Shown here: in pieces, positions 1-64,000 of the stretch
Layout of the letters: each line of letters opens with the position of its first letter
Numbering within the stretch: the stretch's first letter is position 1
NCBI GenBank assembly: GCA_965262915.1
Contig: OZ253564.1
Coordinates: 1,056,001 to 1,120,000 of the forward strand
Origin: Candidatus Spongiisociaceae bacterium
Lineage (GTDB): Bacteria > Actinomycetota > Acidimicrobiia > Spongiisociales > Spongiisociaceae
Length of the DNA: 64,000 nucleotides
Direction: 5' to 3'
Made by a program: the position numbers and the translations under genes
Notes under the pieces: generated by a model
What the model was told of the DNA's origin: nothing
What the model saw: only the letters and a program-made list of their open reading frames with translations
Database searches by the model: none

Positions 1-1
1 C

Positions 2-544
2 GGCATCTACTCCAACTACTACTTCGCCCAGATGCCCCCGCAGGAGTTCGCCGACACCGTCTCGGTGAACGTGGTCGGCACCTTCCAGATGTCCCAGGCA
101 GTTACCCAACGCATGATCGCCGACGGCCAAGGCGGTTCCATCGTGAACATCGCCTCGGTCGATGCGTTCAACACCTCCGCCGAGGGCTTGGCCCACTACA
201 CGACCTCGAAACACGCCATCGGGGGGATGACCAAGTCGATGGCGATCGAACTCGCCGCCCACAACATACGGGTCAACGCCGTCTGCCCCGGCGCGGCCAT
301 GACAGAGGGGGCGATCGCTCTGGTCACGGCAGGCGCTCCGGAGGGAATCGACGTGGAGGCGCAGTGGGACGGTATCAAGGAGAGGACTCCGCTCCGGCGT
401 CTCTGCGATCCGGACGATGTAGCGCGGGCGGTGTTGTTTCTCGCCTCCGACATGGCCGCCTTCGTCACCGGGGCGTTCCTCGTCGTTGACGGCGGCATCC
501 TGGTCCAGCCTCTGGAAGGCTACGTGCCTCCGGCGGGTCACTGA
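2..544 (+). CDS. SDR family oxidoreductase (5' end outside window)
   Basis: GSIVNIAS, catalytic YxxxK (YTTSK), IRVNAVCPG, FVTGA..VDGG; reading frame is open from the window edge. Confidence 0.9.
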   Translation, partial: GIYSNYYFAQMPPQEFADTVSVNVVGTFQMSQAVTQRMIADGQGGSIVNIASVDAFNTSAEGLAHYTTSKHAIGGMTKSMAIELAAHNIRVNAVCPGAAMTEGAIALVTAGAPEGIDVEAQWDGIKERTPLRRLCDPDDVARAVLFLASDMAAFVTGAFLVVDGGILVQPLEGYVPPAGH

Positions 545-699
545 GTTCCGCATAAGTTTGGCGTCTATCCGACTCCCGGTCTCGCTATCGGGCCTCGCCG
601 CGCGTTGTACCCGGCCGAGCGAGTCATAGAGGTCGGCGTGACGTTTGACCTGGGGTGCGGGGTCTATTCTGGGATGGTGCCCGCCGCTATGTGGGCGGC

Positions 700-785
700 G
701 AACCTCAGGAGGACGACCGCGACCGGGTGGTGCTGGAACAGCGGCGCCGCGACGCGCTGGCACGGGTCAATCCCGGTGCCCTTCG
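700..785 (+). pseudogene. hsdR: Short remnant of type I restriction subunit HsdR N-terminus
   Basis: Translates DDRDRVVLEQRRRDALARVNP, resembling the HsdR N-terminal VVLERRLRDALARLNP and the second remnant at 1851. Confidence 0.5.
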
Positions 786-846
786 TGGTCGGGTGCGGCG
801 ACGGTTGTGTCAGGCTGTCCCAGCCAGAAGGTACGATGCCGGAACC

Positions 847-1854
847 ATGAGCGATGGAAGAGATGAGCAGTCTCCGGGCGGCGAGATCGTTGTCTACGGG
901 GCCCCGGACGGCGCCGTGCGCGTGGATGTCCGCCTCGACCGAGAGACGGTCTGGCTGACCCAGCGACAGATGGCCGAGGTGTTCGACACTTCGACCGACA
1001 ATGTCAGCCTCCATCTGAGAAACATCTTTTTGGATGGTGAGCTAGAGGAGACGGCAACTACCGAGGATTTCTTAGTAGTTCGATCTGAGGGCGGGAGACG
1101 GGTCAAGCGCCGTATCAGGCACTACGACCTCGACGCCATCATCTCCGTGGGCTACCGAGTCAACTCGAAGCGGGCTGTGGGCTTTCGCCGGTGGGCCACG
1201 CGCACCTTGCGCGAACACCTGGTCCGGGGTTACACCCTGAACGAGCGGCGGCTTGCCGAGCGCGGCCTGCGCGAAGCGCGTGAGACGCTGGATCTCCTGG
1301 CCCGGACGCTGCAGAACCAGGCGCTGGTGGACGAGACCGGGCGGGCCGTGCTGGGTCTCATCTCGGGTTACGCCGACACCTGGCGGCTGCTCCTCGAGTT
1401 CGACGAGGACCGGCTGGCTGTTCCGGCCGACGCGAAGCCGGCCACGAGCGCGTTGGACTACGACCGCGTCGTCGGGACGATCGCCGAGTTCAAGCGCGAT
1501 CTGGCTGCGCGCGGCGAAGCGTCGTCGCTGTTCGGCAATCGCCGCGGTGACGCGCTCGAAGGCATTCTCGGCAACGTCGAGCAGACCATGTTCGGGGAGC
1601 CGCTCTACCGCTCGCGGGAGGAGAAGGCGGCGAACCTGCTCTACTTCCTGGTGAAGGATCATCCCTTCACCGACGGCAACAAGCGCATCGGCTCGCTGTT
1701 GTTCCTGCTCTATCTCGAAGAGGAGGGAGTGGAACATCGGCTCAACCCCCAAGCGCTCACCGCGCTCACCCTGCTCATCGCCGAGAGCGCGCCGCGCAGC
1801 AAAGACCTGATGGTCCGCCTCGTCGTCAATCTGCTGGCAAAGCCGGCCGCATGA
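847..1854 (+). CDS. RhuM-family/Fic-Doc fusion protein
   Basis: N-terminal ETVWLTQRQMAEVF...YDLDAIISVGYRVNS (RhuM-like) and C-terminal Fic motif HPFTDGNKR; ATG at 847 preferred over ORF start 655. Confidence 0.9.
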   Translation: MSDGRDEQSPGGEIVVYGAPDGAVRVDVRLDRETVWLTQRQMAEVFDTSTDNVSLHLRNIFLDGELEETATTEDFLVVRSEGGRRVKRRIRHYDLDAIISVGYRVNSKRAVGFRRWATRTLREHLVRGYTLNERRLAERGLREARETLDLLARTLQNQALVDETGRAVLGLISGYADTWRLLLEFDEDRLAVPADAKPATSALDYDRVVGTIAEFKRDLAARGEASSLFGNRRGDALEGILGNVEQTMFGEPLYRSREEKAANLLYFLVKDHPFTDGNKRIGSLLFLLYLEEEGVEHRLNPQALTALTLLIAESAPRSKDLMVRLVVNLLAKPAA

Positions 1855-2140
1855 TCCACTTCAACGAGTCCGGGGTGGAGGACGCGGCTCTGGGAATGGC
1901 TCGACGGCCTTGGCCGGCGCCTTGGTCATTGGTCCCGACATCGCCCCGATACGCCGGGTGCCGAGAGCGCCCACTCGGGGGAGTCGTGCTGGGACGGCGG
2001 CCTAGCGACGCACTGGCGCGGCTCAACACGGGTCTTCCGGCCGCCGCGCTCGACGACGCCTTCCGCAAGCTGACCTGACAGCGCAGTCGCGAACCTGGGC
2101 TACGAGACCCTGCGCGCCATCGCCCGTGAGTTGGTCGACT
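1851..2140 (+). pseudogene. hsdR: Internally deleted, frameshifted hsdR remnant
   Basis: FNESGVEDAAL...DALARLNTGLPAAALDDAFRKLT (HsdR N-terminus) joined to DSAVANLGYETLRAIARELV (resembles HsdR C-terminal DUF3387 region); ATGA overlap with the Fic gene. Confidence 0.7.
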
Positions 2141-2149
2141 CTGAAGCAT

Positions 2150-2404
2150 CGCACATATGGATGCGAACTGACAGACGGGACGCACATCGCGGGCACGTTG
2201 TGCACCAATAGTACGTCCGTGGAGGAGACGGCGGATCGAGACATCGCGTTGGTCGCTCCTATAACTTACCGGCCGGACGAAGCCACAGCGGAAGCCGTTC
2301 TTGACGATGTAGGGATCGTCATCGTGAACGCAGAGCGCATCAAGTTCCTGACTATCACATACGTGGATCCCACATATGAAACGACAAGGACGGAACCCCG
2401 GTGA
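2150..2404 (+). pseudogene. C-terminal fragment of a hypothetical protein (DUF6338-like)
   Basis: GCELTDGTHIAGTL...DRDIALVAPITYRP pattern; no N-terminal membrane part. Confidence 0.35.
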
Positions 2405-2699
2405 GAAACTCCATTACAAAGCCGAATCGCGCGGCGGTTCCGACAAGCGATCATGTCCTGCAACACCCTCACCACACGAACCCGGCGCAGATACAACCGG
2501 ATCGTCATGGATCACGAGCCATCGGGGTCAGCCCAGATACTCTTCGATAAACCTGGTGCAGTTCAGCTTCGGACATCGACATCGTCCGACTGTGCCTTGC
2601 CATCAGCGCATCTATTGGAACTCTGGGTGGGTCTCATGAGACGGTGCGCCGGATCGTAACAACAAGCAGAGTTGTCAGGACTCGTCAACAGAGCGGCGG

Positions 2700-4046
2700 C
2701 TAGAAGCTGGGGAGTTTGGTATCGTCGAATCGGCCCGCTTCGATGTCGGCTAGGGCGCGGTCAAAGATGCACAGGGCTTCATCGGCGTCGCTTCGGGTGA
2801 TGGTCAACGGCGGTGTGATTTCCATCACGTTCCCGAACGCCAGCAGTATCAGGCCGAGTTCGAAGCAACGGTATGCGAGCCGGAGGGCATCTGTTTCGGC
2901 GGGCTCGCGCGTCCGTTGATCCTTCACCAGTTCGACCCCGATCAGGAGGCCCTTTCCACGGACATCGCCGATCAGGGGGTGGTCGGCCGCCATATCGTTC
3001 AGCTTGCCGCGCAGGTACCTGCCCATCTCGCCGGCGTTGCGCACCAGTCCTTCTTCCTCGATCACGTCGAGAACCGCGACGGCGGCGGAGCAGGCCAGCG
3101 GGGAGCCACCCAGCGTGTAGGCCGTGTAGAGGTCGACATCGAGGATCTCTTCGCGGCCGACAACCGCCGAGAGCGGGAAGCCTCCTCCCAAGGGCTTGGC
3201 GAGCCCGATCGCGTCCGCCTCGATTCCGAAGTGCTCGAAGCCGAACATGCGGCCCGTCCGTCCCAGGCCGACCTTGACCTCGTCGAATATCAACCAGATC
3301 CCCCGCTCATCGCACAGTTCTCGCAGAGCCGGGAAGTAGTTGTCCGGGGGAACGATCTCGCCGCTATCGGACTGGATGCTCTCGGCGAATATCGCCGCCG
3401 TCTCGTCGGAGGGCGACACGCTGACCAGCAGATCGTTCTTCAGGTAGCCGAGGCATCTGAGGGAGCATTCGTTCTTGTCGCACGGACCCCAGGCGCATCG
3501 GTAGGGGTTGGGATAGGGAGCCTTGGTGATGTGACCGCCGGGTATCGGCCTGGTCAGCGCTCCATGCCCCGAGATGGCGCCGGAGCCGATCGTCATGCCG
3601 TGGAACGCGCCGATGTAGGACACCAGCCTCGGTCTCCCCGAGGCGATGGGCGCCACTTTGGCGAGCATGTCCATGGCGTCGGAGCCCGACACGCCGAACC
3701 AGGCCTTCTTGGCGAAGTCCCCCGGGAAGAGGTCGATGAGTCGCTCCGCCAATTCGACGGCAGGCTCGTGGATGTAGCAGACGAGCGGACCGCTGTACTC
3801 GTTGTTTATGGCGTCGATCGCCGCCTGGCGTACCTTGGGATGGCCGTATCCGGTGGCGGCCGTTCCTCCGGTTGCCATCCAATCGAGGTACTCGTTGCCG
3901 TCCTTGTCCCACATGCGGACACCGTCCGACTTGGCGACCACGAACGGATACAAGCGGTATTTCATCGACGGCGTTATGACGGCCTCGTCGCGAGCGACGA
4001 CGTCCCGACTCCGGGTCAGGTCTCGCTTATCGGAAGGATCTCGCAT
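2700..4046 (-). CDS. Class-III aminotransferase-fold PLP enzyme, alpha-amino-epsilon-caprolactam/amino-acid-amide racemase-like
   Basis: GYGHP, SGSDA, IQSDSG, DEVKVGLGRTG, PLP lysine in AKPLGGG; GAGGAG RBS upstream of ATG 4046. Confidence 0.85.
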   Translation of the reverse strand: MRDPSDKRDLTRSRDVVARDEAVITPSMKYRLYPFVVAKSDGVRMWDKDGNEYLDWMATGGTAATGYGHPKVRQAAIDAINNEYSGPLVCYIHEPAVELAERLIDLFPGDFAKKAWFGVSGSDAMDMLAKVAPIASGRPRLVSYIGAFHGMTIGSGAISGHGALTRPIPGGHITKAPYPNPYRCAWGPCDKNECSLRCLGYLKNDLLVSVSPSDETAAIFAESIQSDSGEIVPPDNYFPALRELCDERGIWLIFDEVKVGLGRTGRMFGFEHFGIEADAIGLAKPLGGGFPLSAVVGREEILDVDLYTAYTLGGSPLACSAAVAVLDVIEEEGLVRNAGEMGRYLRGKLNDMAADHPLIGDVRGKGLLIGVELVKDQRTREPAETDALRLAYRCFELGLILLAFGNVMEITPPLTITRSDADEALCIFDRALADIEAGRFDDTKLPSF

Positions 4047-4143
4047 GTGACATGCTCCTCGCGCGTCGTGTACAAGAGAATATCGAGCCGGTGGTGGGAT
4101 CGGCGGTTCGATCCGGCTGGTCACCCGGGTTGTGGTTCGGGGA

Positions 4144-6459
4144 TCACTCAGGGTGTAACAGCTCCCACACCACATCGGGACGCAGCGGGGTGCGGTCGAT
4201 GCGGGTGCCGAACGGTGCGAGGGCGTCGGCGACCGCATTGGCAACGGCGGGGGGCGAGGCGAGCGTTCCGGACTCGCCGACCCCGCGCACGCCCAGAGGG
4301 GTATCCGAGGGCGTGACCATGTTGTCCAGGGTCAGCCTGGGCATCTCCATCGCGGAGGGGAGCAGGTAGGCGGCGAAACTCGCCGACGGGACCTGGCCCG
4401 ACTCGTCGTGGCTGACCTGTTCGTAGAGTGCCTGGCCTATTCCCTGGGCGATCCCGCCGTGGATCTGGCCGTCGACTATCCCGGGGTTGATCCCGACGCC
4501 GTAGTCGTCGACCGACACGAAGTCGAGGATCTTGACCTTTCCGGTTCCCACGTCGACCTCGACCACGGCCGCGTTGGCGCCGAAGGCGAAGTTGACATCG
4601 GGCGGGTCGTAGAAGGCCGTTGCTTCGAGTCCCGGCTCGACCATCGGCCCGCAGCGTTTGAGGAAATGCGCCTCCTCGGCTACCTCCTGCCACGAGACCG
4701 TGGACTCCGGACTCCCCGCGACGGTGAAGATCCCGTCGGCGTAGACGATGTCCTCCGCGGCCGCTTCGAGCATGGCCGCCGCCACCCGCCGCGCCTTGTG
4801 GACGACGCGCTCGGCCGCCACCAGAGCGGCATGGCCACCGACGACCGCCCCCCGGCTGCCGTGGGTGCCGCCCCCGAACGGGATGGTCTCGGTGTCGCCG
4901 TGCACGACCGTGATGTGGTCGAACGGGATCTGCAGCTGGTCGGAGACGATCTGAGCGACGATCGTGTCCGATCCCTGGCCCTGTGGCGACAGGCCCGAAT
5001 AGGCGACCGCCTTGCCCTGCGGGTCCACCCGGATCAGCGTCGACTCGTGGCCGGGGAAGAACTTCATGGGATTCCAGTCGTGGCCGGACGGCGAGAAACC
5101 GCACAGCAGGTTGTAGGTCGCGAAGCCGATCCCCAGGTAGCGATCCTCCTCCAGCGCCTCCTCCCGACGAGCCCGGACCGACTCGTAGCCGATGAGTTCG
5201 GCCGCGCGCCGCAACAGGGCCGGGTAGTCGCCCCCGGTATAGGTCAGGCCGAACGGTGTCTGGTAAGGCAACTGGTCGGGTGCGACGAGGTTGCGCAGGC
5301 GGATTTCGACCGGGTCGATGCCGAGCTCGCGGGCGGCTTCTTCGATCATCCGCTCCAGCACGAACGTCGCCTCGGCTCTCCCCGAACCTCGCAACGCATC
5401 GATCGACATCTTGTTGGTGAACACCTTCTCCAGCTTGATGTCGACACTCGGTATGTCGTAGTTGCCGGTGAGGGTGTCGATCGTCAGGTCCGGAACGACA
5501 GGCGTGAAGAAGTGGAAGTAGGCGCCGAGATCCCCGACGAAATGGCTGCGTAGCGCGAGGATCCTTCCGTCGGGGTCGAGGGCGAGCTCCGCGTCGTGGA
5601 TCTGGTCCCGGGCATGGACACCGGCGGTGAAGTTCTCGGTCCTGGTCTCCACCCACTTCACGGGGACACCCAACTCCAGGGCAGCCCAGATGATCGCCAG
5701 CTCGTCGGAGTACAGGTTGAGCTTGCTCCCGAACCCGCCGCCCACATCGGGAGCGACGATGCGGAGCTTGGACTCGTCCAGCTCGAAAATGTGGGCGAGC
5801 CAGGTGCGCAAGGTGTGCGGCCCTTGGCACGAGAGCCACACGGTGAGATGGCCGGTGGCCGGTTCCGGGACCGCCAGGATGGCGCGCGGTTCCATCGGTG
5901 AAGCCGATATCCGCTGCACCGTAAGGCGGCGCGCCACCACATGGTCGGCCCTGGCGAACGCACTATCGGGATCGCCGACCACTTTGTGGATCTCGCCGAT
6001 CTTGTTCGTGCCCCGGTCGGGATGCACCAGCGGAGCGTCGGTCGAGAGCGCCTCCCACGGATCGAGGACGTGGGGGAGGGGTTCGTAGTCGACATCGACG
6101 CGCTCGGCGCCGTTGATCGCGGTCCTCGGATTGGTTGCCAGCACCATCGCCACCGGCTCGCCCACGTAGTGAACGCGATCGCCTGTGAGTGGAGTCCGCG
6201 GTGGGGAGTCGTCGGCAGCCGCGCTGGGAATCAGTGGCATCCGTTGCGCCGACTCGGATCCGGAGAAGACGGCGACAACATCCGGAGCCCGGCGTGCGTA
6301 TCCCAGGTCGACCGATGTGATGTCAGCGTGCGCGAAGGGGCTTCGCACGAACGAGGCATGGACCATGTGGGGCACGGTGATGTCGTCGACGTAGCGGCCC
6401 CTACCCGCCAGGATTCGGGGATCCTCCTTGCGGGGTAAGCGGGCGCCGATGGCGGTCAT
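4144..6459 (-). CDS. Xanthine-oxidase-family molybdopterin large subunit (CoxL-like, not form I CODH)
   Basis: RKEDPRILAGRGRYVDDI start, VGGGFGSK, active-site loop ALRGSGR, GQIHGGIAQGIG, catalytic RGVGE. Confidence 0.92.
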   Translation of the reverse strand: MTAIGARLPRKEDPRILAGRGRYVDDITVPHMVHASFVRSPFAHADITSVDLGYARRAPDVVAVFSGSESAQRMPLIPSAAADDSPPRTPLTGDRVHYVGEPVAMVLATNPRTAINGAERVDVDYEPLPHVLDPWEALSTDAPLVHPDRGTNKIGEIHKVVGDPDSAFARADHVVARRLTVQRISASPMEPRAILAVPEPATGHLTVWLSCQGPHTLRTWLAHIFELDESKLRIVAPDVGGGFGSKLNLYSDELAIIWAALELGVPVKWVETRTENFTAGVHARDQIHDAELALDPDGRILALRSHFVGDLGAYFHFFTPVVPDLTIDTLTGNYDIPSVDIKLEKVFTNKMSIDALRGSGRAEATFVLERMIEEAARELGIDPVEIRLRNLVAPDQLPYQTPFGLTYTGGDYPALLRRAAELIGYESVRARREEALEEDRYLGIGFATYNLLCGFSPSGHDWNPMKFFPGHESTLIRVDPQGKAVAYSGLSPQGQGSDTIVAQIVSDQLQIPFDHITVVHGDTETIPFGGGTHGSRGAVVGGHAALVAAERVVHKARRVAAAMLEAAAEDIVYADGIFTVAGSPESTVSWQEVAEEAHFLKRCGPMVEPGLEATAFYDPPDVNFAFGANAAVVEVDVGTGKVKILDFVSVDDYGVGINPGIVDGQIHGGIAQGIGQALYEQVSHDESGQVPSASFAAYLLPSAMEMPRLTLDNMVTPSDTPLGVRGVGESGTLASPPAVANAVADALAPFGTRIDRTPLRPDVVWELLHPE

Positions 6460-6923
6460 CGCGGCCCGCTCCGTTCCGGACCGGAGAGGACGGCGTCGAC
6501 GATGTGCTGGTAGCCGGTACACCGGCACAGGTTGCCCTCCAGGGCCTTGCGGACCTCCGGTTCGGACGGCTCGGGGTTTTGCCGGAGAAAGGCGGTACCG
6601 GCCATCAGGAAGCCGGACGTGCAGAACCCGCATTGGAGGGCGAAGTGTTCGGCGAATGCCTGCTGCAGCGGTGATAGCGTCCCGCCGTCCGCAAGCCCTT
6701 CGACCGTCTCGACCTCGCGGCCGTCAGCCTGGCCGGCGAGCACGGTGCACGACTTGACCGCGGCCCCGTCGAGGATGACGGTGCACGCACCGCAACTGCT
6801 CGTGTCACACCCCACGTGGGTTCCGGTCAGCTCCAATTCCTCTCGCAACAGGTGCACGAGCAGCGTGGACGGGTGGCAGTCGACAGTCCGGTGTACGCCG
6901 TTGACCGTGACCGTGACCTTCAT
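6456..6923 (-). CDS. 2Fe-2S small subunit (CoxS-like)
   Basis: GCDTSSCGACTV...SC, QCGFC, NLCRCTGY. Confidence 0.95.
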   Translation of the reverse strand: MKVTVTVNGVHRTVDCHPSTLLVHLLREELELTGTHVGCDTSSCGACTVILDGAAVKSCTVLAGQADGREVETVEGLADGGTLSPLQQAFAEHFALQCGFCTSGFLMAGTAFLRQNPEPSEPEVRKALEGNLCRCTGYQHIVDAVLSGPERSGPR

Positions 6924-7780
6924 GCGCCGGCACCTCCCGCGGCGGCGCGCCGGATGGCGCGCCTGGCGAGGACCTTCACGAGTTCCCGCTTGTACCGGGA
7001 GCTTCCCCGATCGTCGCCCACCATGGGGGCCGACGCCGCGGTAGCTGCCGCGGCCCGGGCGATTTCCGGTGGGCCCGCGCCCGACCCCACCAGGAGGCTC
7101 TCGGCTTCGGCGGCCCGTGACGCGATGTCCATCCCCCCGGTCACCGCGATACCGGCCCCGGTGATACGTCCGTCCTCGTCCATGGTCAGTTGAACCGCGA
7201 CGCCGGCCACTCCGTAGTCGGCTGCGGCTCGCTTCATCTTCTCGTAGGCACCCGCCGATCCCCGAGGTAGCTGGACCTTCGTGATCAGCTCGCCTCTCCG
7301 GAGGGAGGTCTCGAAGGGTCCCACGAAGAGGTCGTCACTTTCGATGGTTCTCGTTCCGCTCTCCCCTTCGGCGATGACCCGCCCACGGGCTGCCAGCAGC
7401 GCGGCGGGCAGGTCGTTGAGCGGGTCTGCATGAGCCAGGTTCCCGCCGACGGTGCCGAGGTTGCGCACGAGAGGGTCTGCGATCACCGACGCGGTCTCGC
7501 TCCACAAAGGGGCGAAGGCGCGCACCGGCGCGCTGGTGGCCAGCCGGTTCGTCGTCACCAGAGCCCCGATATCGAGGAACTCCCCGAACGACTCGATGGA
7601 GTCCAATCCCTCGATCCTGCCGATGTCGACCACGACCGAGGGCCGGACCAGTCGGAAGCGCATCATCGGGATGAGGCTTTGGCCTCCGGCCAGGGCCACA
7701 GCGTTGGCGTCGCCGTTGAGAGCCGCGACAGCACCCTGGACCGTTCTGGCGGCGCGGAACTCGAAGTCAGGCGGTCGCAT
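6920..7780 (-). CDS. FAD-binding medium subunit (CoxM-like)
   Basis: LAGGQSLIPMMRFRL, RNLGTVGGNLAHADP. Confidence 0.93.
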   Translation of the reverse strand: MRPPDFEFRAARTVQGAVAALNGDANAVALAGGQSLIPMMRFRLVRPSVVVDIGRIEGLDSIESFGEFLDIGALVTTNRLATSAPVRAFAPLWSETASVIADPLVRNLGTVGGNLAHADPLNDLPAALLAARGRVIAEGESGTRTIESDDLFVGPFETSLRRGELITKVQLPRGSAGAYEKMKRAAADYGVAGVAVQLTMDEDGRITGAGIAVTGGMDIASRAAEAESLLVGSGAGPPEIARAAAATAASAPMVGDDRGSSRYKRELVKVLARRAIRRAAAGGAGA

Positions 7781-7840
7781 CGGTAATCGACGGCGATCTA
7801 TCCGGAACCGGTCTGGACCGGATCGAGTTGATCCTCCCCG

Positions 7841-7938
7841 GAGGGTGCTCAAGAACCGGTAGATGGTTGGCCCGTCGTCCGCTGACTCGGCATTTTGTCA
7901 TCGACAGTCGGGCCAACCGGGGATTGTTGACCACCCTC
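7841..7938. repeat. Palindromic MITE-like dispersed repeat, copy 1
   Basis: Terminal inverted repeats GAGGGTGCTCAA / TTGACCACCCTC, inner IR GGTTGGCCCG/CGGGCCAACC; similar to 22229-22327 and 37353-37431. Confidence 0.7.
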
Positions 7939-8304
7939 CTGGTGTCACGAGTCGGGGATCCGTTGCAGATACTCCGGGACGCACCGAACATCCCCCACCC
8001 AGCAGGCCGCACAGGTCGCGAGAAACGAGAACGCGAAAAAGGCCACACCGGACCCCGGCCGCGGGCCCACCCCCAACCGCCACCTCCTAGGCTCCGAACG
8101 CGTCCCTCCATCCCCGCGAGGGTCGGCTTCGACAACATGATCCCTGCCACGGTCCCCTCGACGCCGAAGGTGGACCGGTGGTGTTTACGGCTACCTAGCA
8201 GTATGCGACACGACTGTGACACAGTCAACCCCCTTGTGGCGGACTGCCCGCTCCGGGGCGGGGACCTGCAGGCGGTCCGGCGCGCACTTTGTTCGGTGCC
8301 GGAT

Positions 8305-9336
8305 TCATGAGTTGGCGTCTTCCCAGGGTCGAGGCCTTATATGGCAAGCTACCAGATGCCCGGGTTCGGAGGGCTCGAGCATGGGTTCGGTGTGTCGGCA
8401 CACGTCCTCGACGAAGGGACACCTCGTGGAGAACTTGCATCCGGGGGGTAGGTCGAGCGGTGAGGGAACATCTCCGCGCAGGGGCGGCGCGCTCCTGTGA
8501 CGCGGATTCGGGTCCGGGCGGGAAGCCAGTAGGGCTTGGGTGTAGGGGTGCTCGGGCCGCTCGAACACCTTCCCGATCGGCCCCCTCTCGACGAGTCTCC
8601 CCATGTACATGACCGCCACCGTGTCAGCCACCTGGGAGACGACGGAGAGTTGGTGAGCGATGAGGATCATCGTCAGCCCCAGGCGATCCTGGAGGTCTCG
8701 GAAGAGGTTGATGATCTGAGCCTGGATCGAGACGTCGAGTGCGCTCACCGGTTCGTCGGCGATGATCATGTCGGGGTCGACAGCGAGAGCACGCGCGATG
8801 GCGACCCGCTGCCGCTGCCCGCCGCTCAGCTGCCTGGGACGACGCTCGGCCAGGGTGGGGGAGAGGCCGACGCTTTCGAGGTGCCGGGCGACGAACGCAT
8901 CGTGTTGCCCGGCCTCCACCAGACCGTGCACCTTGCCCGCTTCGAGGATCGCGGCTCCCACCGTCAGGCGGGGGTTCAGGGACGTGAAGGGGTCTTGGAA
9001 CACCATCTGGACCCGGCGCCGCAGTCGCCGCAAGTCGCCTCCCTCGATGGAGCGCACATCGACACCGTCGAACCGGACCGCTCCCTCGTCGGGGTCTACC
9101 AGCCGGATCAGGCACCGGCCGAGCGTGGTCTTGCCGCTTCCCGACTCGCCGACGATGCCCATCACCTCACGCCGCCGCACCTCGAAGGACACATTCTCCA
9201 CGGCGACCAGGCGTCGGACGGGAGCGCGCCTCACCCGCTCGCCCCAAGTACGGCGTACCGGGTATCCCTTGGTCAACCCGTCGACTCGGAGCAGAACATC
9301 CCTGGTCGATTCCTGCGGCCGATGCGCAGCGGTCAT
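8305..9336 (-). CDS. Oligopeptide/dipeptide-type ABC ATP-binding subunit (OppF-like)
   Basis: [23 protein letters not shown]-terminal GCKFSTRC...VACH. Confidence 0.93.
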
Positions 9337-10328
9337 CGTGACACATCCTCGGGGTCCGGCCCCCCTGCGTCGCGGTCGCGCCACGTCACGAAGGGGCAGG
9401 CAGTGGCATGGTCGGGTCCAACGACCTGCAGCGACATCGGGACCGATTCGCACCCATCTCCGACGAAGCCGCATCTGGGGCTGAACGGGCATCCCGGTGG
9501 CAGCCTCGAGAGTTCCGGAGGCTGTCCCCTCACGGGAACGATCTGCGAGCGTCTTGCCGGATCGAGATGCGGGATCGATGCCAGCAACGCCTGGGTGTAC
9601 GGATGGTTCGGGTGATCGAATATCTCCTGGACGGGCGCCTGCTCGACGATGTAGCCGGCGTACATGACCGCCACGCGATCGCAGTGTTGTGCGATGACGC
9701 CGAAGTCGTGTGAGACGATGATCATCGCCATGCCCGTGTCCCGCTGCAGCTCGGTGAGCAGCGCCATTATCTGCGCCTGAACCGTCACATCGAGGGCCGC
9801 GGTCGGTTCGTCCGCGATGAGGAGCATGGGTTCGGTGGCTATGGCACCGGCGATCATGGCGCGTTGCCTCATCCCGCCGCTCATCTCGTGTGGGTACGAG
9901 TGGAACTGCGTCTCCGGAGAGGCGATCCCGACCCGGTCGAGCAACTCGACCGCCCGACGGGTCGCTTCTCGGGTAGCCATCCCGCCCTTGATCCTGAGTA
10001 CCTCGACGATCTGGTTTCCTACCTTGTAGACGGGGTTGAGGGACGCCGTCGGGTCCTGGAACACCATGCCGATGTCCCGCCCGCGCACGGCCCGCAGTTC
10101 GGCCGACGACAACCGGAGCAGGTCGCGCCCGTCGAACATGACCCGCCCCTCGATGACCTCGCCCGGCTTGGGTACCAGTCCGATGAGTGATCGGCAGGTC
10201 ATGCTCTTGCCGGATCCCGACTCGCCGACCAACGCGAGCGTTGCTCCCCGCTCGAGTGTGAAACTCACCCCGTTGGTAGCGAGCAGCAGGCCGTGCAGAG
10301 TCGGAAAGCCGGTATGGAGATCTTCCAC
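9333..10328 (-). CDS. Oligopeptide/dipeptide-type ABC ATP-binding subunit (OppD-like); start uncertain (frame open to 10463)
   Basis: [31 protein letters not shown]. Confidence 0.9.
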
Positions 10329-10348
10329 CTGGAGGAGCGGGGACCCGC

Positions 10349-11251
10349 CTACACCGTCAATCGGAGCTCCTCTCCCAGCCGGTCGGCGAGCGCATCGCCG
10401 AGCATGCTGAAACCGACTCCGATCATCACCAGCACGAGCCCGGAAAGGGTGGTTATCCACCAACCAACCCGGAGATGCGCCTGCCCGTCGGCGACGATGA
10501 CGCCGAGTTCGGCGGTCGGCGCCTGGACCCCGAGACCGAGATAGGAGACGCCCGCTATGAGCAGGAGGTTGAGGACGATGTCAGCCACCGAGAACACGAG
10601 CGGGGACCGGATGAGGTTCGGTACCGCGTGCCTACCCAGAATGCGCGCCGTGGAGTAACCGAGGCCTCTGGCGGCCAGCATGTACTGCTGCTCACGGATC
10701 ACCAGCATCTCGCCCCTGGCCAACCGGGCGTAGAGAGCCCAGCCGACCGCGAGCACCCCGATGAAGATGCCGACCAGCCCCGGCCCCGTGATGGCAACGA
10801 CCGCGATCACGACCACCAGGAAGGGGAACGCCATCACGATGTCGACGGCACGATTGACAACCGTGTCGACCCAGCCCCCGAAGTGCCCGGCAACCATACC
10901 CAGAGTGACGCCCACCAGCAGAGGCACGTAGGTGATAATGAGCACGATCGCCATGTCAAGGCGTATTCCGTGCAGGACACGGGAGAACACGTCCCTACCG
11001 AGTTCGTCGGTTCCGAATATGTGGTCTCCGGAGGGTGGCTGGAGTGTTTCCAACAGGTTGAGTTCGTTGGGTGGGTACGGAGCGATCCACGGAGCCAGCA
11101 GCCCGGCGATGACGACCAGCGCCACGATCGATCCGCCGATGTAAAGCGCGACGTTGGACCATCGCCGATCGGACAGTGCCCGCCTTCGCAGCCGGCGGGT
11201 TGCCACCAGCAGCCGCTCCTGGCGCGCAGGCACTTCCCGGGCGATGCTCAC
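10349..11251 (-). CDS. ABC transporter permease (OppC/DppC-like)
   Basis: HIFGTDELGRDVFSR, EAA-like loop YMLAARGLG, multiple TM segments. Confidence 0.93.
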   Translation of the reverse strand: MSIAREVPARQERLLVATRRLRRRALSDRRWSNVALYIGGSIVALVVIAGLLAPWIAPYPPNELNLLETLQPPSGDHIFGTDELGRDVFSRVLHGIRLDMAIVLIITYVPLLVGVTLGMVAGHFGGWVDTVVNRAVDIVMAFPFLVVVIAVVAITGPGLVGIFIGVLAVGWALYARLARGEMLVIREQQYMLAARGLGYSTARILGRHAVPNLIRSPLVFSVADIVLNLLLIAGVSYLGLGVQAPTAELGVIVADGQAHLRVGWWITTLSGLVLVMIGVGFSMLGDALADRLGEELRLTV

Positions 11252-12192
11252 TTCTCAACCAGCGTCACGCGGGGATCTATCGCCGCGTAGGTCAGATCGG
11301 CCGCCAGGTTGATCACGATGACGGTGAGCCCGAAGAACAGAACCGTAGCCTGGATGACCGGATAGTCGCGTTGCAGCACCGCCTCGATCACCAGCGAGCC
11401 GAGTCCCGGGATCGCGAAGACGTTCTCGACGATCACGGACCCGCTGATCATGAAGCCGATGATGAGCGAGAGCACCGTGACCGTCGCGATCAGCGAGTTA
11501 CGCATGACGTGTTTGCCGATGACCCTGGACTCTCGGTATCCCTTGGCCCTGGCAGCCTCCACGTACTCCTGATCCATGACCTCGATGATGCTCGAGCGCA
11601 GGGTTCGGGCGAGGATCGGGGCCAGGAACAGCCCGATAGTGGCCGCCGGCAACGTGAGGCTGCGCAGGATGGTGAGAACATTCGTCTTGTCGTAGCCCGC
11701 CACCGGCAGCCAGCCCAACCTGATCGCGAAGAAGAGCGCCAGCAGCAGCCCCAGCCAGAACGAGGGCATTGCGAACGTGATCATGCTGCCCAGCCGCATG
11801 AGATGGTCCTGCCAGCGGTTTCGCTTCACGGCGGAGAGGATGGCGAGGGGAACCGCCAGCACGACGGCGATCACCGCGCTGTACAACAGCAGCGCGAAGC
11901 TGATCACCGCACGGGAGGCGATCACGTCGCGAACCGGTTCCTTCTTGAGGATCGACTCCCCGAAGTCACCGACGACCGCACCCCTCACGAATCCTATGAA
12001 CTGCTCGGGTACCGAACGGTCAAGACCCAACTCGCGTCGCAGGCTGGCCAGGCTCTCCGGCGTGGCGTTGTACCCCAGCATGTTCAGGGCCGGGTCTCCC
12101 GGCACCAGCACGATGATGACGAACGCGCCGACGGTGACCGCCACTACCACCGGGATGCTGTGCAGGAGGCGGCGACCCAGGTAACGGAACAC
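11248..12192 (-). CDS. ABC transporter permease (OppB/DppB-like)
   Basis: VPGDPA, YVEAARAKG, ENVFAIPGLG, RDYPVIQ. Confidence 0.93.
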   Translation of the reverse strand: MFRYLGRRLLHSIPVVVAVTVGAFVIIVLVPGDPALNMLGYNATPESLASLRRELGLDRSVPEQFIGFVRGAVVGDFGESILKKEPVRDVIASRAVISFALLLYSAVIAVVLAVPLAILSAVKRNRWQDHLMRLGSMITFAMPSFWLGLLLALFFAIRLGWLPVAGYDKTNVLTILRSLTLPAATIGLFLAPILARTLRSSIIEVMDQEYVEAARAKGYRESRVIGKHVMRNSLIATVTVLSLIIGFMISGSVIVENVFAIPGLGSLVIEAVLQRDYPVIQATVLFFGLTVIVINLAADLTYAAIDPRVTLVEK

Positions 12193-12236
12193 GTTTCCGG
12201 GTCAGCCGCCCTGCCGGTGCGTAGTCGGGATTTTCC

Positions 12237-13922
12237 TTACTGCTCGATCCATGTGTTCTCGAAGTGGTACACGCCGAGAGCGTCCTGGTCGACATCGTGA
12301 ACGCCATCGCGCACACCCGTCGCCAGGGGTAGCCACAGGATGTTCAGCCAGGGCATGTCGGCGACCCACTCGGCCTGGATCTGGGGCCAGAGTTCCTGCC
12401 GCCTCTCTTCGGTGGCCGCAACCGCCTCTTCCACCTTGGCCCACACCGACTCGTTGCCCCATCCGCTGAAGAGGCCGTCCAGTCCGGCGTCGGTGGGATC
12501 GGCCATCAGCAGAGCGAACTCGTCGGGAACCAGCACGTCCGACGTCCATTTCAGGAAGGGCATCGTGATCTCGTATCCGTAGCTGAACAGGTTGTCGGCC
12601 AGCGTGCTCTCATCCAGCTCCACGAGTTGCAGGTCCACGCCGATCTCGGCCCACTGGGCCTGGAGGACGGTGGCCAGAGACTTGTGCTGCCCGGAACCGG
12701 CCGGGAACTGGAACGTGACGCTGAAGCCTTCGGGAACCGACGACGAAGCCATCAACTCCTTCGCCATGTCCAGGTCGAATGAGAACGGGGGGACTTCGCT
12801 GGTCGATGCGTTGTACTTGAGCGGCGGGATCAGATGGTTGGGGATCGTTCCGACCCCTCCGAATACCGCGGCGTTGATCGCCTCACGGTCGGTGGCGTAG
12901 CTCAGCGCCTGGCGAACGGCTAGCTCTTCGAGTGGGGGGACGTTGTGGTTGATCCAGACCGGCTCCTGGCGGGTGACCTCACGTACGAGCACCGTGACGC
13001 CGTCGAGACCCCCGACCGCGTCGATCTGGGTGAACGGGACGCTCTCCATGACATGTGCCTCGCCCGAGTCGAGCTTCAACGCCCGGGTGTTGTCGTCCAC
13101 TATGAAGTCGTAGCGCAACTCGTCGAGATAGGGCTTGCCTTCCTCCCAGTAGTAGGGGTTCGGCTCGAAGCTGATGCTCGTGCCCCGGATCCACTCCTTG
13201 AGCTTGAAGGGTCCGCTGCCGACCGGGTCCTCCCAGAAGGCGTCGCCCTGGGCCTCCAGCACTGCCTTCGGCACGATGTACGCCGGGAAGATGCTGATGT
13301 TCTCCAGGAACGCGGCGATCGGCTGGTCGAGATGGATGATGAAGTTCCGGTCGTCGACGATCTCCGTACCCGTGTAGCCGAGCGCGAGGAACGGGAGGAT
13401 GGTGTTTATGTCGGGGTCCGCGAACCTGTCGATCGAGTACTGGACATCTTCGGACGTGACCGGATCACCGTTGCTGAACCGGGCGTTCTCCCGGAGGGTG
13501 AAGGTCCAGTCGAGCCCGTCAACGCTGACCTCCCACGACTCGGCGAGGGCCGGGATGATGGAGGTGCCGCCCTTGGGATCCGCGTACACCAGAGTGTCGA
13601 AGATCAACTCGTGGGCGTAGATCTGACCATTGTCGGACAACTCGAACGGGTTGAGCGTGTTGGTCTCGAGCTGGCGGGCGAAAACGAGAGTGCCACCGCG
13701 CTGCGGACCGGACATGGCAGCTTCGGTTGTTTCCGGCGCCGCTGCCTCGGTTGTTTCCGGCGCCGCTGCCGCTGCCGCGGTAGTCGTTGTGGCAGCTTGG
13801 GTAGCTTGGGTGGCCGCCTGAGTCGCCTCCGGCGCTTCATCATCGTCGGTTCCGCACGCTGCCGCTACCAGCCCGATAACCAGCAGGCAAGCAGTCATAC
13901 GGTAAAGGGGTCGCAGTGTCAT
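12237..13922 (-). CDS. Family-5 ABC solute-binding lipoprotein
   Basis: Lipobox LVAAAC, Ala/Thr/Glu-rich linker, PALAESW...FTLRENARFSNGDPVTSEDV, GSGPFKL. Confidence 0.93.
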   Translation of the reverse strand: MTLRPLYRMTACLLVIGLVAAACGTDDDEAPEATQAATQATQAATTTTAAAAAAPETTEAAAPETTEAAMSGPQRGGTLVFARQLETNTLNPFELSDNGQIYAHELIFDTLVYADPKGGTSIIPALAESWEVSVDGLDWTFTLRENARFSNGDPVTSEDVQYSIDRFADPDINTILPFLALGYTGTEIVDDRNFIIHLDQPIAAFLENISIFPAYIVPKAVLEAQGDAFWEDPVGSGPFKLKEWIRGTSISFEPNPYYWEEGKPYLDELRYDFIVDDNTRALKLDSGEAHVMESVPFTQIDAVGGLDGVTVLVREVTRQEPVWINHNVPPLEELAVRQALSYATDREAINAAVFGGVGTIPNHLIPPLKYNASTSEVPPFSFDLDMAKELMASSSVPEGFSVTFQFPAGSGQHKSLATVLQAQWAEIGVDLQLVELDESTLADNLFSYGYEITMPFLKWTSDVLVPDEFALLMADPTDAGLDGLFSGWGNESVWAKVEEAVAATEERRQELWPQIQAEWVADMPWLNILWLPLATGVRDGVHDVDQDALGVYHFENTWIEQ

Positions 13923-14178
13923 CGGGCCTCCCTCGCCTAATGGAGTTTGGTTCAGCCCGCGGGACTACCGGCACAGTCGCCTGGCGGCCGGATCGTCTGA
14001 TCCTTGTCGGCCGAACTTTGCTCCCTGAGGCTAGACGAACGGGTTTCTGCGCGTCGGGCAGAGCAAGGTGGCGTGTTCTGTGGTCAGAAGCCTTGTGTCC
14101 GACGGCTAGGGCGGCCGTCGGGAGTAGCGGGTCGTTCTGGGTGCCTCTCGGTGTATTGGGAGCCGGTCGGGCGAGCAA

Positions 14179-14195
14179 CCGTTGACCGTCAACGG
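14179..14195. promoter_or_regulatory. Perfect 8-1-8 palindrome, possible operator
   Basis: CCGTTGAC-C-GTCAACGG between the divergent ABC operon and TA pair. Confidence 0.3.
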
Positions 14196-14253
14196 CGAAC
14201 GCACAGGCGAACCTTCAGTGACCGCTGTCACCCGTGCCCGCCATGATGTCGCG

Positions 14254-14262
14254 TGGTATCAT
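14254..14262 (+). promoter_or_regulatory. Possible extended -10 element of the TA pair
   Basis: TGGTATCAT 10 nt upstream of ATG 14273. Confidence 0.3.
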
Positions 14263-14272
14263 TAGGATACGT

Positions 14273-14464
14273 ATGAGCAAAGAGGTTTTGGTGTCACCAA
14301 GTCCAGCGACTGACACCGATGATTGCACGCTGGCCGATATCGAAGCGTGTACGGGCGTGGTCGCTGACCTTACAGGCGACTACGCGGCTGGCCGGACGAT
14401 GTTCTTCGAGACTGGCGAAAAGTTTCTCGAGTTCCTGGGTGCGCGAGTCCACGAATCGGACTAA
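14273..14464 (+). CDS. Small acidic putative antitoxin
   Basis: 63 aa directly upstream of the RelE-like gene; C-terminal DYAAGRTMFFETGEKFLEFL resembles antitoxin tails. Confidence 0.45.
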   Translation: MSKEVLVSPSPATDTDDCTLADIEACTGVVADLTGDYAAGRTMFFETGEKFLEFLGARVHESD

Positions 14465-14479
14465 CGCACTTGAGGTCGG

Positions 14480-14782
14480 GTGCCCACCTACGAACAAACG
14501 GCGGCGTTCATTCGCGATTTTGACCGTCTGACGAAAGAGCAACAGGGACGGTTCCTTGACGCGTTGTCGCGCTCCATTGCTGACCTGGTAGCGATAGAGG
14601 CAGGCCAGGAATACCGCTTTCGCCCAGGGCTCCGGGTGAAACGGGTGCAAGGCATACCGGGCTTGTTCGAGATGACTTGGGCACCCGATGGCCGAGCCCT
14701 TTTTTCGTGGAGCGACCAAGTCGTGCAAGGCAGGCGGCATGTCATATGGGAACGCTGCGGCGATCATGCCGTTCTTCCCTAG
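14480..14782 (+). CDS. RelE/ParE-superfamily-like toxin
   Basis: MPTYEQTAAFIRDFDRL...GLRVKRVQGIPGLFEMTW...DGRALF...VIWERCGDH pattern, 100 aa. Confidence 0.65.
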   Translation: MPTYEQTAAFIRDFDRLTKEQQGRFLDALSRSIADLVAIEAGQEYRFRPGLRVKRVQGIPGLFEMTWAPDGRALFSWSDQVVQGRRHVIWERCGDHAVLP

Positions 14783-15003
14783 AATCAGGGAGCACCGTTC
14801 GCGGCAACTCTCTCCCGCCATACAACACCATCCATGTCGGCGGGTGGCTGTCACTGATCCGCACAAGCGTTGTGGGCCCGGATAACGCACGCGACTGGAA
14901 GGGGACCGTCGGTGAAGTTCCAATACTTGGTTGGGTTCCGCGGGTTGGGCAGACACGATGATTCGGTAGATGGTCGGTGTGGGTAATAAGAGTTAGCGAA
15001 CCG

Positions 15004-16041
15004 TTACTGCTTCAGGACCGCATCAACAGCTGCGATGATCCGTGCGGCGTCCGGGATGTAGGCGTTCTCTAGGGGTGGGCTCAGCGGTACCGGCGAATGG
15101 GGGGCTGTCACCCTCCTCACGGGCGCGGCCAGCACATCGAATGCCTGCTCCGAGACCATTGCGGCGATGTCCGCCGCGATGCTGCACCTCGGGGGGCTCT
15201 CATCCACGACTATCAAGCGTTTGGTCTTGCGTACCGACTCGAGGATCGTCTCCGAATCGAGCGGAGAGAGTGACCTGGGATCGATCACCTCCGCCTCGAT
15301 GCCGTCCGATGCCAGGGTCGCGGCGACCTCCAGCGCCAGCTTCGCCATGTACGAGATCCCGACGATGGTCACATCCGTACCCGGGCGGGTAACAGAGGCC
15401 GAGCCGAGCGGGACGGTGTAGGGGTCCTCCGGTACCTGCTGGCGGGTGTTGTAGAGCCGCATGTGTTCGAAGAACAGGACCGGGTCGTCGTCGGCGATCG
15501 CCGCCAATAGCAGGCCCTTGGCGTCGTAGGGTGTCGTCGGGACCACCACCTTGATGCCGGGCAGGTGGGTGTAAAGGGAGTACAGGGTGTCGGAGTGCTG
15601 CCCGGCCGCCCCGAGTCCGGCCCCGATGGCCATGCGAAGCACCAGAGGAACGCTCGCCTGCCCACCGAACATGTAACGCATCTTGGCCGCCTGGTTGTGG
15701 ATCTGGTCGAAGGCCAGCGGCGTGAAACTGGACCACATCATGTCGACGACCGGCCGGATCCCGGACGCCGCCGCGCCGACCGCGATCCCGACCAGACCCG
15801 CCTCGGAGATAGGGGTGTCCCGGACACGGGAAGAACCGAACTTGTGGAACAGGCCCTTGGTGGCGCCGAAGGTGCCTCCCATCGCCCCTTCGTACGGTTC
15901 GCCGAGACCCGCTCCTCCGACCACGTCTTCGCCGTAGACGACCACGGTCTCGTCGGCCTCCATCGCCTGGAACATGGCTTCGCCTACGGCGTGGATCATG
16001 GTGATCGGTCTTCTACCCACCGTAAGCTCCGCTGTAGACAT
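15004..16041 (-). CDS. acoB: TPP-dependent 2-oxoacid/acetoin dehydrogenase E1 beta subunit
   Basis: GEDV, RVRDTPISE, DQIHNQAAK, AAGQHS, PYDAKGLL. Confidence 0.88.
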   Translation of the reverse strand: MSTAELTVGRRPITMIHAVGEAMFQAMEADETVVVYGEDVVGGAGLGEPYEGAMGGTFGATKGLFHKFGSSRVRDTPISEAGLVGIAVGAAASGIRPVVDMMWSSFTPLAFDQIHNQAAKMRYMFGGQASVPLVLRMAIGAGLGAAGQHSDTLYSLYTHLPGIKVVVPTTPYDAKGLLLAAIADDDPVLFFEHMRLYNTRQQVPEDPYTVPLGSASVTRPGTDVTIVGISYMAKLALEVAATLASDGIEAEVIDPRSLSPLDSETILESVRKTKRLIVVDESPPRCSIAADIAAMVSEQAFDVLAAPVRRVTAPHSPVPLSPPLENAYIPDAARIIAAVDAVLKQ

Positions 16042-16987
16042 AGTCGGTCACGCCGGCGGCGGTCGGCCACGGATCGGACTTGGCTGCAGCTACTCCCCGG
16101 TCGAGTTCGTCGATGATGCCTGCCCGGATACTCCCTACGGCTGCTTCGGTGAGCAATCCGGCGGCGCTGAGTTCTGACTGGAGTCGCTCAAGCGGGTCCC
16201 GGCTCCTAGCGTCCGCAAGGTCGTCCTCGTTTCGGTACTTCTGGGTGTCGCCCACGTAGTGAGCCGAAATGCGGGGGATCTTCGCCTCAATGAACGACGG
16301 ACCCTCACCGCGACGGGCTCGCTCGATCGCCTCTCCGGCCGCCTCGTAGATGGCGAAGACATCCGCTCCGTCGACGATATGGCCCGGGATGCCGAACCCG
16401 TCTGCCCTCCGGCTCAGATCCGCAACGCTCTGTGCATACGACGCCGGAGTGGACTCCGCCCAACCGTTGTTCTCGCACAGGTATATGACAGGCAACTTCC
16501 AGATCGACGCCAGGTTCATCGATTCGTAGAGGATGCCCTGCCCGGCCCCGCCGTCCCCGAAGAAGCTGACCGAGACGTTCGACGTACCCTTGACCTGTTG
16601 GGCGAAGGCCCCGCCGGTGGCGAGGCCGATGCTCCCGCCGACGATCGCGTTGGCTCCCAGCATCCCTCTCTCGAAGTCGGCGATGTGCATCGATCCGCCC
16701 CGTCCCTTGCACAGACCGGTTTCGCGGCCGTACAGCTCGGCGAGCATCCCCGAGATCGAACATCCCTTGGCGAGACTGTGCCCGTGGCCCCGATGCGTGC
16801 TGGCGATGAGATCGGTATCCGACAGGTGGGCGCACACCCCGGTCGCCACCGCTTCGGCGCCTATGCAGGTGTGGACGAAGCCGGGCATGTCGCCCCGCTG
16901 GTACTCGAGCGTGACCCTCTCCTCGAACAGGCGGATCGTCATCATCGTCTCGAACATCTCCAGCAGCGTCCGATCCGGGACGGTCAT
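16013..16987 (-). CDS. acoA: TPP-dependent 2-oxoacid/acetoin dehydrogenase E1 alpha subunit
   Basis: STHRGHGH, GRGGSMH, TPP motif GDG...ENN, HYVGD. Confidence 0.88.
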   Translation of the reverse strand: MTVPDRTLLEMFETMMTIRLFEERVTLEYQRGDMPGFVHTCIGAEAVATGVCAHLSDTDLIASTHRGHGHSLAKGCSISGMLAELYGRETGLCKGRGGSMHIADFERGMLGANAIVGGSIGLATGGAFAQQVKGTSNVSVSFFGDGGAGQGILYESMNLASIWKLPVIYLCENNGWAESTPASYAQSVADLSRRADGFGIPGHIVDGADVFAIYEAAGEAIERARRGEGPSFIEAKIPRISAHYVGDTQKYRNEDDLADARSRDPLERLQSELSAAGLLTEAAVGSIRAGIIDELDRGVAAAKSDPWPTAAGVTDYVYSGAYGG

Positions 16988-17262
16988 GCGGGCGCTCCTC
17001 CTTCGACCAGGCTGCGGTATTCGGCATCGTTCTCGGCGATCCAGCCGATGACCGTTCCGATCGGATAGTCCTCACCGACCGGAGCCCCGTGGTGCACGAT
17101 CCCGGCGGCGCCCGCCTCGATTTCCACCTCCACCTTGTTGGTCTCCATGAGGAAGACCGCCTCGCCGGCCCGGACCGAAGCGCCCTCGTCGACCAGCCAT
17201 GCGATCAGATGGCAATCGTCCATGTAGATGCCGGTCTTGGGCACGAAAACTTCATGGGCCAT
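16984..17262 (-). CDS. Stand-alone lipoyl-carrier domain protein
   Basis: WLVDEGASVRAGE, METNKVEVEIEA with lipoyl lysine; 92 aa, no E2 core. Confidence 0.85.
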   Translation of the reverse strand: MAHEVFVPKTGIYMDDCHLIAWLVDEGASVRAGEAVFLMETNKVEVEIEAGAAGIVHHGAPVGEDYPIGTVIGWIAENDAEYRSLVEGGAPA

Positions 17263-17343
17263 GGTTAGTGGTCCGTCTGCGAAATGGCGGTGTGGCATGC
17301 AGGGCACGCCATGTTGTTTTGCAGACGGACCACTGGTTCCTCC

Positions 17344-18288
17344 TCAGCCCGGGATCAGCACTTGCTTGCCGTTGCCCCCTGCAACGTTGCCCCAAGCCGA
17401 CGCTGCGTCAGAGATCGGTGTGGTGACGACCGGTAGGGTCAGGTCCCCGGCGGTTGCCAGATCCACCATGGTCAGGTAGGTAGCGACTATCTCATCGCGG
17501 GGTATCCCGAAGTTGCTGTATCCCTTGATCGTCATCTGCCGACCCCGGACCAACCCTGACACGACCGTGGCGGTGCCTCCCGCTGCGTCTCCGATATGGA
17601 TCACGCGGGCCCCCAGCCGGGTAGCGGTGAGCGCAGCTTCGAGGGGTGCACCCCAGAGCGCGTCGAAGACAACGTCGGCCCCGCCTTCGCATGCGGCCTG
17701 CATGCGGCCGGCCAGATCGTCGCCGTCCAGAGACACGACGGCATCCGCCATCCCCTCCAGGGCCGCCAAGCGTTCGGGATTGCGTCCTACCGCCACGACT
17801 CTTGCCGCCCCGGCGATACGGGCCGCCTGGACCGCGACGCTTCCCGCCGCCCCGGTCGCTCCCAGCACGAGGGCGGTTTCCCCCGCCTGCAGCTTCGCTG
17901 CCCAGGTGATCGGAAGCCAACCGGCCAGGGCCGCGGTTCCCAGCGCCGCCGCGGTGGCGGCATCCGCGTCATCTCCGATATCTACAAGGGCGCCTAGGGG
18001 AGCGTTGAATCGCTCGGCGGCGGTCCCGTCCCGGGCGATGCCGAGGCCTCCTCCCATGACGAACACGCGCCGGCCGTCACTCTCCACCCGTCCGACTGCC
18101 TCGATAGCCGGCACATAGGGCATCGGCGGGTGCCCGGCGTAGAACCCGCCGGATGCGATCGCCAGATCGACCGGGTTGAGCGAGGCGGCCTCGAGCGCGA
18201 TCGTCGCCTCGCCCTCGGCCGGATCGGGCAGGTCGCGTTCTTCCACAACGGGAGTGGCGCCGGGTGCGGTGATAAGTGCGGCCTTCAT
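17344..18288 (-). CDS. MDR-family (quinone-oxidoreductase-like) NAD(P)H dehydrogenase
   Basis: SLNPVD, LVLGATGAAG Rossmann motif, DVVFDALWG. Confidence 0.88.
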   Translation of the reverse strand: MKAALITAPGATPVVEERDLPDPAEGEATIALEAASLNPVDLAIASGGFYAGHPPMPYVPAIEAVGRVESDGRRVFVMGGGLGIARDGTAAERFNAPLGALVDIGDDADAATAAALGTAALAGWLPITWAAKLQAGETALVLGATGAAGSVAVQAARIAGAARVVAVGRNPERLAALEGMADAVVSLDGDDLAGRMQAACEGGADVVFDALWGAPLEAALTATRLGARVIHIGDAAGGTATVVSGLVRGRQMTIKGYSNFGIPRDEIVATYLTMVDLATAGDLTLPVVTTPISDAASAWGNVAGGNGKQVLIPG

Positions 18289-18629
18289 GATGTCGTCTCC
18301 TTCTTGGGCAGGTAACGGTCGGCGTCGGCGAACACATCGATCCCCCGGTAACCGCCGCGGATGCGGGTGATGTGGGTGACTCCGGCGGGGACGGTGTAGG
18401 TGTCCCCCCGGCGGTACGTCCGGGTGTCGCCTCCTATCGTCATCTCCATCTCGCCTTCGAGCACCACGCCCCACTGCGCGCCGTGGGCGTGTTCCGGGAC
18501 TTCGACATCCCGGTCGATCTCGTAGAACATGGGCATGCAGTACTCGTTCGGAACGATGTGAGCCCGCATGTCGACCGGGCTGTCCGGCACGGGCAGTGCC
18601 TTGATGAAGTCCGGGAAGCCGTCGCTCAC
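18285..18629 (-). CDS. Cupin domain protein
   Basis: PEHAH...QWGVVLEGEM, GDTYTVPAGVTH. Confidence 0.85.
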   Translation of the reverse strand: MSDGFPDFIKALPVPDSPVDMRAHIVPNEYCMPMFYEIDRDVEVPEHAHGAQWGVVLEGEMEMTIGGDTRTYRRGDTYTVPAGVTHITRIRGGYRGIDVFADADRYLPKKETTS

Positions 18630-18678
18630 GGAACTCTCCTTTCTCTCAGAGTCTCGTCGGCGGACTCTACGAACCCCG

Positions 18679-20055
18679 TCACGTGGCCGTCGCTCGTTGA
18701 TCCGAGATCAGAGCCGCGTAGGAGTCCGAAGTTCCGGCCCTCTCTTCGAACCGGTAGACGTGCGGGGTATAGACGTGTGTCTTCTCGAACGGGTGCTTCG
18801 TTCTCGGTATCGAAGTAGGCCGCCAGGAAGAGACCGGTCGGCCGGCCTTGACGATGGTACGAATACTCTTCCTGTCCTGGAGGATGGCGACGTTGCGGTC
18901 CGGGTTGCCTTCGACGACCAGCAGATCGGCGTACTTGCCGGGTGTCAGCGTTCCGATCTGCTCGGCATGCTGGGGCAACGTGATGGCACTGTTGCGCGTC
19001 ATCGAAAGCAGGGCTTCGAAGTGGGACATACCGAGAAGGTCGACGAAGAGTTCCATCTCCCTGGCGTGCCACTCCCCGTAGGGGGTCATGGCGAATCCTG
19101 ACTCCGAGCCTCCGACCAGAGTCGCTCCGTTCCGGTGCGCCTCGCTGAGAATCGCGGCCGCCGCGTCGAGCTCGCGCTTGAAACGGTCACGCAGCGCGGG
19201 GGAGAGATCGGCGCGGTTCGCCTCCAGGGTGTTGACCAGCAGCGTCATGGCCGGGAGCAGGGGAATGTCCTTTTCAAGGACGATCTCGAGGGTCGGTTCG
19301 TCCATGTAGGACGCATGCATGATCCAGTCGACGCCGGCCCGCGCCGCGTACTCGACCGACTGGCGGGATCGGGCGTGGATGGTCACGGGCCGGCTCAGAC
19401 GGTGTGCTTCGTCGACGGCCAGCTCGAGTTCCTCGAGGCGGAAGGAGGCGTACTCGTCGGACGAGTTGCCGGATCCGGCGATCTTGATGACGTTCACGCC
19501 GTCCTTGACCTCGTTGCGGATCTCCTGGAGTAGCTCGTCCCGGTTACGCACCAATGCCCCGAACGACGACTCCGGAACTCCGATCCAGCTGGGGAAGCCG
19601 TCCGAGATTCCCTGCTGCGTCGTGATCTGGCGGCCCGCGCACGCCATCCGCGGCCCCTGCACGAGGTTGGCTTCGATGGCGTCCCGCACGGCGATCGCCA
19701 CGGAGTACGGGCCGCCGGGATCGCAGCTGGAGGTCACTCCCGCCAGGAGCGCCTTTTCCGCATCGACCGAGGCCCGGATCGCCCGATACTCGGCCGGTGT
19801 GTAGATCGACAGCTCTTCCTCCGAGGTAGCCTCGCCGAAACTTATGTGCATGTGCCCGTCGACCAGTCCCGGCATCACCGTGGTGCCGGTCGTGTCGACC
19901 TCTTCGTAGCCGTTCGCCAGGAACTGCTGGGGTGCGGCGTCGGAGTGACCCACCCAGGCGATCCGGTCGCCCTCGACCACGACGCAGCCTCGATCGATGA
20001 CCGTTTCGTCCTCGCATGCCAGCACCCGGCCCCCGTTGAAGCGGTACCCGGTCAT
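18679..20055 (-). CDS. Metal-dependent amidohydrolase (prolidase-like subtype)
   Basis: MPGLVDGHMH, VIKI lysine, TIHA, IMHA, GKYADLLVVEGNP. Confidence 0.9.
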   Translation of the reverse strand: MTGYRFNGGRVLACEDETVIDRGCVVVEGDRIAWVGHSDAAPQQFLANGYEEVDTTGTTVMPGLVDGHMHISFGEATSEEELSIYTPAEYRAIRASVDAEKALLAGVTSSCDPGGPYSVAIAVRDAIEANLVQGPRMACAGRQITTQQGISDGFPSWIGVPESSFGALVRNRDELLQEIRNEVKDGVNVIKIAGSGNSSDEYASFRLEELELAVDEAHRLSRPVTIHARSRQSVEYAARAGVDWIMHASYMDEPTLEIVLEKDIPLLPAMTLLVNTLEANRADLSPALRDRFKRELDAAAAILSEAHRNGATLVGGSESGFAMTPYGEWHAREMELFVDLLGMSHFEALLSMTRNSAITLPQHAEQIGTLTPGKYADLLVVEGNPDRNVAILQDRKSIRTIVKAGRPVSSWRPTSIPRTKHPFEKTHVYTPHVYRFEERAGTSDSYAALISDQRATAT

Positions 20056-20078
20056 GATCTACCTCCCCTTTGCAGCTC

Positions 20079-20948
20079 TCAGAACGGGACGATCGGGAAG
20101 TACTTGCCGCCGATCGGGTCACCGATCTCGATACCCACCTCGTCGTCGGAGTAGTTGAACTCGTAACGCCTGCTTCCGAACCAGCGAGTACCGTCGGCCA
20201 CGAAGCGTACGACGATCGCCCGGCGCGGAGTCGACGAGATGTTGGGCAGCGAGGCGTGCCAGGTCAGGCAGTGGTGCATGGATATGGACCCGGCCGGCAC
20301 CGTGATCGTCTCGACCGGGAGACCTGCCTCGACAGGATCGTCGATCGGTCTGACGGTGGGGGGCCGCAGTTCCTGCAGGTATGTCGATCCCGTCCCGAAG
20401 GCGGCGGGCAGCGTCTCGCCCATGACGTGGCTCCCCGGCACCATCTGCATCGCTCCGTTCTCGGCGGTCACGTCGTCGAGCGCCAACCAGGCGGTAACCG
20501 CGTTCGGCTGCGCGAGGGGCCAGTACGGGTAGTCCTGGTGCCACTTGAGGCTGCCGCCCTTGCCCGGATCCTTGAACAAGGCGTTGTCCTCCAGGATGCG
20601 GACCTCACGGGCCCCCACCAACTGGGATGCCCACCCGGCCAGGACCGGGTTGAAGGAGACGAGGCGGATGTCCCTGTCCCACGTCCAGAGGTTGAACAGG
20701 AACCCCACCGACTTGCCCGGCTCGGGAGGAAGTACGCTGTCCTCGGGCCAGATGTTCGGATCGAGCAGGTCATATTCCTCGCCCTTCCCCCTCTGGAGAG
20801 TGCGTGCCCTCTCCACCACGTCCCGGAGCATTTCTACCTGCTCGGAGGTGAATACACGGCCCGGCCGCAGGAAGCCCTTGTGATGGAACTCGAGGAGCTC
20901 GTCGGCACCCAGCGCGCTCGTGCGAACCTCGTCCGTCACCGTCTGCAT
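20079..20948 (-). CDS. Phytanoyl-CoA dioxygenase (PhyH) family Fe(II)/2-oxoglutarate dioxygenase
   Basis: WHQD (HxD), WLALDDVTAENG, PGSH, HHCLTWHAS..N...RRA. Confidence 0.92.
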   Translation of the reverse strand: MQTVTDEVRTSALGADELLEFHHKGFLRPGRVFTSEQVEMLRDVVERARTLQRGKGEEYDLLDPNIWPEDSVLPPEPGKSVGFLFNLWTWDRDIRLVSFNPVLAGWASQLVGAREVRILEDNALFKDPGKGGSLKWHQDYPYWPLAQPNAVTAWLALDDVTAENGAMQMVPGSHVMGETLPAAFGTGSTYLQELRPPTVRPIDDPVEAGLPVETITVPAGSISMHHCLTWHASLPNISSTPRRAIVVRFVADGTRWFGSRRYEFNYSDDEVGIEIGDPIGGKYFPIVPF

Positions 20949-20996
20949 GCTTGACCTCCTTGCCGTCCGGTAACCACCTGAATGGTGTTGACGTGT

Positions 20997-21350
20997 TTAC
21001 TCGACCACTTCCACGGATGACGTCTCCACGGTGCACAGCAGCGGCGGGTCTACCTCCGCCCCGGCCTCGACAGACCACGGCACTTCGCTCTCGGCCTCGA
21101 CCCGTGGCACGGTCAGTTCCACCTCGTGGTAGACCTCGCTGGAGAGGTCCAGCCACATCGTCAGCAGTTCCAGCCGTACCGCCACGTCGGCGTCGTTTCG
21201 CAACATGCCGCCCACCGATTTCGAGGAACATTGGGAGACGCTGGCCAGTATGAAGGTCTCAACGTCGCGCTGGACATCGGCGCGCGGTAGGTAACAGGAG
21301 GCGGCCAGCAGCGAGATCGCGATCACGAGCGGCAGTCGGCCGCGGGTCAT
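20997..21350 (-). CDS. Small hypothetical lipoprotein
   Basis: Lipobox LLAASC followed by a beta-rich domain; sits inside the operon. Confidence 0.6.
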   Translation of the reverse strand: MTRGRLPLVIAISLLAASCYLPRADVQRDVETFILASVSQCSSKSVGGMLRNDADVAVRLELLTMWLDLSSEVYHEVELTVPRVEAESEVPWSVEAGAEVDPPLLCTVETSSVEVVE

Positions 21351-21362
21351 AGGTGTGTGCCC

Positions 21363-22211
21363 TCACGATCCTCGCTGTTGCAGCTGCTGGTTGTAGTAGT
21401 CGGTATAGGACATGACTTCTACGCCCCGCTCAAGCGCGTACTCTATCACTCCGCGCGCCCAGCCGGTCCCTGCCTCGTTGTAACGGACCATCGCCCATTC
21501 GTGGAAACACGCACCGTAGACGAGGTCCTTCTCGACGATCTCGTCCACCCCTTCCTTCAGGACTTCGAGGAATTCGGCGCCTCTGTCGATGCCGAATTCC
21601 TCGAACCAGAAACCATCCAGCCAGTGCTGGAAGGGCAGTTCCAGGATGTCCGGGAAACCCTGCTCCTCGTACCAGAAGGGCTGGGTGTCGAGTGGTGTCG
21701 GGTTGTCGTGTTCGGAGTTCCGGCCCCAAGAACTCACGAACTCGATACCGACGTCTGCCAGCATCCGGAGCCGGTCGGGACGGTCGGAAAGCCCCAGGTA
21801 GTAGCCGTGCGGCGTTCGCAGCCCGATGCAGTCGATATCGAGATGCTCCTTGATGAGCGCCGATGTCGCCCCGAGTTCGTGGTAGAGGGCTTCGGCCGGC
21901 GACTGCGGGAACAGCCCTCCCCGCCACGTGTCGTCCTTGAACAGGATGTGGCTATAGGTGTGCTGTTGTATGTCGAGCACCGGACTGCGGGCGGCCTTCT
22001 TGAGGGCGGGCAGGCAATGGAGCAACGTACGACCGCACACGAACAGCGTGCCGGTAACGCCGACGGCTTCGTGATTGGCGGTGATGATGTCGAGTCCCGC
22101 TTCGGTGGCGTCGTCGGGCAGGGAACTGTAGAAACTCTCCCCGCCGCCCCGCGCCAGGTTCTCGCCGATGGCGTGGTATTCCGTGTCGTAGCCCATCAAC
22201 ATCGTTGCCAC
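21363..22211 (-). CDS. Polysaccharide-deacetylase (CE4) family hydrolase
   Basis: GYDTE, TLFVCG, QQHTYSH, GLRTPHG, CFHEW; RBS AGGAAGG before GTG 22211. Confidence 0.85.
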   Translation of the reverse strand: MATMLMGYDTEYHAIGENLARGGGESFYSSLPDDATEAGLDIITANHEAVGVTGTLFVCGRTLLHCLPALKKAARSPVLDIQQHTYSHILFKDDTWRGGLFPQSPAEALYHELGATSALIKEHLDIDCIGLRTPHGYYLGLSDRPDRLRMLADVGIEFVSSWGRNSEHDNPTPLDTQPFWYEEQGFPDILELPFQHWLDGFWFEEFGIDRGAEFLEVLKEGVDEIVEKDLVYGACFHEWAMVRYNEAGTGWARGVIEYALERGVEVMSYTDYYNQQLQQRGS

Positions 22212-22228
22212 GGTTCGATCCCTTCCTG

Positions 22229-22327
22229 GAGGGTGCTGGAAGACTCCCTGCCGGCCCGGCGGTCGATGACCAAAATAGCCGGTCACCGGAGGACGGGCCA
22301 ACCGTTATCACGTTCTCGAGCACCGTC
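22229..22327. repeat. Palindromic MITE-like dispersed repeat, copy 2
   Basis: Reverse complement aligns end to end with 7841-7938 (about 75 of 100 columns by hand count); ends GAGGGTGCTG / GAGCACCGTC. Confidence 0.7.
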
Positions 22328-22435
22328 CCGGTGTCCTGATCCCGGTTGATCACGATGCTCACTGATCCTGTGCAGGGCCAGTAGCTTGTCTGACAGATAC
22401 GATTCAGCTTCAGGGCCTGCAGGCTGAGAGATGGC

Positions 22436-22699
22436 TCATGGGAGGGGATCAATCCGTGGAGGTGTCTGCCCGGCGGACACCAGCTTCCATGCGTCGAGCA
22501 GTTCTTCGTGATGCTGCCTACACCACCTGTCGACCAACTTCATCTGAGGTCGCGGCAACCCACCGACGATGCGTCTGAGGGACACGAGGTCGATACTGAC
22601 GCTGTCCTCGGCGAATTCGGCATGGAAGTGAGGCCTCTTGTATGCGGGCTCTTGGTAGATGTAGATCGCGATGCCGTGAAAGTAGGAGACTCGGGGCAC
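22436..22699 (-). CDS. DUF4160 family protein (putative TA component)
   Basis: MPRVSYFHGIAIYIY...PHFHAEF...GGLP...W...H.EELLDAW. Confidence 0.85.
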   Translation of the reverse strand: MPRVSYFHGIAIYIYQEPAYKRPHFHAEFAEDSVSIDLVSLRRIVGGLPRPQMKLVDRWCRQHHEELLDAWKLVSAGQTPPRIDPLP

Positions 22700-22705
22700 G
22701 ACCCC

Positions 22706-23062
22706 TCATCTCGCGGCGGGAGGGAGGAGGTCATCCCAGTCGTGGCCGTTCAGCATCAGCCACATGGCTTCGGGACAAGCGTCCCACTGTTCTTCGTCAC
22801 CCCAGACCACCGCGAGACCGTTGCCTCGAATACGGGCAGTCGAGAAAAACTCAGGATCGAACCATCCGGCCGGCGCTTCGTCAGGCACCCTCGACATGTC
22901 CAATTCGCCTTCAGTGCCGTCGGAGAACGAGACCCACAGACGAAACCCCTCTCGTCCTTCTACCGCCACCAAGCGAGGTACTTGAACGACTCCCTCCTCG
23001 TCGCGCAGCCTGTCGATTCCGGACTTCTCCCGTGCCTCCGGACGGATTGCTGTATCTGTCAT
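22706..23062 (-). CDS. DUF2442 family protein (putative TA component)
   Basis: FRLWVSFSDGTEGELDM...DPEFF...VVWG...DACPE. Confidence 0.8.
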   Translation of the reverse strand: MTDTAIRPEAREKSGIDRLRDEEGVVQVPRLVAVEGREGFRLWVSFSDGTEGELDMSRVPDEAPAGWFDPEFFSTARIRGNGLAVVWGDEEQWDACPEAMWLMLNGHDWDDLLPPAAR

Positions 23063-23180
23063 ACCTCCTCAGCCCAGCCTTCCGATGGTCGATGTCGGCC
23101 TATGTGTAGAAACCATCTCTAACCAACAGTATAGTTGTCTAACTACGTGTTGTCGATTAGCCACGGCCTCAAGCCTTCTC

Positions 23181-24029
23181 CTACGTGTCCGAATGGCGGG
23201 CAGTGTCCAGCTCCCCGAGCGCCACGCCGGTGATCATGTCAACGAGATGGCGGGGGGTGATGCCCTCCATGCTCGCAAGCTCACCTATTTTCATGCCGTG
23301 GCGGAGCACGACCACGCGATCGCACACCTTGATGACATCGTGCATGTTGTGGCTGACCAGCAGGACCGCCACTCCTTGCTTCTTGAGACGCTCGATCAGG
23401 TCCAGTACCAGACGGGTCTGCTCGACTCCGAGTGCGGCTGTCGGTTCGTCCAGGACCACGATGTGGTTTCCCCACGCCACGGCCCGGCCGACGGCCACCG
23501 CCTGGCGCTGACCTCCCGACAGCTTGTCGACGGGCTGGCGTACCGATGGGATGTCGATGCTCAGCCGGTCGAGTATCTCTCGGGATTCCCTGTACATGCG
23601 GCGGCGGTCCAACCATCCCAGCCAGCCGAAGATTCCCCATTTGACGGTGTGTTCCCTGTTCAGGAAGAGGTTTGTCGCGACATCGAGCGTGTCCACCAGC
23701 GACAGGTCCTGGTGGACCGTCTCCACGCCGAGCCGGTGGGCGGCCTGAGGACTCTCGATGGACGCGACCGAACCGTCGATGAGGATGTCTCCCGCGTCAG
23801 GCGTGAGCCCACCCGAGACACAGTTCACAACCGTCGTCTTCCCGGCCCCGTTGTCGCCGAGAAGGCCGAGCACCTCGCCGCGCCGGATCTCGAAGCTGAC
23901 CGCCCTCGCGGCGCGGACCGCCCCGAACGACTTCGACAGGGAACGCACCTCGAGCGCAACGGAGTCCTCCGACCGGTGGGAAGCGGTCCCATTGGAGCCG
24001 AGAGTGGGTAGATCCTGGGTCACTGTCAT
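23181..24029 (-). CDS. Monosaccharide-type ABC ATP-binding protein (orphan)
   Basis: GDNGAGKT, VETVHQDL, LSGGQRQAVAVGRA, LDEPTAALGV. Confidence 0.92.
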   Translation of the reverse strand: MTVTQDLPTLGSNGTASHRSEDSVALEVRSLSKSFGAVRAARAVSFEIRRGEVLGLLGDNGAGKTTVVNCVSGGLTPDAGDILIDGSVASIESPQAAHRLGVETVHQDLSLVDTLDVATNLFLNREHTVKWGIFGWLGWLDRRRMYRESREILDRLSIDIPSVRQPVDKLSGGQRQAVAVGRAVAWGNHIVVLDEPTAALGVEQTRLVLDLIERLKKQGVAVLLVSHNMHDVIKVCDRVVVLRHGMKIGELASMEGITPRHLVDMITGVALGELDTARHSDT

Positions 24030-24090
24030 CGCAAACTCGCCTGTCCGGAGGTCATTTAGAGTATATCCCTCCTTAGGAAAGGAGGTCCGA

Positions 24091-24492
24091 GTGCCGGAAT
24101 ATGTCGTTCGAGCCGACACCACGCCCCCGTCCGATCTCTCGGGAACGGCCTTCAGCCATCTCGATGTGCGCTGGCTGGTGAGTGGGGAACGCAACGGTGC
24201 GGAACTTACCGGAGTAGGCCAGACGATCTATCCCGCCCGGGGTGGAACCCACGAGATCCACTTGCATCCGAATGCGGAGGAGGTTGTGATCGTCCAGTCC
24301 GGCCGGGGACGTCATCTGGTGGGTGACCGCTGGTACGACGTCGGACCCGGGGACATCATTTTCATACCGCGCAATACCGCCCACGGCGCCAAGTCCGTCG
24401 GGGATGAAGAGCTTGTCATCTACTGGGTCCTGGGTGGAGCGGGAAGTCTGGAAGACGCCGGATATGTGCCCGTCAGCGGCCCGCCGGAATGA
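24091..24492 (+). CDS. Cupin domain protein
   Basis: HEIHLHPNAEE, GPGDIIFIPRNTAH; RBS AAGGAGG before GTG 24091. Confidence 0.87.
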   Translation: MPEYVVRADTTPPSDLSGTAFSHLDVRWLVSGERNGAELTGVGQTIYPARGGTHEIHLHPNAEEVVIVQSGRGRHLVGDRWYDVGPGDIIFIPRNTAHGAKSVGDEELVIYWVLGGAGSLEDAGYVPVSGPPE

Positions 24493-24640
24493 TGATCCGC
24501 CATATCCAGCTTGGGGTGCGCACCCCTCGCTTCGTTCCGCCTCCGTGCCGTCTCGCAGCGCGATGCCTTGATCCGGTGGCGCGGGAGGTGCCTCGGCAGG
24601 CGCATGCCACACCGCGACTCGGCCTGACCACCGGCTACGC

Positions 24641-26062
24641 GTGACCATGGAACTCTGGCAGCTATCGGTCACTGAGTTGACCGACGCCTACAAGCACGGG
24701 AAGGTCTCACCGCTAGAGGTCATCGAGATGTCACTCCGGCGAATCGAGCGTCTCGATCCGGCTATCGGAGGTTTCCGCGAGGTGTTCCACGAGCGCGCTA
24801 TCAACGAGGCACGGGCGCGCAGCGACGAACTCGCCAGGGGAGAGTGGGCGGGTCCGCTGCACGGCATTCCTGTCGCCATCAAGGAACTCTTCGACGTTGA
24901 AGGCGCGGTGGGCTGCTACGGGTCCACGATCCTTTTGGACCGCATCGCGCCGTCCGATGCGGCCGCAGTGGCGCGCTGGCGAGAGGCCGGGGCCATAGTG
25001 ATCGGCGTCACCCGTTCCCATGAGTTCGGATGGGGTATCACCACCCAGCACGCCGAGCTTGGAAGCACCCTGAACCCCTGGAACACGGACCGGGTACCGG
25101 GAGGGTCGAGCGGGGGGTCGGCTGCGGCGCTCGCAGTCGGCATGGTGCCCCTGGCACTCGGAAGCGATACCGGCGGTTCCATCCGGATTCCGGCCTGTTT
25201 CTGCGGGATCGCAGGGATCAAACCGACCTACGGCCGGGTTGCCAAGCGCGGCGCCGTGTCGCTCGCTCCGTCCCTCGACCACCCGGGACCGCTCGCCCGA
25301 ACGGTTCCGGATCTGGCGATCGGTCTGGCCGCCATGGCCGGGTTCGACGCTTGGGACCCCAGCACCCTGCCCGTCCAACCCCCTTCGCGGTCGGTGACGC
25401 CGTCGGTGGCCGGTGTCCGGGTCGGACTGGTAGCCGACCTCCATCCACGCGCGCTCCGCGAGGATCACCAGGCCCGGTTCGATGCGGCCACCGAAGCGAT
25501 GTCAGACGCAGGCGCCCGCCTCATCGATCTCAGCTTTCCCGGGGCGGAGGAGATCAGGCCGACCTTCGCAACGATCCAGATGGCCGAGGCGCACCACGTT
25601 CATTCGTCCGTCATGGGAATCTTTCCCCGGCGGGCCTCTGAGTACGGGGCCGATGTGAGGGGACGGCTCGAAATGTCAGCCGACATCACATTGGCCGACT
25701 ACCTGTCGGCTCTGGAAGCCAAACGGGCCCTCCGGCACCGGTTTGCCCGCCTGTTCGACGAGGTCGACGTGATGATGACCCCGATAACGGCTGGAGGACC
25801 GTCCACGACTTCCGAACCCGACGTGTCGTTCGATGGCACCGGCGAGGCGCCGTTCCGTGACGTCGTGATGGACTACACCGTCGCCCAGGACCTGTTCGGA
25901 CTCCCCGTGTGCGCGGTACCCAACGGTCTGGACGGCGACGGGCTTCCGCTGGGACTCCAGCTGACCGGGCCGACCCTGTCCGAGAATGCGGTGATGGATG
26001 CTGCGGCCGGAATCGCAACGGTCCTGCCGAGTCCCGGGTTTCCGCCGATAGCCGGCTTGTAG
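24641..26062 (+). CDS. Amidase signature family enzyme
   Basis: [32 protein letters not shown] (Lys-Ser-Ser triad). Confidence 0.93.
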   Translation: MTMELWQLSVTELTDAYKHGKVSPLEVIEMSLRRIERLDPAIGGFREVFHERAINEARARSDELARGEWAGPLHGIPVAIKELFDVEGAVGCYGSTILLDRIAPSDAAAVARWREAGAIVIGVTRSHEFGWGITTQHAELGSTLNPWNTDRVPGGSSGGSAAALAVGMVPLALGSDTGGSIRIPACFCGIAGIKPTYGRVAKRGAVSLAPSLDHPGPLARTVPDLAIGLAAMAGFDAWDPSTLPVQPPSRSVTPSVAGVRVGLVADLHPRALREDHQARFDAATEAMSDAGARLIDLSFPGAEEIRPTFATIQMAEAHHVHSSVMGIFPRRASEYGADVRGRLEMSADITLADYLSALEAKRALRHRFARLFDEVDVMMTPITAGGPSTTSEPDVSFDGTGEAPFRDVVMDYTVAQDLFGLPVCAVPNGLDGDGLPLGLQLTGPTLSENAVMDAAAGIATVLPSPGFPPIAGL

Positions 26063-26097
26063 CATATGGGCGATAGCGATCGAGATCAGGAACCCTC

Positions 26098-26919
26098 TTG
26101 CCGACAGCGAATCTGAGCACCGGCGTCGACCTCTACTACGAGTGGCACGGCACCGCCGGTGGCCCTCCGGTGGTGTTCGTGCGTGGTACCGGAGCCGACG
26201 GTTCCCGATGGCTTCCCCAGGTAGAGGAGTACCAGGATCGGTACCGGTGCCTGATCTTCGACAATCGCGGGTCCGGCCGGAGTTCGGCCCCGCAAGGTCC
26301 CTACAGCGTCCCGATGATGGTTGCGGACACGGTCGCTCTCCTGGACCACCTAGATATAGAGACCTGTCACCTGTCCGGAATGTCGCTCGGGGGCGCGATC
26401 GCGCTCAGGTTGGCCATCGACTTTCCCGAGCGAGTGACGACGCTGCAACTCCACGGCGCCTGGGCAAAGACCCATGGCTACGCCAAGATGTACCTGTCGC
26501 TGCTCAAACGGTTCCTTGAGGAGGGTGGCCTGGACTTCTACTACGAGGCCGCGCTGCTCTACCTGTTCCCGCCCGACTTTCTCACCAAGCAATACGACCT
26601 CGCCCTCGAGATCCTCGAACGTATGAAGACCAACTCGTCACCGATCGCCGGTCTCGCGGGGCAGATCGAGGCCAACCTGACGCATGACGAGGCGGATCGT
26701 TTGTCCCTGGTTCGAGCCCCTACGCTCGTAACGGTGGGGGAACTCGACATGTGCCTGCCACCGTTCTTCAGTCGTGAACTGGCCGAAGGGATTCCCGATG
26801 CCGAACTCGTTGTCTTTCCCGGCGGGTCGCACCTGTTCGGCATGCAGGATCCGGGGACCTTCAACCGGGTGACGCTCGACTGGCTGGCAAGCCGGCAAGG
26901 AACCGTCTCCGACGGTTGA
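26098..26919 (+). CDS. Alpha/beta hydrolase
   Basis: DNRGSGRS, nucleophile GMSLGG, GELD, GGSH. Confidence 0.9.
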   Translation: MPTANLSTGVDLYYEWHGTAGGPPVVFVRGTGADGSRWLPQVEEYQDRYRCLIFDNRGSGRSSAPQGPYSVPMMVADTVALLDHLDIETCHLSGMSLGGAIALRLAIDFPERVTTLQLHGAWAKTHGYAKMYLSLLKRFLEEGGLDFYYEAALLYLFPPDFLTKQYDLALEILERMKTNSSPIAGLAGQIEANLTHDEADRLSLVRAPTLVTVGELDMCLPPFFSRELAEGIPDAELVVFPGGSHLFGMQDPGTFNRVTLDWLASRQGTVSDG

Positions 26920-27140
26920 CGACGGCCTGCCGGGGCGGTGCGGTCTATGCCGCGGGTGCTGTCGTTGCCCGGACTTAGACCGCCCCGTGACATCCATAGC
27001 CGTCAGATCCGGACTCGTGCCGGGAGAAGTACGAGCCGGACTCGGCACCAAGTCCTGTCTGGTTGCAAGGCCGAAACTCGGCCGTACCACGAATCGTGTG
27101 GCCGTTGCGTGTCCACTGAAGCGCGGTGCGCCGAACCGGT

Positions 27141-27235
27141 GTGCTCCATCGAACGGATGCCCGCTGACAAGGCCCGCCGAGAAGGCCTGGCGGATGGCAT
27201 CGGAGGTGTGGCAGTGGGCGAGCACGTGGGTGTTC
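27141..27235 (-). pseudogene. Fragment of an amidohydrolase paralog
   Basis: THVLAHCHTSDAIRQA...SAGIRSMEH, matching the segment at 28445-28525 of the neighbouring amidohydrolase, with a 14-bp internal duplication. Confidence 0.7.
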
Positions 27236-27427
27236 CCGCGGCGTAGGGCGTCGTGGGTGAGGGTGAAGGCGATGAAACCAGAGAAGAGGATATTTGTGGT
27301 ACAAGGGGCTTTTTCTATGCTGCTATCATGTTGTATAACGATATCAACCGGTGAGATTGCTCTACGTGCGGGAGGAAGTGGGGCCTCCCGGGGGTAGTTT
27401 GGTATCGTTGAGCAGGGAGACGGAACG

Positions 27428-27724
27428 ATGGATGCAGCGACGATCGGTGTCCTCGGCGGCATGATCACAATGATGATGACGATCATGCTGAGCGTCATGA
27501 TCTACTTGGATCGCGCGCGTCGTGCTGACATGGTTGCGGGCTTCGCCGCTGTCGACGGGCGTTTCGACCGGTTCGAAGAGCGGGTCAACAGGCGTTTCGA
27601 CCGTGTGGATGAGCGTTTCGACGAGTTCACCGGAATCGTGGTCGATCTCGCCAAGGAAGTCGGCGAGGTCAAGGGCCGTTTGGCTGTTTCCACAGCGGTC
27701 GAGGCCTTCTCCAGGGTTGATTGA
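27428..27724 (+). CDS. Hypothetical single-TM coiled-coil protein
   Basis: Hydrophobic N-terminus then repeated RFD motifs; RBS GGAGA upstream. Confidence 0.7.
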   Translation: MDAATIGVLGGMITMMMTIMLSVMIYLDRARRADMVAGFAAVDGRFDRFEERVNRRFDRVDERFDEFTGIVVDLAKEVGEVKGRLAVSTAVEAFSRVD

Positions 27725-27943
27725 CCAGACCACGCGGGCTGATATCGACGTTCGGTGTGTCGAGAGTCCTGACCCGTTTGGGCGGTCAGCCGCCGGACTC
27801 CGGTTACCTCCATGAGCCGGCTGTAAGTCTCCCACCACATGGCCGATTCCATGCTCCGGCGAGTGCGCTCCGCTACTCGGCCCCCTGATCCACCGGGTCG
27901 AGCCGCCGGAGGTAGGCGGCGGGCCCTCCATCCGGGTCTGTGA

Positions 27944-29185
27944 CTAAGCGGGCGAGGTCCTTCCTTGGGTGTCCTTGTAGATACGGCCCCCTTTGATCAC
28001 TGCCACGATCCGGTCGGGGTCGGCCAGGACCTCTATCTCGTCCAGCGGTTGACCTTCCACCAGGATCAGATCGGCGTCCTTGCCCACTTCGACGGTGCCG
28101 ATCCGGTCCCCCATGTTGAAGAGTTCGGCGTTGGCCGTGGTGGCGGTGGCGATCGCTTCCGCCGGGCTCATGAACTTGGCCTTGTTGGGTAGCTCCCGGC
28201 CGCGCCTGTCCTGCAGGGGACCGACGATATCGGAGCCTGACCCGACCTTAACCCCGGTCTCTTCCATGATTTCGATGCTACGGCCGACAGCTGTTTCCAC
28301 CGCCTGGAGCTTGGTGAGCTGCGATTGGGTGAGGCCGGCCCTCTCCGGATCCGCCAGCAGGTCGTACTTCACCGTCAGTGTGACCACCGCGAAGGCGTCG
28401 GACTCCACTATTCGCGCTGCGGCGTCCTCGTCCATGATGCTGGCGTGCTCGATGGAACGGATACCCGCCGACAAGGCACGGCGAATGGCGTCTGAGGTAT
28501 GACAGTGGGCAAGCACGTATGTGTGCCAGTCGGCCGCCACCTCGACAGCGGCCCGAAGTTCCTCGTAGCTGAACTGGAGGCTGTCGAAAGGATCGGTGGG
28601 GGAGAGGACCCCGCCGGAACTGAACACCTTGATCTGGGTGGCACCCTTGCGAAGCTGCTCGCGGGCTGCCCGGCGTACCTCGTCGACGCCGTCGACTATC
28701 TCTGGGGTGGCCGACAGCCCCGGGATGCTTCCCCGGGGATGCTCGATGTGATGGGCGGGTCGCAGATCCCCGTGTCCACCGGTCTGGGAGAGCACGGAGC
28801 CCGACGGGAGGATACGGGGTCCGTCTATCACTCCCTGCTCGACTAGGCGAGCCCAGTGGGGGTCGAGACCTCCCGCGTCCCGGACGGTGGTGAAACCCTC
28901 CTGGAGGGTGTTCTCGATGATGCGCCGGACCTTGAACACGTAGTCGATCCAGGGCAGGTCGCCGATGCCGCCCGCCGGCGAGATCAGGCCCATGTGGACG
29001 TGGGCATCGGTCAGTCCGGGCATCAGGGTCAGCCCGGTGGCGTCTATGACCCGATCCGGGGAACTTCCCGCGCCGCGTCCGATCCCGCTGATCCGAGAAC
29101 CCGAGACGGCCACATCCATGCCCGCCCGGGGGCCGCCTCCGGTGCAGTCCAGCAGCTCGGCGTTGCGGATCACGAGGCTGGTCAT
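27944..29185 (-). CDS. Metal-dependent amidohydrolase (Xaa-Pro dipeptidase-like)
   Basis: MPGLTDAHVH, GFTTVRDAGG, QIKVFSSGG, LAHCH, SIEH, GSGSD. Confidence 0.92.
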   Translation of the reverse strand: MTSLVIRNAELLDCTGGGPRAGMDVAVSGSRISGIGRGAGSSPDRVIDATGLTLMPGLTDAHVHMGLISPAGGIGDLPWIDYVFKVRRIIENTLQEGFTTVRDAGGLDPHWARLVEQGVIDGPRILPSGSVLSQTGGHGDLRPAHHIEHPRGSIPGLSATPEIVDGVDEVRRAAREQLRKGATQIKVFSSGGVLSPTDPFDSLQFSYEELRAAVEVAADWHTYVLAHCHTSDAIRRALSAGIRSIEHASIMDEDAAARIVESDAFAVVTLTVKYDLLADPERAGLTQSQLTKLQAVETAVGRSIEIMEETGVKVGSGSDIVGPLQDRRGRELPNKAKFMSPAEAIATATTANAELFNMGDRIGTVEVGKDADLILVEGQPLDEIEVLADPDRIVAVIKGGRIYKDTQGRTSPA

Positions 29186-30327
29186 TGGTCGCTTCCTTCC
29201 TGGTAGTCGAGCTGTAACTCGGGGATCACGAAACTCCCTCTGTCGACTATCTGCGTATCGTCGACCCAGATGGAGTGATTGCGGGTCGGGACGTCGAAGT
29301 GGAACGGAACCCGGTTCTCACCGTCGAGGCCCCTCATGAAGTTGGCGCCGAAAGCGATCAGCATGTTGCCGTAGTAGCTCTCGGCGTCCATCACGCCGCC
29401 CGACTCCCAGAAGCGAAGACCGAGGGCGTTCCAGTTGGCCCGGTGCTCGTATCCCCACCCGATGTGGGATACGCCGTCGGAGCGCCTGTCCCCGGGCAGT
29501 TCGAAGTGATCCCGCGCCAGCCGGGCGTCGGTTCCTCCCTCGATCGATACGATGCTTCCTTCTCGAAGCTCCATCCGGATGGGAGACATCACGTAGCGAC
29601 CCAGATTGAGCAGGCAGTCACCCTCGTCCAGCACCAGAGTGCCTTCCGCCGAGTGCTCCAGCGGCGCCACCACCACCTGTCCGGACGGCCAGTGGTCCCA
29701 ACGGCCCGGCGTGTCCGAATACCCGTACTGCGTAAGGACCGGGCGGCCCTCGTAGCTGAGGGTGAGATCCGTCCCCGCCTCCGATCGGATACGCAGGGTG
29801 GTTCCCGCCTCCATGAGGGATCGGCTGGCATCTGCCCGCCGGCGGATCTCGGGGATGGGGAACATGCGGCGCAGCATGTCCTCGGGTTCGAGGATCATCA
29901 GCGTGCGGGCGCCGGCGTCGAGGGCCGCGTTGTGTGCATCGCTGTAGATCCATTCGGTGGTCAGCATTCCCACCACCAGATCGGATCCTCTCCAGGCGTC
30001 GATGATGGCCTGCGATTTCATCCAGCTCTCGTCAGAGGCCACCACGATCTGGAAGAAGTCGGCGCCGAGCACCCGCGCGGCGGCGGCCAGCGCGGTCGTA
30101 TACGCGTCGTTGCTCATGGTGTCGGTGAACCCGAGCACCGTCTCGCCCGGCTTCACGTTGCATAGCTTCAAATGGTCCCGGAACAGGGGGACCAGCTCGG
30201 CACCGGCCGCGGCGGCGGTCGGAACTCGACGCATCGGGGACTGCTTTCTCGGGCTGCTGCGGGCGTATACTACGGCCGATGTTGAGCGCTGCCCTCCTTC
30301 GCTCGACTTCCTCCCTCGCCTTCGCAT
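29182..30327 (-). CDS. 2,5-dihydroxypyridine 5,6-dioxygenase (NicX)-like, M29 fold; start may be 30234
   Basis: QYGYSDTPGRWDHWPSG, AEGTLVLDEGD, SHIGWG, MDAESYYGN, HFDVPTRN match recalled NicX motifs including the His/His/Asp metal ligands. Confidence 0.8.
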   Translation of the reverse strand: MRRRGRKSSEGGQRSTSAVVYARSSPRKQSPMRRVPTAAAAGAELVPLFRDHLKLCNVKPGETVLGFTDTMSNDAYTTALAAAARVLGADFFQIVVASDESWMKSQAIIDAWRGSDLVVGMLTTEWIYSDAHNAALDAGARTLMILEPEDMLRRMFPIPEIRRRADASRSLMEAGTTLRIRSEAGTDLTLSYEGRPVLTQYGYSDTPGRWDHWPSGQVVVAPLEHSAEGTLVLDEGDCLLNLGRYVMSPIRMELREGSIVSIEGGTDARLARDHFELPGDRRSDGVSHIGWGYEHRANWNALGLRFWESGGVMDAESYYGNMLIAFGANFMRGLDGENRVPFHFDVPTRNHSIWVDDTQIVDRGSFVIPELQLDYQEGSDQ

Positions 30328-30460
30328 GAGCCTCCGATTCGGTCTGATCGGTACGGGAGGGGGAGGCCATCTGTTCGCGGGGGCGCTGGCCGGACGCGGT
30401 GGCGGAAATCTACGAGGATGGCGGGTGTACTGCAGAGTTCGGCGCGTCGTTCGAACCGTG

Positions 30461-30673
30461 CTAGCTCTGTTGGAGGTTTGGCAGCCGAGCTAACTGTGCA
30501 GCTGGTGTCACGCGACAGCGAGCGCCTTGACCGGCTGGAGGTGCTCGGTATTCGTGAGCGGTCTCGCCCAAGGTACGGTGTTCGGGAGTTGCCAGTACTG
30601 CGTCGACCATTGTCTGGGCGATGCCCTGCTCGGTCATCCGCTCTCGGGCATGGTGACTGTAACGAACCTGCAT
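30461..30673 (-). pseudogene. DUF4258-like toxin remnant
   Basis: VRYSHHARERMTEQGI....VDAVLATPE N-terminus, then degenerates. Confidence 0.5.
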
Positions 30674-30783
30674 CCGCGAGTTCCTACGCTACCTTGGCCA
30701 TCGAACCGGACTGTATCCCTAGGCAATGGTCCGGCGCGACCCATCATCCCAACCGACACTATGTCCCCGACCGAACGATGGGC

Positions 30784-31812
30784 TCAGGTTTCATCGCCTC
30801 CGGCGGCGGGGATGAAGATCCCTTCTCCGAGCGGGTCGTCCTTGTCGAGCACCAGTTGGTTGAAGCCGGTCAGGTAGGCGGAGCCGGTGATGGTTGGGAT
30901 GATCGCCCTTCGCCCTGAGATCTCTGTCTCGGCCTCGACCGTGCCGGTGAACGTGGTGTTGAGGACGCTCTCGTGGACGAAGGTGTCCCCTACTCCCAGT
31001 TCTCCCCTCGCGAAGTGCCAGGCCATGCGGGCGCAGCTCCCGGTCCCGCAGGGGGAGCGGTCGAATCCCAGGCCGGTGGAGGTGGCAAGATTCTGGCCGT
31101 CGGATCCCGGGCTCCTGGGCGGTCCGACGTAGAGCAAGTGGTCGACTCGTTGCGGTGTTCCCGGGGGTAGGTCGGTTCGCTTACCGAGGATCCTGTTCAG
31201 TTCGAGTCGGATGCGGTGGCTGAGCGCTACCAGATCGGGCACCGATTCCACGCTGATCGGCGTCCCGGTCTGTTCGACTCGTACCAGGGCGAACCATAGG
31301 CCACCGAAGGCGAGGTCCACTTCGAATGCCTGTCCGTTGACCTCCACGTCCAACCCGGTCAGCGCTACCCGGGAGGGCACTCCCTGGAAGGTGACCGAAC
31401 GAACTTTGGTCCCTTCCACGCGAGCCTCGGCTAACACCAGGCCGCTTAGGGTCTCCACCACTACTTTGGTGACGGGTTCCACCGGCTCGATTCTGAACAT
31501 TTCCACCAGGCTGGTGATGGTTCCGATCAAGGCGTGGCCGCACATGGTGAGCGAGCCGAGCGCGGACAGGATCAGGATGGAGAGGTCTGCTTGTGGATGA
31601 AGCGCCGGAAGGGGCAGGACGGCATGCCACGGGGCATGACCGCGCGGCTCCCCTACCAGCAACTTGGCCAGGTCCGCATGGTTGGCCAACAGATCCGCTT
31701 CCATCTCTCGCAGGGTGTGACCCTCCAGTTCCGGAAAGCCGTCGGTCACGAGCCTGGTGGGTTCTCCAGCGGTGTGGGAGTCGATCACGTGTATGCGGCG
31801 GATGAAGGTCAT
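30784..31812 (-). CDS. Proline racemase family protein
   Basis: IDSHTAGEPTR, EPRGH, MCGH and DRSPCGTG (both catalytic Cys present). Confidence 0.93.
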   Translation of the reverse strand: MTFIRRIHVIDSHTAGEPTRLVTDGFPELEGHTLREMEADLLANHADLAKLLVGEPRGHAPWHAVLPLPALHPQADLSILILSALGSLTMCGHALIGTITSLVEMFRIEPVEPVTKVVVETLSGLVLAEARVEGTKVRSVTFQGVPSRVALTGLDVEVNGQAFEVDLAFGGLWFALVRVEQTGTPISVESVPDLVALSHRIRLELNRILGKRTDLPPGTPQRVDHLLYVGPPRSPGSDGQNLATSTGLGFDRSPCGTGSCARMAWHFARGELGVGDTFVHESVLNTTFTGTVEAETEISGRRAIIPTITGSAYLTGFNQLVLDKDDPLGEGIFIPAAGGDET

Positions 31813-31969
31813 TGCTAAAGCTGGGTCCTGTTCCGGTAAGACCTCGGCCGATACTTGCCGGCGGGAAAGCGGCCGACGAAGGTCATTGGTGAAGCTGGGG
31901 GTAGGGGTGACGTACTGCTAGATTCTGCATTCGTCTTCCTAGAAATTCGTGCAAAGGGTAAAGGAAACC

Positions 31970-33526
31970 ATGGGAAAGATCACCTATGCGACCATGTCGG
32001 CCGACGACCCGGTTCTTCACCGCGCCTACGAAGAGGGACTGGCCGCCGCCACCGAGCAGATCGGGCAGACCCATCCGCTGCTGATCAACGGTGAGAAACG
32101 GTACACCGACGAGACTTACACGGAACGTTCTCCGATCGACTCGGAACTGGTGGTGGGTGTCTATTCGCAGGCTTCCGACGACGATGTGGACGAGGCCGTT
32201 GCTACTGCTCGTGCCTTCCAGGCCGAGTGGGAGGCGACCCCATGGCAGGAGAGACTGGCCATCATCCGCCGGGCGGCGGCAATCGTCGAGGAGGAGACCC
32301 CCACCCTGGCCGGTTTCCTGAGTCTCGAGATCGGAAAGAACCGGCTCGAGGCGCTGGGAGATGTCTCCGAAGCAGTGGCATTCGCCAACTACTACTGCGA
32401 CCGGCTGGAGGAGTCCGGCGGGTTGTCGACCGCCATGGGACAGTACGGGGTCGGGGACACCAACCATTCGGTCTTGCGGCCCTGGGGTGTCTGGGCGGTC
32501 ATCTCTCCCTTCAACTTCCCGATGGCGCTGGTTGCAAGCCCCACTTCGGCAGCTCTGCTGACCGGCAACACCGTGGTGCTGAAGCCGTCGAACAGCGGAG
32601 CCCTGGGCGCGTTGCTGCTGGCCGACATCTACTTCCGGGCCGGGCTGCCCGCAGGTGCCTTGCAGGTGGTAACCGGCGGCGACGGGGCGGGTGACCGGCT
32701 CGCTCATCACGACCATGTGGACGGGATCACCTTCACCGGCTCCCACGACGTCGGAATGTATCTGTACAGGACGGTGGCGAGCGGTCGTCCCAAGCCCGTA
32801 GTGTGCGAGATGGGCGGGAAGAACCCGGCGGTGGTGACGGCCACGGCCGATCTCGATCTGGCTGCTGAAGGGGTCATGCGGGCCGCCTTCGGCCTATCGG
32901 GACAGAAGTGCTCGGCCAACTCCCGCGTATATGTGGAGCAGCCCGCCTTCCAAGAGTTCCTCGACCTTCTCACCGAGAAGACCAGTGAGGTCCAGGTGGG
33001 AGACCCTCGCCATCGCGAGACCTTCGTGGGGCCGGTCATCGACGATGAAGCGGTCGACCGTTTCCGCTCGGCAGTGGAAGCCGTGAAAGAGGCCGGAGGC
33101 GAGATCCTGTCCGGCGGCGAGGTGGTCACCGAAGGTGATCTGGCGCGGGGCCACTTCGTGCAACCCACGGTGGTGACCGCACCCCAGGAGGCCTGGATCT
33201 GGGAGAAGGAGTTGTTCGTGCCGTTCGTGGCGGTGACCGCGGTGGACTCCCTGGACGAGGGAATCGACAAGGCCAACGACACGGTCTTCGGGCTCACAGC
33301 CGGAGTTTTTGCCGGCACCGACGAGGAAGTGGATCGGTTCTTCCAGCGGATCCAGGCCGGCGTCGTGTATGCCAACCGGCGGGCCGGGTCGACCACCGGG
33401 GCGTGGCCGGACATCCAGCCGTTCGGCGGTTGGAAGGGTTCGGGCACCTCGGGCGCCGGCAGCGGCGGCCCCTGGTACATGCGTTCCTACGTGCGCGAGC
33501 AGGCCCGCACGCTGATCAGGGAGTGA
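31970..33526 (+). CDS. Aldehyde dehydrogenase, 1-pyrroline-5-carboxylate dehydrogenase-like
   Basis: ISPFNFP, FTGS, CEMGGKN, GQKCSA, TTGAWPDIQPFGGWKGSG; RBS AAGGA before ATG 31970. Confidence 0.88.
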   Translation: MGKITYATMSADDPVLHRAYEEGLAAATEQIGQTHPLLINGEKRYTDETYTERSPIDSELVVGVYSQASDDDVDEAVATARAFQAEWEATPWQERLAIIRRAAAIVEEETPTLAGFLSLEIGKNRLEALGDVSEAVAFANYYCDRLEESGGLSTAMGQYGVGDTNHSVLRPWGVWAVISPFNFPMALVASPTSAALLTGNTVVLKPSNSGALGALLLADIYFRAGLPAGALQVVTGGDGAGDRLAHHDHVDGITFTGSHDVGMYLYRTVASGRPKPVVCEMGGKNPAVVTATADLDLAAEGVMRAAFGLSGQKCSANSRVYVEQPAFQEFLDLLTEKTSEVQVGDPRHRETFVGPVIDDEAVDRFRSAVEAVKEAGGEILSGGEVVTEGDLARGHFVQPTVVTAPQEAWIWEKELFVPFVAVTAVDSLDEGIDKANDTVFGLTAGVFAGTDEEVDRFFQRIQAGVVYANRRAGSTTGAWPDIQPFGGWKGSGTSGAGSGGPWYMRSYVREQARTLIRE

Positions 33527-33745
33527 TCCCCTGATCAGCTCCGGCGCATCGGACCTCCTCTACGGGCACTTCTGTTCGGCGTGACCAAGAGACCAGCACA
33601 CCGGCTCCCGCCAGAACTCTGATCCCAAGGCTGCTACCTGGATCCGGCCCACCTAGATGGTTAGTTCCTAGCCCTGATTCTTCAGACCCGTCGCGACGCA
33701 TGGCCTGCCTGCGGTCACGATGCCGACGCCGGAAGGAGACCTTCG

Positions 33746-33982
33746 ATGGGCGTCACCCTCTTCTACAACACTGAGTGCCCCGACTGTGCCCGCCGGGCGA
33801 GGCGCACCGCCAGGCTGGACTGGCTGCGCCGGGTGCGGATATTCACCGACGATTCCCCGATGGGCCCCGTGTCCCGCGGCCCTACGGGCTACTGCTCCAC
33901 ATCCCACCCGTCCGGCGGATCGCCGGTCGTGGCAAACAGGGCTGCAATGGTGACGCCTCAAGGTCTGACCTGTGGCTGGTAG
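33746..33982 (+). pseudogene. DCC1/DUF393-like thiol-disulfide oxidoreductase remnant
   Basis: TLFYNTECPDC...RLDW N-terminus with RBS AAGGAG; C-terminus degenerate. Confidence 0.45.
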
Positions 33983-34019
33983 CCCGTAGCCCGCGACCCG
34001 TTGAATATCAAACCCATCA

Positions 34020-34072
34020 CTAACACCTAATACCTAACACCTAGCACCTAATACCTAACACCTAACACCTAA
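34020..34072. repeat. Heptamer tandem repeat (CTAACAC consensus) x7.5
   Basis: CTAACAC CTAATAC CTAACAC CTAGCAC CTAATAC CTAACAC CTAACAC CTAA. Confidence 0.9.
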
Positions 34073-35256
34073 AGGTGGTCCAGGCTCCTCTTCACGAACT
34101 TGCGATCGAGGGATAGGGGCGAATCGTCCAACCGCCCGGTGATCAAGTCGGCCAGGATGCGGCCCCCCGCCGGGGAGCACATGATGCCGTGCCCGGAATA
34201 ACCGGTGTTCACCCACAGTCCGTCGATCGGGGTCCGACCGATCAGGGGACGGTGGTCGGGGGTCATGGTGTACTGCCCGGAGTGAACCATCCACGAGAAC
34301 TCCCCGCCCCTCCAAGCCTGTCCCCAGAAGGGACTGATCCGGGCCGCGGCCTCCGACCGGGAGGGATCCAGCACCCGGAAGGCCATGTCGTGGTCGGGAG
34401 GGACATCCTCCACGGGCTCCCTGCCCGGTCCTCCGGGGGCAGCGTCCAGGACATGGGCCCCCGAAAGGACGGGACGCCAATGCACCCCCGTGTCGTCATC
34501 GATGGTCATCGGGGCGTCGGGTGGCACCCGGGCCAGGTCGGGAACCACCACCTTGTGGCGCGGCTTCACCTCCAGCGGCAGGTCCACCCCTGCGAGAGCG
34601 GCCAGCTTCACGGAGAAGGGTCCGGCGGCGATCACCACCTGCTCGGCCCGGATGAGACCCTGATCGGTGCCGACGTCGAAACCCCCCGAGGGGCGATCCC
34701 TGAGCGACACCACCCGGCATGAGGTGTGGAGAGGGGCTCCCGACGCCCGAAGCAGCCCCAGTGTCAGAGCCCTGGGATCGACGAAGCCGTCGCCCGCCCG
34801 GTAGCGGGCTTGGACCACTTCGGGGCTGAGGTACGGGAACCTGCGGTGGGCCTCGTCGCCGGTGAGGAGCTCGATGTCGGTCTGCCCCCAGGAGTGCTGC
34901 AGAGCCACCAGCCGTCGCTGCGCCTCGGCCCGTTCCTCGGAGGTGGTCGCCCAGATGTATCCCGGCTGCCGTACTCCCAACGGCCCGGAGTCCTGCCCGG
35001 TGATTCCAGAGAAGTCGAGGATGAGATCCACCGACTCCCGCACCAGTTCGGTCTCCTCCAGGTTGTCGAACTGCAGGCGGAACGCGCCGGTGGCGACGGG
35101 GGTGGTGAGTGCGGCCGGGGCGGGCAGAGCTTCCAGAACCACCGGCGACAGCCCGGCCCGGGCCACCCAGAACGCTGTGGATGCGCCCACTATCCCGGCG
35201 CCGATTATCAGCAGTTCAACTCCCGCCGGCAGGCCACCGTCTTCCTTGCACACCAT
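34069..35256 (-). CDS. FAD-dependent DAO/sarcosine-oxidase-beta family oxidoreductase
   Basis: IIGAGIVG, TPDHRPLIG, GYSGHGIMCSPAGG; TAGCTT 7 nt before ATG 35256 suggests a leaderless start. Confidence 0.9.
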   Translation of the reverse strand: MVCKEDGGLPAGVELLIIGAGIVGASTAFWVARAGLSPVVLEALPAPAALTTPVATGAFRLQFDNLEETELVRESVDLILDFSGITGQDSGPLGVRQPGYIWATTSEERAEAQRRLVALQHSWGQTDIELLTGDEAHRRFPYLSPEVVQARYRAGDGFVDPRALTLGLLRASGAPLHTSCRVVSLRDRPSGGFDVGTDQGLIRAEQVVIAAGPFSVKLAALAGVDLPLEVKPRHKVVVPDLARVPPDAPMTIDDDTGVHWRPVLSGAHVLDAAPGGPGREPVEDVPPDHDMAFRVLDPSRSEAAARISPFWGQAWRGGEFSWMVHSGQYTMTPDHRPLIGRTPIDGLWVNTGYSGHGIMCSPAGGRILADLITGRLDDSPLSLDRKFVKRSLDHL

Positions 35257-35586
35257 CGCCACCAAGCTAGTTGGGGAAATGACAAAGCCGCAAAGAGGGT
35301 GGCCTGCCGGGAGAGTGACGCTAGCCGAGCGGTATCCAACTCGGCTTGAAGCTGGCGGAATCGGCCGTTCCGGCTGGGCCGTTTCCTAAGCCGAAGGCCC
35401 CCTCGTTGAAGGATGATCAGGCAGCTTCTGTACAAGCCTCATCTATTTCTTGGCTTTCCAAAGCTCGGGATCCTGCTCGAGAACCGGGGCGGTCCAATAG
35501 CCCTATAGTTCGGTGCAGCAGGTCAAGGCCAGGCTCAATCCAGGTACGCGACGCTAGCCGCCCAGGGTTGAGGCTAGGAGGAGGGC

Positions 35587-36561
35587 ATGATGGTTCAACA
35601 ACCATCCGATGGTGCACACCCGCCGCGGGAAGAGTCGAGAACGGCTGCCGACCAGTTCTTCTTCAACGCCACCCTTGGCTCGAACCAGTTGTGGCGGTGG
35701 GTTCTGGGCATAGTCGTGATCCTCCTGATGTGGATAGGTATTGGCAGTATCGTTTTGGGTATCGCCGGGTGTGCATTCCTGAGAGCGACCAACGCTTTTG
35801 GGATCTCATGTCCGGAGGGCGTGGGAATCACGGGCGATGGCTCGCTAACGGCACGCCTTATTATTGCGGGTTTGGGATTCGTCGTGGGACTGGTGGGTAT
35901 ATGGGGAGTGGTGCGACTCATTCATAAGAAGCCGTTGAGGCGGGTAGCCACTGGAAGGTCATCCTTCGACTGCAACCGGTACCTGTACGCCATGGTCGTA
36001 GCGCTAATCGTTTCCCTCGTGGTGTTCGCTGTTAATAGGTTCATTCTTCGGTTGGATATGACCTTCCAGGAGCCCGGCTGGGAGTACCTGATCTTCGTCG
36101 TGTTCGCACTCTTGCTCGTTCCTGTCCAGACTGGTGTTGAAGAACTCTTATTCCGTGGGTACATACTGCAGGGCATAATGCTTCTCGTTAAGAAAAAGGT
36201 GGTGCTCGCCTTAGTCTCAGGAGCTATTTTCGCTCTACCGCACCTCACCAATCCAGAGGCGTCAGCCTACGGGTTCGCGCCCTATGTTGTCGCGTTGGTG
36301 TCCTTTGGAGTTTTCTTTGGATTGATGACGCTGCTTGATGGTGGAATCGAATTGGCGGCGGGCTACCACGCGGTTAATAACCTATTCATGGGTCTAGTAG
36401 TGAACACCGACTCAGCGGTGATAGTAACCCCTTCATTGTTTACGATCCAGCGCGATGGATACGATCTGTTTCCGCATGTCTCCATAGACGTCCTCGGTCT
36501 CTTGCTTGCACTAGCAATCCTCAACCACAAGTACAAGTGGGTCAAGCTCTCTCGAAAGTGA
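35587..36561 (+). CDS. CPBP (CAAX/Abi) intramembrane metalloprotease
   Basis: EELLFRG, FALPH, HAVNN; many TM segments. Confidence 0.92.
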   Translation: MMVQQPSDGAHPPREESRTAADQFFFNATLGSNQLWRWVLGIVVILLMWIGIGSIVLGIAGCAFLRATNAFGISCPEGVGITGDGSLTARLIIAGLGFVVGLVGIWGVVRLIHKKPLRRVATGRSSFDCNRYLYAMVVALIVSLVVFAVNRFILRLDMTFQEPGWEYLIFVVFALLLVPVQTGVEELLFRGYILQGIMLLVKKKVVLALVSGAIFALPHLTNPEASAYGFAPYVVALVSFGVFFGLMTLLDGGIELAAGYHAVNNLFMGLVVNTDSAVIVTPSLFTIQRDGYDLFPHVSIDVLGLLLALAILNHKYKWVKLSRK

Positions 36562-36712
36562 CGTTCCCTACTTGATACACCCGTCCCCCCGAGGGTGAAG
36601 GGTTCCGGACCAGAGCGGCCACTGGAAGCCGGCGCGAGAACCGTCACCTCTTCGATTACGCAAGAGCTTCGGTGTGGCATGTTCTTCGATGCCGTCCAGG
36701 CTGGATCGGGTC

Positions 36713-37183
36713 TCAGCCCTCGCAGGCGATCAATCCCGCCGGATCGGAGAAGATCCCATTGGCGTACTGCACCTCTCGCACGTAGCACACGATCTTGTCC
36801 ACCTCCTCAGGTGACAAGCCCGGTACAGGGTTCATATCGCCGAATTGCCAATGGTGCTGGGACGATCCTTGGTTCACAGCAAGGTGGAAACTGAAGTCGG
36901 CGTGATGGCCGGGCTCGTAGATAGGGTCTATCAACGGCGGACCCTGCGACGACCCGCCCGCAGTGGCACCATGACACTCCGAGCAGCTGGCGGTGAACAG
37001 TTCGGCGCCCTCACTAGCTACGGCCGACAGGTCGGGTACGGTTATTGCGGCTGTCTGGGAGTCAGGCGTATCGGCAGTCGAGTCTTCACCGTCCTCGGAT
37101 CCTGAACACCCCACCAACAAAACACAGACCAAGACGGGGAGCAGGACCGATCGGTGCCCCCGAGGTAGTCGCCTACCGACCAT
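36713..37183 (-). CDS. Mono-heme cytochrome c lipoprotein
   Basis: Lipobox LLVGC, CSECH, GPPL..PIYEPGHH, HHWQFGDM. Confidence 0.87.
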   Translation of the reverse strand: MVGRRLPRGHRSVLLPVLVCVLLVGCSGSEDGEDSTADTPDSQTAAITVPDLSAVASEGAELFTASCSECHGATAGGSSQGPPLIDPIYEPGHHADFSFHLAVNQGSSQHHWQFGDMNPVPGLSPEEVDKIVCYVREVQYANGIFSDPAGLIACEG

Positions 37184-37352
37184 CTGTTGATTGCTCCCCG
37201 CGTTGTCGTCTTCCCGATCGGATCGCTGCTTGGGACACTTGATCAGTCCACAGCCAGAGCAGCATGCCCCGGACCCCTGTGGAATCGACGCCCCGCCAGC
37301 TGGCAAACTCCATTTTCGGGCCCTTCCTGATCGGGTGCGATGTTCATCCTAG

Positions 37353-37431
37353 GAGAATGCCGAGAACGGGTGAATGGTTGCCACGTCAGCGGACGACGGG
37401 CCGTTGCTCCCCACCGTTTTGGACCACCCTC
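37353..37431. repeat. Palindromic MITE-like dispersed repeat, copy 3, flanked by CTAG direct repeats
   Basis: 18/18 match (GGCCCGTCGTCCGCTGAC, reverse strand) to copy 1; ends GGACCACCCTC; CTAG at 37349-37352 and 37432-37435. Confidence 0.65.
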
Positions 37432-37523
37432 CTAGGCGAGCTGGAAACCCACGCTGCCTGGCCGGGCGGTACCTCCCCGGTTGGGAGGTCGGCTGGGTTC
37501 CATGAGTAGTCAAGATGTCGTTC

Positions 37524-38942
37524 TCAGCGGTTGGGGGTGATCCTTCCCTGATTCTGGGGAAGCCGCAACGACACGGTGACACCCTCTCCGAGGCCGTCGC
37601 TTGTTATGGTGATCGTGCCCCCGTGTGCTTCGACTATGGCTCGGGTGATGGCCAATCCCAGACCTGTGCCGCCTATCCAACGACTTCGAGACTGGTCGGT
37701 ACGGTAGGAGCGGTCGAAGACATGAGGCAGGTCTGCAGGATGGATACCTATCCCGTCATCGATGATCGAGATGGCCAACGTCTCGTTGGCTTCTAACCCC
37801 GCCTTTAGCACGATGGTCCCGCCGGCGTCGGTGTAATGAATGGCGTTGCTCAGGACGTTTCCCAATGCCTGGCTCATGCGTATCCGGTCGAGGTCCATAT
37901 CTGGTAGGTCGGTGGATGCCTGTAGCGACATTGTAACCTGTCGAGTCTGAGCTTGTGGCAGCCAGCGCTCTACCTCGGCGGTGAGTAGTCTGTGAATCGA
38001 TGTTGATTCGCGTGTGAGTCTCGACTCGCCATAGTCGGTCTCCGCAATCCAGTTCAGATCGCTTACGAGACCGTGTAGCCGATCTACCTCCTCGACGATG
38101 TGGTCGGCCGCGTTCTCAGGCGTCTGGAGTCCATCGCGTAGCCCTTCAGCCTCTAGCTGTATAACGCTCAGTGGTGTATTCAGCTCATGAGAGACATCGG
38201 TTATCAGCCGCCTACGCAGATCACGCTGAGCCTCCAAGGTGGCGGTCATCTGGTTGAAAGCCGCGCTCATCTGGCCCAACTCGTCCGAGGATGTGACTGG
38301 TAGCCGGGTCGTATCCCCCTGAGCGATTGCCTGGGTTGCCTCCGATAGAGCCGTAACAGGTGCTGTGATACGTCTGGATAACCAAACGGCGAGCAGAATC
38401 GCAGCCCCACCTGCCAGCGTACCGCCGATGACGCTAAGAGACAGAAGCGTGTTGAGGAATCCATGTGACTCCGTCGATAGGAATTCATGGTTTATGTCTA
38501 CGTAGACATAGCCTACGGGCAGGTTCGTAGTTAGATCGAACACCGTCTCCCGATACCCGTCCAGGTCGGGTGCGGTGGTACCGGCTGTCAGCACAGAGAA
38601 GTTGTCCTTCACCACACGTCCGTCGACATCGGCGATGACGACTCGTATCGGATCTATGTGGAAGGATTCTCTCTCACTCTCTTCAGATCCCTCCCTGTGC
38701 CGCTCCTTCTCGTAGATGTAGCCGGCCTCGGACAGCGGCCTGTCCACGGTCTCCCACCCGCCGGTGGTGGTGTACTCCCGACTCAGATTCTGAGCTAACT
38801 GGCTCGCCTCATCATTACGTATCTCGTCCACGAAGACACCGAGGCGGGACTGCGTCGTGTAATAGCCCACACCAACGCTGATCAAGACGGTAGGAACGAT
38901 CACATAGACGAGCGATCTCAGGATTCGCCAGCGTAGCGACAT
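37524..38942 (-). CDS. HAMP-domain sensor histidine kinase (BaeS-like)
   Basis: Two TMs, DELGQM, DVSHELNTPL, NVLSNAIHY, DDGIG, GTGLGL. Confidence 0.95.
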   Translation of the reverse strand: MSLRWRILRSLVYVIVPTVLISVGVGYYTTQSRLGVFVDEIRNDEASQLAQNLSREYTTTGGWETVDRPLSEAGYIYEKERHREGSEESERESFHIDPIRVVIADVDGRVVKDNFSVLTAGTTAPDLDGYRETVFDLTTNLPVGYVYVDINHEFLSTESHGFLNTLLSLSVIGGTLAGGAAILLAVWLSRRITAPVTALSEATQAIAQGDTTRLPVTSSDELGQMSAAFNQMTATLEAQRDLRRRLITDVSHELNTPLSVIQLEAEGLRDGLQTPENAADHIVEEVDRLHGLVSDLNWIAETDYGESRLTRESTSIHRLLTAEVERWLPQAQTRQVTMSLQASTDLPDMDLDRIRMSQALGNVLSNAIHYTDAGGTIVLKAGLEANETLAISIIDDGIGIHPADLPHVFDRSYRTDQSRSRWIGGTGLGLAITRAIVEAHGGTITITSDGLGEGVTVSLRLPQNQGRITPNR

Positions 38943-39616
38943 CAGTCGTCATCCACCACGAATTTGTAGCCAGCACCGTAGACAGTCTGAATAGGCTGCC
39001 TACCGTCTCGGCCGATCTGTTTTCGTAGACGAGCGATCCGGCTGTCGATGGCGCGGTCGAACGCATAGAATTCGTTGAACGTCAGCGAGATAAGCTGCTC
39101 ACGGGTGAGCACCTGGTTGGGATGACGCATCAACGTTGACAGAAGAGCAAGTTGAGACTCGCTCAACATCACGGGCTCGTCATCGATCGTCACAGTCCGG
39201 GTGGTCTCATTAAGAGTGATATTGCTGCGTTGCAGAACCTGCTGAACCCGGCCGCCGGCACGACGAAGCACAGCGTCGGCTCGCGCTATGAGTTCCGCAG
39301 GATCGAAGGGCTTGACGACGTAATCATCAGCTCCGCTCTGCAGTCCGATGACTCGCTCGGTGTGGGCTTCTCTGGCCGTAAGCATGATTATCGGAACGTC
39401 TGACTCGCTACGCAGGATCCTGCATAGTTCTACGCCATCGAGACGAGGAAGCATCAGATCGAGGATTATCAGGTCTGGAGTCAGAGCTCGGGCTAGGACC
39501 AGACCGGATTCACCATCATGAGCAACCTCAGTAGAGAATCCGGCCCGGGCGAAATACACCTTGACCCAGTTCGCGATCCTCCGATCGTCTTCGATTATCA
39601 ATACTATGCCGCTCAT
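38942..39616 (-). CDS. OmpR-family response regulator
   Basis: IIEDD, ILDLMLP, GADDYVVKPF, IQTVYGAGY. Confidence 0.95.
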   Translation of the reverse strand: MSGIVLIIEDDRRIANWVKVYFARAGFSTEVAHDGESGLVLARALTPDLIILDLMLPRLDGVELCRILRSESDVPIIMLTAREAHTERVIGLQSGADDYVVKPFDPAELIARADAVLRRAGGRVQQVLQRSNITLNETTRTVTIDDEPVMLSESQLALLSTLMRHPNQVLTREQLISLTFNEFYAFDRAIDSRIARLRKQIGRDGRQPIQTVYGAGYKFVVDDD

Positions 39617-39751
39617 TGCCAGTCCTCTGAGGAGCCATCATGAACGCTATGCCTCAACAGGGCACCGTGTCCATGCCGGATACGCCCCATGGTCCGATTC
39701 TCCCATCCGAGGCTTCAACAGCCCCCTCGGTCGACTCCGAGCTCTAGCCGC

Positions 39752-39850
39752 CTACTCGCCATCGCCGCCATGCTCTCCGCCATACTCGCCATCGCCGCCA
39801 TGCTCTCCACCAGACTCGTCTGGGCTACTGCCATGCTCTCCGCCCGACTC
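39752..39850. repeat. 30-bp coding tandem repeat (GGEHGGDGEY-like)
   Basis: TACTCGCCATCGCCGCCATGCTCTCC twice plus a degenerate third unit. Confidence 0.8.
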
Positions 39851-40807
39851 TTCGCTCGACTGGCTTCCCTCATCCCCCGTACCAGCTTCGGCATGGGCTA
39901 TCCATCCAGTGAACGATTCCGGCGTCGCGGGCAGGTTGATCGCCATCACCTCGCCCGGCGCCATATCCGTCGGCGTTGTCGGACCGAGCTCCGTTCCGTT
40001 CGAAAGGTGCACTTCGATCCTGACCCGGCCCAAGACGCGGTCGGTCGTGTTCTCCACAGTTCCCCGAAATGAGTTGCTCGGAGCGTCGTAGTTCAGGTTC
40101 AGTCGGGCCCCGCCACGAACTGCGTCAAAGGTCTCATCCAGTCCCAACGTAGCGCCGCTACCTTCTTCGCTCCCAGCTCCAGATTCATGGCCGCTCTCAC
40201 TGCCGTCTCCTTCGGTATCTTCGCCCCCAGCGTGAGGCGCAGGCCCGGGGCCGCTGCAGTCAAACACTTCCATGTGGATGACGTATCCGTCGTAGGCAAC
40301 TCCGGCAAGTCCCGGTTCACTGGCTACTGTCAGACGCGACGTTGCTTCCTGTCCAGGGTTCAGGTCTCCTAGCTTCTCAGGACCGAGCTCTCCTACTGTC
40401 TTCGTTCCCAACTTCAGGTGAGGCTCGGCCTGTACGTAGCAGAGTTTCTGCGAGAGCGTGTTTCGTACCGTCCCGTGGATGGACTCGGTCGCTGCGTCAT
40501 ACTGCATGGAAACAGCTAATCCGCCGAGACCACCGGTCCACGACTCTCCGAGAGGAGTGATGGGGCTCGACATAGCTGCTTCACCGCCCTCTCCGCCGCT
40601 GCCTTCGCCGCCGCTGCCTTCGCTGCCTTCGCCGCCGCTGCCATGCTCACCCCCGGACTCGCCTCCTTCTTGCTCGGCGATGCCCTGATCACGATCCTCT
40701 CCCACTCCGGTATCCACCGTGCAGCCATTGATCACCACCGCAGTCAATGCTGCCCCTAGGACCAACCCAACCCGGACCCTCTGTGTTGCCAGTGTCCTGC
40801 AAATCAC
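39752..40807 (-). CDS. Hypothetical secreted/lipoprotein with two tandem homologous beta domains and Gly/Glu/Ser/His-rich linkers
   Basis: Signal with VINGC; internal repeat YD...GTVxNT...ExHL...ELGP...PG; GGEHG repeats. Confidence 0.75.
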   Translation of the reverse strand: MICRTLATQRVRVGLVLGAALTAVVINGCTVDTGVGEDRDQGIAEQEGGESGGEHGSGGEGSEGSGGEGSGGEGGEAAMSSPITPLGESWTGGLGGLAVSMQYDAATESIHGTVRNTLSQKLCYVQAEPHLKLGTKTVGELGPEKLGDLNPGQEATSRLTVASEPGLAGVAYDGYVIHMEVFDCSGPGPAPHAGGEDTEGDGSESGHESGAGSEEGSGATLGLDETFDAVRGGARLNLNYDAPSNSFRGTVENTTDRVLGRVRIEVHLSNGTELGPTTPTDMAPGEVMAINLPATPESFTGWIAHAEAGTGDEGSQSSEESGGEHGSSPDESGGEHGGDGEYGGEHGGDGE

Positions 40808-41152
40808 CGTTCGACCCTTTCGTGCAGTATCTCCGTACTCCTCAACGGTGAGGGTGAAATGTCACAGGAATATGTCATCCATATCCAAAAATCTGTCGTC
40901 GGTAGCCGGAACTTGCCAACGAAGGTATCCGACAAGCCCGAGGAGACAACACCGGTAAGGGCCGTGCCACATCAAACCCCGTCACCTCCGGTGTGCCGCC
41001 TGGTGCGCTCCATACGTGCCCATGGGAGGACGGGACGATCACGTGCGGGGGTGAGAGCGATAGTCGTCGTAGTCGATTTCCCATGCCCAGGTCTTCCGAT
41101 CCGGCGGACACATGCGTGCAGCGCGTTCGTTGGGTCCAGCCGTTTGTGGCCA

Positions 41153-41388
41153 CGACGAATTGTCTGCGCCTCATGGACGAGGTGCAGGAGACCGGAACGG
41201 TGATCGTCGTTACCAAGCACCGCCGGCCGGTCGCGAGGGTGAGCCCTTTCCGCGAGGAGCGGCCCAAGCTGGTCGGGTCATGCAAGGGTCAGCTGCGAAT
41301 CATCGCCGACATCGACAGCGAGCCTGCCATTCCGGCCGATGACTGGGACATGCTCACCCCGGGACCCATCCGGGATCAGGGTGACTGA
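41153..41388 (+). pseudogene. Phd/YefM antitoxin, 5'-truncated
   Basis: TNCLRLMDEVQETGTVIVVTKHRRPVARV; near-identical to 58309-58584 but lacks its first codons. Confidence 0.8.
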
Positions 41389-41403
41389 CCGTGAGCGCTG
41401 CCG

Positions 41404-41830
41404 GTGAACCTGCTGCTGGACACCAACGTCCTGTTGCGCCTCGCCAATTGACAGCAGGGAGATCAGCGAGTCATTCAAGGAGGAGGTCGAGTCCGGTCTC
41501 GCAGACGGCGACATTGCTGTTTCCACGGTGACGTTCGTCGAGACCACCTGCCTGCATCATCATGGACGCATCGACTTGCGATGTCATCCCGCCGTTTGGC
41601 GTCGCGAGCGGCTGCGATCAGGCCTGCGGGAGATTCCCATCGATGGCGACATCGCCGTCGAGTCGGTATTGCTGATGAACACCGGATTCCACAACGACCC
41701 CGCCGACCAACTGATCGTTGCTACGGCCATGCCGGCAGGGATGCGCCTCGCCACAACGGATCGACAGATCGTCGGCTGGGCACGGCGAACCCGTCTGCTG
41801 CCGCTGGCAGACCCAACCGCCCGAAGGCGG
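41404..41830 (+). pseudogene. vapC: VapC PIN toxin, frameshifted
   Basis: LLLDTNVLL then in-frame TGA at 41449 from a +1 insertion relative to the 58623 copy; downstream HNDPADQLIVATA. Confidence 0.8.
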
Positions 41831-42152
41831 CAAACGGACCGGTCCGCCTGGCAACCCGCGATGGTGCTGATCCGGGCGCTGCCCGACCACAGGCTCCACG
41901 GCCGGGCGCTTGTACACCGTCGGATCCAACCGCGACTTGTCCCGCCTCGTCCGTAAAAGTGTCAACCGTACGGTCCCGTTCAGTTTCATCCTGAGCGCGG
42001 CCGTCGCTCCGGTGGCTGGAGTCCTCGATGTCTTCAACGGCGCCGCGCTCGTGGTAGCCGCTACCGTTTCGGTCATGCAGGGTCGATCCCTCCTCCTGGA
42101 CTAGCGCGGTCTTGCGTATCGACGCCATGGTGCCAGCTGCCTCGGAGGGCCC

Positions 42153-43772
42153 GTGAGCGACAACATCGCGGCTTGCTACCGGCGCGCCGGATGGTGGACC
42201 GGCCAACAGCTGGTGGATCGCTTCGAGTCCCACGTCGCCGAGTCCCCCAACGATCCGGCCGTGGTGAGCGGCCGCGACACCCTGTCACGGGCCGATCTCT
42301 GGAACGCGGCGGGCGAGGCAGCCGAGAAGATCCGTGCCATTGTCGGCGACGCAAGGCGGGTCGTGGTTGTTCATCTGCCCAACTCGGCCTCCTGGATGGT
42401 GATGTTCCTGGCCGTGCTGCGGGCCGGCCACGTCCCGGCGACACCGCCGGTGACCACCGAGACGGACCACCTGCGTCACATCTTCGAGTTGATCAGGCCC
42501 GCTCTCGCCATATCCGTGGACCGGCACCGGCGGGCGTCGCCGGTCGAGGCCGTCCAGGAGGCCGCTGCTCGGACCACCGGGGTGGCTGTGGGCTTGGCTG
42601 GTCGCACGTCTCTCGACATGTACAGCACCGGTGGCGGCTCGAAGGGGACCGACCATGTTCCCGAGGCCAGCGCCCACCTCATGTTCACTTCGAGCACCAC
42701 CGGACCGCCGAAGGCTGTGAGCCACAGCGAGGACTCCCTGGCGACTCTGAACCGGCAGTTCGCGGAGCGATTCGACCTCAACGGCCGCACGCCAGTCTTC
42801 ATGCCGTCTCCCCTCGGGCACAGCGTCGGCGCCATTCACGGTGCCCGGCTGTCGATGTTCCTGGGCGCGCCGCTAATCCTTCAGGACAGGTGGGATGCCG
42901 TCACCGCTCTCGAGCTGGTGGCGCGTCACCGCGCCGCGTTCACCGCCGCGGCGACGCCGTTCCTTGTGGATCTGGCCAATGCCCGGTGGCATGGCGTCGA
43001 GTCCAAGCTGGCCCCGCTCCGGAGCTTCCTGTGCGGCGGCGCGCAGGTGCCACCGGCGCTGATCCGGCGCTGCCGCAGCGAGTTCCCCAACACCTTCGTG
43101 ACGCCGCTCTGGGGCATGACCGAGGGCGGTCTGACCACCTGCGTGGACAGCTCGACCGACCTACAGGTCGAGACCACCGTCGGCATCGGGCTGCCCGGCC
43201 TGGAGCTACGAACCCTCGACGCCGGGATGCGGATGGCAGATTGCGGCGCCGGCGAGCTGGTCATGCGCGGACCCGGAGTGTTCAACGGCTACTTCGGCCA
43301 GCCCGACCTGTACGCTGAGCATCTCGTCGGCGACGGGTTCTTCCGCACCGGCGACCTGGCCCGCATCGACGCCGACGGGTACGTCTCGATCACCGGACGC
43401 GTCAAGGACCTGATCATCCGCGGAGCGGTCAACATCTCGCCGGTCGACACCGAGAACACCATCGCCGCCCACCCCGACGTGGCCGGCGTGGCCGTGATCG
43501 GCTGGCCGGATGAGCGCCTCGGCGAGCGCATCTGCGCGGTCGTCCAGGCCAACGCTCCCCTGGACTTCCGACAAGTCCTGGCCTTCTGCGCAGACCGGGG
43601 CCTGTCCCGCCGCTACTGGCCCGAGCGCCTGGAAGTGGTTGACCGCTTCCCCCGCACGGCCTCGGGCAAGATCCGAAAGCTGCAGCTGCGAAGCGCGCTG
43701 CTCAGCCGTGCCTCCGGCGCCGAAAGCCAGACCTCCGGGACCCGGTCCCGGATCGGGGAGGCAGATCGATGA
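42153..43772 (+). CDS. AMP-binding acyl-CoA ligase (cyclohexanecarboxylate-CoA-ligase-like)
   Basis: MFTSSTTGPPK, WGMTE, FRTGD, GRVKDLIIRG, PRTASGKIRK. Confidence 0.92.
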   Translation: MSDNIAACYRRAGWWTGQQLVDRFESHVAESPNDPAVVSGRDTLSRADLWNAAGEAAEKIRAIVGDARRVVVVHLPNSASWMVMFLAVLRAGHVPATPPVTTETDHLRHIFELIRPALAISVDRHRRASPVEAVQEAAARTTGVAVGLAGRTSLDMYSTGGGSKGTDHVPEASAHLMFTSSTTGPPKAVSHSEDSLATLNRQFAERFDLNGRTPVFMPSPLGHSVGAIHGARLSMFLGAPLILQDRWDAVTALELVARHRAAFTAAATPFLVDLANARWHGVESKLAPLRSFLCGGAQVPPALIRRCRSEFPNTFVTPLWGMTEGGLTTCVDSSTDLQVETTVGIGLPGLELRTLDAGMRMADCGAGELVMRGPGVFNGYFGQPDLYAEHLVGDGFFRTGDLARIDADGYVSITGRVKDLIIRGAVNISPVDTENTIAAHPDVAGVAVIGWPDERLGERICAVVQANAPLDFRQVLAFCADRGLSRRYWPERLEVVDRFPRTASGKIRKLQLRSALLSRASGAESQTSGTRSRIGEADR

Positions 43773-44563
43773 CCGCGGTCGAGTTGAACGGCATCGTGGT
43801 CAACTACAGTCGGCATGGCTCGGGCCCGGCAGTTGTGCTGCTCCACGGGCTGGCCGAGGACCATCGCTCATGGGACGCCGTCGCCGCCCATCTAGGGTCC
43901 TTCACCACCTACGCCGTCGACCTCCGAGGCCACGGCCGGACCACTGCCGGCCAGGGTGCCGGTACGCTGTCGCAGTTGAGCGACGACCTGATCATGTTCC
44001 TGAGCGCCGTCAGCGGCCCCGCAGCGGTCGTCGGGTACTCGCTCGGCGGCACCATCGGTCTGGGGGCCGCCACCGTCGCACCAGCCCTGATCCGGCATCT
44101 CGTCGTGGTTGCCACCTCATCGGTCGTCGGGTCGGCCGCAGCCGGATTCTTCGCGGGCCGCATAGCCCAGCTCGAAGCAGGGGACCGGGACGGCTTTGCC
44201 GCCGGCCTGCGCGACGACACGTCGAAGCAGATCATCGCCGACGCGGATCTCGACTCCCTGGCCGCTCGCCGGATGGTCGCGGTCGGAGACGGCCGCGGCT
44301 ACATCAACGCCGCCAGAGCCATGATCGGGATCCGGGCCGAACCACTCAATCCGCTGCTGTCGCAGATCACGGTGCCCCTGGACATCGTCGGAGCGGACCG
44401 CGATGTCTTCTGTCCCCGGCGGGCGTCGGAGATCATCGCCGATGCGGTGCCCCATAGCCGCTTCCACGAGATCGCCGGCGCCGGTCATCTGCTCTCGGTC
44501 GACCGGCCCGAAGCCTACGGCGAGCTGCTCGCTCGGCTCCTGCACGAAACGGACACCCGATGA
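43769..44563 (+). CDS. Alpha/beta hydrolase (enol-lactonase-like)
   Basis: LLHGL, DLRGHG, GYSLGG, GAGH. Confidence 0.9.
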   Translation: MTAVELNGIVVNYSRHGSGPAVVLLHGLAEDHRSWDAVAAHLGSFTTYAVDLRGHGRTTAGQGAGTLSQLSDDLIMFLSAVSGPAAVVGYSLGGTIGLGAATVAPALIRHLVVVATSSVVGSAAAGFFAGRIAQLEAGDRDGFAAGLRDDTSKQIIADADLDSLAARRMVAVGDGRGYINAARAMIGIRAEPLNPLLSQITVPLDIVGADRDVFCPRRASEIIADAVPHSRFHEIAGAGHLLSVDRPEAYGELLARLLHETDTR

Positions 44564-45573
44564 CACACAGGTACGGCATCTCGCTGGGGGTGAGCCCCCG
44601 AGAGCCCTTGAGCCGCACGTCCGAGCTGGCCCGGGCCATCGACGAGAGCGGCTTCGATGTCCTGTGGTACATAGACTTCCAGCTCGGAATGAAAGACGTG
44701 TACGCGGCCATGAACCTGGCCGCGCTGTCCACCGAGCGGGTGCTCATCGGAGCGGGCGTCACCAATCTCGTGACCCGGCACCCCACCGTCACCGCCAACG
44801 CCACGGCCGCTCTCGACGAGCTCTCCGGCGGTCGAGCCGTGCTCGGCCTCGGCGCGGGCTGGTCAGCAGTGCTGGGCGCCGGGGGCAAGCCATCGAAGCT
44901 GGGCGACCTGCGCGCCGGGATCGACGGGTTCCGCCAACTGTTCACCGGCGAGGCATGCGAGCTCTACGGCACCCGGGTTCGCCTGGCGACCGCCACCCGC
45001 CAGATACCTATATATCTCGCCGCGTCGCAGCCGGCGATGCTGCGCCTGGCCGGTGAGATCTGCGACGGTGTCGTGCTGATGGGCGCCGCCGACCCCGAGT
45101 TCTGCTCGTGGCAACTCGACTTCATATACGAGGGCCTGGAGGCATCCGGGCGTGATCGGGCGGAGCTGACGGTCGACCTGTTCGTCACCATGTCGGTAGG
45201 TGACGACGAGACAGGAGCCATCGAAGACATCAGGGCCTGGGCCACGAGCCAGGCAGCCACCTTCCACCCTTGGAAACGCATGCCACCGGCATGGGAGAGA
45301 TTCCGCCCCGAGTTCGCGCGGGCTGCCGGCGCCTACCAGCTGGTCGATCACCTCTCACTACAGGCCCGGCACCGCCAGATCGTGTCGGACGACTTCGCCC
45401 GGTCGGTGGCGCTGGCGGGCGACCTGGACACGTGTGTCGATCGACTCCGGCGGCTCTGGCGACTCGATATCGACCGCATCACGTTCGCGCTCCTGTCGGG
45501 CGGGCGGCAGCAGCGTCTCGCTCACCTGTCCGACACCGTGATACCCGCCGTGGAATCAGCCGGGGGGAGCTGA
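44560..45573 (+). CDS. LLM-class flavin/F420-dependent oxidoreductase
   Basis: [42 protein letters not shown]. Confidence 0.9.
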
Positions 45574-46334
45574 TGGCCAACGACATGCCGGTGGCGCTCG
45601 TCACCGCGGCCGCGGGAGCCGGAATCGGAGCGGCGGTGGTGCGCCGGCTCGCCGCGGACGGCTTCGACGTCGTGGTGACCGACGCCCACGAGCGCCGATG
45701 CCGGGAGTTCGCCCGGGCCCTGTCCGGCAAGCTCGGGCGGGACGTCCTCTACTACCACCTCGACGTGACCGACCACGCGCAGGTGCGTGCCGTGATCGAG
45801 GATGTTGTGACCCGGAGGGCTCGTCTCGATGTGCTGGTGAACAACGCGGGATGGTCGAAGATCGAGCCGGTGGCCGAGATGTCCCTCGAAACCTGGCAGC
45901 GCTGCCTCGATGTGGATCTCACCGGCACGTTCGCATGCATGCGCTACGCGCTCCCCGCCATGATCGCCAGCGGCGGCGGCTCGATCATCAACATCTCGTC
46001 GATCGCGGCGTGGGAGATGTCGACCGATCATGGCGCGGCCTACTCAGCCGCCAAAGCCGGCGTCCTGGCTCTCACCCGGGTCGCCGCGGCCGAGAACGGA
46101 GTCCACGGAGTGCGCGTCAATGCCGTAGCGCCCGGCCTCATCCACAACGACTTCCTCCGCAGGATCTACCCCCAAGAGTTCTTCGACCGCTACCTGTCCG
46201 ACAAAGCGTTCCTGGGCCGGGTAGGCCGACCCGACGATGTCGCGAGCATGGTTTCGTTCCTGGCCTCGGACGAAGCGAGCTACGTGACGGGCGAGGTGTT
46301 CACCGTCTCGGGTGGTGTGTCCGCTCGTGGATGA
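45573..46334 (+). CDS. SDR family oxidoreductase
   Basis: [25 protein letters not shown]. Confidence 0.93.
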
Positions 46335-47706
46335 CGGCCCCCTCTGGTGGCCCGTGCAGCGGCTCCTCGAGGCCTACCGCGACGGCTCGCTCTCACCCGT
46401 CGAGGTCGCGGAACTGGCCCAGGCGCGCATCGCCGAGATCGATCCGATCCTCCACGCATTCGTCCTGGCCACCCCCGAGCTGTCCCGGCGCCAGGCCGTT
46501 GCAGCCGAGGCCGCCTACAGGAACGGCAGCCCGGGCCCTCTCGCCGGCGTCCCGGTCTCGATCAAGGATGCCTTCCACATCGAGGGCCACGTCACCACGC
46601 TCGGTTCGCTGGCCCATGCCAACGATGTGGCCCGCCAAGACTCCGGCGCCGTGCGCCGGCTGCGCAGGGCCGGAGCCGTGATCGTCGGCAAGACCAACGT
46701 CCCGGAGTTCTGCCAATCGGCCACCACCGACAACCTGCTCGGTCCCGACACCGCCAACCCTTTCGACCCCGACCGCACCGCGGGAGGGTCCAGCGGCGGC
46801 GCCGCAGCCTCGGTCGCTGCGGGGGCCTGCACTCTCGGGCTCGGTTCCGACGGGGGAGGCTCGATCCGTATTCCGGCGGCGTTCTGCGGCCTCGTGGGCC
46901 TCAAGCCCACCTACGGCGCCGTGGACGATGCCGCTGGTTTCGAGGCGTTCAGCCCGTTCATCTCCATCGGGCCGCTGGCCCGATCAATTGCCGACGCCCG
47001 CTACATGCATTCCGTGCTTTCCGCAGATGGCATCGCAACCGCAGGTACGCGGGTCGGGACTGGCCCGCTTCGTGTCGCGTGGTGCGCCAACCCGGAGAAT
47101 CGTCCGGTTGACGCCGGTGTCGGTGACGTTGTGGCGTCGGCGGTGCACAAACTCGCCGTCCGCGGGCACCGGGTCAGCAGCGTGGAGCTGGACCTCGGGG
47201 GATGGGAGGAGATATTCGGGCCGATCGTGCTGGCCGAGGAGGGTGAGCGCCGAGGGCACCTGCTCGACGGTCCCCACCGGTTGACAAGATACCAGGAGCG
47301 GTTCCTGAGAGCGGCCGAACAGCTCGATCCGGTGGCCGTCGCCGGGGCCCGCTCGGCCCTCGTGGAGTACCGGGCCCGGGTGGATCGGTACTTCCGCGAC
47401 TACGACGTCCTCGTCACCCCCGCCACCGCCACCACCGCCTTCGAACTCGGACACCGGCCGACGACCATTGCCGGCCGACGGGTTGGGCGGCTCTGGGGGC
47501 CATTCCCGTTCGCGGCTCCCTTCAACGTCTCCGGGCATCCCGCAGTAGTGCTCCCGGCAGGATTCGTGGACGGCCTACCGACCGCCATCCAGCTGGTCGG
47601 ACGGTACGGGGCCGACCTTCACCTGCTGTCGCTCGCGGAGCGACTCGAAGCGGAGCTGAACGTCCGGCCCTTCGCCCGGCTGCCGTCCCGTATCTCACTC
47701 TCATGA
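46327..47706 (+). CDS. Amidase signature family enzyme
   Basis: [37 protein letters not shown]. Confidence 0.92.
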
Positions 47707-48479
47707 GCGGCGTAACCCGCAGGATCGATGGCTCCACTCTCCTCTTGGAGATCAGCCGGCCGGATCGTGCCAACGCTCTTCGGTGCCGGACGATTCGCGA
47801 ACTCGAAGCCCAACTGGATGCAGCCGAAGCGCCCGAGTCCGGCGCTCGCCTCCCGGGCACCGGTGTCAGCGGAGTGGTCATTACCGGGGGCTCCAGACGT
47901 TTCAGCGCCGGAGCGGACCTCGCCGAGTTCACCGGATCGATCGAGGATCTCAGGTTCGATGACGAGCTCGAACGGCTCTGCCGCCGCATTACCCACAGCC
48001 CGCTGCCTATGGTGGCCGCCGTCGAGGGTGCCTGCTACGGCGCAGCCGTCGACCTGGCGTGGGCCTGCGATGCGGTCGTGGTTTCGGATGAGGCGCGCCT
48101 CGCCTTACCGTCGACCAGATTGGGGATCCTGTACAACCCGGTGTCGGTGGCCCGCCTGCATTCCCGGCTCGGTTCCTCCACCGTGCGCCGTCTCATGGTT
48201 CTGCAGCAGGAGCTGGCGGGTGGGGAGTTGCCGCCCGGCTCCGCCATCGTGGTGCCACCCGGCGCCGCGGTCGGGACCGCAGTGCGCCTCGTGCAAGCAG
48301 TCTCCGCGGACCGCGGTGCCATGATGGCCAGCAAGACCCTGCTCGCGTCCCTGGACAGTGGCGCCGAGTTCGACGCCGCCCAGTGGCAGGCCATGCGAGA
48401 GGCTCGATTGGTCTCACCGGCCCGCCGGGTGGCACTCGAGACCCAGCGGGCCTCGATCACGAGCGAGGAGAGGGCATGA
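47703..48479 (+). CDS. Crotonase/enoyl-CoA hydratase superfamily protein
   Basis: RPDRANAL, FSAGADL, AAVEGACYG. Confidence 0.87.
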   Translation: MSGVTRRIDGSTLLLEISRPDRANALRCRTIRELEAQLDAAEAPESGARLPGTGVSGVVITGGSRRFSAGADLAEFTGSIEDLRFDDELERLCRRITHSPLPMVAAVEGACYGAAVDLAWACDAVVVSDEARLALPSTRLGILYNPVSVARLHSRLGSSTVRRLMVLQQELAGGELPPGSAIVVPPGAAVGTAVRLVQAVSADRGAMMASKTLLASLDSGAEFDAAQWQAMREARLVSPARRVALETQRASITSEERA

Positions 48480-49261
48480 AGCTGAAGGATCTGGCCGGCT
48501 ACGACCTAGGCACGCGCACCGTCGAGTTCTCAGCCGACGATGCCATCCTCTACGCACTCGCCGTAGGTGCCTCCGCCTCGCAACTCGACCTGGTCTACGA
48601 GCGATACCTGCGGGTCCTACCGACCTATGCCTGCGCGCTGGGCCTATGGGCGGTGGAGGCGGCCGGCAAGCTGGATGCTTACGATCCCACCCGGTCGCTT
48701 CATGTCGGCCAGAGCCTGAGTGTCCACGAGCCCCTGCAGCCCGGACCGACCCCGATAAGCGGCCGTGTCCGCTCCGTCCACGACAAGCTCCACCTCACGA
48801 TCGTCCACATCGACGTGGTGGCCTCCAGTTTCGACGCCGGTTATACGATCCTGCTGCCCGGGGTGGGAGGCTGGGGCGGCGATCCGCCTCCGCCGACCGG
48901 GACGGTCCCTGGACTGGCGCCGACCTGGACCGGATCGGCCCACGTAGGGCCTGAGGCAGCGGTGCTCTACCGGCTCACCGGCGACAAGCATCCCGTTCAC
49001 GTCGACCCATCCGTGGCGGCCGCTATGGGGCTGGACCGGCCGATCCTGCACGGGTTGGCCACGATGGGTATCACAGCCAGAGTCGCGGCCGAGTCCGTGA
49101 GCGCCCATCCAGCGGACCTCTCCGCAGCCACGGTGCGCTTCTCCAAACCCGTCTACCCCGGATGCCGGCTGCGGATCGACGCCGAGACCCACCAGGCGAC
49201 CGCCTGTGTCGAGGCCTCGGTCGACGGAACTACGACCATGACGGGCACATTCACCTACTGA
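48476..49261 (+). CDS. MaoC-type (R)-enoyl-CoA hydratase
   Basis: ILYALAVGA, YRLTGDKHPVHVDP, PILHGL, RFSKPVYPG. Confidence 0.92.
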   Translation: MKLKDLAGYDLGTRTVEFSADDAILYALAVGASASQLDLVYERYLRVLPTYACALGLWAVEAAGKLDAYDPTRSLHVGQSLSVHEPLQPGPTPISGRVRSVHDKLHLTIVHIDVVASSFDAGYTILLPGVGGWGGDPPPPTGTVPGLAPTWTGSAHVGPEAAVLYRLTGDKHPVHVDPSVAAAMGLDRPILHGLATMGITARVAAESVSAHPADLSAATVRFSKPVYPGCRLRIDAETHQATACVEASVDGTTTMTGTFTY

Positions 49262-49280
49262 TCGACGCCGCCAAGCATGC

Positions 49281-49420
49281 TCACGCTACACGTGCAAAGT
49301 CAAGGCTCTCCCTGACGGATCGACGCAGCCATTCGTGGTCGTCGTCGCCGATCACCTCTAGCATGCTACGTCCCCCGTATTCCTCAGCGGGGCGCCGCGC
49401 CACGACTGCGGGCATGCCTT
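49281..49420 (-). pseudogene. C-terminal remnant resembling an Xre/MbcA-type antitoxin
   Basis: [37 protein letters not shown]; recalled similarity only. Confidence 0.35.
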
Positions 49421-49421
49421 C

Positions 49422-49580
49422 GCCAGGTGGCCTATGCGGGGATTGGCTTCGTTCCGCATCCACTCGCCGTACGCCTTTACGTCGGCGGCCAAGCCCTGGG
49501 CACCGGACCAGGTCATGCGATCGCGATCGTTGTCGGGATGTAGGGCGGACGGCGCGAGGAGCGGGTTGGGATCTCCAGCG
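49422..49580 (-). pseudogene. Fragment of DUF1156-family DNA methylase
   Basis: LEIP...(frameshift)...[29 protein letters not shown]. Confidence 0.6.
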
Positions 49581-49654
49581 TGGCCCTCTGGATCAGTTCC
49601 GCTACCGGGTTCAGGTCCCCTGACAGAGCCTTCAATCCGGAGGCGCCGGGCTTA

Positions 49655-50012
49655 CAACGGGCAGTCGCTGTCGACACTATCGGGAGGAGAGGCGCAGCGG
49701 CTGAAACTAGCCGCCGAACTCACCAAAACCGGCAACACCTATCTCATGGACGAACCAAGCACAGGGCTCCACCGGCTCGACATCGATTGGCTGCTCGACA
49801 TCATTGACCGCCTAATCAACATCGGCAATACCGTCATCATCGTCGAGCACAACCTCGACATCATCTCCGCCGCCGACTGGATCATCGACATCGGCCCCGA
49901 AGGCGGCAAGAACGGCGGCACCATCATCGCCACAGGCACCCCAGAGACAATCGCCACCCACCACCAAAGCTACACCGGGCAGTACCTCAAGACCCGGCTC
50001 GACACCGCATAG
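49655..50012 (+). pseudogene. C-terminal fragment of UvrA-like (DrrC-type) ABC ATPase
   Basis: [50 protein letters not shown]. Confidence 0.85.
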
Positions 50013-50129
50013 CATCGACAGCACCTCACCCCCAGCGGAGGACTACTCCCAACGCTGCCCCGCATCCCTCAACGGCCAAAACGAGCGGTTCCACCGGGTC
50101 GACTGTTTAGAGCTGCGGCGACGGCGCCC

Positions 50130-50480
50130 TAGTCCCAGGTCAGCGACTTTCGGAGCTGTTTTGGGTAGCGTCGTGATCGACAACGCTATAGCGTCGCGTA
50201 CGGCTTGGGCACCATGGCCGGCGAGAGCGGGACCGTTTTTGACCCGGTGCTGTTCGCCGTGGCCTTGCATGGGTGGGAGGTGCAACAGCAACGTGAACCG
50301 GGTGGTCTGCTCAACAAGCGTTCCGATCGCGGAACTGTGACGTCCGAGGATCAAGTCACCTTCCCAGTGGCCTGGCACTCCCCGGTCGTCGGCCTCGGCC
50401 GGTCGTTCGCTGATCATGATCTCGGGGCTGACGAACTTGTTGGCCCGCCGCCGGGTCCGGGCCCTCGGGACTCCCAGCGC
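50130..50480 (-). mobile_element. IS30-family transposase fragment
   Basis: [24 protein letters not shown]...[12 protein letters not shown]. Confidence 0.88.
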
Positions 50481-51182
50481 TCGCCTCACCTCGGGTGTCA
50501 ACCTCGGGGCCCACGAGCGCCCCGAGCCGGGAGTTCGCAGCACCGACACGACCGATTGCGCGGCATGCACCTTGCCCCACTACAGCGCCGTAGATGCGGT
50601 AGGGGAGATGTGAGCAGGGGGAACTGGATCGAGGGGGCAACCTGGAAGGGGGACGGGGGAGGATTGGAGTGGGGGGAGGTGTAGAAAGGGTGGGGGCGGG
50701 GGTGGTGTTGGTAGTGCCGGAGTTCGGAAGGAAAGATGGTTCGAGGGGTGGGTGGTCGGAGGTTGGGTGAGGAGGTGTGGGGTGATCCGGGAGGTTGGGT
50801 ATGAATGATCGAAGCGCTCTGGCTGGAAGCCCTGGGGGTGTTTGAACTTATCGCGGTCCATGGGGAGCGTCCTTCACCAGGCCGGTCCTGTCGAGTTCGG
50901 GCACTCGGTCTCTGAGGGAGATGTTGCGGCCAGGTGCGAGCGGGCTGTGGGGTGGACCGTTCGGCTTGCGTTAAGGGGTGCCAGAGGATGTCTGGAGTTC
51001 CTCGGCCATCGGGGGGAACTCCAACACCACCCTCCCTCGCAGTTGGCTGACCCTGGTTTCGATCATTTCGCGAGAGAGCGTCGGTAGCCGATTACGCCTT
51101 GATGTGTGACGCCATCGAGATCAGGTCTGCATTGATTCCGACTCGTAGGGGGCCTCTGCGCTCGCAGAGGTAGAGTCATGGC

Positions 51183-52532
51183 ATGGCGATGCCACTTCCG
51201 CTTGCGGTGCCATGGCGCTTTCCGGAATTCTGGGCCGGTATTCGAGCCGAGGTGTGGTCGGCTCTCGGGCTGCCTCCCACTGTGTACGCGGACGAAGCGT
51301 TGTTCGCTGATGAGCAAAGCAGACTCTTCGGCCGCTCGTGGACCGGTGTGGCACTGGCTGCCGAACTATCCCTGCCGGGCCGGCTTCTCGTACGGTCGGT
51401 GGGCGGGAAGTCCGTGTTGTTGACCCGGTCCGGAGAGCAGTTGCGGGGATTCATGAACTCATGCCGTCACCGGGGGACGGAGCTGGCCGAAGCCGACTGC
51501 GATATAGCGGGCACCATTCGGTGTCCGTACCATCGCTGGAGCTACTCGACCGATGGTCGGTTGCTCGCGGCGCCGCTGTTCGCAGCGTCGCCGCCATCGG
51601 ATTTCGACCCCGCAGACTGGCGTCTTGTCCCCGTGCGCGTGGACACTTGGGGTCCCATCGTGTTCGTCTGCTTTGATGAGCAGACACCGCCGCTGGACGT
51701 ATGGCTCGGTGATCTGCCCGAGCGTTTAGCCGGCTACCGCTTGGACGAGTGGCAGCCCGCCCACCTTGACGGGGCGGCATGCACGTTCGATGTCGCGGCC
51801 AACTGGAAACTCATAGTTGAGAATTTCGCCGAGTACTACCACCTGCCGTGGGTGCATCCGAAGCTGGCCAAGGTGTCACGGGTCAAGGACCACTACCGCT
51901 ATCAGGGTCCGGGGATGTATTGCGGGCAGACCACGACGCCGGTTTCGGGGGATAAACACGACGACTGGCTGGTATTGCCCCCCGTGGGTGGTTTGGACGC
52001 CTCGGATGCTGCTAGCGGAAGGTTCATCGCTTTGTTCCCCAACGTTTTGCTTGCTGTGCTGCCGAACCATGTGTTCCTCATGCTGCTCGAGCCGCTGAGC
52101 GTCGGTCGGACCCTTGAGCACTGCACCTTCCTGTTTCCGCCGGGTACGGTGCCGGCGACCGATGACGAGCAGGGGCGGCAGCGGTTTGCCGAAGGGTTCG
52201 AGACCACTCAGCGCTTCTGGATCGAAGTGAACGATGAGGACATCGACATATGCGGACGAGTTCAGCGAGGTATCGCCCGGGCCGGCGCGCCGCCAGGTCC
52301 CATGGCTCCGCGTTTCGAAGAACCGTTGAACCGCCTCCACAAGATGACGGCCGATCTCATGACGCTCGAGTCGGTTGCCGACCTCGCGGTTCCGGCAGGA
52401 GACCGGCCGGGCGACGTTGACCTCTTCGGTACCAAGCCGAACCCCATGCCGCCGCTCATCGAGGCCAACGCCACACTACGGGGAGCGGAGGCCAACGGTC
52501 CTACCTCACCCGACAACAGAGTGCGCGGGTAG
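51183..52532 (+). CDS. Rieske non-heme iron oxygenase alpha subunit (choline-monooxygenase-like)
   Basis: NSCRHRG, CPYH, ANWKLIVENFAEYYHLPWVH, EDIDIC. Confidence 0.92.
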   Translation: MAMPLPLAVPWRFPEFWAGIRAEVWSALGLPPTVYADEALFADEQSRLFGRSWTGVALAAELSLPGRLLVRSVGGKSVLLTRSGEQLRGFMNSCRHRGTELAEADCDIAGTIRCPYHRWSYSTDGRLLAAPLFAASPPSDFDPADWRLVPVRVDTWGPIVFVCFDEQTPPLDVWLGDLPERLAGYRLDEWQPAHLDGAACTFDVAANWKLIVENFAEYYHLPWVHPKLAKVSRVKDHYRYQGPGMYCGQTTTPVSGDKHDDWLVLPPVGGLDASDAASGRFIALFPNVLLAVLPNHVFLMLLEPLSVGRTLEHCTFLFPPGTVPATDDEQGRQRFAEGFETTQRFWIEVNDEDIDICGRVQRGIARAGAPPGPMAPRFEEPLNRLHKMTADLMTLESVADLAVPAGDRPGDVDLFGTKPNPMPPLIEANATLRGAEANGPTSPDNRVRG

Positions 52533-52702
52533 GCAGACCTCCGACCGCCCCCACCAATAGACCCAACCCGCTTCCGGCCAAAATCCCTGGTCCTCGAAGT
52601 AGACGCATCAGCCACCGGAGTCGGTGTTCCCCCAGGTGAGCACCTACCCGCGCACCCTGCCAACCCCATCACCAAGAAGCGACCAACCACCACGGTGACC
52701 GA

Positions 52703-52740
52703 GTACCCGGGATGGGATTCGAACCCACACCACTCAGGGG
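52703..52740 (-). other. tRNA 3'-end fragment (probably Leu), att-like remnant
   Basis: Minus strand GTGGG-TTCGAAT-CCCAT T-arm, then CCCGGGT acceptor strand and A discriminator; no 5' half found. Confidence 0.65.
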
Positions 52741-52767
52741 AGGAGTTGGCCACTGTAAAACTCTAAG

Positions 52768-54583
52768 CCTGAATCCACCGGTAGATATTCTGTGGTTGGG
52801 GGTGGATAGACGCGGAAAGTGCCTCTGATCTGGGACAATAGCCATACGAAACATGGTGATTGGCTCGGAGTCTGGAGGCACTTCCTGTGAGTGGAGTATT
52901 GCAGAATATCGACCGGTATGAGGCGGTTTTCGATGATGAGGGGCTGGTGGCCGACGCTGGGTTGTTGGCGGCCGGGACGTTGATGGACCGTTTGGGTTTG
53001 GAAGGTTTGGTGGATCGGACGGTGCGGTTGGGCGGCCGGGTGGGTGGCGCGCATCCGGGTCGTAAGGTATGCACGTTGGTAGCTGCGATGCTGGTGGGCG
53101 CCTCCCATATTGACCATGTGGATCGGCTCCGGGCCGGTTCCACCGACCGGGTGCTGCCCCATGCGGTGATGGCCCCGTCCACTGTGGGAACCTTCCTGCG
53201 TTCGTTCACCTGGGGTCATGTACGCCAGTTGGAGAAGGTGGTGACCGTAGCGCTGGGCCGTGCGTGGGGGGCGGGCGCCGGTCCCGGCAAGGGAGCGGTG
53301 ACCCTCGATGTGGACTCGACGATCTGTGAGGTGTCTGCCAAGACCAAACAAGGGGCCGCCTATGGCTACACCAAGGAGTTGGGTTATCACCCTCTGTTGG
53401 CGTTCCGAGCCGATACGGGGGAGGTGGTCGGTGCCCGTCTGCGGGAAGGAGCATCGCAGAGGGGTGTGGTCCATTTCGTTGGGGAGACAGTGCGGCGTGT
53501 GCGACGGGCCGGGGCCAGGGGCCTGGTGAGCGTGCGGGCCGATTCGGGGTTCTGGTCCTATACCCTCTTGGCCGCCCTCGACCGCCTCGGGGTGGGCTGG
53601 TCGATCACCTGCCCGCTGAATGCCAAGATTAGGACACTGATCAGCAATATCGACGAAGACGCGTGGACCCCCATTGCCTATCCCGAAGGCGGGCTGGCAC
53701 AAGTGGGGGAAACAGTCCTGGAGATGGCCAACCCCAAGAAACGGTCGCAGAAACGCCGGGTTCGCCTGGTAGTGCGCCGCACCCGCCTGCTCGGTTCCCA
53801 AGCCGAGCTGTGGCCCGACTGGCGATACCACGCGTTCGTCACCAACCTGGACCTGCCCGCGGCAGAAGCCGACCGGCGCCACCAACCCGGGGCCGGACAA
53901 GACGACACCGGCCACCAACCCCGCCGCGGAGAACAAGACACCGAAGTGGCCGAACTGCCGGTGGTAGAGATCGGTGACAACCCTGGGGAAGCGCACAGCC
54001 CGCTGCCCGCGGTCGAAATCGACCGGTACCACCGCCGCCACGCCACATGCGAACTCGCCATCCGCGACCTCAAAGACTCCGGGGGTCTCGCCCACCTACC
54101 CTCCGGCGTCTTCGCAGCTAACGCCGCCTGGCTGATCTGCGCCGCCCTAGCCCATAACCTCTACCGGCAGATAGCCCTCCTCGGGGGTACGCAGCCGCCC
54201 GGGCGGCTGGTCTGTGGACGTACCATCCGTACCCGACTGTTCGGACTCCCTGGACGCCTCGTCAACCACGGCGGACGCCGCCTCCTGCGTCTACCCGCCC
54301 GATGGCCCTGGGCCGGCGCCTACCTAACCACCCTCACTAACCTCCGGGCGCTGCCACAGCTCTGCTGACCCGGCCCGACGGACCCGCCGCAACCATAACC
54401 AACCACCCAAACCCCGACCACACACGCCCGAAACCATCCCAACCAGCCTCCAACACTACCTAACCCACCAAACCACACCCACCACACCCCCGAAACCCCC
54501 CGAATCCAACCAGCCCCAACCCCTCAACCCCCCACCAACCGCACCCCGGACCACCCCCCGGGGAGGCCGTCGGTGGATTCAGG
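52768..54583 (+). mobile_element. Complete IS1380-family element
   Basis: 13-bp perfect IRs CCTGAATCCACCG/CGGTGGATTCAGG; 5-bp target duplication CTAAG (52763-52767, 54584-54588). Confidence 0.93.
52860..54368 (+). CDS. IS1380-family DDE transposase
   Basis: TLDVDST, GYHPLL, VRADSGF, CELAIRDLK, FAANAAWL. Confidence 0.93.
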   Translation: MARSLEALPVSGVLQNIDRYEAVFDDEGLVADAGLLAAGTLMDRLGLEGLVDRTVRLGGRVGGAHPGRKVCTLVAAMLVGASHIDHVDRLRAGSTDRVLPHAVMAPSTVGTFLRSFTWGHVRQLEKVVTVALGRAWGAGAGPGKGAVTLDVDSTICEVSAKTKQGAAYGYTKELGYHPLLAFRADTGEVVGARLREGASQRGVVHFVGETVRRVRRAGARGLVSVRADSGFWSYTLLAALDRLGVGWSITCPLNAKIRTLISNIDEDAWTPIAYPEGGLAQVGETVLEMANPKKRSQKRRVRLVVRRTRLLGSQAELWPDWRYHAFVTNLDLPAAEADRRHQPGAGQDDTGHQPRRGEQDTEVAELPVVEIGDNPGEAHSPLPAVEIDRYHRRHATCELAIRDLKDSGGLAHLPSGVFAANAAWLICAALAHNLYRQIALLGGTQPPGRLVCGRTIRTRLFGLPGRLVNHGGRRLLRLPARWPWAGAYLTTLTNLRALPQLC

Positions 54584-54934
54584 CTAAGCGGGCAGGTGGG
54601 CGGCTGCCGTTACGTCCCCTTTACCTTGTTGGGTAGCTCTGATGTGTGAGTATCGGGGCTGGTTGCTCGCCGCGGCGGGCAGGGCTCTGTCCCCCTGTCA
54701 CAGAGATGGCCTGGGCGGGATGTCATCCGCCGTGGTTGGGTGCCTGCGATCTCTGACAGGGACATGCACCGAAGTGGGGCTGGTACAAGCCATCCACGCC
54801 TACGCGATCCACGGACATCCCCTTGCTTGGCTACACGGCATTGCACGGTGAGTCTTCGCTCGGACAACAGAGTCTGGCAGCGGTCGAGTACCTCGAATCC
54901 AGGACGCTTAGGCCGGAAAGAAGTGCACGGACTC

Positions 54935-56965
54935 TCAGGCAGCAGGTGTCGATTCGGGCATGAGGTCGAGAGCCCGGACCAGGAAGGTAGCCATCTGCGC
55001 TCTGGTAACCGCCTTGTCCGGGCAGTAACGCAGCGGATCGGTCTCGCAACCCGTAGTCACACCAACCGCAGCCAGGGCATCAATGTTGGCTTCATGGGTA
55101 TCGCCCCCGGTATCGGCGAAGCCAGCCGGCGGAGCAGCGTCCAGATCGAATGCCCGGACCAGGAAGGTGGCCATCTGCGCTCTGGTAACCGCCTCGTGCG
55201 GGCAGTAACGCAGCGGATCGGTCTTGCAACCCTCGGTCACGCCAAGATCGGCGAGACGCTCCACGTAGCTCGCCCACCAAGCGTCAGGATCCACGTCGGC
55301 GAACCGCGTCCGGGCATCGGAAGACTCGGGAGCTTGATCCAGTGCCCTGGTGATCCACACTGCCATGACCCAACGTAGGAGAGGTTCATCAGGGCAGATG
55401 CGCCGCTCGCCACACTCGGTACCTTCCAGAACACCCGCCGCCGCGAGCCGGTTGATCGACGGTTCGTGAACACCGCCGTCGTCGTCGAAGCTGTCCGGAT
55501 CGGCGGGTTCTTCAGGTTTCTCCCCGTCGTTGCCGTTGCCCGGGATGGGGTTCTCCGAGTCATCGCCCGGCGGGGGGGCCACGCCATCGATCGCGGTGAT
55601 GTTGGAGGACCTGAGACCCAGGCCGGTCCGTAACCCGACGCCGGCGACCGTGACCGACGCGGGCTCGCCATCGCGGACACCGCGGAACATGACCTCCGCA
55701 GGTGAGGACACGGACTCTCTCGTTACGAGGATCGCCTCGGTGACCTCCTCCCAGCCCAGCCAACGTGCGATGGCCGAGGCGCTCACCCGTTCCTCCCAGG
55801 AGACGTACGGGTTGCCCACCGCCGGGTCGAGGTCCCAAGGATCCGCGACCGGAGCCAGGTAGGGCCACATGCGTGACGTCGGCGCCTTGCCGTTCCGCCC
55901 CGTGTAGAACCCGTAGATGTTGCTGCGGGTGAAGCCACCGGACGAGGCGGAGAAGAACGCCTGCACGATCCCCGCCTTCGTGAACTTCTCCCACTCGTCG
56001 CCGAAGTAGGTGAGGACCCGATCCCTGGTAGTTTCCACTCCCTCGAGCCAGGGCTGGCTACGCGATCGGGACTCCTTGGCCCAGCCGATGTAGTTGATGT
56101 CCCTCCAGCTGTCGTAGAGATGGCACCAGCACCCGTCCTTGCGGGCGGCGCTTATACCCGGATCGTCGTCGGGATCAGCAGGGCGCGGCCCGGTTTCCGA
56201 CTGGAAGAAATTGAAGGCCGCGTACGTGCGGGCCGCAACGGCCTGGGCCTCGTTGACTCCCGGCGCTTCCCAGTCGTCCGGAATTTCGGCGATACCTTTG
56301 ACGTAGTCCTCGAGCCCCACCGCCAGGACCACATGGAACCCCACCTCGGACGGGTCGTCCCGTATCTTCAGCTCCCCGTGACGGTATTCGCACTCCTCGC
56401 TTGCCCGAACTGAGCAGATCTTGTTCCTTTCCTCACCGTGACGGAGCCGGACGCCCTGCGCCTCGGGCCAGGAAATAGCCGCCCGGCAGACACCCGCTGT
56501 TCCCTGGAGCTCTCCTTCGTGGAAGAAGCCGCACTCGTTGCGGGCGATCCGCCGGAGCTGCCACCTCTCGCCTTCCTGAGGCTGCTCCGGCTTCGGGCAG
56601 GCCCCTTCCCCGTCGTTGGAGAGGCACAGATCGAGCGGGCCCCCGACGGCTACGAACTCCAGCAGGGTGACCTGCCTTCCCAGATTGACCCAGATCGGGT
56701 TGTCCAGCGTCTGGAGCAGACCGTTGGGGAGGGACAGATCGCCCAGGGACGCCGGTTCCGAACCCGGGAAGTAGTAGGCCGCTATATCCTCACCCGGCTT
56801 GGCCGGATCGGCGAGCGCCTGCCCATAGGCCCCCCACTGGCCCATACCGACACGGTGGCCCGCTCCCGCGCCCTCGAAATCAAATCCGGGCGTATCGTGC
56901 GCGTCGGCGGCAACAGCCGGGATCAGGCCCACCAGGACCGCCACGAGCATCAATCTCCGGAGCAC
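54935..56965 (-). CDS. SpoIID/LytB-domain protein with C-terminal S-layer homology repeats
   Basis: GAGHRVGMGQWGA, YVKGIAE, AQAVAARTY, FFSASSGG, GLRSS; repeated RYCP..VTRAQMATFLVRA. Confidence 0.88.
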   Translation of the reverse strand: MLRRLMLVAVLVGLIPAVAADAHDTPGFDFEGAGAGHRVGMGQWGAYGQALADPAKPGEDIAAYYFPGSEPASLGDLSLPNGLLQTLDNPIWVNLGRQVTLLEFVAVGGPLDLCLSNDGEGACPKPEQPQEGERWQLRRIARNECGFFHEGELQGTAGVCRAAISWPEAQGVRLRHGEERNKICSVRASEECEYRHGELKIRDDPSEVGFHVVLAVGLEDYVKGIAEIPDDWEAPGVNEAQAVAARTYAAFNFFQSETGPRPADPDDDPGISAARKDGCWCHLYDSWRDINYIGWAKESRSRSQPWLEGVETTRDRVLTYFGDEWEKFTKAGIVQAFFSASSGGFTRSNIYGFYTGRNGKAPTSRMWPYLAPVADPWDLDPAVGNPYVSWEERVSASAIARWLGWEEVTEAILVTRESVSSPAEVMFRGVRDGEPASVTVAGVGLRTGLGLRSSNITAIDGVAPPPGDDSENPIPGNGNDGEKPEEPADPDSFDDDGGVHEPSINRLAAAGVLEGTECGERRICPDEPLLRWVMAVWITRALDQAPESSDARTRFADVDPDAWWASYVERLADLGVTEGCKTDPLRYCPHEAVTRAQMATFLVRAFDLDAAPPAGFADTGGDTHEANIDALAAVGVTTGCETDPLRYCPDKAVTRAQMATFLVRALDLMPESTPAA

Positions 56966-57153
56966 CCGAGAAGTGTAGGGGCGATCCGGCAGCGAACTGA
57001 ACACGATGGCCGTGGTCGACGAACCCGAACTTCCGACACCCCGACCACCCAACATGCCATTCCGGCGGGAAGCCTCTGATGGTCACCCGGTTGAATGGAG
57101 TCGCTCGATGGTAACGAATGGGATGTACCCGGGGAGGGGGGCGTGTCGGTCGG

Positions 57154-57647
57154 CTACCGGACCTGTGGGAGACCGCTTGTATCAGACCCGAGGGACGATG
57201 CGCGGTTGCGGCGGAGGGCTTCCATGTCGGCCAGGTCTTGGAAACGGCCGGCAGCCAGCTTGTTGCGTTCCAGGTCTTCTAAGCCGATGAAGGGAACCGC
57301 CAGCGAGTCCAGCAGGACCTCGGTTCGCCGCCCCCAGCATTCGTCGAAGTCGACTCCGGCGATGCTGGTCAATATGCCGATCCGGTTGGGCGGATATCCC
57401 AGTTGGACCATTTGGCCCTCGACGGCGAAATCCTCCGCCGACAGTCCGAGTGATTCGAATCCGGACTCGTCCAACACTGCGGCCAGTCTCTTGGCGTTCT
57501 GAGGTTGACCCAAACCCAGATGTCCAGATCTTTGGTAAGGCGGGGATGACCGTGGGCGGCCACCGCGTGTCCACCGACTACCAAGAAGCGCACCCCGTGT
57601 TCAACACACAACAAGACGAAGTCGTGCAATTCCTTTCCCAGCCGCAT
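57154..57647 (-). pseudogene. Nucleotidyltransferase (DUF6036-like), frameshifted near 57505
   Basis: LVVGGHAVAAHGHPRLTKDLDIWV in one frame, QLGYPPNRI...NKLAAGRFQDLADM in another. Confidence 0.8.
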
Positions 57648-57675
57648 CCGCCCCCCGTGGTCGCTGTTCGGAGTC

Positions 57676-58173
57676 GTGCGCTGGTTCACCCAAGGCCTCA
57701 CCCTGGTACGCCGGGAGATACAACGTCACGAACCCCAGCGGCGGCTCCCAACGTTCGAGCCGGAGGTGTTCCGAGCCCGATTTACCCCCCTTATGGGGGT
57801 CGACCATCTCAGCGAAGCCCACCAGGCGCACCTCGACCGGCTGTTCGACACCCATCCCCGTCTCCGAACCGCGTGGGACGCTCTCCAAGAACTCGACCAG
57901 GCCGACGACTGGGACCAGGCCAACCAGGCGCTGGGACGGTTCGCCGATCTCTACGCCACCGGCCAGATCCCCGCATACCACCAAGTTGTGGACACCATCA
58001 TCGCATGGCGAGAAGAGATCTTGGCCTACCACACCAACAACCTCCACCCTGGTCCTACGCCGCGTCGCTCACGGGTTCACCAACCCCGACAACTACGCCG
58101 CCCGAGCAATCCTCGTCACATGACCCCCACACCGACAGCGGCAACACCCGATCCCACGAAATCGCACAGGGCC
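57676..58173 (+). mobile_element. ISL3-family remnant (3' transposase part and right end)
   Basis: HPRLRTAWDALQEL...TIIAWREEILAYH, HGFTNPDNYAAR in a shifted frame, end CCCACGAAATCGCACAGGGCC. Confidence 0.75.
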
Positions 58174-58308
58174 AACAAGAAGGAAAGTCCTATGTTCGGA
58201 AACACGAAGGATGGTCGCAACCTCTCCGATCGACAAAGCAGAGTGAGTCGGACCGCGGCACTGGCCTTCGGTCGATTGTTGGTCAGGAGACATGACCATA
58301 ATTGCGGC

Positions 58309-58584
58309 ATGACGTCCCCGAGCATCAGCCCGGCGGAACGCGTGGTGCCCGCCGGGGAGTTCAAGACGAATTGCCTGCGCCTGATGGACGAGGTGCAGGA
58401 GACCGGAACGGTGATCGTCGTTACCAAGCACCGCCGTCCGGTCGTGAGGGTGAGCCCGTTCCGCGAGGAGCCACCCAGACTGGTCGGGTCGTGCGAGGGC
58501 CAGTTGCGGATCATCGGAGACATCGATAGCGAGCCGGCCATTCCCGCCGACGACTGGGACATGCTCGCCCACCCTCGGGCCTAG
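58309..58584 (+). CDS. Phd/YefM family antitoxin
   Basis: VPAGEFKTNCLRLMDEV...VVTKHRRPVVRV. Confidence 0.9.
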   Translation: MTSPSISPAERVVPAGEFKTNCLRLMDEVQETGTVIVVTKHRRPVVRVSPFREEPPRLVGSCEGQLRIIGDIDSEPAIPADDWDMLAHPRA

Positions 58585-58622
58585 CTGGCCAAGATCACGG
58601 TGCGTGACCGGGACCCCCGCCG

Positions 58623-59108
58623 GTGAGCCTTCTGATGGACACCAACGTCCTGTTGCGTCTCGTAGTCGACAGCAGTGACATCAGCGAAACCTTCAAGGAG
58701 GAGGTCGACTCCGGTCTCGCCGGTGGCGGCATTGCGGTTTCCACGCTCACGTTCGTGGAGACCACCCGCCTGCACCATCACGGACGCATCGACCTGGGAT
58801 GCGACCCGGCCGTCTGGCGCCGCGAGCGGCTGCGATCAGGTCTGCGGGAGATCCCCGTCATAGGCGATGTCGCCGTCGAGGCGGTGTTGCTCGGGAACAC
58901 CGGCTTCCATCGCGACCCTGCCGACCAGCTGATCGTCGCCACGGCCATGACGGCAGGGATGCGTCTTGCCACAACGGACGAAAAGATCATCGGCCGGAGT
59001 GTTTCGACGGACGGGTGTACCGCGTCATCGCCGACGCCCCCATGGGCCCGGGGACCGGCGGGCAAGTGGGCCCGAGCACGCCAAGTTGCTTGGCAGACAG
59101 ACCACTAG
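58623..59108 (+). CDS. vapC: VapC PIN-domain toxin (C-terminal tail diverges from the 41 kb copy)
   Basis: LMDTNVL, STLTFVE, HRDPADQLIVATA, LATTD. Confidence 0.85.
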   Translation: MSLLMDTNVLLRLVVDSSDISETFKEEVDSGLAGGGIAVSTLTFVETTRLHHHGRIDLGCDPAVWRRERLRSGLREIPVIGDVAVEAVLLGNTGFHRDPADQLIVATAMTAGMRLATTDEKIIGRSVSTDGCTASSPTPPWARGPAGKWARARQVAWQTDH

Positions 59109-59143
59109 CAGCACCCTGGGATGCGGGCCGCCGGATGGCTGGT

Positions 59144-59467
59144 TCAGAGTTCGATCAAGTCGGCTATGAGCTCTCGAATCTGTTGCAGCGCGACGGGTCC
59201 GATGTTCGTGCCCGTCGTGTCGACGACGCGGTCAACGCTGATGGTCGTTGGCAGGTGGGCCTGGGCGACGCCGAAGCCGATGATGTCAACCTCGCTCAAC
59301 CATCCTCGCCTCGTGGTCGTGCAGGGTACGACCACGATCGCGTGTTGCCGGAACTCGAGCACATCATCGGAAGTGACGACGATGGCCGGTCGCACGAACC
59401 CCGGCTCGCCCCGCGAGGGCGTCCCGAAATCGCAGCGGACTGCATCACCCGCTCGCAGCAGCGACAT
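59144..59467 (-). CDS. mazF: PemK/MazF family toxin
   Basis: DFGTPSRGEPGFVRPAIVV, VVPCTT. Confidence 0.88.
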   Translation of the reverse strand: MSLLRAGDAVRCDFGTPSRGEPGFVRPAIVVTSDDVLEFRQHAIVVVPCTTTRRGWLSEVDIIGFGVAQAHLPTTISVDRVVDTTGTNIGPVALQQIRELIADLIEL

Positions 59468-59666
59468 CGCTTGCAGACGCATCGAGCACCGCCTCGTCGT
59501 CAGCATCGAGTGGGGCGCTTGCGAGCTGAGCACCGATGATGCGACGACGCTCCCGTCGCACCAGCTTCGCGATCTGTGCGTCGAAGGTGAGCCCCTCACG
59601 AGCAGCGAGCTCGCGGAGAGCGTCCCGAGTCCGGACTGAGACCTTGATGGTAGTCGATTTGGGCAT
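59445..59666 (-). CDS. Ribbon-helix-helix antitoxin
   Basis: STTIKVSVRTRDALRELAAREGLT; overlaps the mazF start. Confidence 0.8.
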   Translation of the reverse strand: MPKSTTIKVSVRTRDALRELAAREGLTFDAQIAKLVRRERRRIIGAQLASAPLDADDEAVLDASASDVAAASG

Positions 59667-60309
59667 ACCTAGAAGTATACCATTCGCTGGCCCGTACAAG
59701 CCGATATGTTCGAGCCTCAGGCTTGAACAACACCGCGGCAGTGGCATCACCGCATCGGTCTCGCCGTCTGGTCGCACTAACGGTCAGGTATAGCTCGGAC
59801 ATGACGCACGGTGCAGCATCATCCAGCCCGAGCGAACCGGGGTCTCGGGGGGCAAACCGTGATCATCCTCGCGAACGGCAAGACGAACGGGGGTGCCCAA
59901 CGGACCGACGACCCGGGTGCGCTGTGAGTGCGAATGGACGGACTGCCCACAGCCACCGGTTGGCAGATGAAGCCGCAAGGCGGCGGCCCGGACGAGGTTG
60001 TGCGTGCCGCTGCCGCCGGACAGGCGTGAAGGGTGGATCGCCGATGCCGACGACTGGGGGTGGTTCTGCTACTCGGAGTTCGCGGACATGATCGGCCAGA
60101 GGTACGTGCGTGATGATGACGTGTGGAGCCTCGGCTCCGTGCCGGAGGTCCGTAGAGTCGGGCTGGAGTCCGTGATCGCTCCCGACTTCGAGGTGACCGA
60201 ACGCAACGGCACCGGGCTGAGGCTGTCGGAATGCGGGGCCGTAAGGTGGTGATGTTCACCTGGTCATCGTGGTGAGGGCGCCGGGCCAGCCTGGCGGACT
60301 GGCAGGCCT

Positions 60310-60780
60310 TGTAGCCACGGTCAGTTGGAGGAGATCGGCGATGGTCATGTCGTGGTAGCGGTGTTCGAGGACTTCATTGCGGTAGTGCCTCTCCCGGCAC
60401 ATGGAGCACTCGAGCCGGACATCGTCGATGAAGGAGAGTTCCATCTCGACATGGCCTTCGCCGCCACATTCGGAGCAGGAGCCTCTCGAGTAGCAGTTGA
60501 AGAGGGACGGGCTGACCCCGTTGGCATCAGCGAAGGCTTGGCGGATGGCATCGAAGATACCGATGTAGGTGGCGGGGTTGGAGCGCGAACTGCGTCCAAC
60601 GGGTTTCTGGTCTACAAAGACGACCCTGCTGCCACCGTCCCCGACGTTGTTGATGAACTCGGCGACGAGGCTGCTCTTTCCTGAACCGGCGACACCGGTG
60701 ACACAGGTCAGCACGCCTCTGGGGATCTCGACCGACACGTTTCGCAGTTTGTTGCGGCTGGCGTTGAGGCGGAGATAGCC
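60310..60780 (-). pseudogene. Internal fragment of UvrA-like (DrrC-type) ABC ATPase
   Basis: LRNVSVEIPRGVLTCVTGVAGSGKSSL, RSNPATY, CSECGG...CSMC zinc finger, TIADLLQLTV. Confidence 0.85.
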
Positions 60781-60814
60781 GACAACCACATGGGCAAGCA
60801 GTCGGAGGCCCGAA

Positions 60815-60960
60815 ACCGATCTGGTTGCGCATGAGAGCCAGCAGCGGGGACATCAGCATCGTCGGTCCGGCACGGTCATCGCGCAGCAGCCGGGTAGCGA
60901 TGAAATAGACCGCGCTCTTCCCCCATCCGGTTCGCTGTACCAGCAGTACCCCCCGGGTGG
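60815..60960 (-). pseudogene. recQ: RecQ-family helicase fragment
   Basis: LLVQRTGWGKSAVYFIATRLLR...SPLLALMRNQI. Confidence 0.8.
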
Positions 60961-61016
60961 TTCGGAGGCTCTGGTGACGACAGAGGGTTGGGTGGCCGGT
61001 CGGCTGTACCGGTAGC

Positions 61017-61355
61017 ATGCGTGCGGTGATGAGTTCGTCTGGTTCAGCCCGTCCAACTGCCTGGTACCGGCCGGTAGCCGTTCCCGAAGATGTTGACGCC
61101 CCTTGGGTGGTCAAAGCGAGCGGGCGCATCGAGTTGCCGTCCCATGTTCGCTGGAGCGGTGATCGGGTGTACGACCTCGACGACGTGGCGGACCGCATGT
61201 CCGTGTACAAGCAGGTGCTGTCACATGGCGTTGCCGAGGATGTCTGCCGGTTCATCCGGGTCGAGGAGCTCGCTCGTTTGTGGGGCCAGATGATCTTGCC
61301 CTCGTATGTGAGAGACGTGTGGGGGCCATGGTTACACCAGCGCGGTCTTCTATAG
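61017..61355 (+). CDS. Hypothetical protein resembling actinobacterial partners of AbiEii-type nucleotidyltransferase toxins
   Basis: GRIELPSHVRWSG...YDLDD...YKQVL..G...LWGQMILP..VRDVW; partner gene not seen. Confidence 0.55.
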   Translation: MRAVMSSSGSARPTAWYRPVAVPEDVDAPWVVKASGRIELPSHVRWSGDRVYDLDDVADRMSVYKQVLSHGVAEDVCRFIRVEELARLWGQMILPSYVRDVWGPWLHQRGLL

Positions 61356-62008
61356 AGGAACGGTATGCTGTCGCCCTTGCAGCGTCGCCTGCGGCGGACC
61401 ATCCGAAACTGCATCCCGGACAGTTGCTGTACTCGCTGGGCGTATTCCACACTCTGCCCAGAGGCGACTTCGGTCTGAGCGACCTCGAATGGCAGCAGCT
61501 ACGAACACAGATCAACACCTGGTGAAACGAACTGGAGTGGCTCAGCGCCGAAGATGATCGGCCCGACCCGACGAGGTGTCCCGAACTCGGCTGGTGAGAC
61601 CGACCGTGTGGGAGGATCGCACGGTTCCGATCCCCGCACGGGCTCCCGCGTAGACAGCTCCGACGCATGCGTAGGCAGCTCCACCGCCCAGCAATCCCAG
61701 AGCCCTCGGCTCACCCTCGACATAGAGATCGTCGACCATGTGGTCGGAGAAGATGTCTCCCCACCAAGCGACGCTGCGGTTGCCGGTCGGGATGATGGGG
61801 CCTTTCTGGTATCGGTGGGAGATGACCCCCTACCAGCGGGGACGAACGATGGCTTACCGCGAACTTCGCGATGAGTGGCTGCTGATGGTGCTGTGGATCG
61901 CGAGGCGGGACGAGGGCACGTATTGCGAATTGCGATCAGCCGGATCCAGGCGACATACAGCCACCGGCCGGAGTTTCTCGAGGGTTGCGTCGGCGGCCAC
62001 GGTACGGC

Positions 62009-62255
62009 TTAGCGAGCAGGGAGTTCGAGTTCAACGTATCGGGAGAAGTCCTGTCCTGAATGACGGTCTCCAAAGTGACTGATATCTATTTCAAGACTGA
62101 TTACATCCTTGTCTGGTCGATATCTGAAGGTATCGCTTTCTAGAGTACCTGGCGGACACCTGAGCCAGATCAAGCCGCCGTCCCCCCTCTTGAGGACAAT
62201 GTGCAGGCGGTTGTCAACCATCTTCCGGGGTATATGCAGCCACCAGACTGGCACC
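62009..62255 (-). pseudogene. 3' part of a 114-aa hypothetical gene interrupted by ISL3
   Basis: Rejoins in frame with 63697-63794 after removing the IS and one TSD copy. Confidence 0.75.
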
Positions 62256-62263
62256 GTTTTGTT

Positions 62264-63696
62264 GGCTCATCGGATTTCAGTGGGGAGTGACCGATGGGAG
62301 TAGGTCCCAGTTGGGTTTCCCCGCGTAGAGAAGGGCGCGGATTCGGTAGTTCGCGAAGTTGCGGAACCCGAACGCTGCTCGTTTGATCCGTTTGATGAGG
62401 TTGTTGAGGGCTTCGGTGGGTCCGTTGGTTACCTTCGAGATGTGCCAGTTGGTGATCTGGGGGGTCCAGCGGGCGATGGTACGACCCAGCTTGTTGATCT
62501 CGGGTGGGCAGGATTCGTGTTGGAGGTCGTCTGCGAGCTGGAGGGTGTATCGGAGAGCAAGGACCGGACTCTCGATCCCGTAGATGCCTCGTACCGTCTC
62601 TTTCGCGTGCCAGGCTGTGCGCACTTCCCCGTAGGGGTCACCAGCATCGAGGAGACCACGCAGCCGTATTTGACCCCGGTCGCTGATCCTCTCATGCGCA
62701 GCGGTTAGGAGCCGCCGTATCCGATACAGCGGGTCATCCTTGCGGCCTCGATGCCCGAGGGTTTCGTTTTGGACTCTTCGTCGTACCTCGTCGAGACGCT
62801 GGTTGGCGAGGCGGATGACGTGGAACGGGTCCGCTACCTGCAGCGCGTGCGGCAGCACCCTGTCATACGCCTTCCGATACGAACCGGACATGTCCAACAC
62901 CGCCCAGCGGATAGCCTCACACCATTCGGTGGGTTGTGACCGGAACCAGGCTGCGGCGCTTTCTGCTGTTCTACCAGGGACTATGTCGATCAGCTGGTGG
63001 CCGCCAACGTCGACGACAGAGGTGCACCAGACTTTGGTACGCCAACGGCCCCGACGCCAGAACAACGTCTCGTCCACTCCCACAGCTTCGACGGTCCCGA
63101 CCCGATCGGTGTCTGCTTCCAGCAGCGCTTCGCCCCAGCGGCCAACCTCTTTGTTCACCGTATGCCAATCACAACCAAGTTCTGCGGCGACCTCGTCGAC
63201 CGAACGGCCCCGCCCACCCACCTGGATGGTCACCCACCGGGCCGCTCGGGATGTCAACAACGCCCGTTGGGGACCAATCTTGGGGTCTTGTTCGATGAAC
63301 GATCTGAGCGCACAGTCGGGGTTCGGACATGTCCAGCGCCGTTTCCGCCACCGCAGCCGCACAGGCCGGCCGAACGCCGGTAAATCCACCAACACAACCG
63401 TCCGATAGCCCTTCGACCACACCGACCCGCCACAGGACTCACACAACGGCCGGGGCTTGCGGGACCGGATCACCACCTCCAACGGTGCCTCCTCGCCCGG
63501 GTCGTTGATCCCTACCAGATCAACCTCACCTAGGCCTACCAACTTCTCGCACATGCGCGTAGGATCAGCTTCCACAGGGGTCCTCCTGCCTCGGATGTCA
63601 TTACCAACACCCGATTATGGAGGACCCCTCCTCACTTCTGGTGGATTCCAACTCCCCCTGGCAGATCCCCTACTCCCCACTCATTTCCGAAGAGCC
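62264..63696 (-). mobile_element. Complete ISL3-family element
   Basis: 25-bp imperfect IRs GGCTCATCGGATTTCAGTGGGGAGT / GGCTCTTCGGAAATGAGTGGGGAGT; 8-bp TSD GTTTTGTT (62256-62263, 63697-63704). Confidence 0.93.
62277..63575 (-). CDS. ISL3-family transposase
   Basis: CESC...C zinc finger, GVDE, VLDMS, DPFHVI, TNGPTEALNNLIKRIKRAAFGFRN. Confidence 0.95.
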   Translation of the reverse strand: MEADPTRMCEKLVGLGEVDLVGINDPGEEAPLEVVIRSRKPRPLCESCGGSVWSKGYRTVVLVDLPAFGRPVRLRWRKRRWTCPNPDCALRSFIEQDPKIGPQRALLTSRAARWVTIQVGGRGRSVDEVAAELGCDWHTVNKEVGRWGEALLEADTDRVGTVEAVGVDETLFWRRGRWRTKVWCTSVVDVGGHQLIDIVPGRTAESAAAWFRSQPTEWCEAIRWAVLDMSGSYRKAYDRVLPHALQVADPFHVIRLANQRLDEVRRRVQNETLGHRGRKDDPLYRIRRLLTAAHERISDRGQIRLRGLLDAGDPYGEVRTAWHAKETVRGIYGIESPVLALRYTLQLADDLQHESCPPEINKLGRTIARWTPQITNWHISKVTNGPTEALNNLIKRIKRAAFGFRNFANYRIRALLYAGKPNWDLLPSVTPH

Positions 63697-63794
63697 GTTT
63701 TGTTGACGTTAGCGAAACGAGTGTTCCGATGGTTCAGCAACGCGTAGCCGATATGAGCATTGACGCGTGCTATTGCTTCCTGTTTCTCTGACAT
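63697..63794 (-). pseudogene. 5' part of the ISL3-interrupted hypothetical gene
   Basis: MSEKQEAIARVNAHIGYALLNHRNTRFANVNK, with AAGGAAGG upstream. Confidence 0.7.
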
Positions 63795-64000
63795 CGTATA
63801 TCGAAACCTTCCTTGTTCGGTCATAGCTTGTTATCTCAGGGTACTGCTTGGGGGGCGGTCCGTCTCATATCGTCGGGTGCCGAACAGGCGCAGGCGGGGC
63901 CGGGTCGAGTTCGAGACGTTCTTCGATGATCTTCTGGGGAACCACGGCTAATCGCTGTCTCGTCCGGAACACGTGACATGCATGAGCGGTGCTTCCAGCG

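Follow-up and report, generated by a model that had tools for sequence, protein, structure and literature searches.

Optional importer and putative racemase genes beside an ALRGSGR-loop molybdenum enzyme in one family of sponge-associated Acidimicrobiia

In a 64,000-nucleotide stretch of DNA from a Candidatus Spongiisociaceae bacterium (the window), nine genes between positions 2700 and 13922 encode an ABC importer, a three-subunit molybdenum enzyme of the CoxMSL type and an ACLR-like PLP enzyme. Do these proteins serve one catabolic pathway, do some of them form a unit, or are they merely neighbours? The first-pass annotation had read them as one pathway, from import through Mo-hydroxylation and racemisation to hydrolysis. 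All nine genes lie on the minus strand, as it had stated, and Pfam bears out both the domains it gave them and its family assignments for the importer, CoxMSL and the PLP enzyme. For every one of the nine, the best NCBIfam model stays under its cut-off.

By Pfam, the importer is of the Opp/Dpp/Nik-type family 5. It consists of a solute-binding lipoprotein (12237..13922; SBP_bac_5, 1.2e-84), a DppB/NikB-type permease (11248..12192; BPD_transp_1 and BPD_transp_1_N), a DppC/NikC-type permease (10349..11251; BPD_transp_1 and OppC_N) and two ATPases, each with an ABC_tran domain and an oligo_HPY tail. The first ATPase gene, OppD/DppD type, occupies about 9333..10340 (its start codon is uncertain), and the second, DppF/OppF type, occupies 8305..9336, with an ATG at 9336 that overlaps the stop of the preceding ATPase gene. 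The binding protein starts with a signal sequence that includes a lipobox-like ...VAAAC. Its best NCBIfam model is GsiB, at 149.8 against a cut-off of 594, and its nearest solved chain is 7kz8 AapF (191 bits); the NCBIfam matches of the DppB/NikB-type permease are likewise all under cut-off.

The molybdenum enzyme is encoded on the same strand by a CoxM-like FAD-binding medium subunit (6920..7780; FAD_binding_5, PF00941, and CO_deh_flav_C, PF03450), whose start at 7780 agrees with the start in relatives, a CoxS-like small subunit with two [2Fe-2S] domains (6456..6923; Fer2, PF00111, and Fer2_2, PF01799) and a CoxL-like molybdopterin subunit (4144..6459). CoxL has the hammerhead and both molybdopterin-binding domains above the Pfam cut-off (Ald_Xan_dh_C, PF01315; MoCoBD_1, PF02738; MoCoBD_2, PF20256). 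Enzymes of the xanthine-oxidase/CODH family use an active-site Gln and a C-terminal catalytic Glu. The corresponding motifs here, SCQGPH (5815-5832) and GVGESGT (4264-4284), are kept across the clade described below and its neighbours.

The active-site loop of this CoxL reads ALRGSGR (residues 355-361, window 5377-5397), and we agree with the earlier reading that it is neither the form I loop AYXCSFR nor the usual form II loop AYRGAGR. Among the 120 best database matches of this CoxL, (A/P)LRGSGR occurs in 35, precisely those in the 66-91% identity range; apart from one PLRGSGR, the loop is invariant in the 35 clade protein clusters. Of the remaining matches, 75 have AYRGAGR, and the next relatives are at most 48% identical. 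On sequence, then, ALRGSGR marks a small CoxL clade and is not a chance oddity. Gene order also sets the clade apart: it is M-S-L here and S-L-M in all 28 of the next-best Acidimicrobiia loci examined (at most 47% identity), with AYRGAGR in 13 of 13 such S-L-M loci read on the plus strand. Within its own genome, however, a deviant loop is the norm for the 26 CoxL paralogues and no special mark, since these carry many loop variants, including one true form I copy elsewhere.

What does this enzyme act on? The best solved relatives are the CoxMSL proteins of form I CODH (1n5w, 8uem; 518-579 bits), which share the three subunits, the M-S-L order and the domains. Their loop is AYRCSFR, whereas the window protein has one residue fewer and, when aligned to 1n5w, a Gly in place of the Cys. 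Lacking the Cys with which the CODH loop binds Cu, it is not a CO dehydrogenase; with the form I model TIGR02416 it reaches 623.6 against a cut-off of 991. Form II can be set aside as well, since AYRGAGR is replaced by (A/P)LRGSGR in the window protein and the 35 clade members. Putative form II CoxL proteins are the nearest neighbours outside the clade (40-48% identity) but differ from the window protein in the loop (Tyr to Leu, Ala to Ser) and in gene order. Quinoline 2-oxidoreductase (1t3q), 6-hydroxypseudooxynicotine dehydrogenase (7dqx) and the Sulfolobus glyceraldehyde oxidoreductase type (4zoh) have the same three-subunit architecture (364-491 bits). In 7dqx, AYRAPGR aligns with ALRGSGR, and non-CODH loops accompany organic substrates; none of the three is closely related, however, and the substrate is therefore not transferable.

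CoxL proteins with no assignable substrate are common in sponge symbionts. Burgsdorf et al. (ISME J, PMC8941161) describe how coxL (COG1529) has expanded in these bacteria, with Actinobacteria among the richest, at about 12 per genome compared with 26 here; for over half of the CoxL proteins from sponge symbionts, no substrate could be assigned. The passages of that paper that matched our search make no mention of the ALRGSGR loop, aminotransferases or gene neighbourhoods.

The PLP enzyme (2700..4046, minus strand; Pfam Aminotran_3) is a fold-type-I class-III protein and a putative alpha-amino amide or lactam racemase. Aminotran_3 proteins are mostly transaminases, so one must ask whether it is instead a class-III omega-transaminase that makes an aldehyde from an imported amine, which CoxMSL, as a Mo aldehyde oxidoreductase, would oxidise to the acid. 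The best NCBIfam models for the three Cox subunits fit that idea, being glyceraldehyde dehydrogenase alpha, beta and gamma, though each falls under its cut-off (692.8, 255.2 and 223.2 bits against 790, 350 and 290). The Sulfolobus enzyme 4zoh, on the other hand, reaches only 364 bits where CODH reaches 579 (phmmer), and the nearest characterised relatives of the PLP enzyme are all racemases. Its best nine PDB sequences (313-330 bits) comprise an Ala/Ser racemase, a broad-specificity racemase, ACLR and homologues, and an amino-acid amide racemase, compared with 228-235 bits for GabT-type transaminases. These matches, together with the aligned residues, uphold the earlier grouping of the enzyme with ACLR and amino-acid-amide racemases and not with transaminases.

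The aligned residues, all on the minus strand, refine this picture. LAKPLGGG (3180-3203) and DEVKVG (3267-3284) align with LGKGLGGG and DEVKVG of ACLR, so the Schiff-base Lys (ACLR Lys267) and Asp238 are both present; passages of PMC6424897 give Asp238 as the Asp at the pyridine nitrogen. IQSDSG (3360-3377) aligns with IQSDGG and supplies the equivalent of ACLR Asp210, which corresponds to D234 of the P. horikoshii Ala/Ser racemase, where the K291A and D234A mutants are inactive according to passages of PMC6047364. DEVKVG also holds the equivalent of ACLR Lys241, which is Lys in 115 of the 120 best relatives (the other five were unmatched by the pattern); in class-III loci at 27-39% identity, this position is mostly Gln or Met and in none Lys. 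Lys241 was reportedly proposed by Payoungkiattikun et al. in 2017 as an in silico signature for ACL racemases. For a transaminase, Lys and not Gln in DEVKVG and Asp and not Glu in IQSDSG both count against the assignment.

A further such point is the lack of the conserved Arg that in GabT-type enzymes binds the oxo-acid partner by its carboxylate. At the position where the archaeal racemases have Arg, which we take to be equivalent to GabT Arg398, NVMEITPP (2808-2831) has a Glu. The Glu in NV(L/M)E is common to the PLP enzyme and ACLR and is found in 112 of the 120 best relatives (eight unmatched). In GabT, Lys268 and Arg398 are essential, as stated in passages of PMC5318993, and the importance of Arg398 appears again in passages of PMC9309667. 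Taken together, we regard the amine-to-acid route as very unlikely.

ACLR itself (2zuk) aligns with the window protein end to end (313-325 bits) and shares IQSD.G, DEVKVG, the Schiff-base Lys and the Glu, but it is a distant relative from a different taxon and gene context, and its score is similar to those of archaeal free-amino-acid racemases. The P. horikoshii Ala/Ser and broad-specificity racemases (9wqz, 9wrf) and isoleucine 2-epimerase (5wya) score 330, 325 and 284 bits. The window protein keeps their catalytic Asp and Lys, but its Lys and Glu stand where these enzymes carry the Gln of DEVQTG and the Arg of NV(I/L)R, residues that suit free-carboxylate substrates. These residues suggest racemase activity on an amide- or lactam-type substrate. 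One residue departs from ACLR: Tyr137 is Phe here (GAFHG, 3597-3611, versus GAYHG), as it is in the 20 nearest relatives, while 89 of the 120 have Tyr. In ACLR, Tyr137 stacks on PLP (PMC6424897); should it serve as a base too, the change to Phe could impair racemisation.

How tightly are these genes joined? Both intergenic gaps that had been noted are real: 97 bp at 4047-4143, between the PLP enzyme and coxL, and 524 bp at 7781-8304, between the importer genes and coxM. The larger is an insertion of dispersed repeats found in this genome only, with 110 blastn matches in the same genome (E<=1e-5, self included) and no Rfam family matched. In relatives, the spacing from the ATPase gene to coxM is 65-110 bp, and the row is therefore operon-like there. 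Contigs from RNA libraries touch many genes of the array, and none bridges the 97-bp or the 524-bp gap. The border of the block holds inserted repeats and genes of mobile or defence-like type.

The limits 2700-13922 hold for the nine genes, but the upper boundary was drawn too narrowly, since the same-strand array runs on to about 22301. By Pfam and NCBIfam, the further minus-strand genes are E1 beta (15004-16041), E1 alpha (16013-16987), a lipoyl-domain protein (16984-17307), an MDR oxidoreductase (17344 to about 18336), a cupin (18285-18629), an amidohydrolase (18679-20055), a PhyH dioxygenase (20079-20948), a gene with no assignment (20997-21350) and a weakly matched deacetylase-like gene (21363-22301). 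In two related loci (L099 and L121), these genes adjoin CoxMSL directly on its upstream side.

Across genomes, the expected conservation of the linkage largely failed to appear. A search of 401 genomes of the order turned up the ALRGSGR clade in 10, which belong to one family and two genera, where it is patchy (3/7 and 6/12 genomes); the 401-genome phylum sample has it in no other genome. With the PLP enzyme as the starting point, a CoxL of any kind lies within 10 kb at 4 of 68 related loci, each of these four in the same family, and there is none at the 12 loci of relatives 52-77% identical. The row of importer, CoxMSL and PLP enzyme is thus confined to one bacterial family, and within it the row is often partly lost. 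Among 11 distinct loci with an ALRGSGR CoxL, seven have both the importer and the PLP gene and three have neither, CoxMSL being intact in those three; the eleventh is without the PLP gene, and its contig ends before the importer side. In all 10 loci with both sides visible, importer and PLP gene are therefore present together or absent together. Remnants persist in some loci (the C-terminus of AtpF in L099 and L124, that of the PLP enzyme in L124), so the losses are secondary. On a DNA tree of coxMSL (FastTree), they map to three separate positions; the tree was built from closely related MAG loci, two of them (L100 and L122) identical and not independent. Recombination could mimic independent losses, and the retention of CoxMSL could be decay in progress rather than a sign of independent function.

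This pattern bears directly on the single pathway. In its full form, an imported amino-substituted N-heterocycle or cyclic imine would be oxidised by CoxMSL at the carbon beside the ring nitrogen to an alpha-amino-lactam, racemised by the ACLR-like enzyme and opened by a hydrolase. The tight same-strand row of nine genes in relatives, with its 65-110 bp gaps, and the ACLR-type residues speak for it, as does the chemistry that xanthine-oxidase-family enzymes can turn cyclic iminium ions into lactams. The block contains no lactam hydrolase, but two amidohydrolases and one amidase lie within 25 kb. Against it stand the narrow linkage, the many loop variants among this genome's 26 CoxL paralogues, the absence of CoxL beside those 12 PLP relatives, and the loci that keep CoxMSL without both importer and PLP gene (three of 11) or without the PLP gene (a fourth). 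The chemistry is also awkward, since hydroxylation of an aromatic ring gives a pyridone-type lactam whose neighbouring carbon is no stereocentre, and extra steps would be needed. The proposal of one continuous pathway fares poorly on these counts, and we consider it quite improbable.

The opposite reading is that importer, Mo enzyme and PLP enzyme each have their own substrate and merely sit side by side in a plastic accessory region. The genome has paralogues to spare: besides its 26 CoxL copies, there are at least 23 tblastn matches each for the binding-protein query and the class-III query. Linkage limited to one family and patchy within its genera, and a border with repeats and mobile or defence-like genes, would also suit chance neighbours. 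However, this does not sit well with the operon-like spacing in relatives, nor with the shared fate in 10 of 10 loci of two elements found on opposite sides of CoxMSL, so we think it unlikely.

We instead favour, at about an even chance, a lineage-restricted accessory catabolic row of sponge-associated Acidimicrobiia in which importer and racemase make up an optional unit that acts as a feeder next to the Mo enzyme. The constant core is a three-subunit Mo hydroxylase or dehydrogenase of the xanthine-oxidase/CODH family that would act on an organic substrate, and the importer and PLP enzyme genes, one on each side of it, would make up the optional unit. The importer would bring in a small compound of peptide-like, alpha-amino-amide or lactam type, and the PLP enzyme would invert or racemise the alpha-carbon of a substrate with no free alpha-carboxylate. 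Between them, they would feed one stereoisomer into downstream steps, which may include the Mo enzyme, perhaps on a shared substrate, as well as the E1 alpha/beta-lipoyl, amidohydrolase and PhyH genes upstream.

A bolder version is that the symbiont uses an alpha-amino-lactam or alpha-amino-amide building block that comes from the host or the community, with the racemase and the ALRGSGR Mo enzyme sharing the imported compound, which could be a cyclised lysine- or ornithine-type unit or an amidated peptide fragment. We hold this to be a long shot; if true, ACLR-type racemases would gain a physiological role for the first time, and the CoxL family a new substrate class. ACLR-type racemases are in industrial use, and we know of no established natural role or physiological substrate for them. 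The importer, gained and lost together with the ACLR-like gene, suggests where to look for that substrate, and the ALRGSGR clade, whose loop is its own and whose gene context is defined but variable, offers a tractable way to the substrate of one CoxL. The case is nevertheless narrow: one family, optional genes and nothing that points to a novel type of mechanism.

One last observation could widen it. A PLP enzyme 58% identical to ours (P0099) and a CoxL 69% identical (P0153) are each listed with two contigs, the longest of 11378 bp, and possibly reside together on that one, which would count in favour of the single pathway; if linkage holds at 66-76% CoxL identity, it is older and stronger than credited here.

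The row of nine co-oriented genes and the domain content described by the first-pass annotation are confirmed by Pfam: all nine lie on the minus strand, from 13922 to 2700, in a window of approximately 65% G+C at positions 1056001-1120000 of a 5.06-Mb single-contig genome. The row encodes a family-5 solute-binding protein, two permeases, two ATPases with an oligopeptide-type C-terminal tail, a CoxM-like FAD subunit, a CoxS-like double [2Fe-2S] subunit, a CoxL-like molybdopterin subunit (4144-6459), and a class-III (Aminotran_3) PLP protein (2700-4046), which is racemase-like; the earlier family assignments were good. Our best reading, held with evenly balanced confidence, is that an optional importer-plus-racemase feeder unit would be placed around a clade-specific Mo enzyme with an organic substrate, both sitting within a larger array of accessory catabolic genes in a sponge-associated lineage. 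What is new here is a CoxL clade and an enzyme of the same type as the racemase of alpha-amino-epsilon-caprolactam (ACLR), both uncharacterised but each of a known kind, and the row is useful chiefly as a handle on these two substrate questions.

Curated family models do not name the row's proteins, as none of the nine attained the cut-off of any NCBIfam model. The best model for CoxL was glyceraldehyde dehydrogenase alpha (692.8 vs a cut-off of 790), followed by aerobic CO dehydrogenase (623.6 vs 991), while the best models for the PLP protein were ‘aspartate aminotransferase family’ and the archaeal Leu/Met and Ala/Ser racemase models, all below cut-off. The nearest solved relative of the binding protein is AapF (7kz8, 191 bits), which is too distant for its ligand to be transferred.

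The CoxL active-site loop does read ALRGSGR (residues 355-361, window 5377-5397) and is, as annotated, neither form I nor form II, but this alone does not set it apart, because many divergent loops occur among the 26 CoxL-type genes of the same genome (e.g., G000:C1 1611814-1614120), making such a loop ordinary there. At the aligned position, the true form I loop AYRCSFR occurs in 1/26 (a paralogue with CoxM and CoxS upstream) and AYRGAGR in 2/26, with the others including FRGFGG, AYRGVAR, AYRGFGT, SYRGFGK, TYRAPGR, and further variants. Leu at the second loop position is unique to the window's copy. Several of the paralogues are clustered at 3.79-4.10 Mb. PMC8941161 describes CoxL (COG1529) genes as strongly multiplied in sponge symbionts, with more than half lacking an assignable substrate, and gives approximately 12 per genome for Actinobacteria, compared with the 26 found here.

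Judged from alignments, the ALRGSGR loop marks a real clade. Among the best 120 matches in a large protein collection, 35 clusters at 66-91% identity carry ALRGSGR (34/35) or PLRGSGR (1/35); below this group, identity drops to 48% or less, and AYRGAGR is found in 75 of the remaining matches. Members of the clade have common stretches that are absent from its neighbours, and they keep the active-site Gln and Glu motifs. Gene order differs as well: it is M-S-L in the window vs S-L-M in all 28 of the next-best loci from a 301-genome class sample (including L079, from a genome flagged unpublished), and AYRGAGR is present in 13/13 of those S-L-M loci that the motif pattern search could read. A CO dehydrogenase, the function named by the second-best CoxL model, is unlikely because the loop contains no Cys. 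The characterised 6-hydroxypseudooxynicotine dehydrogenase, which acts on an organic substrate, has a loop of its own (AYRAPGR) that differs from ALRGSGR, and our literature search found no mention of the ALRGSGR loop.

How far the row extends beyond this genome was assessed from both of its ends. A PLP-enzyme-led scan of the genome collection gave 68 loci, and the closest PLP-protein records come from MAGs titled Acidimicrobiia, ‘Candidatus Spongiisociaceae bacterium’, and ‘Candidatus Spongiisocius variivorans’. A CoxL homologue was present in the flanks of 4/68 loci, all four from the same family, 92-94% identical, and with the full nine-gene row. CoxL and the family-5 importer were absent around all eight loci with 75-77% identical PLP enzymes. 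One MAG holds both a 90% copy (L019) and a 77% copy (L005), which makes the 77% group a paralogue; in the window's own genome, no further copy exceeds 45% identity. In locus L007, the paralogue (9998-11344) directly follows a 2OG-Fe(II) oxygenase gene (8872-9921) and faces a sugar-type ABC system, and tblastn found the same oxygenase flank pattern in L006-L012; this neighbourhood may be a further natural setting of ACLR-type enzymes. CoxL and a row-type importer were likewise absent at 4/4 loci with 52-60% identical PLP enzymes, in one of which (L013) flagellar genes and a divergent family-5 binding protein adjoin the PLP gene.

The CoxL-led scan used a clade-specific 181-residue segment as its query and found the ALRGSGR clade in 10 genomes of a 401-genome sample of the order. 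All 10 belong to one family: the window's genome and 9 of 28 other family members, in two genera (3/7 and 6/12). In a 401-genome sample of the phylum, none of the 400 other genomes carried it, and a metagenome scan with a clade-specific CoxL segment gave eight loci, two of them close (90%) and none from the 66-76% group. The row therefore occurs in a single family only, and even inside a genus its presence is patchy. With linkage this limited, the pathway proposed earlier (import, Mo-hydroxylation to an alpha-amino-lactam, racemisation, then hydrolysis) is unsupported. There is a hint of linkage reaching farther, in that protein clusters P0099 (58% PLP enzyme) and P0153 (69% CoxL) each give two contigs, the longest being 11378.

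Within the family, we compared the window with loci L099, L100, and L117-L125, which makes 11 distinct loci because L100 duplicates L122 (judged by length, L001-L004 repeat the contigs of L122, L123, L118, and L125). The full row is present in 7/11, and five of these seven have E1 beta/alpha genes on the upstream side of the binding-protein gene, the exceptions being L118, where they are not found there, and L123, which begins at a contig end. Three loci (L099, L121, and L124) have an intact CoxMSL without importer or PLP gene, and in L099 and L121 CoxM comes directly after PhyH-amidohydrolase-MDR-E1 alpha-E1 beta. L117 is without the PLP gene, and its importer side is past the contig end. Beside the intact CoxMSL, remnants of the second ATPase (its last 59 residues in L099, 7533-7700, and last 30 in L124, 7325-7414) and of the PLP enzyme (its last 38 residues in L124, 11198-11311) can still be read, which indicates that the full row is ancestral and that the variants are secondary losses. 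In a maximum-likelihood tree of coxMSL DNA, the loss variants fall at three places (L121 with L124; L099; L117) with local supports of 1.0, so there were at least two importer losses and at least three PLP-gene losses, provided that the tree mirrors descent.

The importer and PLP gene sit on opposite sides of CoxMSL, and they are jointly present or jointly absent in 10/10 loci with both sides visible. This pattern suggests that the importer and PLP enzyme are functionally coupled, and that CoxMSL would be of value without either. Locus L120 also has a second, partial PLP gene (14746-15255; residues 279-448, 92% identity) approximately 2 kb downstream of the complete copy.

The ‘lactam-racemase-like’ call for the PLP enzyme was well founded, as its closest solved relatives are racemases and it has ACLR-type residues. 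Its nine best solved relatives (313-330 bits) are listed as P. horikoshii Ala/Ser racemase, broad-specificity racemase, ACLR, four ACLR homologues, and amino-acid amide racemase; these are followed by isoleucine 2-epimerase (284 bits) and the transaminases GabT and PuuE (228-235 bits). It has in common with ACLR the Asp of IQSD(G/S)G, the Schiff-base Lys, and the motif DEVKVG, in which archaeal racemases have Gln instead of Lys. Payoungkiattikun et al. reportedly proposed this residue, Lys241, as a signature of ACL racemases in 2017. The equivalent Lys is present in 115/120 of the closest relatives (5 were unmatched by the pattern), whereas most relatives at 27-39% identity carry Gln or Met there, and Lys occurs in none of that group.

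Both enzymes also have the Glu of NV(L/M)E, where archaeal free-amino-acid racemases have Arg, and Glu occupies this position in 112/120 of the closest relatives (8 were unmatched by the pattern). That Arg presumably sits at the position of GabT Arg398. Arg398 is described as important in GabT by PMC5318993 and PMC9309667. One ACLR feature is not shared: Tyr137, the residue that PMC6424897 describes as stacking on the PLP ring, is Phe in the window's enzyme and its 20 nearest relatives, and Tyr in 89/120. Together, the residue pattern and best solved relatives point to a putative racemase-type enzyme whose substrate would have no free alpha-carboxylate, for example an amide or lactam, and speak against an oxo-acid-dependent transaminase.

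The same-strand array continues upstream of the row, with genes for E1 beta (scoring above threshold for a PDH E1-beta subfamily model), E1 alpha, a 107-residue lipoyl-domain protein, an MDR-type oxidoreductase, a cupin, an amidohydrolase (best model Caulobacter-type Xaa-Pro dipeptidase, 174.6 vs a cut-off of 500), a PhyH-family dioxygenase, a 117-residue protein without assignment, and a weak deacetylase-like protein. Farther along are a DUF4160 gene (22436-22699), an amidase (24641-26062), a second amidohydrolase (27944-29185), a proline-racemase-family gene (30784-31812), and an alpha/beta hydrolase gene. The array and nearby genes suggest that a modified peptide, amide, or amino-acid-like compound is catabolised. 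Enzymes of amide bonds and stereo-inversion are numerous around 22436-31812. At the PLP-gene border, the window's genome is rearranged: a RhuM/Fic-domain gene (655-1854) and a DUF6338 fragment (2126-2404) lie immediately beyond the PLP gene, and relatives have an enolase-superfamily (MR_MLE) gene, a GlnA-like gene, and a GATase gene at the same border.

The ATPase gene and coxM are separated by 524 bp (7781-8304), a dispersed-repeat insertion with 110 blastn matches in the genome, itself included, that resembles a MITE-type element family. Its modules are approximately 100 bp (~7816-7955, up to 86 copies) and approximately 300 bp (~7990-8270, ~25 copies). All relatives lack the insertion and have an ATPase-coxM spacing of 65-110 bp, so in relatives the row resembles a single operon, which may be split in the window's genome. 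The spacer between the E1 beta and binding-protein genes (13923-15003) is also longer here, at 1081 bp vs approximately 250 bp in relatives, and is unique in the genome and lower in G+C. Its longest ORF (14294-14956, 220 aa) was rejected as a gene, having no family match and no third-position GC or coding-type codon bias.

Rfam gave no riboswitch or other RNA match at E<=0.1 in window 1-20000, and a scan of 2300-15200 found promoter-like sites (1 vs 1.7 expected) and terminator-like sites (3 vs 5.5 expected) no more often than by chance. Short near-identical contigs (147-581 bases) from metatranscriptome X19 and runs X18 and X20 (whose RNA status is guessed) fall on the binding-protein, permease, ATPase, CoxS/CoxL, and PLP-enzyme genes, as well as the E1, MDR, PhyH, and deacetylase-like genes, though DNA carry-over is possible. 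None of these contigs bridges 4046-4144 or 7780-8305. One RNA run in which short pieces of the stretch occur carries the label sponge metagenome.
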